Part shown: positions 1 through 64,000 of the stretch, piece by piece
How the letters are laid out: every line of letters begins with the position of its first letter
Numbering within the stretch: the first letter of the stretch is position 1
Source of the DNA: Catajapyx aquilonaris
Lineage: Eukaryota
DNA: 64,000 nucleotides
Direction of reading: 5' to 3'
Assembly (NCBI GenBank): GCA_000934665.2
Contig: KZ538168.1
Span: 1 to 64,000 of the forward strand
Made by a program: the position numbers and the translations under genes
Notes under the pieces: model-generated
The model's input: only the letters and a program-made list of their open reading frames with translations
Told to the model about the DNA's origin: nothing
Database searches by the model: none

Positions 1-2286
1 TAAACCGCCGACCCCTCCCACCACCACCACCTTTTACTCCACCAAATAGCATCGGCAATAGCAAGCGTAACTCCACCCACAACTCTGCCCCAACTACACC
101 TGACTCCACTCCCTCAATCCCTTTTGGAGATGCTGGGCAGGGACCGTGGACAATGCCGCACAGGCCCAATAATTCTGGTTTGTTTTCACACGTTTTTGTT
201 GTACTGTGAGAAGTGATTGGAATTTTTTGGGGTATGTGTATTTAGGTAGTGGAAGTGTGTCACCAGCAAGTGGCTCAACACCAAGAGACTTGAGGAGCTT
301 CTCGTGGTTTCATGCAGTGGAACGTGGACAGGCCGAAGCCTTACTGCATGGGAGTAAGTTCCTTGGTTGCTTGTTACAGTTTAAACTAGTGCTTGTCAGG
401 GTGTGCGTTAAATAAGTTAGCCATGGAGTATCTCATACCACAGCATTGAGAGTTTGATGTGGCATTTGATTTTTGGATTATGTAGTACACCTTGAGACAT
501 TTATGGTAAATAGGGAAAAGCGGATTTCCTTATTCGCTTCCTTAGTTACAAAAACATAGTTTGACATTCAATCTCAATTTAAGGGGGCACGTCGCAAATT
601 ATCCCAGTTTGTTAGCAGGACATTTCTAATGGCTTGCTCTCTGAGTGTAGAAGGTGGGTTGTTTGTGGACGATGAAATATCAACAAATTGGCAGGTAGAA
701 TTTAACAGAGAAAAGTAGCAGTAGTAGTTACAGTTGACCTGCTGTATTTCCAGGGGATTGGTTTTTTGGGACCTTCCACTGATGCTCAAGTACATTCATA
801 CAGGGTGTAAATGAAATAAGTGCACGTTTTTTGCAAAATGGTAGAGTGACTCGAAAGAAACATTTTTTGCTGATGCACTTGGTGCCCCAGATGCTTCGAT
901 AAGTCAGAAAACTAGGGTTTGTCACGTGTCACACAAACCAGGGTCCCCTACATGGTTGCACTCATGGAGGTAACCCTGATACAAACAAGTCATACCCTCA
1001 GTGACCATAGTAATACCATGGTTACCATGCTACTACAACAGTTGTTCCGTCAGACAATGACGTCACACACGTCAAGCGGTAGTAACCATAGTGACCACCA
1101 TGGCACAATGCTGCTGTGGTTTGGTTACCATGGTGGTCCACTATGCCATGGTTACCGCAGTTTGGCGTGTTTCTGACGTCATTGTCCGATGGAACAACTG
1201 TTGTAGTAGCATGATAACCATGGTATTACTATGGTCACTGAGGATATGACGTGTTTGTATGACACGTGACAAACCCTCGTTTTCTGACTTAACGAAGCAT
1301 CTGGGGCACCAAGTGCATTGGCAAAAAATGTTTCTTTAGAGTCACTCTACCATTTCTCAAAAACAAAACACGCACTTATTTCATTTACACATCCTCCCAT
1401 ATACTTTGAATCATCTCTAGATCACTTGTAATACCTGAAACAATATACGAGTATATGGTAAATACTTGTTATACTGTATGGTAGTAGGCCTACTTGGTAT
1501 GTGGCAAATTCAAGTCTTGCTTTTCAGAAATTCTTGTTGTTTTTTTCCTGGAATTTTCAAGCTGTGGGTGGTTGAATCCATGGATATGAAACCTGCAGAT
1601 AAAACGCTGACAATATATTGAAAATTATTGTACTCACAAGGCTTGCCTTAACTGTTTCTATCCTTGCATTTTAAAAATAATTCACAGATGCTGCTCACTG
1701 TTTGTTGCAAGATAGTTAGATGCTTGATATGCATATCCAGCATCTAACCATCTTGTCTAGTGAATGTGAGCTGACCAATTACAGGATCAGTCTCCTTCCC
1801 AATTTTTCAGCATTCCTGTTTCCCCCCCCCAGGGGAAAAAAAAAATCTATATGGCTTTGGCTGTGATAGTGAGAGAAATGTTGCATCTGCATCCTTTGCT
1901 AACAAAGGTGTACCATGCATCATACATTGATCATCGCATATTTATTAAGAAAGCATTTTTTCATCGTGTTGGTTTTAATATAAAGATGCTTTTTTTTAGA
2001 GCCTGATGGAACATATTTGGTCCGTGATTCAAGGCATGGTGGCACCAACAACCCCTTAACATTAAGCCTCTGGTATGGTGGCCGGATGTACCATGTGAAC
2101 ATCCGTCAGCGGGTAGATGGGAAATATGCCCTGGGGAAAGAAAAGGCAAATGAGCTCAGCTTTGTGTCTGTGGAGGAGCTTGTGACTACCCACCAAAGGG
2201 AGCAACTCAAGCTGCATAGTGGAGGTCAGGTCACTGGAGTCACATGTCTAGTGGCCACTGTATCAGCACAGGGAACTTCCCCATAA
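1..2286 (+). CDS. SLP-76/BLNK/CLNK-family SH2 adaptor, 3' part (5' end outside window)
   Basis: Exons <1..177 (Pro-rich NRRPLPPPPPFTPP), 246..353 (..FSWFHAVERGQAEALLHG) and 2000..2286 (KPDGTYLVRDSRHGG..LTLSLWYGGRMYHVNIRQRVDGKYALG..stop). GT-AG introns, phases consistent. A C-terminal SH2 after a Pro-rich region is the SLP-76/BLNK layout. Confidence 0.8.
731..1613. mobile_element. Decayed Tc1/mariner-pogo (Tigger-like) MITE interrupted by a foldback element
   Basis: Begins TA|CAGTTGACC; degenerate reciprocal end near 1570-1613. Boundaries approximate. Confidence 0.4.
805..1390. mobile_element. ~590 bp foldback / long inverted-repeat non-autonomous DNA element
   Basis: GTGTAAATGAAATAAGTG..GTGCCCCAGATGCTTCG..GGGTTTGTCACGTGTC is mirrored by GACACGTGACAAACCC..CGAAGCATCTGGGGCAC..CACTTATTTCATTTACAC; the inner part is also self-complementary. 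Confidence 0.8.
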
Positions 2287-2351
2287 CTGAGCCTGAAGTT
2301 GACATGACGCCAAAGTCAAGTGCCAATGGTGTCATACAATGAAAATCCGTA

Positions 2352-2451
2352 CGGTGAAACCTCGATTCATCATTTTTATCAGGGCCTCTGAAGAAACCCG
2401 ATGGATTCAGGAAAATGATGCATCTGGAAACGATCAATCAAGGTTTCACTG
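2352..2451. mobile_element. Tigger/pogo-like MITE
   Basis: TA|CGGTGAAACCTCGATT ... AATCAAGGTTTCACTG|TA terminal inverted repeats with TA flanks. Confidence 0.65.
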
Positions 2452-4468
2452 TATGTGTATTACATTGCATAATATTAGGGTGTGGCATCAATCCTGTTAA
2501 TTCATCTGTATTTCTTATGGCACAAAAGGACGTTCTAGATGTATTACATGTGTGAAATTGCCAAAATGGTGGCAAAAATTGTGGGATGCAAACTATTCCA
2601 AAGATAGTTCACTTTGTATACCAGTTGTAGGGCCCATGAAATAATGCTCTTTTTTTTTTTGCATATGTAAACCCAATGACTGAGGTGGAATTATGAAACA
2701 ATCACAATATTTCTAGTAACTTATATACAAGGAAAATTATTGCAGACTATGATTAAATTACTTTTGTAATGCATTAAGTTACTACAGAAGAAATGGTATT
2801 TCAGAATGATACACTGTATTTATGCAGTTTTATTATGAAGTCTGAGTGGTGCTTATTGTGAAGTCAAATTCCTGCATGATATTGCATACGGTATTATTGT
2901 TGCTTTTCATATGTGCCTTCATGCTTGTGCCTCGCCAAAGACGAGTCCCTTGTCAAAAATAAGTGCTTTGTAAAATGATGAACAAATGTTACTTTGTATT
3001 ACAGAGTATTAATCTAATACACTAAATGATATTTCTGTGGCATTTTATAAGAAGTATTTTTATTACAAGCCTCTTTCAGCTCATCTCAGATAACTGCCTC
3101 TATATGAAAGGAATGAGGTTACCACATGTTAAATTTTCAGGAATTAGATTTGTATACTAGTAATGCAAGTTAGGCAATCAGGTCAAGATAAAAGCAAATT
3201 ACCAGCGGTGTAATTCTTTGTCTAACCAGAATATATGAAAATTTATGGTCAACTTCTAATAACCAATTATTATTGGTTGGATAAAGTTTTCCCCTGGGCG
3301 TCTTGCTGCTGTTCTTTTCCTGTGTCTCATACACACTGTGTTTCATAAATAAGCTTGCACCTTTATTGGTAAAACTGTTGTGGATGTTTATTTGCATTTT
3401 AGGTATGACTCATAGTGGTAATTCCTGTTATTGCACTTTTCAACAGCATGTGTTACTTGCTGCCACAATTGACTGTGGAGCAACATGAGAGATGGAAGTA
3501 AGAGTCAGAGAGATTTTTACCAATACGGATGTGAGCTGCCTTATGACACATGTTGTATAATGATAGTAATGCACCCGCTTACATTAGTGCACAAATTAGC
3601 TGACCTAAATCTAAACAGGATTACAAGTGGTCACATTGCAGAAAAGGGCAGAACAGCACAGAACACTTGCTACTATACAGACAGACAGGTCCAGAGTTCA
3701 ATCATAAACTGCCATTATTTTTCTCATCACATGCAGAGTTTGAGTGTGTCTGCCATCATCTTGGGCGATCTTGGGTGACATTTCCAGTAGGCTACCCACA
3801 CAAGGGAAAGCAATAAAATGGCCCTTTACGACATTGCACCTCCCTCTCCCCACCCTGCCTCGCTCATTGGCCTGGATTTTGTGCAAAAGGCTCCATTTGG
3901 TAACGTGAAATAGCCAAGGTTTGTGCAATGCACCCCCAAGGGGCCAAAGCATTCTAATATATTGCTTACAAAAAGGAGTCATTGATCCTTATGTTCCTGA
4001 CATTATCATTAACCAATCACAGCACTCTTGCCTATGTTGCACTGTAATAGATAAGTGTTGCCACAGTCAATGGACGCATGAAGACAGGTGAATTGGAGCG
4101 TCAACAGTGGGAGGGCACATCAAGTAAAAGCGCCTTATTTGTCAGTGTTATTATTCACAGAACTTGATATCTCAACCAGGTAAAGGTGAAGGTACAAGGT
4201 AAAGTGGAAAGTCAGATAACAAAAGGTCAGATAATTGAATGAAACTGATGAAATACCAATAAGGAAAACTGGTGAAGACCTTGTGAAGGGTGCAGGATCA
4301 AGTATAATTATAACAGGGAAGTTCAACATGAATGATAAGAAGTGTTAATGACAACTGTGCCAGATAACAATGTCACTCCATGATAGTCGAGGCATGATAA
4401 GATCAGTACTGCAGTACCGGTGCGGCATCATATTAGTATGTAGTACAGGTAGTCTCTTTCTGCAAGAA

Positions 4469-7400
4469 ATGGCGGTCTTTCGCAAAGATTCACAGGATTT
4501 GTCAAATTCCCAAATGTTGGAAGTCATTGCTGAACTGCTTGACACTGAGCGGACATATGTGTCAGATCTGTGTAGCATCTTGACAGGTTACCAGAAGGAG
4601 GTGACAAATCCCGCATGGCAAGCTGCTCTGCCTCCAGAGTTAGTAGGGAAATCAGACGTTCTCTTTGGGAACCTTGACGAAATACACAAGTTCCACGACC
4701 AAGACCTATTGAGGAATCTAGAAAATTGCAGTGGGTCGCCTGAACTCATCGCAAAGTGTTTCATAGAGAGGGTAAGTAGAGCTACTAATCTAACCTTAAT
4801 TATTTCAGTTGCTCAACATATGCAACAATTTTTTACATTGTTCAATAATGGACTGTAAATAAATTACAAGTGTAGTATGTACTGAATGCTCTGAGATTAT
4901 TATTAAACTTAGGCTTGTGGTGTATCACACATACTTAGTAGGCCTACTGTACATTTACCCTTGTTACTCATTGATGGCTGATTGATGGTTGGTACTTGTT
5001 GCCAACAATTTTTAAAAATCTAAAACAAGTAATTTTTTATATGTGCACCATGGGCATGGCAACAAGAACAACACTAAAGTATAGGTCCACTAATGTAAGA
5101 GAAGCTTATTCAAAGTGCACTTTGACTCGTGCATGCACGTGTCATGCTAATTATTGCAACTGGCTGTTTCAGAAAGGCACCTTGCATCACCTGTACAGCA
5201 AATACTGCATCAATCGTCCAGAATCAGATGCTTTATGGCGGAGGTTTAGTGGGGAGAAAGATCATTTCTTTTTAGTGCACCAGAAAAAACTTGGCCACTC
5301 TCTATCTCTGTGTTCCTATCTTGTTAAACCAATACAACGGGTACCCAGGTACCAACTGCTTCTTGAAAATATGGTCAAATATAGCAAAGATGGAGAAGAA
5401 AAAGCAGTGCTACAAGAAGGACTTGACTGCATAAGAGGTGTAGCCAGTAATGTCAACAATAACATGCATGAAGCAGCCATTAGTGGATTTCAGGTAGGAT
5501 TTTACGTACGGTACAAGAATGCAAGCAGCTCACAGATTCCTTTTAAAATGTCAATCTGACATTTCCTCACAGGGGAACCTAGCAGACCGAGGTGAACTGC
5601 TTCTGCATGAGACCTTTACAGTGCACTCTAAGTGGAAGGGGCGCCAAAAGTATCAGGTGTCTCAAAGGAAGCACATGTTCCTCTACACTCAAACAATTAT
5701 CTTTTGTGACATAAATTCTGCAGATCCATATAACTTTTCCTACGAGTGTAATCATTATCTGAAGGTATCCAAAATGTCACAACCAATCATGCATATCTGT
5801 GGAAGAAGGTAAACAAATTACATTATTTTCATCCAGACATCTGATGTTGGCCTGACTGAAGAGGTCAGAGAGATCAGAAACAAAGACCTGTGCTTTGAAC
5901 TGTGGCTGAGAAAGTTTCAAGAACGTCATATTCTGGAGGCTCCAAGCTTGGCGATCAAGGAAGATTGGATTAGGGCAATGAGAGGACTTTTATTTCAACA
6001 ATACGGAATTTCAGGTCAATTTGCTTGCAAGCTCCAAGTTCCCTCTAATGTGTCCCCATGTTTCAAGTAAATGTCATTTATTTCATGTAATATACATGTA
6101 TTAAGTGAACAGTTCCAAAATTAATGACAAGATGCATTTCAGAAATGGAAGTGACTTGGCTATTCCTTCCTATGCTGGCTTCCCAAACTCAAATGGTGAT
6201 TGTAAAAAGTTTGAACTACCAGAAGAGCATATATATGAGCCTGAACCACTAGCTAACATTCAGGTGAGGAAGGCTTGGCAAATTGACGTAGCGATAGTTT
6301 ATACAGAAATGGTTGTTTTACAGGATGATAAACCACCAATTCCTGCAAAGCCGCAGATGTTACCTCACTTGCCTAAGATCAGCCAGAAGCCTTCCTCAGT
6401 TTTTACATCACCATCCAGCGAAACAACACAGCCAGTGTCAACAGTCAGGAAAATTTTGAATAGCGCTGCCCCTTTGGTTCCTATAAAGGTGGGAATAAAC
6501 TCAGCCAGTATTGTTAAACGGCATGCTAACCCTCTGCCACTGCCACAGGAAGAGGTAGTAGCTCGAAGCCTTATTGGACTGACCTTGAATAACTCTCTTC
6601 CATCTCCAAAACTCCTTCCCTCTTCCCTCCCATCACATCGACCCCCCCTCCCATGCCCCATCCTAAAAAGCCAAAATCAAACTTTTACTGGTGGCCATAT
6701 CCATCACCCCATCATGTCAAGCGAACCACATGCTTCCTCCCACCATCCTTTAGATCTGCCTGTATTGGCATCTCGCCACTTTCAATCACCTCCACATGAC
6801 CACATCCAAAGGAGTGGCTCTAACTCAATCACCAACTCCTCCAATAATTATTCTAGCTATTCCCTGAAATCAATGGACACCAGAAACTGGAAATCAGGTT
6901 GGTTTACAATTATTCTTGTTGTGGTCAGTCCTATCTGTGAAAACATTTTTATTAGAATGGGGAAAGTATTTTTCTGTCTCCCTGTATTTCATGTATCAGA
7001 AAATAGAAATACTGTGAAATCCCGATAACTCGAACCACCATGGGACCGAGGAAAAATTCGACTTATCAAATATGGTGGGAAAACAGCACCTGCACAAATT
7101 AACACCTGCAGTATGCATCTCGCTACTGGGACACCATTGCAAGTGACAGCTAGACAACTGCAGACTAGGGCCTCTGACTGCTCTGAGGCAAAAGGCAAAG
7201 GAATGCATGATAGGAAAGGGAGGAAAGGGAGGAAAGGGAGCTTAAATCACGTGACTTTCAGAGTGATTTGTGCATTCCTTCACAGCTTATCGAGAATATT
7301 AACCAGCTGGGGTGGAAATCTCCAAGAATGAATCATACCAAGAGCTAATAACTCCTAGTGGCGCACCGGTAACGCGCGCGCCCACGGAAGATAAGGTCCC

Positions 7401-8852
7401 GGGTTCAATCCCCTCCCGGGGTTCCCACCTTCTTTCGTGCAGAGTTGGGCCATCTCTGGCTTCGTTTCGGGTGGGAATTTCCGCTAGACTAACCCACCCG
7501 GGGGAGTTCACAAACTGACCAAGCAACGACATTGCACTTGCACTTTGCACATCCCCTCCTAATTACCCTTGGAACAATTAAATACATATATGTATATAGC
7601 TCCAAACCCCAAATGGTGGTAATCCACCCCCCTAGAAATGGCCTATCGGCCAGATAACGGGGTACAGTACAAATATTTTTTTAAAAAAAAACAACAAACC
7701 AAAAAAAGAAAAAGAAAAAAAAAACTCCTGGTGAAACTTGTTCTCCTGATAAAGGTACCACGAGTGCACAGGCTGATTCCACTTCCTCATCCAGTGAATA
7801 GTCCAGCTGGTCACTACAGCTCTTTTGGCAACAATTTCATAATGGGAGACCCCTGCACTTTCCTTACTTTATTAGGCCTGTGTCTGCAGAAGGATACACG
7901 AGTGTATCTGCCGGGAAGGAAAGTTAGGTCATGGGTTATGGTACAGTGTAGTACCCCTACCTACCCCTGCCAAATTCGGTCAACAGATATCAAAGTCTTT
8001 CGTGTTCTTCTCGTTACTGTGCACATGTATGTTGCAATGGAACAATCCCGTCCCACCCTGAGGTAAGATAAGGAGGACCAAATCTATATGTAGCAAGGGT
8101 AATAAAAACTTCCTGTATTTCCTAATACCCTACAGATGTGTCGCCACTATTAAAATCCCAACATTTCAACAAACTCTCATCTCAATTTTCTAATATATTC
8201 AATGCATGAAGAAAGAAAAATTCGCTTCCCCTAAATCTTGAAAAAGTATAGTACTGATGTCATAGTGGCTAACAATGTCAACAGTGACTTTAGCAATTAT
8301 TAAAAGCTTGTGACTATTATGATAGAATAAGTAATAGTTCAAAAGGTTACTAGTTTCAGACTACTTATTCAGGCAGGGCTACTGCAGCTGAGCTTCCAAG
8401 TGCCAGAAGGGAACCACAGAATTTTACATGCTTCCCTTGGTTTCATCAAGTGAACCGGAGCCAGGCTGAATACTTGCTGCATGGAAGTAAGTTTCATACT
8501 GCATGTTTCATTTCGAGTAAAATTATACCCTAGACGTTTCAATCCTCTAATATTGAACATTGGCTCCCACGTTTATGCAGAGGAGGATGGCACATATCTT
8601 ATTCGTGAGTCACAGTCTGGTGACCCAAGCAGCCCTGCAAGCCTCAGCCTCAGATACACAGACCACACATACCACATAAAAATTCGTCAGAGGCCAGACG
8701 GGAAGTATGCTGTTGGATCAGAAAAACCACATGAATGCAGTTATACATCCATAAAAGAACTAGTAGAGGAGTACCAGAGACAGCCATTGAATCTTTACAC
8801 CAGCCAAGGTCAGAATGCAGGATCGGTGTGTCTCATGGCTACCTCATACTAA
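4469..8852 (+). CDS. RhoGEF (DH-PH) - Pro-rich - SH2 protein, ~708 aa
   Basis: Exons 4469..4771, 5173..5493, 5573..5764, 5837..6066, 6143..6263, 6324..6897, 8373..8486, 8581..8852 (2127 nt, open frame, all GT-AG). DH motifs VIAELLDTERTYVSDL, LFGNLDEIHKFH, YLVKPIQRVPRYQLLL; PH motifs GELLLHETF, FELW, KEDWIRAM; SH2 motifs PWFH, DGTYLIRES. Start could be ATG 4370 or an upstream exon. Confidence 0.8.
7357..7724 (+). mobile_element. tRNA-derived SINE
   Basis: A-box-like AGTGGCGCACCGG, B-box GGTTCAATCCC, A-rich tail 7683-7724, flanking AACTCCT repeat (TSD-like). Confidence 0.7.
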
Positions 8853-9928
8853 TGAGCCTATGGTAAACTTCACTACCAATATCTGGTCAATCATCCCTGC
8901 CCACCAGAACAGCTAGCAAAAGCTGTACTGCACAAACTGCTGCACAGTGCAAATTGAAGAATGAAAAGACCTGCATATACAGTTGTAGCTCAAAAAAATC
9001 TGAACAACTTTTTACAGGGAGATGGTGCAGTACTTGAAACACGCTCAATTGCACTGAATGTCAAGTACTATACCTGTCCTACTCATTCCTTGCAATGGGA
9101 GCCCACTCAGCTCAGCCCCTTTCTTCCCCCATCCAGTGTTGCATCAATATCATGGGGGGTTACATTCTTATTCACTGATATAAATATTCCTATGTTCATT
9201 TACTGATGGTAATAAAGCAGCTTTCCCTCCACTATGTAATGTGTCGTAATGTAGGTCAACTGTATGTATGCCTGAGTCAAAGTAATCAAAAGTGTAAGGA
9301 GTGAAGGCACTGCTCAAATCTGAAACCCCCATACCTCAAAATCATGCCAGGGTGATTGATTTTTGTCAGGTGTTCACTTGTGATAGTTGCTTCTCAGGCT
9401 AGTTGCTGGAATATACACCAACCACAACATTATTTCCCACTTGCACTGTGGGCTTTTGCAGGGTAGGCTTATAATTATGCCAGAAGTCCTGTTAGCATCC
9501 CCTTGTAACTTCTGAAGTCACACAGAAAGGATCTAGATTTAGGACCCCTTGCATGTTTATTTCATCCGGAAGTGATAATCCTATGCAAATAACATGGTTG
9601 TTCTGGATGGACCAACGATCATGTGCTGACCCCACTATGCAAGAACTTCTCAAGTTTATGAATTTTTATTATGCAGGTAGTGCTGTGCCATGATTTGTCT
9701 CAGATAAAAATTGTGATTTCCATATTCAATTCAACCTTCAATGCAGGAGCCTGGGATTTAAAATAATGGATTCATCTCATATGTATCCATGATGTGAATG
9801 TCCTTTCAATCCTAGGAAAAAGTGTGGCATTCATGGAACCATACGATGTTAAAAGGGTTTGTTCAAAGGGGGGCTGCCCCGACTTAGCCTTACAGCTTGC
9901 ATGAACCATACAGTATCATGGAACCATA

Positions 9929-10266
9929 CAGTAGAACCTCAATTATGTGACTCCTCCGTTTATACGACCAGGACCTTCATGCTCCGGCAATAAATATATT
10001 TTTTCATCAAATAGTGTAATTTACTCTGTATTTGTTTTGTATTGCCTTAGTTAAATTGTAAATACAGCACAGTAGAGTGTGTAGGGCCTATGTAAGAGCT
10101 AACTACTTCACTATTTCTTAGAAAACCACAATATTGTACATTGTTTCATGTTTTTGTTTTATGTGATGTTTCATTAAAGTTTTCTTTTCTCTTTGGATAA
10201 TCTGACCTTTTCTGTGTTCAGACCTTACCCCGGGCCTGTGGGTGAAGGACAATCGGGGTTCTACTG
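9929..10266. mobile_element. Tigger/pogo-like MITE
   Basis: TA|CAGTAGAACCTCAATT ... AATCGGGGTTCTACTG terminal inverted repeats. Confidence 0.6.
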
Positions 10267-10350
10267 CAGTAAATAATACATTAGACGTAATGTAAACATA
10301 TGTGAAGTTTTATTGACTAAAGCTAATAAGGGAAGGCATTGTCTTTCACC

Positions 10351-11004
10351 TCAAGTCTTTGTAGGGAGGGCCTGAATCTCTTCTTGACAAGTATCATACA
10401 CATCCTGGTAGTCGCTGTCCTCCTTGATCAGAACCATGAGGCAAGGTCGCTTATACCCCATGGCTGCAGACAGGTCATGCCTGGAGGGGGTGAACACATA
10501 GGGTAGAGACTTTGATTCGCACACTGCAGGCATGTGGATCATCATGTCCACGGGGGTCACATCCCCTGCGAATATGACAAGGCCACGTTGACCTCTACGG
10601 ATCCCTCGCTGGACCGCCTTCAGACCATTCAGGACCTGGCCCTTCTTCTTAGAGGCTGTGAGGTGCACACAAAAGATTAGTGACTCTATGTGGAATTTCC
10701 GTCCCACTGCTAGCTACTGCTAACTTCGCAGTACCACCGGTACCACTGCCAACACTGGCACTGCTACAGTGACTAGCAGCAGGAGGAAAATTCGAAGACC
10801 CATATCATCAGCCAGTGGGTGGGTGAGTGATGACCGACCTTTCTTGACCAGCTTGTAGAGCTTCTTGGCCAGCTTCTTGTTGGCGACCGGATCTGCGATG
10901 ACGCTCATGTACTTGAGCTTCTCCGAGTAGTCCTGGCTCTTCCCGTCGGACGCCTCTACGTCCGCATCATCGGCCGGCTCCTCCTTCACCTTCGCCTTTC
11001 CCAT
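10351..11004 (-). CDS. NHP2: H/ACA ribonucleoprotein complex subunit 2 (L7Ae family), 156 aa
   Basis: Exons 11004..10839 and 10655..10351 (471 nt). IADPVANKKLAKKLYKLVKKA..NGLKAVQRGIRRGQRGLVIFAGDVTPVDMMIHMPAVCE..PYVFTPSRHDL is NHP2-typical. Confidence 0.93.
10693..10793. repeat. ~100 bp hairpin repeat (GAATTTTCGTCCCACTGCTAG family), in the NHP2 intron
   Basis: Inverted termini; related copies at 25051-25523, 32256-32363 and 32790-32878. Confidence 0.7.
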
Positions 11005-11346
11005 CTCTTTCACCGGTCACCGGGTTTGTCAGCAACAAGCAGTACGGACACAGGTACTCCCGTGTCACCACAGCAGTGTGTGTCACAGGTACGTACAACC
11101 ACGACGAACGGCCGACCACGCTGTTCTCCGTTTCGCAGCTTCCCTACGCTCACACCAGGCGGCGCCCCAAACAAACGTCGTCGTTTAATTGAATTCTTCG
11201 ATCGGTACTCACTTAATAATTTTAACGTTTTAATTCGCCACATGATTTAACGAGTGGATTTTAATGTGTTTAGTCGCAGGTGATGTGCACGGAGGCAGTG
11301 TTGCCAACTGTAACGAGGAAGTGAAGGCACTCAAGGCAGGCAGCAG
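11005..11346. promoter_or_regulatory. Probable bidirectional promoter NHP2/WDR11
   Basis: Head-to-head genes, CpG-rich. Candidate WDR11 5'UTR donors after 11346 or 11441, acceptor before 12582; CAGTGTTGCCAA motif at ~11297. Confidence 0.5.
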
Positions 11347-12293
11347 GTGACTGCTGTACTACACACGGTGTGGTATTTGGCCCGATTTGGATTCCTCCAG
11401 CTGGATTCGCCCCGGGTTGACAGCCGCTCCTTCAGGGGCAGGTGGGTGCGGGGCACGCCCTGGGGGCCGAAGAGGGTCGGGGGAAGTGGATTGGACAGGT
11501 CAGGGAGGGATCTATGGTCTGGCCCTGCAGACTGCAGATATGTGCTCTTGTTTATTGTTGTTCCGTGATGTCACACCTAATTGCAGAGTAATTAACACTG
11601 GCTGCACCCTCTCTCAGGGCACTGATCACACTAGACTTTTGCATGCGGTGCCTGTTGCACCAGCAGGCCCTCAATCTGTCACGGATTATATGCATTTTTG
11701 TGTCGTGATGAGAAACTCATTTAAGTATCAGCCTGATCCAGCTGTTATATTATTGTGCAGTATAGTATGACGTATTGTATGGCAAGTACTGCAATTGTAC
11801 TGTATGGCCAATTGAATGACACCAAGGACTACACATTGAAAAATTATTAATGACTAATACAAAGTTGCACATTTGCAATTATTCTAGTAGCAGCAGTGTG
11901 GCAGCTAGGCATGCATGTGAGCCATGTTGTACACACCAGGCAACTTAATGACATTTTTCCAACTTGGAGGGAGGGCATAATTGTGGAAGGAAGCCATATT
12001 AGCAGCACCTTAAAGCCAGTCGTTGTTATATCAGTAAAAAAAAAGATTAAGGCATTTCATGTTGCAAGGCTTCAACAATTTCTCAGGAATGCTAGTCAGG
12101 GAATGAATATACAAAATAATGTACAGTAGCACCTGATGTACAGTGCTGCATATTGATGTTGGGGCAGAGATGTCACCTTTCTTTCTCTGCACTCTTTGCA
12201 ACATGAATGTCTTATATATAGCTCCAAGAGTGCAGTGTAAACATGAGTGTAGATTATTACAGTTACCAGCTCTTGCAGTTACACATCTCAGAG

Positions 12294-12441
12294 CAAGGGG
12301 GTAATCACTCGACTGAAAAGTGTACACTGGAGTACCAAATTCAAGGAGTACCACGGAGTAATAAAGAGTGAGGTGCCTGAGGAGTACCAGGGAGTACCAC
12401 TCCCAGGTGTACACCGGAGTACCGAAGTGATTACCCCCTTG
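12294..12441. mobile_element. Non-autonomous hAT-like element
   Basis: TIR CAAGGGGGTAATCACT/AGTGATTACCCCCTTG, perfect 8-bp TSD TCTCAGAG (12286-12293 and 12442-12449), internal GGAGTACC repeats. Confidence 0.8.
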
Positions 12442-12589
12442 TCTCAGAGCCAGCTCTCTTGAAGCAGCACATCTGTTATAGATTATATTTTGCTCTATAA
12501 GTAGGGAAATTCATTGAAAGTATTATGCCACATCCAAGGTTTACAGAACTGATTTATGTAAAATCATTGTTTATGTTACAGGTTCAAAT

Positions 12590-15500
12590 ATGGTGCCAGC
12601 ACCAACAGAGGAGAACTCACCTCCAGCCAGCAGCAGTGATGACCAACAGCAGAGTGCACAGCAGCAAATGACCAGCAGCATGACCCTGCCGCTGCGCATC
12701 CCAAACATTGCTTGCAGGACTATCGCTGGAGTGGCCAATTCCCAGAACAGAGGTGCAATTGACTGGGGTCCCCATGGGCTAATTGCCTATGGCTGCAATT
12801 ATGCTGTAGTGGTGGTGGACTCCACCAATGTGCAACCTGTGCAAGCACTTGACAGGCACAAGGCAATGGTGACCCAGGTGCTGTGGGGGAGGTGCCCACA
12901 GCCGACCTCACCAGACACCACGGCCTTCCATCCTCCACTGGCATCGGCTGATGCAACTGGTCACATCATAGTCTGGGATATCATCAAGGGGGAGCCATCA
13001 GCCGTGTTGCATGATGGAAACAAGCCAGTTATTGGTGCGTTAGTTTAAAGCTCGCTGTTTGCTTAATTGCTTCTGCTAAGTTTACTTTGTTGACACATGG
13101 TAACAACATTCTCAATTGGCAGATATGCAGTGGATATCAGACCTGGAAGAGGAGCACAACTACTTGGCTGCATTGCACCCACCTTACGCCCTTGTTGTTT
13201 GGGATGCTGACTCAGGGTCCAAAGTATGGCGCAAGACCTACACTGAAACCCTCCTTGGCATGGACATGGATCCTTTTCAGGCCCGCCGACTGGCCTTCCG
13301 CTGCCAAGAGTGCATTTTGCTGGTGGAAGATTTCACCCTAGCAAAAGTACCCTCCAGCAATGGGAGGAAGTTTCACGTGTTTGCCCCACAGAGATCAAAC
13401 ACACCTTCTAGAGATGAAACAGGAGACAAGGGAGAGAAAGCAGCAAAGAGAAGTAGGCATGGGTTGGGACGGCTGGTGAGGGAGTTGGTGGCGGGCGAGG
13501 GAGGAAGCAGGCCACGGGCAGACTCGATGGGGGCCATGGCAGGGGCAGAGGGAGGAGGAGCTGGTGGAGGAGCAGGACTGGCTCACAGGGAGTGTCTGCA
13601 ACTATCTTTTCATCGACTCCTTCCACATCATTTGCTGCTGCTCTTCCCCACTGAGCTGCTTATCTTGGACCTACATATCTTCCAGACTGTGGGAATTGTA
13701 CCATTGGAAAAAGTGTCTGCTCCCCTCTGCCAGGTGAGATTTATGGTCAAGTGAAGCATAATGTGGCATAGGCTGAGTTAATTAAGTTCTGATATGCAAA
13801 AAAACCAACCATATTGATTGTATTTGTGCCTGCAGAGAAGTTTTTTGTGCTGTACACATTAGTTCACATCCAGGTTGCAGTTGGGTCAATGAAAGTAGCC
13901 TTAGACTGAAGAGAGTAGGGAAAAAATAAGTTGTAAAATTTCTCCCTCTGATGTACAGTTGAATCAGGATATAACAGACTTCAAGGGACGACATAAATCA
14001 GTCTGTTATAACCAAGGTCTGTTATAGCCGAATACACAACCCATATATGGAAGTGTGACGCGACCGGCCTTTCCAGTCTGTTATAACCGAAAATCTGTTA
14101 TAGCTGAGGCTGTTAGATCTGTATTCAACTGTATTATGTAGATTACAGAAATAGTCCCTTGTTGCATAGGTAATATCCTGTAAGCAGCGAGATGTCCTCT
14201 ACTGTCTCCATGAATCAGGAAACATTGGAGTGAAGTTCCGGAGGCGTACAGGAGGTTCTGTCCCACAGACACCTCTCAGTACAGGTAACAGTCTGTCATA
14301 ATATATTGTACACTGTAAACTTTGGAATTAGGCATCAGCTGCTTGTCCTGATGTGAAAATCTCAATTAACTGTCAGTGATGTTCAAATCTCAGATGTCTT
14401 CTTCATGCCAAAAACCTCACTTACTGAAAGTTACTTTATCCTTGCAGAAAGTGGGCCTCCGTGGGACCCCCCATTACCAGAAGTGAGCTATGAGCAACGC
14501 TGCCAGAGTGATGCCCTTAGGCTGACCAAGAACACCAGAGTGCTTGGTTTGGCTTGTGACCCCATCAGTGAGAAGCGACTTGCCCTGTACCTTTCCAATG
14601 GCCGCATAGTTTTCCTTGAGCTCTTAATCAAGCCAGGACCTCCAGCATCTGGGTTTTGGGGGGACTTTGCTTGGGATGGTCCATTACCTCCTCCATTCCC
14701 TTGTGATTCTGTGGGTGATGTGTTGCCAAGTTCCACGCTAAATGCTGACCGAGACGGCATTTTTGTGCCCTCTCCCACAGTAAAGTTGATGCAGACAGGT
14801 CTCTTGCCAAGTCTGGGGGCACCACCACTGGTTGTAAAGATGTGCCTGCCGCTGACCACGCACAATTGGCAGCAGTATGTGCCAAGGTTGGCTGTTGGGA
14901 CACCCACAGGAGCCATACAGATATTGGATATGGAAACAGGACTTGTGGAAAAGGAGCTGTCTGTTCACACTTATCCTGTTAGGTATGTAACCAGAAAAGT
15001 GCTATGGCGTGTAGAATTTTAAAAATCGGTATCCAATGAAGATGGGAATTAATATTATATTTTATAAATTAGACGACTTTGCACTTGCCAGTACATCTGA
15101 ACAGTAAAGTTGTTCAATTATTTTGTATAGGAGTTGCACGCAATTTTTTACATGTCCAAAAAATGAGTTTTATATCATTTTCATATTAGGTCATTTTGTC
15201 TGCAAAAATTGCTGCTCCTTTTATTTATTTATTTGGGGCAAAATGTGAGGTGGTGATGTTTCATGTGTCTATTTTTGGCAGAGGAATTGAATGGACAGGC
15301 CTGACTTCCTTCTTGTCACATGGATACCCCAACACCAGTGGCCCAGGAGGACTGTTGAGAAATGAGTTTGTTCTTACTGACATTCTGACCGGAAGGAGCC
15401 TTCCGCTGAGGGTGGACAAGGGGGATGAATCACCCATAGAAATCGTTAGGGTGTCTCCTCTCAAGTGAGTAAGCTGCTTTTATTTTGTGGAAATCACTAG

Positions 15501-18500
15501 CAAGTAATGTTTTTCAGGTACATGGGTGTGTTGTCACTACACATTGCATTTAGAATGTGGGTTCCATATGGGGAAGAGCCCATGGCCCATTGCATGCTGC
15601 AGTTGCATGACAAGTAATTACCTAGAGAGAAGAAAAGATGGTATACAATATGCCACACATTGCAAGTTGAAATTGGTAGAAATGCACCCAATTTGCTGCC
15701 TTACCTGTATATTTTTAACAGTGCAAGTGATACTTGTGAAATTCCCAATTTTGTTGGTAATATTTATTTGCATAATGTGTAGAGTAATTTCTCAACAAAT
15801 CGGGACATTTTTATAGCATTAAATAATATATGTTAATACATCAGCAGCATTTACCTCCGATATTAATTAAAGAATATTTTGCATTGTCAATGAGTTGCTT
15901 GAAAGGATCTTGCAGCAGTTCAGTGATGCGATTTTCATTGAGAAACATTGACACTCGCTGGAGGTTCTTAACTGCTCCTGGTGCAACTTTTTCAATCTTA
16001 TTGTTGGCTAGGTAAAGAGTGACGAAGCCTGGAGACTTGTCAAAATGGAGTGATTCAGGTCCCAGTTCATGCAGCTGGTTAAAGTCCATCCAAAGAAACT
16101 GCAGATTTGTTAGGCCTGAAAAGGGGCAAATGCAGGCCACTTCCACTTCGGCACATACTCAGGCACCAGTGTATTCCATGCATGAAACCAGTAACCTTAT
16201 TTTTATGTGAACCCTCACATTTATCTGTACTACAAAATCTAAAATGTGAAGTACAGGAGGGGCTGAGGATCAAAAACCGGCAACTGACATTTTCAAAAAA
16301 AATTGATAGGCATGGCATATGGTTCTTAAGGGTGCCCTGCACATTACCTCTGAATGTGGTATCAAAACAATCTCTCCTTCCCATGGTAATCAAGGGGATC
16401 AAAACCCTCCAACTACAGAACAAATTTTCATGAAATGTGAAACAAAAGCCACCGACTGCAGTGTCTGACATGGCTACTTCAAAAACCACCAACTGCAGTG
16501 TCTGACATGTCTGCGTCAAAAACCGCCAACTACTGTGTGTGAAATGAGTGAAGAAATAATGCAATAATTGCATCCACCATTGACTTTTCGCATCAAAAAG
16601 CGCCAAGTACATTGTGTCGGAATCAAAACCCACCAACGGCAACAAACAATATTTAATTGTTGATGAACTAATGCAAATAGATTTCAAATATATTGATATA
16701 TCAATAGCCTCTGCGCATACCATACCGCTTACCAAAGTTGACCTCAGTATCTGTTATGGTAATGAAATGACATGTTTTTCTCAAATATCTCCGTTTTACT
16801 CTGCATGTAGTTGGATGGTTTTTGATTCTCAGCCCTGTATGATTGGAATAGGTTCCAGCAAACCAGGGTTGTAAAATAAATAGTCCTTTAATGGGGCTTG
16901 TAAACCTGAGTACATCTAAAGACCTGATGCAATGCACCACGAAAAGTAAAAGAATAATTGCCTATAGTGTGTTTGGACTTGGAGGTTTTGTGGTGATGTA
17001 ACGTTTCCGTTTCATTTCAATTCTTTAAAGGGAATGTGAAGCGTAAAATGAAGCCTACTGTTCTGCCTATTTCTAGTTTCATGATTAGTTTGATGTTGAT
17101 TATTATTAGTTTCATGCATGGAGTCATAAACTTGAATGATGCTTCCTAACCATGGAAGGCACCCTTTCCAATGCTCTGGATTTTGTTGCTTGCCAGGTCT
17201 ATTTTAGCAAGGGTCGGGTGTTCACCAAATGCCTTATCGGGAATGGTACTCAGAAGGTTGGACCCTAACCATATTGAGTGAAGAGCTGTGAGTAGTTTGA
17301 GACTTTCATATGGAAAGTCAGTGAGTTGGTTGCCTTCTGAAAAGTGTGAAATATTGACCTCGTCAATGAATTGAACAGCATTTTGGGTATGCATTTATCT
17401 CACCCAAGTTGAGGATGCGCATTCTCTCTGCTGAGTTGTCAAATGCATCTGGAGCAACAGAGCTGAACATGTCATTCATAAGATACAGCTCCTCAATTGT
17501 TAAGTTCCCAAACAGGTCAGAAGTGATAGTACCACCCACCATTCCTGTCGACACATCCAGTCTACGTAGATGTTGGCTTGGAAGGGGTTCAGACATGATG
17601 TGCTTCATTTGCTTCTGGTTGTTTATCTTGTCACAGTACAGGCTTGGTGCTTCGGATGTAGTAAGGGGTTCTTCACACTAATATAATATTATAAATAAGA
17701 TATATTCACGGATTTGCATAAAAAGTTACTTACTAAACATGGCCTGATAATGTCAGGAGGTGGACACAAATGTTGAGGGTCAGGGCTTGAAATTCCCACT
17801 TGTGCTAGTGCAAAGAACAATAGTGAAATCATGTTGAGTGAATTTGATCTTGCAAGGACCAATATGAATGATAAGAATTGCATGGTGCATTTATAGCCCA
17901 GGTGTTATCACCAATTGTTTGATATGTTATGTATTCAAACACTGTTAAAATCAAAATAAGAAGGCAGTTATGTCATTTCTAACAGAAGATAAAATTTATG
18001 TCATTTGATAATTGTGCAACTTTGCTTCACTTACGTAACTCTAACCTGATGAACATGTTTGTTTAGTCTCTTGTTTTGTTCACACCCATGACATCGAAAA
18101 TATATCACATTCATTTAAATGTTGGGCAGCCAAGTCGTAGGTTTTTAGGTGGTCAAAAGTAATCTTTGTTGATTAGAGGAGGAATAGTCTAAGTTTTATT
18201 TATTGATAGTGATTTGTCTAGAGCAGGAAGGTTATGAATATGAAACATGATTTAAGTAGTATAGGCTGTAACACATCAAATGTAGACAATTTACGAGATT
18301 TACGAGAATTTCTATATCCTCCTGAGACCGGATGTCCTATATATTGGACATCAGGTCTCAGGAGGATATGATTAATTTCGGATCAAAATCTGTCATGATG
18401 ACATCACAGCATTTTTGTGACACTCCAGTTGCTCCTAGCTAAGTTTGTGCAGCTTTCTTGCCTTTCCCAGCCCTTCGTGAGTAGCAAGGTATGCAGATGG

Positions 18501-21500
18501 ACAGCTGGAAAACCCAGGAAAGCTGCACATGTAGAGTTTTGTAGCATGGGCAAAACTCAAGGTGTTTCAAACGTGTAAAATGACCTTTGAATCTGCAGTA
18601 GTATGATTATTGATCGCTGAAGATATGTTTATTATTGTATATGTTCAATGCAGGCAATACTTCATAGTTGCCTTCAAAGAAGATCCATTTGAACTGTGGG
18701 ACTTGAAAAGCTTGACTCTACTGAGAACCATGCCGAAGAAATCACCTATAGTCACTGCTTTGGTAAGTTACACTGTAAAGACATTTCTTTCTAGCTTATT
18801 CTGAATGATTTCATATTGCAGGAATGGTCGCCATCTCACAGTCTTAAATCACAGAGACGAAAAACAGAAGAAGGCCCAGCTGGGAGGCGAGAATCTAGTA
18901 TGTGCCGTTCATAGTAGAGTTGTCACTGAATTATTATGACCTGACTTTCGGCTCTGTGTATAAGTTTGATCCAATAAATTCTGAGAATGATTAAAGACGG
19001 TTGACGAAAAGATGATCCCCTAAGAGGCTAAAGGAGGCCTATCACGGGGTATCCATTATTAATATATTCATGAGATATATTGCCTCACTCACATTACGCT
19101 AATTGAGGGGCTCGCAACAAGAGTGGTTCAAGTCACAAAATGTTGTTTCCGAGAAAATGGGACTTAAAGTTAATGACTTACACTGAAGTCATTTGTGATC
19201 AAATATTAATCGTTGCGGTTCAAGTCGTCCCCGAATTTTTCTGCACGACAACCAGTATTGCACATGAAAGATGGTATCGCGATGATGCCAATGGTATATG
19301 TAACTTTTTTCACTATTTTTTGTCACTTGAACTGCTCTTGTTGGGAGCCCCTCAATTGCATGTGAATGCAGAAATGGATATCAGCTTCTGAAAGTTTGAA
19401 GGTGTCTTTGTTGCAATGTAAAAGCAGACCAGGAAGACTAGATGTACTGAATTTGGTTTCTTTTATCACCTCCAAAGTTCATGTTGTCAAATTTAATTCT
19501 TCAACAGCCTCTCGAGATCCCATGTCACCAACTACAGTAGCACCTGCTGTGGCTGCCAAGGAGCACTTTGTGTTCACTGACACAGATGGACAGCTGTACC
19601 ACTTCACTGTGGAGGGGAGTGTAATTCGTGATGGGTTTAAGATCCTGTCTGACCCATCTCCTGGAAGTGTGACCTGGGTGGCTTACAAGGGGGAGCTTAT
19701 CGTCAGGGGTGACACGGATGGGAACATTCATGTATGGGATGTCAAGCTGAGGTCATCCAGATCCCTCAGCAGCGGATCTCGATCAGGATGGGTCCACAAA
19801 ATGAGGTTTGCACCAGGAAGAGGGAATCTCAAGCTACTGGTTTTGCTCTCAGAAGCTGTTGAGATTTGGGACCTCAAGGAGGTTGGTTGATTTTCGCTTG
19901 GTGACATAGAGTTGATGTGTAACACCCATGCATTTGTGTTGGACAGTTCCAGCGAGTCTCGCAAATAAAGTGCCCAAAGGACATGGTGAAGGTGGTGGAT
20001 GGGGATTGGGTTGCATCAGACAAACCCGTGTTGGCCACACAAGATGGTTGCCTACGGATACTTGACCTGAGCCTTGCCACCACATCTTCCCCCATTCATT
20101 CTTACAACCACAAAGGTAAAGCATAGCCTCATAACCAAGATCTGATGATTAATATGTGCACTCAACTGTTCCAGACCAGTTGCTGTGTCCTATGCTACTT
20201 CCACCCCTGGCTGCTTTCCATCTACGGGCAATGCTGTCTAGGGGTGACCCGTTAGAAGCAGGCCCAACTATGAGCCAAGAAGATCGAGATAGTATGTTTG
20301 TAATATTGTAACCTTGCTTTTTTCTACAGTTTGTGATGAATCTTTCAATTTAATTCAGAGGTGGACGAGCAATTGGAGCTGCTTAGCCCTGAGTTGATTG
20401 AGCTGCTGGGGAATAAGTCACTCACAACTGCCCATCGTAGCCTGCTGGTAGCTCGTCTTTATGGACATGTAGCTGATGTTGAGTTCTGGACCTTGGCTCT
20501 GCACTACTTGCAGGCAGCTAAAGATGGAACTTTCTCAGAGGTTGGTTACCAAAATGCAATCCTTTTCGACTTAATGATGCATTTAATAATAGCAGGGAGA
20601 ACTTATGGGCTCCGACGATTTGCTTCTGGAGCTGCGGCCGAGAACGAAGGGAACGGTGGTACCATTGGAGCTTTGCTATGATATCCTGTGTGATCCACGT
20701 ACTTACAAGGTAGGCATGTGCTACACAAGAATCAGAGTAATTTTTTAAAATCATGGATTTGGTCACACTGTGCAGCATGGCACATACTTTAGACAATTGA
20801 AGGGGTCGGTGCAATACTGCCCTAACCCTCCCAAACCTGATTTTGAGAAAACTGCAGTTGAAAGTTTGAGAGGCCATATACATCCCATATACCATGTGAC
20901 TTATTTCATTTGATTTCTCAGTGACCGATGGCAGAAACTGCACAATTTCAATGGATTTTATTAGATACATGAGTGTAGTACATGGAAGTGTGCTTAACTC
21001 AATTTGTGTCATTTGGTGGGTTAGGGCGGTATTGCACCGACCCCTTCAATTAAAAAGGAGTGGGAGCTGTCACTGAAGTAGCTCAATGCTCAAATTGGTT
21101 TTAGTTCCTGCCATGCTGCATTTACCTTCCATGTGACAGCACCCTTAAATGAGGAGAGCAGATGGCAAGATGTGCACCTGAAGTGGGTGTGCATATGTCC
21201 CTCAAGTTCTTTGTAATTCCCCTGTATTAGTTAATCTGAAAGACCAAGGAGGACAAAGCATCAGCCTGACATTTTCTTATAATTGTATGTAATGTATTTC
21301 TAGCGTTACCAAAAGGAGCGTGTGATGTTGCATGAAAGCAAGCGCCTGGGCTATGATCAGACACAGCGTGTGGTGAGCCAGTTGGTCTTTCTCCGTGAAC
21401 CTGAACTTGCTGTCCAGCTTTTGCTGGAAACAGAGCTTGACCATCCACAATACTATTCTGATGGCCTCCGTGCCTGCCTGGTAGCAGCAGCCAGGGCCTC

Positions 21501-22538
21501 AGGAGAAGGCGCCCAGAGCACTGTCAAGCTAGTAGCCACCAATCTGATCGCGAATGGACGACTGTCAGAAGGGGCACAACTTCTGTGCCTCATCGACAAG
21601 GGAGCTGATGCAGCCAGGTACATACAATCATCAGTTTCCAAACAAAAAATGCTTAGTTAAATATTTAATTGTAATATTCACAATGAACAATCATAGGAAT
21701 CTCGGCTGAAAATATTCCTACTATTACACTCATCAACTGAAATCAATTAATAATTCCTTTACTTATAGGTACTTGCAGTCATATGGTCAGTGGGAGGAAG
21801 CAGCTTGGCTGGCTAGAGCAGGCCTTCCTCAAAAGGAGGCAGCAGAGGTACTGAAGCGCTGGGCTGATCACCTAGCTGCCCAGGGTCGGAGGACAAGGGC
21901 AGTGTCACTTCTGGTGTCACTAGGTCTCTTTGAGAAGGCGTTGGAGATCATGGCGTCCATGACATGCAGGCTCAGAACTGCCCTGTTTCTTCATGCCTGC
22001 CTGGAGTTTGGAGTCATCAAGAGGAGTCCTGATACTGATATCCTTTTCATATTGCTGTCATGTTGCACTGCCATCCCTGGTGTTGGTTTTAAGGACAGTT
22101 GATGATAAAAACTTCTCTTTTTTCTGCTCTCCAGCTCAGCTTTTCAAATTAACACCATATAGAGTGAGAGTTAATCTCTAATGTAACTCACTGTCAGTGC
22201 TGTAACCACATGCAGATCATCCCCAGCTCCCAATGGAGGTTACCCACAAAATAAGCATAAAGCCACACCCAGCAAGACTATGCAATTGTAGAACTAGGTG
22301 GAACCAGAATGCATGTTTTAAGTTTCACCGCACGGGCAGTGCACATTATAGTCTTTATTTTCCTTAACTGCAGCCTATACAACCTCTCTTCAGGGTCATC
22401 AACTTGGATTACGCTCGCCTCTTATTTGAATCACGACTGCTTCCAGGTGCTTTATCTGTTTGTAACGAGCTGGGTGAAACTGGGTCTCAACTGCGGAAAG
22501 AATTCGAAATACTGGCTCCTGAACTTGGAAGCCACTGA
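12590..22538 (+). CDS. WDR11: WD repeat-containing protein 11, ~1256 aa
   Basis: 15 exons: 12590..13034, 13123..13733, 14170..14284, 14448..14982, 15282..15464, 18654..18762, 18822..18897, 19508..19881, 19947..20115, 20175..20291, 20359..20540, 20596..20709, 21304..21617, 21769..22037, 22381..22538 (3771 nt, in frame). Motifs NRGAIDWGPHGLIAYGC, KEHFVFTDTDGQLYHFTVEG, MRFAPGRGNLKLL, STVKLVATNLIANG. Confidence 0.92.
13956..14131. mobile_element. Tigger/pogo-like MITE
   Basis: TA|CAGTTGAAT ... ATTCAACTG|TA with repeated GTCTGTTATA motifs. Confidence 0.6.
15497..17883 (-). CDS. Secreted leucine-rich repeat protein (signal peptide, LRRNT, LRRs, LRRCT), nested in WDR11 intron 5; 314-331 aa
   Basis: Exons 17883..17734, 17677..17404, 17336..17151, 16115..15855, 15621..15497 (996 nt, in frame). 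Hydrophobic N-terminus, CPPPDIIRPCLC cap, LxxLxLxxN repeats (LRILNLEGNQL-like, LHSIWLGSNLL, LAKIDLASNKI), GNYLSCNCSMQW C-cap. Resembles arthropod LRR proteins often annotated 'oplophorus-luciferin 2-monooxygenase non-catalytic subunit-like'. Confidence 0.82.
18314..18369. repeat. Short palindrome (minimal TE remnant)
   Basis: ATATCCTCCTGAGACC-GATGTCC .. GGACATC-GGTCTCAGGAGGATAT. Confidence 0.6.
20797..21049. mobile_element. MITE with ~35-40 bp TIRs (Kolobok-like termini)
   Basis: TTGAAGGGGTCGGTGCAATACTGCCCTAACCC ... GGGTTAGGGCGGTATTGCACCGACCCCTTCAA. Confidence 0.75.
22038..22380 (+). other. U12-type (minor spliceosome) AT-AC intron of WDR11
   Basis: Donor ATATCCTTT at 22038, branch site TCCTTAAC at 22361-22368, acceptor AC at 22379-22380. 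Splicing restores the frame to the WDR11 C-terminus (..INLDYARLL..). Confidence 0.88.
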
Positions 22539-22586
22539 TGTAAACTTGTACATTCAAAAATAATATATTATGTTGTTCATTGTCCC

Positions 22587-23991
22587 TCAGGCTCTCTTTG
22601 CCCTCCAATCTAGAAACTCATCCCCATCCAGATCTTCTGCATCAGAATCTGAGTCATCCTCTGCTGCTGCTGCCTCAGCAGCTGCTCTCCTCAATTCCTC
22701 CTTCCTGCGCTCCACCTCAATCACACGTGACCAATGTCTAATCTGGTCGTCAATCTCTTCCAGCTGCCTTTCAGCACTGGCCTCTGCTCGCTCCTCCTCC
22801 ACTATCCTGGCTGATATAGAACTGGCTTCTTTGATCTCCCGTTGAAACCGTTCCCATTCCTCTTCCCCTGGATCTCGATATTCAACCTGGCGGACACGGG
22901 CATCTGCCACTGGATCATCAAAGAAGCCCTCTGGTAGGGGGTCCTGGGGATTGGATGATGAGCTTGGGGATGGATCATCCTGTTCATGGAATAAACATTA
23001 CAATGAGGGAGTGTGAACCTTGCAAATTTGATGAAAGAAGAGTCATATCCCAAGAATGCATTTGCAAATGGCGTACAGGGCAATGTGAATTGCCAATCAA
23101 TCCATTGCACCACATTTTTAAAAATTACTTGGGAAAGGATCAAAGATATTAAAACAATCCACATATCCTTATTACTAACAAAACAATCTTCTCGGCTCCA
23201 CATGGACAGCATGGCATGTGCAAAGTCAAAACTTATCAATTTGTCCGGATATAAATTCATTAGGAGTCTTATCTACCTGGTCCATGGGTTCCTCCACGTC
23301 TACGCCTTCAGCTGTCTCCACAGTGGGAGACCTCATGGCTGCCACGCTGGGTGCCTCCACTTTGTAGTCAGTGCGACCACCCTTCAGGATGCCTTTCTTC
23401 GGCTTTTGGTCAAAAAAGTTTCCAGGCAAGGCTCCAGGAGGGTTTTTGGTTGTCTTCTGCTTCTTTGCTGGTGGGGCAGAAGGCGGAGGCATGGAATTCC
23501 CCCCTGCTGCCTCATCACTTGGAGCATCTCTTTTCGTGGCTGCGTTTGAAGACTGGGCAGGTTCCTCTTTGCTCTTTTTCAGCGCCTGCAGATTATCTCG
23601 ATGAGCCTTCCCATTGATGTGTGCCGTCCAGACCAGGTCTCCTTTCACAGTGGTGTTGCACAAGACACAGATAAGCTGTCCAGAAGCAGTGTACTTGGCC
23701 AGTGGCGAGTCGATCTTCCCCTGCTTCTCTTTCCGCATTAAGTGGCGTATATCCGGCTTCTTGGGCTTGGTCAGGTCAGGAAGGGCTGTTCCCGGCCGCT
23801 TGCCAACCTGAAGAGTTTGGCCCACATTTAATTAACAAATAGCTTGGCATCCACCCGTACAGATCAACACACAAAAGTATACCTCAGTTAGTTTTGTTTA
23901 ACTTTTGTGACAGGTACAAATGGATCGGGTAAAAGCGGCAACAACCTTAGTAGCTACATATTCCAGTTACCTTGGAGGCTGCTTTGCTCAT
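22587..23991 (-). CDS. ZNF830: Zinc finger protein 830 (CCDC16), ~314 aa
   Basis: Exons 23991..23971, 23807..23277, 22979..22587 (945 nt). IDSPLAKY..LICVLC..VWTAHINGKAH, LPEGFFDDPVADARVR, EEEWERFQREI, C-terminal EFLDWRAK. Confidence 0.88.
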
Positions 23992-24233
23992 CTCGAAGCC
24001 TCATAAAACCAGTGAAACGGCGAGAAGTGTCTGGCGCCCTTCGCTAGTGATACACCCTCACCAACGTATAATATGTATCAGATGGAGGCCACCATCTTGG
24101 AGTCGACCAGGCTGCCACCTGCTGGCAACAACAACATTATTTTCATCTCCTTCAGCAGTTCAGCGTGTGCACTGTGCATGGCGGCCACAGCGTTCCCAAT
24201 GGTGTTCCAGTGAGCCGAAGGATAGGGAAGGAG
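23992..24233. promoter_or_regulatory. Probable bidirectional promoter ZNF830/MRPS18C
   Basis: Only ~240 bp between the divergent start codons. Confidence 0.55.
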
Positions 24234-26207
24234 ATGTTGGGAGGGTCGCTGTTGAGGAGGGCAGGTTAGTTTAGCACCGACCCATCCGGCCCATTCGCAC
24301 TGTTGAATTCCCCTTTTCCATGCAGCTGTGGGGGTGTCCCACGTGCTGAGGAGGGGCGTGACCTCCATGGGTGCAGAGCATCCCAGAAGCCAGTTCCAGA
24401 ATGAAGAGGACAGGCTGGAGAGGGACGTGCTGGACAAGAGGAAGCCTGACTTGGTAACAGACTATGATGTGGCCATAAGGCAGCGGTGGGAGCAAATAGA
24501 TGGCTCGAATGGGGCTTGCCAATGCACTGCCTGCAGTGCCGCTGGGCATTCAGGAACATTGGCTGTTACATATGCTTTCAAGCCAGTCTGAATTATTATG
24601 CTGTACTAGAGTACAGGAACATGACACAAGTTTCCTGCCGTGCCAACTTTTTGCAGAATCCAATCGAAAAAGACCCTCTAAAATTCACCAATTTACGTTG
24701 ACATGTGAAAAATTAAACATTATAGTTAAAATCAGCATCTAAAAGAGGTGACAATTCTGCATAACGGTGTGTTTACATGTGAGCAATTTGATCCCACGAT
24801 GTCATTGCCAAGTGGTGCATCGCTGAGTAACCTGAGTAACCAATATTGTTTGAGGTGAAAGTAACAATCGATTTTTGCCTCAGACAATACTGGTTACTTG
24901 GGTTACTCCGCGATGACATCGCATGATCAAATTGCTCACATGTAAATGCACCTTGAATGTTTCATGGCAATGAATTCGCACCAATCGTACAGAAATTCAA
25001 TGTGCTTAATATTGATGTTTCTAATTTCATGGAGTGGCTCATGGAAAACTAATGGGTGGAATATTTGTCATACTACTAGTAACTATAGTTACTGAGTGGG
25101 GAGGTGCGGTGGCCGAGATGGTAACGTCTTGGCTTGCTGAGTGAAAGGTCCCAGGTTCGATCCCCACCTGGGAGCTTTTGCCTGCGTCAGGAGGGTCTCT
25201 GACCCCGCGCCTTGGAGATGTCTGGCAACCTAACCTCCTGGGGAACAGCACATGACCCCTTTTCAGACATTGCACTTGTACCTCCATTCCCTCCCCAAAA
25301 ATCCCTATCCTTACCCAATGTCTTTGATTTCTCTGCACCAGAGTCTGAAGAAAAATTGAAAATAACTAAACAAATATGGTGGTGTCCCACCCCTCTAAAA
25401 GGGCCACAAGCTCTATCACGGGGTAGCTATAAAAAAATAGAAAAAAAAAACTATTGTTACTGCTAACTTAGCAGTACTGCTAAGTTAGCAGTAACAAGTA
25501 GTACTACGAAAATTCCACCCATTGTTTTCAGTAAGGAGACTTCATGAGCAGTAAATGGGATATTGCATGAGTTAAAAGTCCTATGGCACAGCTTAAATCA
25601 ATTGATGAAGGTCTTACATCCACCTGCCTTGTTTCAGTACTTTCATTCTGCCACAGAGGTCATACTTCTACACTTTTTTTTCACTGAAGGGAATGTTTTT
25701 GCTCTTATCATATTCTACACTAGTGAAAGTAACTTCTGAGATATGTAACTCATTTTGGACCTTGATCGTTCTTCCCCCAAGGTCTTCATATTGGCTTGCC
25801 AGTGTCAGATGTGACTTTGGTGACATCTTTTAAACAATCATTGAAAGGGCCTGTTACATTCAGGACACATTAGTCAGATTCTAATATACACTCTCTTGTC
25901 ACAGCCTGAAGAAAGTATGGAGAATCCGTACCAGAGGGAACGTCGCAAGTGCATCCTTTGCAAGTACAACATCCAATTGGACTACAAGAACACAAAGCTC
26001 CTGTCCCAGTTTGTGTCACCCTTCACAGGGAAGGTTTATGGAAGACACATAACAGGATTGTGTGCTCGGCAACAGAAGCTGGTGGAGGAGGCAATCCACA
26101 TGTCTATCAGTGCAGGATTCATGGCTGGATATCTCAAAGAAGTTGTCTTCCTCAAGGATCCTAAGTTATTTGACCCAGATAGGCCTACCAGACCTCACCC
26201 TCACTAG
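24234..26207 (+). CDS. MRPS18C: Mitochondrial ribosomal protein S18c, ~153 aa
   Basis: Exons 24234..24264, 24326..24453, 25905..26207 (462 nt). Arg-rich presequence; MENPY..KCILC..DYKNTKLLSQFVSPFTGKVYGRHITGLC..FLKDPKLF. Confidence 0.9.
24766..24952. mobile_element. Palindromic MITE (PIF/Harbinger-like termini)
   Basis: GGTGTGTTTACATGTGAGCAATTTGATC ... GATCAAATTGCTCACATGTAAATGCACC. Confidence 0.7.
25051..25523. repeat. Hairpin-family copy split by a SINE insertion
   Basis: AATGGGTGGAATATTTGTCATACTACTAGT ... AGTAGTACTACGAAAATTCCACCCATT around the SINE at 25094-25450. Confidence 0.6.
25094..25450 (+). mobile_element. tRNA-derived SINE
   Basis: A-box TGGCCGAGATGG, B-box GGTTCGATCCC, tail GCTCTATCACGGGGTA plus poly-A, TSD AACTAT(A/T)GTTACT. 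Confidence 0.8.
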
Positions 26208-26374
26208 AAGGGAATGTGTGATATTTTGTAGAATCAATTGCATCAATTAAACATAATCTATAATGATATCTGTCAGACAATATTAATGACAACCTTTTAC
26301 AGCAAGGTCCACATGATCTAATGCAAAAGCATTGCCAGAAGTCATGAGCTATTGTAATACTGAAATTTTTGGGT

Positions 26375-26470
26375 CATGGGCATGGTGGTCTAATGGTTAT
26401 GCCACTGCCCAGCCAAGCAGGAGGTCACATTCTGCCCCCACTGCAATAGGAAACTCGATGGGTCCAGACT
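26375..26470 (+). mobile_element. Truncated SINE head
   Basis: CATGGTGGTCTAATGGTTATGCCACTGCCCAGCCAAGCAGGAGG matches the head of the SINE at 60264-60551. Confidence 0.5.
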
Positions 26471-26512
26471 TGTGGGTCACCCTGTAGTTCACTGTTTTGA
26501 CTTTTCGATATA

Positions 26513-26751
26513 CAGGGAGTTTCTGAATTCAGGGGACAAACTTTCAGGGGTAATAGAGGTGGCCAAGACAAACATATTTCACATAGGAATGTGTGTATGG
26601 AAACGCCATCTAGAGGGGGTTCATACACGAGATCCCCTCTAGATGGCGTTTCCGGACACGGGTTCTCATATGAAATGTGTTTGTCTCACGTTTTGTCTTG
26701 GTCCTCTTTGTTACCCCTACAAGTTTGTCCCCTGAATGCAGAAACTCCCTG
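26513..26751. mobile_element. Tc1/mariner-type palindromic MITE
   Basis: TA|CAGGGAGTTTCTG(A/C)ATTCAGGGGACAAACTT ... AAGTTTGTCCCCTGAATGCAGAAACTCCCTG|TA; self-complementary through the centre. Confidence 0.8.
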
Positions 26752-27140
26752 TATAAATTGTCAATACCTTTATGTGACCACTGTGCAAGCCTTCTACCTA
26801 CTTATTGGTAGGCTTGCACAGATTTGTATCACACATAGTCACGGACACATGCAGAGAAAGATTCACAGGAGCAGCCATATTTCACATGTTGCGTTCTTGT
26901 TGCCAAAAGTCTGGATTATATCACAGTTTGCAAGTAATTTAAGAATTATTCTTGGTTTGGATGAATACACTACAGAAAACCAAGAGGATAGTAACTGGGA
27001 ACTTCTGCGTACACACACTGACTGCACAGCCAGCATTGTGGCTGTGGAATAATACAATTACATATGTTCCTTTTGTGGCACTTCGTGAAATTAATTCTGA
27101 AATCATGTGGAAGCTGTACTCTAAGATTACAGCAGTTTCC

Positions 27141-29778
27141 TCAAGGCTGTTCCTTGCTCTGGCATTCCTTGAGCCTAGTCTTGGCATGAGCAAGAGCGTC
27201 TCTAAGTGCCGTCTTCTTTTTCTTGAAGCTGGAGAATCCTTCTTTATTTTTCCCAACTGACCCAAAGAAAGTGGCACGGTCAACAAAGTCAGTTAGCTTG
27301 GTCAGCTGCCCCTCCTCCATCTCCGGGGCATCGTTAAGCACCTTAGTTGCATCACTCATCAACCTTGTCCAAATACTGCATATCTTAATAAGTTGAATGT
27401 ATTCAGTATTCTTTTAGCAACTTACCCTGATCCAGATGGCGGGTCAGATTGCACCACATCTAGGAAAATCTGGAAAGCTTCATGCAAGTTGCCTTGGGTG
27501 TGCAGTTGGTGGAACTTGTAAAACCTATCTGTGAAGATAAAATTAATTTTCTTCTCTGCTGATGGTCAGTTACGTACTATCAAGTTAGTTTATAGGAGCA
27601 GAATGGTCCTTTATCATGTAACATAGTGCAATTTTCAGCCTTCATTTGTAATTGCTTGTCTTTTGTTGCAGATAACAATTTGAGTGGATTTACTTTGATT
27701 TGAGGTGCTAATGGTGCAGTATATAGCAATGTACTCACCTAAAAAGGCAAGATCTTGATACTTCTTCAGAATGCATGTTGTAGGATGCTCCAACATGTCC
27801 AAAGCAAGCATGTTCCCAGTTTTGAAGAAGTGGTCTAGAATATGAGTGACAGCTTGTCCAATGAGGTATGAGTCAGAAGATCTGAGCGCCCAGTTCAGGG
27901 CATGACCTGCATTGCCCTGAGACAGGGCTAAACCAACTTGCTTTGCATATATCAAGCTTGCTGAAAAAAAGCACCGATGTTAAACTACCATCTTCGATAA
28001 AATTTCATTGCACCGTGACAAGTAAAAACTAGATACACAGTAACAAAAAGTGAGTTATTCAGTTCCAGTGCCTACATAATTATGTAAGGGAATGAGCAGT
28101 TTTGCATTTAATATTGCCTGAGATCTGAGATTTCGGTGTAATTATCCACGCTCTTTTTTTCCCCGTGCGAAGAACGGGAACCGCTGCTAGTTGGAAGAAT
28201 ATATTACATGCTGTTAGATTTTTTTAAATGCAGATGTTCAGCGCAAATGTTGGCTCCAAAATAATGGTGTCCGTAAAGGCTGTTTCATAAACTCGGTGAT
28301 TAGAAAGCTGGTGGGAAATTATATAGCAGCACAGGCTTGCAGACATAATGCAATCTGTACTTACAAGTTAGATCAGTTGCATACTTGTCATGTGTGTCAC
28401 AAAATAAAATCATCACAGTGGATATCCAAAACCTGCATACCTGTTTCGTGGAGTCCACGTTTGCGTGCCTCTAAAATTGCCTTTCTCATCATGTACTCGC
28501 CCTGTAAGTGCAACCCTTCTATCAGCTCTTCTTGCAGGGAACGAACTGGTGAGTAGTCCAGGTATGCCATTCCTAGCTGCCACAACTCAGGATACTTGTA
28601 CACCAAAGCTCTTGACATTTCTTCTAGGTACACCCCACCATCATAGCCACCACGCATACGCCGCAATAAAAGGTCAGCTAAATGTGCACCGAACCAGGCA
28701 TTAATATTATATGCCGCCTTCACCATCTTTTCAACGTCACCATCCATGGCAGCCTTTATCACCTCAGGTGCATGTATCGCATCTTTGTGTGACTTCATGT
28801 CACAGAATCGTGCGAATGGGTCAATATAAAGCAGGCGCATGACCAGTGCTTCACACCAGGTGAGATGTAGCACTGATTTAGCTTCAGCAATCGCTGAGGT
28901 CATCCCAGCCATCAGAAAGCAAATTCCCTGCAAGCTGTCATCCAAGCTGAATGTGCAAAGACGTACGTGACTCTTCACACTCTTCCGCCACGAGTTCCAT
29001 CTTTCTTTATACTTGTTGAGTGGAGTGTCCAAGGGAGGCATGCCTGACATGAGTTCACTCATAGATTTAAACTCATCTGTTTTGGCGTCAGGATGCATTT
29101 CCAAAATACTTTGTGCCTCTGTTAACCGTCCAAGTGCAACATATCTATTGACAATGTTCCAGTATTCTGGCGTGTTAGTTGACATAGCCTTCTTGGAAAG
29201 CGGAAAGTGAACTTCAGTCAATTTCATAAAATGTGGTAACAGAGGGTCATCTGAAAACAATGCATTATAATTAAGAAATAAATGTAGGGCTTATGGCGTG
29301 AGTTTTGAACAGGAAAAACTGCAATATGGAATCATCACAACACATTTCAGGTTAATGTCCAAATGTTGCACCTTGTACTGTATGTGTAAATATGTGTACC
29401 TGCACCACAGCTAAAGAACAAAATTTCACAAAAGTTCCAGATTAATTCCATTTCAATGGCAGAGGCTACTGGACCATCACCATGAGTTATAGCTTTGGAG
29501 ACATTGTTTGTCACAAAGCGTCGTATGGCAGACCTGAGGGAGTGAGTAATCAGTATCAATCAGCTCACGAAGAATATTCAATGATCCAAATAATGCCAGT
29601 AAGACTGTCCTGACCTGTATTCCCGACTGGATTTAAGCAGTTGCTTGCCATCCAAAGTTTGCTCAGCTGCATCACATTTACGCATGTGCATAAATGTGCT
29701 GCTGGCTTGATAAACCATCTCAAGTAGCGGAAGGGTATCTATATCCCTATATACCTTGTGCTTCTTTGTGCGATCCAT
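27141..29778 (-). CDS. NUP85: Nucleoporin Nup85-like, divergent, ~555 aa
   Basis: Exons 29778..29615, 29533..29400, 29250..28441, 27960..27739, 27528..27426, 27375..27141 (1668 nt, in frame). Motifs SREYRSAIR, ELIWNFCEILF, YWNIV..GRLTEAQSIL, WFGAHLADLL, LWQLGMAYLDY, ALNWALRS, LAFLDRFYKFH. Confidence 0.78.
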
Positions 29779-30262
29779 TTTGGCACTTCTACAAACAATT
29801 AAACAAACTTCATTGCCTTGGTGTTGTTATAAACAATTAGCCAGCCAAAAAAATAACTACAGCGTAAGTGAAATGTTTAACTGGGATATCCCTGGACATC
29901 TCCATGTAGTTGTTTGACTGCTTTTCAGTCAATACTTTGTGTACTGCGGAGTATCTATCCTGCCCTATTCACCCTACTTCGTACATTACGTTCAGTAAAA
30001 CTTGGGAAATCTGTAAAATCTAGGATGTATCCATGGTGAGCTCTTGGTAAACCAGCTGCATTAAAAGTGCAACACCATCATCATAATAAACTCAACTTTA
30101 TTAGACTCTGCAGTGTAAATCCCAAACCATAAAATATGAAAAATACACACCATTTATATTATATCATTCTCCATTCCACAATTTCAATACAAACTATTAT
30201 TGGCATGATATAAAGGCATCATGTTTTCAATACCAAGTGAAACCATTTCACTGATATTTTTC

Positions 30263-33200
30263 TTATAGACCTTTGTTGAAATAAACATATTCTGGAATGT
30301 TTCCTTCTGACTTTTCTAGCACATCCTTGTAGCAGTTAGGCTCCAGTCGAGACAAGGTGCTCACTCTCAATCGACTGAAAAAGCAGTAGGTCAGTCATCA
30401 TTTTATAACAACCTTACAAGCAGCAACTTACCATTGTTGTGGGAAGAGTGCACAGGCAGTGGGCGTCATAAAAGCAAGGCTGCAAGAACAAAGACAGAAT
30501 GCAAATCATGAAAGGGAAGCATAAAAAATTCTAGTTTTCTGAAGAAACTAAAATGTGCTTTAGGTAATACAATTGCAAACAGTGACTACGTGAGATTTTG
30601 AGTGCACAGATTACGTACTTTCCACTACTAAAATCATGCAAAGAGAGCTTACAAGCAACCACAAAGCAAGACTTGAATTGGTGCATGGAGCACACGAAGT
30701 CGCTGCATCCAGGCTCGCTTTTCTAGTCGTTCCATTAGCACAGGGATAAGTACTGAAAATCAAGCCTCTTAAGAAATGTGTACACGATTGCCATACCACT
30801 GAAGCATCGTCAACCAAAAATATCAACAAAGCAGTCAATCAGCGTCTTTTATCACTCTTCATTTCCCTATGAGCATCCCACCGGAACATCCCATAATCCG
30901 ATGGAAATTAATAGAGACTCAAGAGTGGCCAGTGTAACTTTTTATTTTTTTTATTTTTTTAATGGCAGAAAGGTGCTGTACATGCTTTCATTACTCTACG
31001 TAGCACCCTTGTCAGCTACAACAGCACACTCAATCACATGGCCAGATTGTAAAGGATGTATAACTACTGTATCAGACAAAGGCAGAGAAAAATGTGGAGG
31101 TGGCAACAGCCAAACTACACCTACATAGTAATTATTTCTGTGGAGTGTGTGTTTTGAAACTTGTGACAACTCACTCATTCCAGGGGCAGCCATCGCAATC
31201 CGAGATATGACAACCTGTGTGATTCCCTTGACTGCAGCCAGTCTGGATTCACCCACATGCCGTCCCTGCCCATCGTAGACAGATATGCCGTATGCCAGCT
31301 CATTCTGGCGCATTAGTGGGATGTTTACACAGTTAGCAGCTGCTACGGCTGCAAATGGGACCCATCGTTGGAATAATGGAGCAGCTCTCTTCTGCAAGGC
31401 AGCTTTCAAGCCCAGGGCAGTACCCAGAGCTGCCCCTGTAGCTGATGCATAGGCAACTCCCAACTGGGTAGGAGTGGTTGGAGACTTGGCATTCCGATTT
31501 GTGTAATTCACTAATGCATTGAAGGATTGATTCACCCACTAATGGAATGGGAAGAAAAATTCAGATATAAGTGACAAGCAAATGACCTATAGGACACAAT
31601 ATGACATAGATCAGTATTTCTCAACTGGGGTTGCGTAGGGTTCCGCGAGAAATAATAACGAATAGGCTAATCACATGTAAAGGTATTTTTGAGTCATAAA
31701 TTGATATTTATGTACAGGTGTTGGACAAAATAATAGGGACACTTGGGGTTGAAAGTTCGGGTTGGTTCTCTTCGAAAACTAGAAATATTACACAAAGGTA
31801 AATTTTACTGACGTTTGAACATTTGATGGTGAACATTTGTCATGGTATGCAGATGGCACAAAATTGACGAGAGGAGGCAGGAAACAAAAATTGAACGACA
31901 CCTCCTCAGCCACAATTTTCGACCAGTGTCCCACCCTATTCATTTGAAACCGAAAAGAGTTACAGATATGAACATTACTGTGTTTTTAGGCTCTATAGAT
32001 GTAACTTTGTGTGGTATGCAGATGGCCCAAAAAGCTATGAGAGAGAGAGTGGGAGAGAAAAAGAGAAACAGCATCCCCCAGCACTAAATCTGAGACAGCT
32101 ATACAGACTGTTCAAAACTTGAATGTGTCCACTGCAAGAAGGATTTTGGCTGCATTGAAAGCAAAGATGGTCAAACTCTAACTGTAACAGGGGGGTTTCC
32201 ATTATCCAACCCATACAGTTACATCAAAAGACCTTCAATACTCAGTCCAGTAAATGGGTCGAATTTTTTCCCCACTGCTAGTTACTGTTAATGTAGTCGT
32301 TTCAGTGCCAACACTGGTACTGCTAAGGTAGCAGTAACTAGCAGTGGGACGAAAATTTGACCCAATATCTGTAACTGCTTTCATTTGCAAATGAAAAGGA
32401 AGGGACACTCTGGTCAAAAATGGCGGTTGGGGGATGTCGTTCACATTTTGTTTCCCCCCTCCTCTTGTGACTTTTGTGAAATCTGCATATCTCAACAAAT
32501 GTACATGGACACTGCTTCAAAACTCAGGAAGTCATAATTATTATTTGTAACTTTTCTCGTTCCTGTTTTTGAATAAAACAGACATGGATCTTTCAATCTC
32601 CTTTAGCAGGTGTCCCGATTATTTTGTCCAACCTCTGTTAGGCTCAGACGCCGAAAACACTCATTGCGCGAAAAATGACAATTTCGCAAAATGATTATTT
32701 TCAAACTAACCATTTTACAACATGGCCGATTTTTCTGCTCATTGATCGTTTTCTGTGTTCCAGCCTAACACATTGAATAACTTGGGGAAGAATTTTCGTC
32801 CCACTGCTAGTTAGTGCTAAGTTAGTCTTGGGACTGGTACTGCTTAGTTAGCAGTATCTAGCAGTGGGACGAAAATTCGACACTTAATTTTTACGTAAGG
32901 GTTCCCTGAGACATGAATATAATTTCAAGGGTTCCGCATGGGTAAAAAGGTTGAGAAATGCTGGGATCAATGAATGTATGTGTAACGCAGGTGTGGTTTG
33001 TACATTTTCAGATGGAGGGAGGTGAGTTAGCTGTAAAGTTGAAATGATCCGTAGCACTGTGCCTGTAGAAACTCAGGCCAAACTCACATCAGTGTAACTC
33101 TCCCAAACGGTCACTGCATCTCTGGCCTGATATTACAAGCTGACACTACAATTTCAATGTTTTAAGAACGTAATAATGAGCAACGAATCAGTCATATGCA

Positions 33201-34792
33201 CTTGTAATCTTGCTGGACAATGCTTTTGAGAAATCTGGTGAATTACACTGACTGTGAATTGGGGTAGGCTACATTTTGGCCTGAAGTGAGCCAGAAAAAA
33301 ACCTCCAGAACAGAGGCTACACTACACCATGTGCAACTCACTTGTACTCAGGGGGCCAACATGGCTTACAGTGCATGGGACATTTACACCAATACATGTT
33401 CAATGCCAATACACAAGGAGTCATAGTCAAAGCTCTCGTAGTAATTTCTATCACCCCCTGTTACACAAGGCCCTGTTCACAGCATCTATTACTGAAGGAC
33501 GTTGTGCAGCCCAAGGTCACCAGCGAGGTAGAATTATTTTCATTTGTGGTAATCAAAGAAATAATACCTGCTTCATACCTGTTTAGCATAACCTTGAAAC
33601 TTAATCCTTGTGGGGATATCATGGCTTGTGTGCTGCTTCTGATCAAATATTATCTTAGCCATTGAGGTGAAGATGCATAAAACAACTTCACCGCTGATCG
33701 ACAACAAAAGATTGGAAAATCATGTGATCGTGATTATACAGTAGTAGACATTTTCTCATGGTGGCCAAGGACACGTATCGCAAACATGTCCAACATCAGG
33801 AATGAATTGCACAGCCCGCACCAGAGAGCCAGGTGAAACCCTGGCTAATTCCCCGACACACATTGTCAGGAATCCAGAGAAACTCATTTCGACATCCAAC
33901 GATAACTTGCCCTTAAAGTAGACTTGTGCGGATACAGTGAACCGAGAAAACCCGAAGTTGACCATGACACATTGACACCTATTCAAATATGAAACCCGTT
34001 TGAAGCTATTTCTTGCAGTTTAGGCCCTGATACCTATTCAGACTGACAGACAGGCAGAGCCGTTCTGTAAGACTTTTTTTCGATGACGAGAAAAAATCTA
34101 AAAGCACCATAATTATGATTCCAGACATTAGCAAGTGCATTGAACAGGCTACATTTCATCATATTTCCTTTAGCAACAATACTCCTTCAGATATTCACTT
34201 TTACTTCCTCTCCTCTCTCTTTCACACATATTCTCCCCAGCACAGCAATTTCTCTCATTATTTGTCACCACGGCTCATTGTGGTGCAAGCAAATTTAGGT
34301 AACAACCTGCCAGAAGACAACAGCAGGCACGGATCTGTAGAACTGCAGCATGAATCCGGTGATGGCCATCCCTCCAGGCACCTGGAAGGACATCCTTCCC
34401 ATCACGTTCTGCTTCTCCCCCGAGTCTGGGTGAAACGCAGACAGGTACAGCTGGCGGCTCCTCCAAAGCTCCTCTTCCGTCGTTCCCTCTGGTTCCTCAC
34501 CTCTCCTAGAAACAAACCCGGCTTGACACATCCCGAAGAATAAACCAAGCAAGCAGCACCATCAGTTCCGGAGGGAAAGATTTTACTCGTATTTTTGCAG
34601 CAGAGACTTGGCCTGGTCCAGCTCCTCTTCCGTGGCCAGGCATGTCCTCGGGTCCGTCACCCAGAAGAAGTGCCTCAGGCGGCCAGAGAAGCTGCCCTGG
34701 TCCCATCTGGGCTTGGTCAGGTCCAGGCGAACCTTCGAGACATTCCCTTTTGAATCGACACCTGACGAAGACTCGTGACTTCCGGACGCCAT
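30263..34792 (-). CDS. SFXN2: Sideroflexin-2, ~342 aa
   Basis: Exons 34792..34587, 34505..34307, 31538..31175, 30752..30653, 30479..30432, 30374..30263 (1029 nt). PRWDQ..TDPR, AFHPDSGEK..GRMSFQVPGGMAITGFMLQFYR, WVNQSFNALVNYTNRNA, terminal YFNKGL. Confidence 0.9.
31715..32637. mobile_element. Tc1/mariner-type non-autonomous element
   Basis: TA|CAGGTGTTGGACAAAATAATAGGGACAC ... GTGTCCCGATTATTTTGTCCAACCTCTG. Confidence 0.72.
32256..32363. repeat. Hairpin-family copy
   Basis: GGGTCGAATTTTTTCCCCACTGCTAGTTACTG ... CAGTAACTAGCAGTGGGACGAAAATTTGACCC. Confidence 0.75.
32790..32878. repeat. Hairpin-family copy
   Basis: GAATTTTCGTCCCACTGCTAG ... CTAGCAGTGGGACGAAAATTC. Confidence 0.75.
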
Positions 34793-35704
34793 GCTTCCAA
34801 CACACGGTATCGGATTGGCACCACTGGCCATCCGAGGGTGGCACTCATGGAATCACGTCGCGTATTTCAGTCGCTGTTCTGTGACTGTAGCTAATACTTC
34901 TGAACAAAGTTTGCGCAGGGCAGTGACAAGTTTTGATAAGTGGTTTAAAATCACCAAACTACTTGTTATGTTCTTCGTGGTATAGTGTAGAACGAAGGAC
35001 TAACTCTGGTAAGGACAGGGTGTACTGAGGACTGGAGAACCGTAGAAAACATTTGTGACGAGCTATTTAAAAACGTGTCCTAGTAACTGCTTCTTTGATA
35101 TAGCGTTTATTTCATTTCACATCATTTTCTTATACAGTACCGTACAGTACCTGGGCATAATGTTTTGCGATGTTTCACTTACGGCCCTATTTTGCTGGAA
35201 CCCCGCCGTCAAACTGGGGCTGCATTAGATGCGATTAGATGAGTCGAGTACGCACTGTACGTAATAAATGCGGTGTTCGATGGGCTTGCTGTATCTGTAT
35301 GTGATGCACCTCGGCACCTGCACCTCTCAGTACCTGTAATGTCAAGGGAAACTATGCCTCAAATGGGCCTAACCGCGACCCGGAGCTCTATGTTATGGCA
35401 AGCTCTTGGTTATGGTTATGGTAATCATTTGCATTTGCGAGATATATGCTCTTCTACATCATCAGCCTGCTCACCCTGCTGTATTCGAAGGCATGATAAA
35501 GCAATGATAAAGTGTGGTCTCTGGAGAGAAGCCGGGAATATATATTGTGGACGGGGTCAGAGTACTCGTGGATCCTTTCATTACGTTCCAGTACACAAAG
35601 GGCTATACGATGTTTTCTCCCTTTTTTGCCCGCTCGATAGACTCGGCATGTAAGCGACGTTGCCAACTCAAACCCCACTACTGTGTAGACTCGGCAACCG
35701 TGCC

Positions 35705-35745
35705 TCTCTCTCTCTTTCTCCCTCTCGGCCTCTCTCTCTCTCTCT
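35705..35745. repeat. (CT)n-rich tract upstream of PWWP2
   Basis: Interrupted CT dinucleotide run. Other microsatellites at 36182-36201 (CA), 39812-39832 (CT) and 55381-55398 (CA). Confidence 0.7.
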
Positions 35746-35981
35746 TGCTCCATTCTTGGTGGTCTTCCCTCACCCACCCCACCCACCCACCCAATATATC
35801 TCCCTATCCCGCCACCCACTTCCATCCCGAACATAACTCTGCCCCTGGCACGTAGATGAGCACCACACCACATAAATTGCCCCTACTCGCGCCATAGCCC
35901 AAGTGTGGAGCCAGCCAGCCAGCCCCTCCCTCCAGCCCTACCTGGATAAGAAGTGTGCTGGAGAAGTGAGCTCGGGGCGAT

Positions 35982-38637
35982 ATGGCGACGGATGAAGCTG
36001 GCTCTCCTTCCCAGCCAGTCGACTCCTCCTCTCCTGATGAGGCAGGGCTCAAGCCCAACTGCAGGGTGCTGGTGCTGGTGGAGCAGGTCTTCCAGGACGT
36101 GGTCGTCGTCTCCTTCACATGCGCCGGGAAGGAGTTCAGGGGGGTCCTCCTTGACGCTTCCAAGAGGTATACTCCATGGGTCACACACACACACACACAC
36201 ATGCAATAAGGCTCCACAAAGATAGCCTGTTACAAAGAATGATACTCAAGTAATAATTGTTACTGCCGCATGTAAGCCTTCAAATTTTGCAAATCAACCT
36301 TCAGACAGTAACTCTTCCGACCTACCAAAAAAAGGTTGCATCTGCACATGGGGATATTGGCATCCGGACCAGGCAACCTGAAGGACAATGTGACCGTATG
36401 CAATGTGCAGATGCAACCTTTTCCAGGAAGCTGTAGAACTGGTGGCCAGATGAGATCATGCACTCACAGGATTAGCATTCTGACTTGAGGAATGGTTTGC
36501 TATGGGTGTGGCTGCACCTGCCATTTTCATCTCTATTAGGGTCCACGTAGAATTTCATGCTAGTTTGCATGTTAGGTGCTACCTGTGACTGATTATTATT
36601 ATGGGACAACATAAAAGGGGCAGGTTTAGAAACCCTGAGAGTAACCACAAATATTTTTATTGCATCTTCAGGCGTATCCCTTGCGGTGCCAACATAGCCT
36701 CCCCTCCTTCCCCCTCCTCGCCTCCTCCAGTGACCCAGCGCCACACATACATTCCTCCTGGCACCCCTAGACCTCCTCCAACATCACCAGCTGCTCGGCC
36801 TATAAAAGTGGGCCGCTCCCTGTCCCGTGTCCGCCTCCGCCCACGAAAGGTCCTTTGTTGGCGTTGCCGCAATACCTGCCACTCAAGCGATGAACCACAG
36901 AAGGAAGTTGCCACCAGGAAGCTTTGCCCCTCCCTCATACCTGCTGAGAAGCCAAAGATGGAACTGCGGAAGGGAAAGCGAGGGGCTGGCTCCATGGAGG
37001 ACTTATGGGATGAATCTGCTTTTGGGGACACACCAGCGGAGACGAAGCAAACCAGGAATAACACACCACCACCTGAGCCATCTTTTCGCTCATCGCCACC
37101 GCCAGAGCCACCTTGCCGTTCTACCCCACTCATAAAGATATCCTTTGGCTCGAGGGGCCAAGGAACTGTGGTCCAGATTCCACCCCGCAGGTCAGAGGAA
37201 TCATGGCCGAAACAAGTCAGTGCTGAAGCAGCCAAAAGGGCATTGCGTAAGGCGCAAATGAAACTGCTATCATCAGCACCGCCTCCACCACAGAAGCACC
37301 ACAAGAAGAGGAAGAAAAGGCGACGACATTCCGAGGGGGAAGAAGAGGAGGAACCTGCCAAAGAGGAGACGGGGGAGGAGAGAGGAGATGGAGCCGAAGA
37401 GGAGGATTCTGATGCAGCCATGAAAGAAAGATGCCTTCGTCAGAAGCTGTCAATCACCCTGAAGAGGATCAATGCAAGTGTGTTCATGCGGCGGAGAAGT
37501 GGGGATTCCGAGTGTGCCATGGCATCTAGTTCATCCATGTCATGTGACTCCAATGAAAGTAGCCGATCGTCGTCTTCTGTTGACTTCAGCACTGGAGGGA
37601 CTACTGGCAGTGGCACGTCAGCTGCTGGCAGTGCATCAGGACGGGAGCTGTGTGTTGGAGATGTTGTGTGGGGCAAGATACAAGGCTTTCCTTGGTGGCC
37701 TGGAAAGGTGATGTTAAATGGGATTTTGGTGTATAGTATGACAGGGATATTATCAGAGTAATACACCTTCAAATTGAAGTTGTTTTTGTGAGAAATATTT
37801 TGTCCAAAAGCTATGTATAACCAGTTGCTCTTACGGGCTATTGTAAATATGATTATCATGCTGTGCCCCATTTAACTTCACAGTGCAAGTACCATTTCTT
37901 TCATCCTCCCAGCCATTGTGTCTGCAATATTGCACGTGATTTTATACTTGATTGACTGGTGGAAAGATAGGGTGATACTTGTACTGCAGGTGGGGTGTGA
38001 ATGGAAACATTGATCTAGGTTATTGATCTTTAGCCACTGTGTTGAAGGAATGACTTTTTAATAGTCATACCCAAGCAATGTGTCCTAATCTACACCCTAT
38101 TTCTACATGTATGGTCCAGAGATACTAAAGATGAGCATAAATGTGAGCATATTTTCTGGGGCACTTCACTCTGGAATATAAGTGTATACTCCATGAAATG
38201 TATTACAGTGTACAACTAATCTTGGTATGCTTGCAGGTCCTGAACATCAGGTCATCCCCTGAGCGGGAAGCCCACGTGGCCTGGTTTGCCTCATCTACGT
38301 CTTCTAGGATGCCCTGTGATCGACTTGCCCCATTTCTGCAAGAATTTAAGGTCTCCTCCATCTCACATTGCTTTGCTGTATGAAAAGTTCTGCACAGCTC
38401 ATTAGAAAATATTCCTTGGGTTGGGTTATATTACTACAGGCAAGGTACAACCGCAAGAAGCGAGGACCCTACAAGGAGGCCATACGCCAGGCAACAATTG
38501 AAGCCAGACAATCAGAACCAGTTGGAGTGAACCTGGCGCTGGCGCTCAGGGAAGTTGGACTGACTCCATCTTCATCACCAAGCTCCCTCAGTGCCACGGC
38601 ACAGATGACTCCAAGGGAACTGCACTGCCAATCATGA
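35982..38637 (+). CDS. PWWP2: PWWP domain-containing protein 2A/2B-like, ~510 aa
   Basis: Exons 35982..36166, 36672..37707, 38237..38350, 38440..38637 (1533 nt). VVVSF..GKEFRGVLLD, RLRPRKVLCWRC, TPLIKISF..GQGTVVQIP, PWWP domain VGDVVWGKIQGFPWWPGKV..AHVAWFAS..YNRKKRGPYKEAI. Confidence 0.85.
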
Positions 38638-38891
38638 CACGCTTAAATAAACCTTTTTATTGTGACATGCTTGGAGTTTTTCTTGTGAGCTGAAATGCTC
38701 AAGTATCAGCAAGTCTTGACATCAAAGGTAGAAGGCCTACTGATTATCCATCAATCAAAATATGAGTGTGTGCGAGACACAAACCTCACATGGTTTTTGT
38801 ATGTTAGAGACTGTATGGTTTGAAGAACCCAACCACTCTCTTCACAGTGAAACTTGGCAGCCTGAGCCTTTTTTTAAAGGCTGTACTTGCT

Positions 38892-39103
38892 CTTACTGGC
38901 GTGCGGGAGGGTAGTAGTCGGTAGGGGCAGCGGGCTGTGTCGCTAAGATAGGTCTGTATCCGCAAAGGAAGATGGGTTAGGCTTGGTTAGGTTGGTACAC
39001 CATACCCCTTCCAAAATCCCAAAAAATCAATCTGCCTTTGCGACATAGCCAAGCTGCCCCCAGCCACCACTCCCCCCCGACGCGTCCTGCACGCCAGTAA
39101 GGG
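38892..39103. mobile_element. MITE with long imperfect TIRs (piggyBac-like end)
   Basis: CTTACTGGCGTGCGGGA..GGGGCAGC..TGTCGC mirrored by GCGACA..GCTGCCCC..TCCTGCACGCCAGTAAGGG. Confidence 0.6.
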
Positions 39104-39977
39104 TTAGTCTTTCCTTTTTGAAAGCATTGTATATGTTCACTGGGCGAGTTTTTTGTCCCTTTGCTAGGTCTTTGCTAGAATCATGTCGCTGCTGGTGAGA
39201 ATTCTCTCAAAATCATGGGGTGATTCTCGTCAGTTGTTGACAGAGGGCACACCAACGTCGGAGGGACACATCCATAATGCTCACGCAGGGGATATAAATA
39301 GGATTACCTGCATGGCAACTAAATTGCAGCACGAAAATTCAGCAACTGCCACGGTTGAATGCAGACTGGATTCCAGAAGACACGTCCATGGCAGCGGCAA
39401 TGGTGATCCTGAAATGCATGCATCATCATTCCAAGGAGTAAGACGCTGGACGTCCTGTTGCCCTACTGGTATGGTATGATGCACCTGAGAACAAATGTGT
39501 GGATATATGGATCGAACAGGAGGTTGATTCACACACAGAGGACAGCCAAGGGCTATTTTATTCCATCATTTTGGGCAACAAAGGGCTAAAAAAAATTCTC
39601 TCACTTCACGTCCTCCGAAAGTGTGGATGCGAATATAAAGGGGGGAAAGGGAAAAAAAGGGGAACCCCAGGGGTGTAATAAGGGAATAAAAAACTGGCAA
39701 ATGCGAGGAGGCAAATTTTTCCGTGGCAGCGTAGAAGGCGGCATCAGGCGGGAAGCTATAATGTAATTTTTTTTATATCTCATTCTCATATCTTTTAAAA
39801 TCTCTCTTTCACTCTCTCTCTCTCTCTCTCTCGATCTGTCTCACTCTCGTTGTTCTCCATCATGCACCAGGAGAGGATAATTCATTTATTATAATTAATA
39901 TTATAGCAAGGATGATGAGAGGCGAGGTTTTTTTTTTGTTTTTTTTTGTTGAAGTTCTTGGAACTGCTCGCCTTAAC

Positions 39978-42900
39978 CTAACCATCGGCCTGCTTCTTCT
40001 TCTCCTTCTTCTTTTTTAGAAATGAGGGCGTCTTGAGTCCCTTGCGCTTCTTCTTTTCTTTCTTGGATGACTCGCTTGTACTTGAGGCATCCTTTGTAGG
40101 CGATCCCTAGCAGGTGGGACTTCATGTCATTGATCTGAATAACCACTCAATACCTGCATTTCCCCCAACCCCAACCTTTTAGATTAACCTACTGCAATAT
40201 CCCCATGCAAACTTCCATGCATTAGTAATGTGATATCAATTCTTAATGGAATGTAAACCCACTCTATTGATACACATGTAGCCAAGAAAAGGGCAGTAAT
40301 CAAGGAAGGTACTGCAATGCATAAGGCCCTTCCTTCTGCAGTGGCTTTGCACACAAAATTCATTCCTAATTTCATCATATTGCACCTCAAAGTCTGGCTC
40401 ATAACACTGGTCATAATCAAATAGTTAGGAAAAGATTTTGGTAATGAATTTCCGGTTATTGCTTAGGCTTGTTATGGCGCAGCAGTGGTTATACTGTGCC
40501 ATGGACCAGGTTGTGCGACCAGAATATCTGAACTGAGAGACATTGGGTGCTCCTGTTGTCATCTTTACAAGAACTTTCATCAACAGGAAGATACCTTATA
40601 TTGTACCATACATGCAGTGTAAAGTCTGAATGTATCCCATGAATTATGACACCCTGTTCCCTACAGAGCTATCACATCTCCACATGTACGTCCTTGTACA
40701 ACTCATCTCAGCAAGTAAAATATGCAGATGACCTTGTACATCTCAGATTCAAAATTAATGCACTTCTCTACAAAGATAATAAAGAATGAAACTGCTGCTC
40801 AAAATACACACCTCCTTGCTGCTGCTCTGAGAGAAAGGCTGCGTGTCTTCGTCTCCGTTCATTGTACCTGTACAAAAGAGCCAATTAGTTCTGTGGCAGT
40901 AGTACTGTACATAAATAATGCCATTCCTGTTCGTGCAATACCTCATGGAATCATATCTTAACTGTCTTCTAGCAACTGCTTACATGTGACTACACATGAC
41001 TGCCATGTTGCTTTCATGAATTTGCTACTTCTGTACCTCTCCATGCTTGCACAAACCAGGAATGTCATTCAGATGGAATATAACTTTCAAATTAATTCAG
41101 GAGAAAGGCAACAAGGTATTCCCCTTACCATCCAGTTCCTTGGCCTGCGGAGGCTTCTTATTGCGTCCCAGAGACCATGAACGCAGGAAGGGTGACCTTC
41201 GGCTATCTGACTCTGAGTCACACAATCAGGCAGAAGTACGTGCAGGACACATCAGTTGCAAGCAGTGAGCAGGGGCAGGCAATGGAATAGTTGGTGGGAG
41301 GGGCATGCATGCAATTACATGTCTGGAATCTCTTCCCCTCCCCAAATCAACATTCTGCGATTCACCCCCCAACATTCCGCAAAATATGTTCATCAAAAAA
41401 AGGAAAAACGTATAAAATGATGCACCCTACCTGTGGGTGGCCTGCGAGCAGACTTGGACCTCTCGACGTGTGGCGGGAGCATGTCGGTCTCTGGCAAATA
41501 AATGGCGGGCGGTGGGTTAAGGTTATCATGCAGGCTCACTTATAAGGCAGGTCAATGGAGGTGCGTGTAGAGGACAGCGGATATCCCAAAGCAAGAATGG
41601 AAAGGAAAGGTCAAGGACACCACCATAAATGCCAGAAAAAGCTAAAAGAAAAAAACAAGCCAAGCTAAAACAATCCCATATTTCTCACTCCCTGTACATG
41701 CGATATTTTGCCTTGCCCCATAATAAAAAGCCATGCTGGATGCACACAGAAAAACCACAGCATCACTTGCTGAATGCAAAAGCAGTCTCAATATCCATTT
41801 CCTGTAATCCTTTGCCTTTTCCACTGCGTCTGGGGAATACCAGTGTTGGAAAGTGTATGGGGAACTTGTACATGTGTAAGGGCACACCGTAAGCAACACT
41901 GGTGTTTGGGCAGTGTATGCAGGTGAAGGAATTCCGTGACTACTAACCATCTGAATGCACAACCTCAGCCTGGATTGGACGTGGAACATGCTTCGCTTCC
42001 ACCTTGAGCACACGCACTTGATCTGCATAGGGGGACAAAAAATACACCACTTGTACCACTAATTCCCAAAAGGCTAATAATCCCAAAATATAATCAAATG
42101 CTCAGTTCCATGTATGTGACCCAACATATTTCCATTCAATATTTCCAGTGCAGGTTAGTAACACTGACAAGTGAGTTTAATAATTATTATACTAGCACAA
42201 CCACCATATCCCATCCTTGAGCACTAATCTCCCCAAAACTATATATCACATATTTACAATTTAGTGACTAAAGCCTTACCTTCACGACTTTCTTCTTCAG
42301 TATCGGAAACCCTAGGTGGAGACAGGGTCGTCCCGCTTGTGGTGGTGGCATCAAGAGGAGATCCCATGTCCAGAGGCTGGCTCAATGTTGGCTCCTCTTC
42401 TTCTGTGTACGTCAACAAAAGGCAACAGTTAAAAAGTCACCCTATCTATTGTTACCAACTCAAGCTGTCAGTGTAACTCCAGTGTAATTAAAAATGGAGT
42501 TAATCAGGGAACCTACATCACTGCAAACCAGGTTAAAAAACAGGTACATAAAAAATGGGACGTGGATGTGGGACGAATCCATACCGATACGTGTGTACAC
42601 GTGAGGCTTTGGGGGCAGTGGAGGTCGAGGTCTCAGAGGAGGTTTCTTTCCAGTGATGGCTGCAAGAAGGTTCACCTGATTTCATCTCACAGTTGTGATG
42701 ATATGATCTTAGGATAGAACACGTGCAAAATTTGGCTTCATAACCTGGTGCTTTGAAATGTTTGGCCAAGAATCTGAAGGTTTAAAATTAAAACTTTAGC
42801 CATACGCAATATTTTGCACAAAGAACTGCAACATTACTCAATAAAATACGATTTACAAATTCATGTAAGGTGAAGTGGGGGAAGTGCACACCCGGGGTAA

Positions 42901-45900
42901 GTGCACATATTGTGCACTTACCCCGGGTGTGCACTTCCCCCACTTCACCTTAATTACATTTCCTGACATTAACTGAACTGCCACCAGCTTGGATGGTAAA
43001 ATAGCGGTACCTGGGGGAGCAAAAGATTACTCTCATTGCTTTTGAAACAAGCACACGTTTCAAGCTGAAACATCAACTCAGGGATCTTGCTTCATCTCTG
43101 AGAGCAATCAGAAGTAACCCATGTCTTCCTCCTTATCACTACTGCACGACCAAACTCTGATCTAGGAAGCTTCTTTTTCTTTGCATAGGATTTTAAAATT
43201 CTCGTTCTGCCCTTGACCCCCAGATGGGCCTATGATATATTTTCGATGCTTACAGGTCCCACCTTTAAAGAGTTAACAGTGTACTAAACCAGGCCTATTT
43301 CAGCGATAAAAGTGAGCAAATAAGCGGGTGTGTCCCTCCCTGCGCTTACTTACAAGGCCTCAACAAAATCATGAAATTGTTCCAGGATTTCAGACAATTT
43401 CTAAGGGCTGGAGGCAACTCAGTTAAGGAAGAAAGCATCATTAACTTTAAAAAAAAAATGAAAAAAGAAAATTGCTCGTGAATACTCCAACTCTTCATAA
43501 GAAATACAGATAACTAATAGTGGCATCCAAAATATTGAACCTATGGCCTGACTGTACATTAAATTAAAATAAGATATAATATATAAGGAGTCATTTCTTC
43601 CCATTTGTAATCATACAATTGGACCTAAAATGTGAGGCATCACTTCTGGTGCCACCTACCCGAGTCTCCCAAGGTCTTCTTCTCAACTGTGCGCTTGTAC
43701 TCTTCAATCTCCTCATCTGTGATGGAGTCAAAGGGGTTCTTGGAATAAGGAGTCTTATAAACGAGAGCATGGTGCTGGAAGTCCCGTTGAATGATGCCCT
43801 TTGAAGCTGCTCCAACAAGGACCACCTGGTCCCCTGTGCCACTAATCCCAGCATCCTGCATGCGCTTTATCTCCTCCCAGCTCACCCCTTCCAGAACATG
43901 GGACTGAGGGCCTGCTGACACACCACCAGCACGGCGATTCTCCTTTATCTGGAATAAGGTTTAACGAATAAAAATAATGCATAGAAATTATTAAACTTCT
44001 GGCATTTGAAAGGCCTGCTAATCTAGCACTTGCTGAAGAGCCTGGCAAATGTTAAGCTGTAAGAAGCACAAATTTCGACACTTTCAGCCCTGACATCTAA
44101 CCAGTTGTTGTGGATGTCATTAAAATTGTGAATATTGTCATCATGCACAAAGTAGCTACAACTGCAGAGGAACAAATGGTGCCTGTACCATACATTTCGT
44201 TCTCAATGCAACATGTTAACCCTAGAGCCACACAAGCCAGATTTCTTGTACATCCAAGGTCATAATCAGAACAAGCTGCTACTCCCAAGATGATGAAGGA
44301 ATAAGCTATTACCAGACTACAGGCAGCCCGCCCTTACTTCAACCTTTCGTCATTGTTTTGTTTACAGACTCCGAGTCAACGGAAATCTGCAAAACGCACC
44401 CATAGAACCTCAGACTTTTCAAGTTTTCCATGGAAATGCCCTCACACAACAATATCAGCAAACGGAGTAAACATCAACAATAATATAACCACGAATAGAA
44501 CACTGTTTACGTCCACGTTTACTCCTATTGTTATGTGAGGGCATTTCCATGAAAAGAGGAAAAGTATGAGGTTCCAGGGGTACGTTTGGCAGATTTCCGT
44601 TTACTAAGAGTCGGTAAGCAAAACGATGACGTCTGGTCAAAGCCTATAGTGAAGAATAATAAGAGTATTGACCAAGTCTAAATCAGAAACACATTCAAAG
44701 TTATGCCTCCCTATTCCCGACCACAATGTGGCACCACATGTCAGTAAGAACATAAGAAAAAAAAAATCAAATGTGGTGTGATATGGCTTTAAAGCAATAA
44801 CATAATACTGGAAAATAATTTATGCAGCTAGAAGCATTTGGACATTTCCATTCGCCACAGGGGATGGGGGAATTCTGAATGACACCACTATTTATTATTA
44901 TCCCAGGTTAACCCTGTGATGGGAGTACATTTAAGCCTATTATGTGTCACTGAATATGACTTTCATGCACTCTTGCTATTCCATTTCCAGGTGTTAGCTG
45001 CTTATCAGCTACAATTAATAAGCCAAAAGCATTTCTTTATGCTGCAAACAATTCTCAAAGGAGCACACCATGTACTTCTACAGTTAATTATATGTCAATT
45101 AAATAACTTTAAAAACCTGCTGCTAACTGAATTACTGAAGAAATGTGGCAGCTTATGATTGCCGCACTGCCTAATCACATTAAATCCAGTAGCATCACAG
45201 ACAGGAACATATTTAAACAGCCTGAAGCATCTGAACTTAATCCTATATTTACCTGTTGCTGGAGACGCTTGAATTCCTTGGGGTCAGTGCCCTTGGGTAC
45301 AAACTGTAGAGGGGTTTCAATCTTGATAGCTGAGTTGTGTGTTGGTGACCCTTCAGCCACCCACTGCAAACAACAATGCTCTTCTGTGTCAACCATCTCC
45401 CACCACAGCACACTAATACAACAAGTGGTTGAGAAAAACCCTTACTGCAACTTTTCAACCTGGGGAAAGTGAAGGATGGAAAAAAGGGGCCTGCCGCAGG
45501 TGGGTTAATGACGAAACACGTCTTAAAAGAAACTTTGAAAGAAGTAGAAAGAGGCGAGGGAAGGAGGGAGAGAGCAACAAACCCAGTTGACCAGACAAGA
45601 GAGGCAATTGTTTTTATTGCGCACAAATACAGAGGCACAAAAAAGCACAGGCTCTCCCTCCTGCTCCCCTTCCCTGCAGGAGACCCCCTTCTTCCCCCCA
45701 TCCCTTAACTCTCCTAATGGAATAACTTGGTAAGAGGAATGTGTTAGGCTGCCCTAGTTAAATGGGGAGAAGGGCATTTTTAAAAAAGCATAAAGCTGCA
45801 ATGGAACTGTATCAGACTTTGTAAAAATGAATCATAGAATTCTAATATCCCTTGGGAGGAGCCATGGACTGGACAGCCACCACCTCTACCTTGGTTATCT

Positions 45901-48900
45901 TCTTGGGGTCAGGGGTTCCAGTCTCCAGTACTTCCACCTTCTGGTACACGTTGGGTGAATTCAGCCACCTGGAACGCTCATGGACACGTCGACCATCATA
46001 CTTCCGCCATGGCCTAGGGTCGGAAGACAAAAATTTAAATAAATATTAGTTGTGCTCATGTGTATTTCAACTAAACATACTTCAATCCAGTCAAACCCTG
46101 AGGCAATATCTCGCATGCTTGTCTCTCTAGAGCAATTATGAATCAGTTAGGTCCACAGTCCATTGACAGGAAGGGAGAGGACATCTACTGGTCCAGGTGA
46201 TTGGATCACAGTATGCTAATCCTACCTCTGGCAGTTACAAACCTATCATGTGCAATTTCATAAGTCAAGGCCAAATGTGCCATACGGTTCTTTCATTTGT
46301 TATCAAATAAGTTGGAGAACCCTTGCTCTAGACCATACGAGATTCTTTCAGAAATAGCTGCATTTTTCACATTCTTTGCTTCTTACACACAGTATGCAGT
46401 CCAACAAATCACAATCTGTGTTTCAATATGTTCATAAATTTAATGACACTGATATGTTTGGCACAGCCTTCAGCTGTAAGCACTTATGTGCAACACAGAT
46501 TTATGGGTGTCTCTTGATGTCAGCTGATTGCTATAACGAACACAATACAATTCCAGTGCATTGTCAACGTTTGTGAGACTAAGCCAACAAAACATACCTA
46601 ATCATCAAATAGCCAAAATTTGCACATGCTAAAATTATATATTGACATAATGACACATGAGATATGCTAACCGTTGCACTTAATCTTTCATGATACTGGA
46701 AAGGACTTATTACATGTGTACAATAGCATGATAGGACTCAATTATCAGGGCTGTTACATGATATACAATGTGCAAAGTGATAATACTAGAAAATCTCAAG
46801 GCCACAAAGGCATCAACTAATTAGAGAAACTGTCACTGCTCTCATTCTGCTCAGGACTACATACACCTTTCTGGTAGGGAGTCTCTCTGGCACCCTAGAT
46901 GCCATTTTATGGGTGTGGGGTGCCTCTCTACAAACTGAACATGCAGAAATTCAAGACGTCCTAATTATTCTGCATTTGGGAAAACGAATTCCTATATGCA
47001 CGTAAAATTCTATAAATTTTCCAGAAAAAGATGTGAAACAAAATCATTGCAAGCCTGTCGAAAGACAGAAAGGAAATGTAAATTTAATTCCACAAAGGCT
47101 CACCCTTGTTTATAGAGCTCCTCTTCCTCAAGCAAGTACCCAAGTGACGAGACAGCAGGCGGAACCTCCACATCATACTTGGCTCTGTGTGGCTCCCCTC
47201 TGACAGATGGCATGCGGTACATGTGCCCAGTGCGAAAACCTGCATCATCCAGCATCCGCATGCGTGCTTCCCAGCCCATTTCACCATAGCGCCAAGCTCG
47301 TCCCTTCTTCTTTTCGACTCCTTCTCCATCGCCACCACCTTCAGTCACAGCTGTTTCTTTCTTAGAATCCACTCCACGGCGTGACTGCTCCATGGTATGC
47401 GCACATACTTCAGGTGGGATAATCACCAGGCTGTCCAAGGCGGCTGGGCCACCACATAAGGACAGCGTACGGACCTGAAAATGTCAATTTTAAAATGTAC
47501 CAGTGTTCTAGATCAAATTTTAATTGAAAATTCTTGTCACTGGGTCAGAGTTCAAAATGAATCAGGTATCATAATTAAATGGACACACATGGACCAATTC
47601 CAAGCATTTATATGGTTTTAATTTTAAAACAGCGTCACTTCAAGAAGTTTGCCATAAATTGTGTATACATTTCCATTTTAAAGTGATCGTTACTGCACTA
47701 CAGTATAATATAAAATACCTGTGCAGCAAGTAAATTGTATTTCAAATCAAATGAGTTAAGAGTTTTCGAGAAGCATCTGCTTACCTGTGTTTCACAGGCC
47801 AGCATGACATTGGTGAGCAGATGGAAGGCCTCCTCAACTGTCTCTCCGCATACCACAACCCCATGGTTGCGAAGGAACATAACTTTAGAGACAGGCCCCA
47901 AGTCTCGTCCAATCTGCTGCTTCTCATCTTCACTGAGCACCAGACCACAATAGTCATGGTAGGTAATGGGGCCTGCAATGGCTGCCTCCTGACAGAGTGC
48001 CAATAGCCCATCCTTGCATGCTGACACAGCCACCACTGCTGGTGTGTGCACATGCATCACGCAGCGGGCATCTGGACGGGCTGCATGGACACCAGCATGC
48101 AGGAAGAACCCAGCCAGGTTGATGCCCAAGTTAGTGGTTCCAGGCTCTATAACAGCACCTTGCATGTCAACCTGTGAACAATGGAACAAACATTGTGGCC
48201 ATTAAAGCAGTGTGAATCTAGTCTACCCATGCAAAATATGGCTACAGGATTAAAAACGTGTCACCCACGTAGTCTGGTGCATTCAACCATAAAATAAGAC
48301 TGGTTGCACTACTACCTGTATATCAAAGAGGGAGTTTCTAATTAACTGATAGTAATTAATAACAAATAACTGTTAAATATAACAAGTGGTGCAACCAGAC
48401 CCAAGTCAACATTTCAGTATTTTATTTCAACTGAAATGTAGCCTACTCTTCAATTATTTTTGGACGACACATTACACTATGTGGTGCACTTGCCAATTCC
48501 TCAGTCCATCAGGGAAGGCATGGAAACATGTATGGATTGCTTACCCAAGCAACTACTTTAAAGAGAAGCAACCATCCTGACAAGTGAATCTGGCTCTTAC
48601 TGTTGCATCCAACATGGTCTCTTCTCTTTAAACTGCTTGCTGGAGTAAATAATCAATCAATTTTTCGCATGCCCCCTACTTGAGCGGGGAAATAATGAAG
48701 CTTGTGGTCCACGTTTCAATTACATTATATTAAGTTGGCACAGGACATGCATGCTTCTGATGTAGGAAAATTTACAGTAACCAAATGTTAGTTACACAGA
48801 TGTTGCAACACATTCCATTATATTCATCCTTTCCTTGGAGGTGTGGACCTTGTCAAGCCTTCTCTACTCATGATTAAGTGCTGCCTCCACTTGAGTCATA

Positions 48901-51900
48901 AAATGCTCAGTGTCACATCATGCCCATGAATCTATGCTTCAATTTGGGCAGGTTATATAGAAATGCCAGTGCAAATTTCTTTTAAACTTGTCCCAATACA
49001 CCTCTCCTATTGAACCTAATACCACCAGAAAGTTATGGCACATTCCAACTTTTATTACTTTGCACAACTACCCAAAGCTATACCCACATTTCACTGCATG
49101 AAATGAGGCATTAAAAAGTAGGACTACAGAGAGGCTTGGGATGCTCGCCATGTATGCACGACCTTGTAGGTCAAAAATAGGTCTAGTCACAGCTGTTACG
49201 CCACTGCATATAATCATAGAGTACCAACAAAAAAAAAGACCACACGTGCTCACACATACAACACAGCATGAAACTAAGGAAGTCCATGAAGTGTTTATCG
49301 ATACCACTTCAAGGATCTCAACAGTCATTCATGTTCCAAACGTTCCCTTACGCCATGATAAATTTCACAATACCGTATAAATAAAACAATAGCAGACTAA
49401 CTGTAATAATGACAATCACAACTACAGTATAAATCTAAAATTCCTTCTAAAATGAATCCTTGACCACGCCCTTGCTCTTGTGTGTTTTAAGACTTTGAGG
49501 TATATTGTCACTTATCCAACATACCAAAAAAGATGTGATGTCACAGCCACAATGACTGTTTTTAGGTTTCTAAAATCAATTTTGAACCACACATTCTTAT
49601 ATGCAGCTCCTTAAAGTCCAAGCTAGCACTTAATTTGTCCTGATTTGGAACTGAATCAAGCTTAACTGCATAAAACCAGCCTAAAGGCAAGTTGCATCAA
49701 CTCAAAGTGACAGAAAATATCTGATTATGTGTAGTGAATGCCTATGCATAATGAGAAATATTCCCTTAATTCCCCCATAAGTTCACACAAATGGTCCTTA
49801 ATCTATTTACGCAGTTTCAGAATTTAGTTCACATTCATATCTGTGGAAATATCAAGGATGTTCCTGCATTTTATTAACTCTTCAGCCAATGTGCACTCGG
49901 AAAATATGAACCAGACAGAAGAACGGAAGAAAGCACCCACACACAGCTCACCTCTCCCCCTGACATTTCCCTCTGGGGGCACCAACAGGACTTGTGGGTG
50001 TATGAGGTATTTCTGCTGTTATGTGAACTAGATTCTGAAACATAGTATTTTGGAGACTAGTCTGGGAGCATTCCAGGTCTTCCATGCATTCCAAGTGATT
50101 TATATTTCTCTATGCGCTTGAGGAACTTGAGAAATGGAATTTTAAAAATGCCAGTAGTACAGTGCTGGCCATATACCGAGGCAACCGCCAGCGACATTTT
50201 CCCGAAGCGGCAGAAGAAGGAATCGAAGATAAGCATGCTACAAGCCGGGCGAGCAAGATTCCTTCTTCTGCCGCTTCGGAAAAATGTCGCTGGCGGTTGC
50301 CTCGATATATGGCCAGCACTGTACATATGCGAGATGAATGAAAATGCAGTAATACTAAAGTCTCAAATATTTCTTGCATCTATGTACTGGGGTATGTTGT
50401 AGGTGCAGCACTACAGTAATTTCAAACCCTTCAATGGATATGCCTGCATTGTGCACATTTGAAATAAAGTGAACTGCAGATTTTGAACACTAATATTTTA
50501 TTTTCCAATGTGACAGCAGGATCAATGCAAGAATAAGGTACAGTAACCAAGTGGACTGACCGCAGGCTAATTCTATTCCACTTGCTTCCTATGACAATTC
50601 AGTCCAATAACCCTCCCAGGACTTTTTGCTGGCTCCCCTTACAAGAGGGCACCTACTTATCTCCCCTACTTGCTGACAATTCAGCTTATCTCATCTCCCT
50701 TAGTCTATAAACCCCAAATCTCAATGCCACTTGTAGTCCTCTGTGTGCACTGTGCACCCCTTCTTCAAACCCTCTTCCCCTCAATACAGTTCAGCCATTC
50801 TTCCCAACACACACATCCACATTCTATATATTCCCATCTTTCTTACCCTTACTTATTCCTTAGTATGCAATAAAGCATTAACAGCAAATGCAAATTATTC
50901 AGTGGAATAATACCAGAATTCATTGGCAGGTGCACCTGATCCAAAATGAGATATGGAAAAATGTTTTACCTTGACCAGACTCCCAGCTGTGATCTCATGG
51001 TACATGAGCCCAAATGGGTTGAGCAGAAAATGCTCATCGGCCCCCTTCATCCTCAGAGTAATGTGGTTGTAAACACCCTGCGACCATCCGTGCAGGTCCA
51101 CCAGTCTGTACGCAGCTGCCAGCTTGCACCGTTGTATCTTTTCCCCTTTCACATATGGGCCAAGACCCTCTGGCACACGAATGTCGTTGATGGGGATAAC
51201 ACACCCACGGGACCAACTCCCCCCACTCCCACCTCCTCCACCACCACCTCCAGCTCCTCCACTTCCCCCTCCTCCACCTCGCAAGGTAGAGGCGCCCATC
51301 ATCTCGGACAGCTGCTGAAGAAGGCCACTGGGGCCACCACCTTCCCGCAACTGGTGCTCTATAATGCGCTCCAGCTCGTCACGGAACGCTTTGCTATTCA
51401 TTATCATGTCCACACGCTTGCGGCGTTCCATCTCACGCACATCCTATGATTGTCGGAAGAAATCCCAATAAAAAAGAAATGATCAGTAAATGCTCACGAG
51501 AAAAATAAATCCTCAATGTAAGAAATGGATTGCCTGTCCCTCGCATTACCATCTTAATATTTGAATATCCAGGAAAAACAAGCAATACGCCTCCATCAAA
51601 AACATGATATTTTTTACACAATTATTGGTATTAGTTCTTGTGTTAATAGCATGTGCATAACATGTTAATTTAACTCCCATGTAAATGTTGATGGTCTATT
51701 TGCCACAGAACTTCAAGTGGCCGCTGATTTTGAATAAGTGGTTTTGAACCTTATAAAACTGTTCCAAGTTCACTTTAAAAGGGAGAGAGAAAAACAAACA
51801 ACAGACAGCTTCACTTGGAAACTGCAATGGATAATTGAGAGCCTAAAATTATACATCACATATTGCAAAAAATAAAATAAAATGGCATTGCTGGTACAGT

Positions 51901-53709
51901 CCCGTTCATAAAGAATGGTACAACTCTATGGACGACATGTTTATTCTGACTATCCAGCATTATTCCCAACCTGATTTCGTCGCGACACTATGGACAACTT
52001 AGATCTCTGGCGACCCGTATGACCCCCCTCCCGACTTTTTCCGAAATTTTTTATTACCAAAATGTTCAACCTGGTACAATGCTTACATAGATTTTAGATG
52101 AATTAACTGATGTTTTTCTCTTTTTTTCTTGATTTTAACTGCCTTTTCCCAGCCTTCCTCATGACCCCTAAAAACATGCTGGTGACCCAGGGGTTGGGAA
52201 CAGAATAAACATTTTGTCCATAGAGCCATACCATTCTTTATGAGCGGTACTATACTTCAATGCAGGCCATTAAGGTGTATATTGCATTCCAGATAATAAG
52301 GAACATCATGCATTATAATTCATGTTGCCTTGAGTTCAGGCATTTGTCTGCCTACCCACATGTGGCAGATCAAGCAGTTCAAGGTGTCAAGTGTTCTGGC
52401 TAAATCATCCAATCCAGGGCCAAAACCAGGAACAACTGTCTGCAACTAACTGATTTGGATCGTGTGACCAAGAGAATTGTTACAGCTGCATTGTCAGTTA
52501 TTTCTCTCATCAAGGGGGTTCTGCTGCATTTCAATTCAGTACATTGGTGCCTGAGTGCAAATGGTTTCTATGGCTCCAGACAGTAGGATCATGCCTCTGC
52601 AGTAACTTTTATAATCCTTGGTAAATATCAGACATCAATGAAGTGTGACAGCTTCATTAGCATCTCTCTGAACATTTATTCCGTTAATAATATGTGGGAT
52701 TGAAAATCACAACTATCATCATATTCATTGTAGCATCAGCTTTTATCCCTTTTGAGCCTAGATTATGAAGAATTATTTCGGTGGATTGGATGAGTCACTT
52801 TGAAGTTCATCTCCTATAAATGACAACTTAACATTGAAGGTACAGGGTGATTCATAATACTTCCCAATACAGAGCTGCCTATTCATCGCTGCTCACTGCT
52901 TTCTTCCATATTATAGCTGCAGTCTGATAGCTGCTAGGTTAAGGGCCAGACTTGCAGGATGGGAAGTTCAAAAATAGCAATGAGTAACTGGCTAATATCT
53001 CTTGATCCTCCAAATGGGTTTTGCAGAGTGGAACATCATAATCTATCCTAGTTCCTTGATGGCGCAGAAGGCTCATTCATATGAACAAGACATTATATTT
53101 CAGGGAAACTGCAACATCTTGATGATTTTTACACATAATGGAATGAATGTCCGACAGATTAGCTTATGCAAATGAAAAAAGCTGACGAGATTTCAGCACA
53201 AGCTGTGCAATTTTTACTATCTGCTCCCTCTCATCCTGCAAAATGACAGCTCTGGCACATGCAATCCACCTTCCTCCAGTTGGCATTTACTTGCAGGTGA
53301 CAAAATACTCTGATCCAAAGGTACAAAGTTTGCATGCCAGTTGGTACTGCATTTTAAAATGGCTAAACCCAGCATTTCAAAATTATGCACTATATGTAGA
53401 CTTACATCTGGAGTGCAAACTGTGAACCTGGACAAAAAATTTAAGATTCGACCTCTGCAAAGATTCCTTTTGCATACATGATACAACCAAAACAGCATGT
53501 TTTTGGTACATTATTTCTACAGCGCAAGTGGTACAAATTACATCGTCACGGTTGACAGTGCATAACTGCGTACCTCTAAAGAGCCCCTTCCCTTCAATAC
53601 TCACAGCATCAATATCGGCAGGTCTCATCTTGGCCCTCTCCTCGTCATCCAGCCCATTGACAGGCCCATTTGCCTCGGCCTCCGTTGCCTCCGGAGCCTC
53701 GTCTGCCAT
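39978..53709 (-). CDS. hts: Adducin (hu li tai shao orthologue), up to ~793 aa
   Basis: Exons 53709..53605, 51443..50970, 48171..47785, 47474..47104, 46013..45890, 45363..45253, 43948..43660, 42402..42280, 42022..41948, 41490..41431, 41206..41129, 40867..40812, 40106..39978. RPADIDADVREMERRKRV, class II aldolase-like head (YNHITLR, HFLLNPFG, LRNHG), RWLNSPNVYQKV, AGPQSHVL, MARCKS-like tail KKEKKKRKGLKTPSFLKKKKEKKK. Confidence 0.92.
42866..42952. repeat. Perfect 87-bp palindrome (42-bp arms, 3-nt loop)
   Basis: TAAGGTGAAGTGGGGGAAGTGCACACCCGGGGTAAGTGCACA-TAT-TGTGCACTTACCCCGGGTGTGCACTTCCCCCACTTCACCTTA. Confidence 0.9.
44367..44612. repeat. Imperfect inverted repeat (~105-bp arms) in an adducin intron
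   Basis: AACGGAAATCTGC..GAACCTCA..CATGGAAATGCCCTCACA mirrored by TGTGAGGGCATTTCCATG..TGAGGTTC..GCAGATTTCCGTT. Confidence 0.8.
50157..50324. repeat. Near-perfect inverted repeat (~67-bp arms), probable MITE
   Basis: GTACAGTGCTGGCCATATA..GCGGCAGAAGAAGGAATC ... GATTCCTTCTTCTGCCGC..TATATGGCCAGCACTGTAC. Confidence 0.8.
51897..52252. mobile_element. Tc1/mariner-type MITE with an internal hAT-like fragment
   Basis: TA|CAGTCCCGTTCATAAAGAATGGTA..CTATGGAC ... GTCCATAG..TACCATTCTTTATGAGCGG; inner TTCCCAACC ... GGTTGGGAA. Confidence 0.62.
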
Positions 53710-56700
53710 GTCCTCTCAGTAAAAAGCGTGCAACACTCAAGTCCTGGTCACCGATCCACCTGCCAGGTAAAGAAGAGACACTAGGGTGTGGTCCCCCATC
53801 TCCCTTGCAAGGACCCCCTTAATTCTGGGATATATCAATCCCCCCTACTGGGCACACGGGGCAGACCCTTAATTGCCCTCGATTGGAACCTCAATCACCG
53901 CACCCTCCCTTTTTCCTGATTAATGAGTCTCCTCCACCAGGCAGAGAGAGGTCACCACACCCCACCTCCCAGAACACTCCCGATCCGCTCCACTTTTCCC
54001 TCTCCTCTCAATATATCCCACTGACTAATCCATTGGAAAATGACAATACCCTGCAATGGAATAGCTGGGGACGGACGGGCAGATCAGACGACACTCCCTG
54101 ACTAGTCTACCCGACTCGTAGAAAAACTTTTTAAAGGCTGCCTATGGCCCGACAGAAGGGGGCGGGGGTAGACCAGGGGAGGAGGGGGGGATCCGGCAAA
54201 TGGGAGGCGGGCTAGGGAGGGCGGGAGGTCAGAACATTATACGGAGAGAGTGTGGAATTGAGAAAAAAAAGAGAGGCACCGACTCCTATCCTCGCAATAA
54301 AGTCCACTCCCACTCGCAGGACTCGAATTAAGGCACTACTTTCCAGGAGGGAGGCGGCGGAAGGCGGGGCGGATTAATACGATAGGAGGAAGAGCGGATG
54401 GGAAAGGGGGGGGGGGGGGGNATGCCAACGAGCCATCCCTTCAACCTGAGTGTGTAATAATACGGCGCTGTTACGCACGACGCTACTGGCCAATCGCGCT
54501 TTTGGACCTCGCCGACAGGTGTGGCCGGATAAGTGTGACGACCCGGAATTTCCCCGGTAAATTCACACCGTAAAATTTACCTCGCCTTTAATCCACAATT
54601 CACAACCTGCTTAACTTATAACCATGATTAACAAAATCGTAATTAGCTGCCAAACATGGGTACCATTATGGTGGAAAGTTCAGCGTTCAATAATTCGCCC
54701 ATCTTTGCATATAAAATGAAAAGTTCTACTCCGCTTAACATGTTGCGTAATAAATAACTTGTGGACTCAAGTTGACAAGGCTTTCGTGCTACAACGAGAC
54801 CTACGCCCTATTGTGGAGCCGTGTGGAGCGTAGAGGTTGTCTGGCAAATTAAATTGGGCTGGACTCTTGTTCCCAGCACATATTCTTATCACCGGCGTTA
54901 TTAAACTACCGGTGTTAGTTTATCTCCCGACACGTCACACCCCAGCCACCTACATCGATTTTTCAACCAAGAAGTCAATAACCGAACACGCCCAAATACG
55001 GTAATCCCCCCCCCCCCCAACCTCCTCCCTCCCTACCCCCTTCCTTCCGTGACATGGGGCGTCTAGGGCGTCACCAGCGTCTGTCACCCCACAAGCGGCG
55101 CCACATGCGGACCCGCAAAACTCACCTCTATTTCGGGATCTGCAGACCCGATTTCCCTTCCCTCTTTCGGTCTCGGCCCTCACTACACTGCCCGCAATCG
55201 CAATGGCAAAAAAGGTACAGCCCTTGGTACAGCCGCCGTTTCAGCGGCGGGTTGATACAACGCACCGGTCGAGAGATAACCGCAATCGGCGTGAAGGCCC
55301 CTCGACGCTCCAATCACGCGTCCCGACTCTTCAGATGCCGTATCTCCAATTCGCCCCCCCTCCGCCCCCNTCCCCCCCCTCACACACACACACACACATT
55401 TCTCAAGTCTAAATGCAGCGTTGGCATCACACTTCCTCTTATCTGAATTTTCTCTGATTATTATGTCACACTATACCTTCACTTAGTTTTGCACACGTTG
55501 TCCTTCCCCTACTGCCTTGTGATGCAGTGATGGGCAAGGTCAGATGTGGCTGGGAATGAATTGAATTAATCAACTCATACGCCTCTGCATCATCTAGCCT
55601 CTTTGCATTCTTGCCCTCATAACACCATTGCGCAATATACATAGACTGAGTGGGGGGTGGTGGACAGTTGGTTGTGACGTGATGCAATGCGATTGAGTCG
55701 TTAATAGGTCACTCACCTGAGTCTCTGGTGGAGCAGGGCAAGGCACACCGTGCAGTCAGATTCATGCTCAATAATGGGTGAATTGCACTTGGAAAGGCAC
55801 AGGCACAAATGAATGGGTCATCCACGTAGAACCTCAACATCAATACACATCATCAGTAGCAAAAATGCAGGTTTTCAAAAGAATCCAGAATGTCATCATA
55901 TAATTTTGTGAGACTGGGAAATGAACCCTTTCCCCAGGAAAAAGCCAGTGTTTTCCTGGGCCATTACAACACTAGCCTTCATGAAACTGCACTAGAATTT
56001 AGACAGATCAACTCTCTCATCATGCATTCCACACAGCTGGCAGTTGGACCAACTTCATATCTACCAATCTGGTAGATTCCTCAGGGTGTATTTATGACAG
56101 TGCGCAGTATGGAAAGGCGTGCCCAGTGTGTTCCAGAAATCGAATATCTGCAGGAGATTTTGATATATTCACTTTATATTAGCCGACCATTTTAGCTTTG
56201 CAAAGTCGCAATGTAGGGACCTAGTGACTTCATACCACAGAACATCCTAATTAAGTCTGATCTGACCTACGAAGCATTGAAATCCCTATCCTCTGCATCA
56301 GGAAATAGGTTGTAGGCCTGCTTCATCATACACAGGTTTTGAGTTATCTGAGTTCATGTCAGTGTAGTAGTTCTACTGTCCTTCCTTGCAGTATAAGATT
56401 TATTTTATTATTATTATTTTTAAATCCAGTGGCTGTTCTCCTTACTGTTCTCCTGGTTCCACCCCCCCACTCCCCTCCCCCCTCCCCCCTCCCAACCCAT
56501 CTCCAATGGTCTCATAATTTGGACACCTGAATGCCCAATATATTATGAACTGCAATGCCAATTTTGTAATGCATGCAAACATAGTCAATGATGGAAAGCT
56601 ACCTGAAAGCTACACTTGTCATTCAAAGAACATGTTCTGAGGAACTCTAAATGATTTAACACTAGAGTGTATGTAGTCTCTCTTTTATATCTTCACATTC

Positions 56701-57274
56701 AGGTTGTTAACCATAAAGTACCATAGCACCATTGCAACCCTTTGCATAATATGTTAGCCAGCCACACACATATGCCTTCAGCAATTTGGACACGCAGCAA
56801 TACTGTAATTTTAATCGACCACGAAAAGGTAGTCAAAACATCTCTGGTCAGCCATGGTAGGGGAGTGCAATTATTTCATGATGTCAACAATATCAACTGC
56901 GTTAGTGTGACATTTATATGGTATTAAGTATGGCAGTTAGCTAAATAATCTTTAAATTGGACTTCACTAGGAAGGATGTTACTCTCCCCACTTTTCTGAC
57001 ACAATCAAACAAACACAATAAATTATTGTAAGATTAAGTTTCCCAAAATGCCAAGATTAAACTAAACTGGAATATAGTATTGCACTATCACTGGATGGAC
57101 CTCAACACTGTGGAAGAACTAAACCGCAATGAAACAAAAAATTAATCACTGGGAACCAGCTGCGGAGCACAACAATCCACCCAACTCCTGACCGTAACAT
57201 GCCTTGTAATATACTCCCCTGCGGCATATCTCTTTTGTACATTTATGAACACGTTCAGGATTGGGGTACAAGCC

Positions 57275-64000
<6,726 letters not shown>

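Follow-up and report, generated by a model that had tools for sequence, protein, structure and literature searches.

A predicted Catajapyx aquilonaris gene combining a Dbs-type DH-PH module with a BLNK/SLP-76-type SH2 domain

The window analyzed here, a 64,000-nt stretch of Catajapyx aquilonaris DNA, contains on its plus strand a gene model (4469..8852, termed gene B) in which a Dbs-type DH-PH module is followed by a Pro-rich linker and a BLNK/SLP-76-type SH2 domain. As the best explanation, to which we assign a probability of about 0.65, we propose that a Dbs-type exchange factor (GEF), free of N-terminal restraint, would be brought to phosphotyrosine sites as part of a lineage-restricted chimera. 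So far the fusion exists only as a gene model. What appears to be new is the domain combination; both halves, as judged from their matches, belong to known families, the Dbs-type GEFs and the BLNK/SLP-76 adaptors. Invertebrate genomes commonly contain new domain combinations.

Exon structure and the DH-PH half

Gene B is composed of eight exons with GT-AG borders throughout and one intact frame, and its spliced length of 2127 nt corresponds to 708 codons plus a single terminal stop at 8850-8852. The coordinates of the intact 8-exon frame of ~708 aa described in an earlier, sequence-only reading proved exact. The two junctions that it named, 6066/6143 and 6897/8373, are present in the sequence as described, and so is the TAA stop lying in frame at 6068-6070. 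Exon 1 (4469..4771, aa 1-101) encodes, from a candidate start ATG, the N-terminal half of the DH domain, exon 2 (5173..5493, aa 102-208) its C-terminal half, exon 3 (5573..5764, aa 209-272) the first half of the PH domain, and exon 4 (5837..6066, aa 273-349, last codon split) its second half and a 28-aa tail. Intron 4 (6067..6142, 76 nt, GTAAAT...TTTCAG) is the junction that would make the fusion. It is followed by exon 5 (6143..6263, aa 349-389) with the motif EEHIYEPEP at 6222-6248, by exon 6 (6324..6897, aa 390-581) with the Pro/Ser-rich linker, by exon 7 (8373..8486, aa 581-619) with the N-terminal part of the SH2 domain including the conserved residues Trp603 and Arg609, and by exon 8 (8581..8852, aa 619-708) with the main SH2 part and the stop codon. 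All of these features are on the plus strand, as is the first AATAAA past the stop, a candidate polyadenylation signal at 9211..9216.

Five of the seven splice junctions are confirmed by homology. Across the three junctions inside DH-PH, the alignment to the insect DBS-like protein P0159 is ungapped, and junctions 6/7 and 7/8 are colinear with a tandem paralogue (gene A, see below) and with the contiguous protein P0001. The N-terminus is uncertain because upstream of exon 1 its frame stays free of stops as far as 4352 and includes two more ATGs, at 4370 and 4394. A Pfam scan, which the sequence-only reading had proposed as a check, found RhoGEF, PH and SH2 on the exons of gene B.

The DH-PH half is, by its profile and structure matches, a member of the Dbl/Trio subfamily and specifically of the Dbs/MCF2L type. 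The Pfam RhoGEF profile is matched by exon 1 (positions 1-79 of 180, E 5.6e-12) and exon 2 (86-180 of 180, E 2.6e-18), and SOS1_NGEF_PH by exon 3 (1-50 of 106, E 6.4e-7) and exon 4 (58-104 of 106, E 1.8e-5). According to the RhoGEF profile and the continuous alignment to P0159 the DH domain is complete, and the PH domain sits directly C-terminal to it. Residues 19-339 align with residues 764-1089 of P0159 at 43% identity over 327 residues (264 bits, E 6e-79), far above chance, with 53% identity for exon 1; upstream of aa 19 no homology to DBS-like proteins was found. Among solved structures, Dbs matched both DH exons best, with 94 bits for exon 2 and 75.6 bits for exon 1 versus about 51 bits for Trio/Kalirin and about 31 bits for Vav, in line with the Trio/Dbl-like character noted earlier. 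The blocks LLDTER, QR..RYQLLL and N..MH, which we take to be catalytic in Dbs, agree with Dbs in the structure alignments. A word-index protein search with exon 1 gave only two matches, both named DBS-like. With exons 2 and 8 the same index gave no match, but it also missed P0001, later found by HMMER, so that these negative results carry little weight. The ESM Atlas returned only generic RhoGEF clusters for the DH exon.

One published account, in the section concerned, places Dbs/MCF2L in the TRIO subfamily of Dbl-like RhoGEFs (PMC5499878). Gene B resembles this type, as represented by P0159, in having the PH domain right after DH and in the SOS1/NGEF-like PH model. It differs in what surrounds this core: the DBS-like proteins P0159 and P0160 carry CRAL-TRIO/Sec14, a spectrin-like region and a C-terminal SH3 domain, whereas gene B as modeled has none of these and continues from PH into a Pro-rich linker and SH2. 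Pfam detected no CRAL-TRIO/Sec14 or spectrin-like domain in the 56 ORFs of positions 1-4500, position 1 being the start of the window, and no SH3 on any gene B exon or intron 6 ORF.

The adaptor half and the domain architecture

Profile and structure searches identify the SH2 domain of gene B as BLNK/SLP-76-type, as the sequence-only reading had suggested. Exon 8 matched the Pfam SH2 profile (positions 20-77, E 1.1e-8), and exons 5, 6 and 7 matched no Pfam family. The best solved match of exon 8 was BLNK (2eo6) with 51 bits, versus 34 bits for the next and about 23 for Vav. An SH2 profile search yielded a top 150 of database proteins at E <= 1e-10. In nearly all of them SH2 occupies the C-terminus or a position close to it, and those nearest relatives that bear a name are annotated "B-cell linker protein(-like)". 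Gene B keeps 17 of the 20 SH2 columns that are >=80% conserved among 109 relatives (median 19, minimum 15 in these relatives), the three changes being L>V, F>Y and P>S, and both phosphotyrosine-binding arginines, R609 and R627, are retained.

The long Pro-rich region reported earlier is borne out by a linker (aa 350-595) with 14% Pro and 15% Ser. Two PxxPx[KR] motifs in exon 6 (PPIPAK at aa 393 and PLVPIK at aa 439) are candidate SH3 ligands. The final ~55 aa of exon 6 are homologous to gene A and P0001, and the remainder of the linker shows no conservation. The acidic tyrosine motif EEHIYEPEP is present, centered on Tyr380 with E at +3. It is a single near-match to the acidic YESP/YEPP type with which it was earlier compared: the sequence is Y-E-P-E-P, and the strict form Y[ED]xP is absent from gene B. 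Strict Y[ED]xP occurs in 35 of 67 long SH2 relatives, versus 10.0 +/- 2.5 in shuffles.

Gene B shares with BLNK, SLP-76 (LCP2) and CLNK a C-terminal SH2 domain, a Pro-rich region preceding it and an acidic tyrosine site, but has one such site (YEPEP), where several acidic Y-E-x-P phosphorylation sites in the N-terminal half would be characteristic of the family. The N-termini also differ, gene B having a DH-PH enzyme module in place of SAM, a coiled coil or nothing. The N-termini of the family are non-enzymatic, a SAM domain in SLP-76 and a coiled coil in BLNK, and Pfam detected SAM in 8 of the top 75 SH2 relatives. Variation of adaptor N-termini is described in part of a published study (PMC5431462), where amphioxus slp76 has SAM and WW and the sea squirt protein neither.

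Among the SH2 relatives no second protein of this architecture was found. RhoGEF was detected by Pfam in none of the top 75, and phmmer (E <= 10) matched the DH-PH part to none of the 150 nearest. Nor was a combination of Dbs-type DH-PH with BLNK-type SH2 found in the literature searched, which agrees with the earlier impression that it had not been described. The DH exon had no relative in metagenome scans; the SH2 profile matched one locus, L001, a 2.6-kb contig that extends just 256 nt upstream of the match, too short a stretch to reveal the architecture.

The closest analogue is Vav, in which a Dbl-type DH-PH and an SH2 domain likewise share one chain and link tyrosine kinases to Rho GTPases. 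Its layout, CH-acidic-DH-PH-C1-SH3-SH2-SH3, is not that of gene B, for which Pfam scans of the exons, upstream ORFs and intron 6 ORFs revealed no CH, C1 or SH3; the dissimilarity to Vav pointed out earlier therefore stands. Since the DH of gene B is nearer to Dbs than to Vav (94 versus about 31 bits) and its SH2 nearer to BLNK (51 versus about 23 bits), the combination would have arisen independently of Vav. No further domain was found in the 2.2 kb upstream of gene B or in intron 6. A tRNA-like appearance of about 7350-7480 within intron 6 was not confirmed by ARAGORN and Rfam, which gave no match in 1-12000.

Tandem paralogue, candidate fusion junction and competing explanations

The 3' end of a tandem paralogue on the plus strand, gene A (1..2286), which was absent from the sequence-only reading, would account for the source of the adaptor half of gene B. 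It ends 2.2 kb upstream of gene B, and its 5' part is located outside the window. The visible part consists only of Pro-rich and SH2 sequence, with a Pro-rich exon ending at 177, an SH2 exon at 246-353 and a last SH2 exon with stop codon at 2000-2286. Exon 7 of gene B is 47% identical to its gene A counterpart with matching intron phases, and exon 8 is 52% identical to the last gene A exon. The closest relative of gene A is P0001, a 311-aa protein without DH-PH, which demonstrates that a short adaptor is viable by itself. As gene A is 60.7% identical to P0001 and 48% identical to gene B, the duplication of genes A and B seems older than the split from the species carrying P0001. In a quick tree the SH2 domain of gene B grouped with gene A and P0001 (SH-aLRT 81) on a longer branch (0.73 versus 0.26 and 0.21), which could reflect relaxed constraint. 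We also considered that the N-terminus of P0001 might be the end of a PH domain, in which case gene A would have DH-PH too, and rejected this because shuffled sequences aligned at least as well in 255 and 171 of 300 cases.

The joining of exons 1-4 to exons 5-8 through 6066/6143 is deduced solely from the logic of the sequence, and the main rival to the chimera is that the two halves belong to separate transcripts. If intron 4 is retained, the frame stops at the TAA at 6068-6070, and two products would result: a 349-aa DH-PH protein and a ~360-aa BLNK-like adaptor starting at the ATG at 6133 or from an internal promoter, with the GT..AG pair unused or rarely used. Both frames are readable as they stand; the downstream one is opened by the ATG at 6133, with A at position -3, and intron 4 has an imperfect donor that lacks G at -1 and +5. 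The 311-aa form of the nearest relative of gene A and the lack of DH-PH in the 150 nearest SH2 relatives also speak for separate products. However, only 62 nt lie between the stop and the ATG at 6133, with no AATAAA or ATTAAA hexamer within intron 4, whereas other Pfam-bearing ORFs in the window are separated by gaps of about 0.5-2 kb. GTAAAT is at least as strong a donor as GTAGGA, GTATCC and GTTGGT, which homology confirms, and in its borders (GTAAAT...TTTCAG), its correct phase and its length of 76 nt (neighbors 79, 72, 60 and 94 nt) intron 4 resembles the other introns. Because the first ATG after the acceptor at 6142, at 6145, is out of frame, this acceptor is sensible only as a cis-splice from exon 4. 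Moreover, 2287-6142 contains no SAM or other adaptor 5' exon. On balance we regard two separate products as unlikely.

Two further explanations concern the age and the extent of the gene. Gene B might be a young evolutionary accident in which a duplicated adaptor tail ended up downstream of part of a GEF, and be either unexpressed or drifting toward a pseudogene. This would fit the long SH2 branch, the unconserved linker outside its last ~55 aa, the failure to find an orthologue among database SH2 relatives or in metagenome scans, and an intron 6 swollen to 1475 nt compared to about 68 nt for its equivalent in gene A. We nevertheless consider it improbable, given that all 2127 nt in eight exons are open with intact splice sites, that most family-conserved SH2 columns are kept with only the three substitutions listed above, and that DH-PH retains 43% identity to a distantly related insect Dbs. 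Even less probable, in our view, is that exon 1 is not the first exon and that Sec14/spectrin exons precede the start of the window, gene A being enclosed by an intron, so that gene B would be a Dbs orthologue whose SH3 tail was replaced by a BLNK tail. Canonical DBS-like proteins do carry CRAL-TRIO and spectrin-like domains, the frame continues upstream of the ATG at 4469, and this ATG is preceded by a possible acceptor, a pyrimidine run with AG at 4466-4467. Against this stand the end of DBS-like homology at aa 19, the 56 ORFs of 1-4500 without a Pfam domain other than the gene A SH2, the A at -3 and G at +4 that flank the ATG at 4469, and the unusual arrangement that a whole paralogue nested on the same strand would represent.

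Proposed mechanism and implications

For the lineage-restricted chimera, we infer that a BLNK-like adaptor gene underwent tandem duplication, that the downstream copy came to sit behind a four-exon Dbs-type DH-PH cassette, and that the 76-nt intron now removes the DH-PH stop codon. The single gene at 4469-8852 would then specify a product of ~708 aa with DH-PH at its very N-terminus, devoid of the Sec14/CRAL-TRIO and spectrin region and of the SH3 domain of canonical Dbs proteins, a disordered Pro/Ser-rich linker of ~245 aa and a C-terminal SH2 domain. From what is known of the two families, the SH2 domain would dock on phosphotyrosine in a receptor or kinase complex once this is activated and thereby place DH-PH at the membrane, where it would activate a Cdc42/RhoA-type GTPase by GTP loading. 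Dbl/Dbs proteins have an autoinhibitory N-terminal part; because it is missing here, control would be exerted mainly by localization. Additional partners with SH2 or SH3 domains could be recruited through Tyr380 and the PxxP motifs. A single chain would in this way do what vertebrate SLP-76/BLNK does by binding Vav.

Coupling of tyrosine kinases to Rho GTPases by an SH2-bearing exchange factor is textbook knowledge for Vav, and in one passage of a review Vav is named as the sole SH2-bearing GEF of this kind (PMC6562523). We put forward only tentatively, at somewhat below even odds, the fuller claim that gene B is spliced as modeled and functional, and would be the first non-Vav Dbl-family exchange factor with an SH2 domain and a covalent, independently evolved counterpart of SLP-76-Vav. 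A second, independently assembled SH2-GEF would, if true, mean that this wiring was reached more than once by exon shuffling. With halves derived from Dbs and from a Vav-recruiting adaptor, it would offer a compact natural test of the idea that recruiting a Dbl-type GEF suffices to control it, as opposed to relieving its autoinhibition, a natural experiment in which phosphotyrosine-directed localization alone would be able to regulate a Dbs-type GEF. The adjoining gene A would provide a rare view of the "before" state beside the "after" state.

Exon structure and origin of the GEF half of gene B

The window consists of animal-like, nuclear DNA with a G+C content of about 40-50% and short GT-AG introns. 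Gene B (4469-8852, plus strand) was modelled with eight exons, all with canonical borders, which when spliced give 2127 nt, i.e. 708 codons with a single terminal stop. The exon coordinates and the length proposed in the sequence-only reading match this frame exactly, and the RhoGEF, PH, and SH2 domains it had named were all recovered with Pfam. In single-exon translations, exon 1 (4469-4771) matched positions 1-79 of the 180-position RhoGEF profile (E 5.6e-12) and exon 2 (5173-5493) positions 86-180 (E 2.6e-18), while exon 3 (5573-5764) and exon 4 (5837-6066) matched positions 1-50 and 58-104 of the 106-position SOS1/NGEF-like PH profile (E 6.4e-7 and 1.8e-5). Exon 8 (8581-8852) covered positions 20-77 of the 77-position SH2 profile (E 1.1e-8). 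Exons 5 (6143-6263) and 6 (6324-6897) matched no Pfam family, nor did exon 7 (8373-8486) on its own, although it provides the start of the SH2 domain that exon 8 lacks, as shown by the paralogue gene A and the family alignment.

The best solved structure for exons 2 and 1 of the DH domain was Dbs/MCF2L (94 and 75.6 bits), compared with ~51 bits for Trio/Kalirin and ~31 bits for Vav. A word-index search with exon 1 led to two proteins from mayflies, annotated as "guanine nucleotide exchange factor DBS-like" (1275 and 1212 aa), which contain CRAL_TRIO_2, PF23289 (presumably spectrin-like), RhoGEF, SOS1_NGEF_PH, and SH3_1 domains. Residues 19-339 of gene B align to residues 764-1089 of the first DBS-like protein, P0159, with 43% identity (264 bits, E 6e-79). 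This alignment runs ungapped across the joints between exons 1/2, 2/3, and 3/4, which confirms these three junctions. No likeness to the DBS-like proteins was found N-terminal of residue 19, and unlike the mayfly proteins gene B showed neither CRAL_TRIO_2 nor SH3_1; Sec14, spectrin, and SH3 domains were absent from the 56 ORFs of 1-4500, the gene B exons, and the 14 ORFs of intron 6.

Intron 6 (6898-8372) is 1475 nt long, compared with ~68 nt for the matching gene A intron, and has a G+C-rich stretch at about 7350-7480 and an A-rich run at about 7676-7722. The former looked tRNA-like by eye, but neither ARAGORN nor Rfam reported a tRNA. The 14 ORFs matched no Pfam family, and a SINE-type insert is suspected.

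Gene A and the adaptor half

Gene A, a tandem paralogue of the adaptor half of gene B, lies on the plus strand at 1-2286. The window begins inside it, its 5′ part lying beyond, and includes a Pro-rich exon (up to 177), one SH2 exon (246-353), and the last SH2 exon (2000-2286) with the stop codon (2284-2286). The SH2 exons share 47-52% identity with exons 7 and 8 of gene B, with intron positions and phases alike. Within the last intron of gene A, 828-1363 holds two pairs of inverted repeats, one nested in the other, of 111 nt (93% complementarity) and 92 nt (92%); they resemble a hairpin or an insertion of the MITE kind.

Exon 8 of gene B alone was closest to the BLNK SH2 domain (2eo6; 33.7 bits over 82 residues), followed by ABL (28 bits); a profile built from two sequences, the last exons of genes A and B, scored 51 bits with BLNK, 34 with p85, and ~23 with Vav. 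Searched against 1.84 billion representative proteins, this profile gave 643 matches at E <= 1e-3, of which 150 reached E <= 1e-10. In nearly all 150 listed matches the SH2 domain is at or close to the C-terminal end; beyond those named BLNK-like, the matches had no name or unrelated automatic names. Pfam recognised SH2 in all of the best 75 of these 150; 8 of the 75 had SAM, 1 had a kinase domain, and none had RhoGEF, and phmmer with the DH-PH part (residues 1-350) gave no match at E <= 10 among the 150. The profile also matched a split BLNK-like SH2 (38% identity), interrupted by an intron within the domain, at 215-866 of a 2.6-kb metagenome contig, which is a piece of eukaryotic genomic DNA.

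A quick maximum-likelihood tree was built from genes A and B and the 109 matches with a near-complete SH2 domain, the 41 incomplete ones of the 150 being left out. It placed genes A and B and P0001, a 311-aa database protein, in one group (SH-aLRT 81; branch length 0.73 for gene B versus 0.26 and 0.21). Identities are 60.7% for gene A/P0001, 48% for gene A/gene B, and 39.7% for gene B/P0001, so that P0001 is, judged by its sequence, the orthologue of gene A in another species; the gene A/gene B split probably predates speciation from the P0001 species. Twenty SH2 columns show at least 80% conservation across the 109 relatives, which themselves keep a median of 19 and a minimum of 15 of them. 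Gene B retains 17, the departures being L>V, F>Y, and P>S. The columns kept include Arg609 and Arg627, which we take to be the two phosphotyrosine-binding arginines.

The linker (residues 350-595) contains 14% Pro and 15% Ser, with tyrosine at four positions and two PxxP motifs, PPIPAK and PLVPIK; its similarity to gene A or P0001 is confined to the last ~55 residues. The acidic tyrosine motif EEHIYEPEP, likened earlier to SLP-76/BLNK sites, is present at 6222-6248, but its sequence is Y-E-P-E-P, and the strict pattern Y[ED]xP is absent from gene B. That pattern occurs N-terminal to the SH2 domain in 35 of the 67 relatives that are 400 aa or longer (10.0 +/- 2.5 in shuffles). P0001 has no tyrosine before its SH2 domain, and amphioxus slp76 is described as retaining a DYEPPP site (PMC5431462).

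Literature searches gave no description of a non-Vav DH-PH with SH2; the absence of this architecture from print is provisional. A Dbl-family survey, in the passages found on SH2, names it only in a general accessory-domain list and a figure-legend key (PMC5499878). The N-terminal domains of the adaptor family are described as variable, with SAM alone, SAM together with WW, or neither of the two (PMC5431462); a sea-star BLNK-like protein has a SAM...SH2 layout (PMC11593052).

Intron 4 and the question of one gene or two

Homology backs five of the seven gene B junctions: the Dbs alignment accounts for three of them, and gene A together with P0001 for the other two. Intron 5 (6264-6323, 60 nt) is in frame and stop-free; its retention would add 20 residues and leave the protein unbroken, and it is therefore irrelevant to whether there is one gene or two. 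That question hinges wholly on intron 4 (6067-6142), whose removal would join the DH-PH exons to the adaptor exons. We consider it probable (roughly 0.65), from the sequence features, that intron 4 is spliced and that gene B encodes a fusion of DH-PH and adaptor.

Two separate transcripts, one for DH-PH and one for the adaptor, would agree with the finding of this layout in no orthologue and with the existence of P0001 as a short stand-alone adaptor in a relative. ATG 6133 could open a separate adaptor protein, and the intron 4 donor has no G at -1 and +5. However, the homology-confirmed gene B donors GTAGGA, GTATCC, and GTTGGT are not stronger, and intron 4 has the borders GTAAAT...TTTCAG, a fitting phase, and a length of 76 nt like that of nearby introns (79, 72, 60, and 94 nt). 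Neither AATAAA nor ATTAAA occurs within the interval. Left unspliced, it would leave only 62 nt from the stop to the next ATG, whereas gaps of about 0.5-2 kb separate the other ORFs with Pfam domains in the window; the first ATG past the acceptor (6145) is out of frame. Separate transcripts appear unlikely.

Neighbourhood and predicted function

The rest of the window is densely packed with genes: NHP2 (10354-10713, minus), WDR11 (12518-22100, plus), a JAZ-type zinc-finger gene (22590-23831, minus), MRPS18 (25845-26204, plus), Nup85 (27638-29290, minus), sideroflexin (30999-34852, minus), a PWWP ORF (36589-37758, plus), and adducin (47701-51443, minus). Leucine-rich-repeat ORFs at 15844-17394 (minus), within the span of WDR11, may belong to a gene that lies inside one of its introns. 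We take the human SLP-76 gene (LCP2) to lie at 5q35 near SFXN1/ZNF346/NHP2, BLNK at 10q24 (region 10q24-26) near SFXN2-3/ADD3/WDR11, and CLNK at 4p16 near ADD1. If this map is right, the shared neighbours suggest conserved synteny, with genes A and B occupying the ancestral neighbourhood of the adaptor family.

In the fused protein, the SH2 domain would bind a phosphotyrosine and this docking would carry the DH-PH part to a membrane complex, where it may switch on a Cdc42/RhoA-type GTPase, the specificity of Dbs. Removal of the N-terminal Sec14/spectrin part activates Dbl and Dbs; since this part is absent from gene B, localisation would be the chief control of its GEF activity. Further partners may come via Tyr380 and the PxxP motifs. 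The product of gene B would functionally parallel the recruitment of Vav by SLP-76/BLNK, which is described as proceeding by way of Vav's SH2 domain (PMC6562523, section 4).
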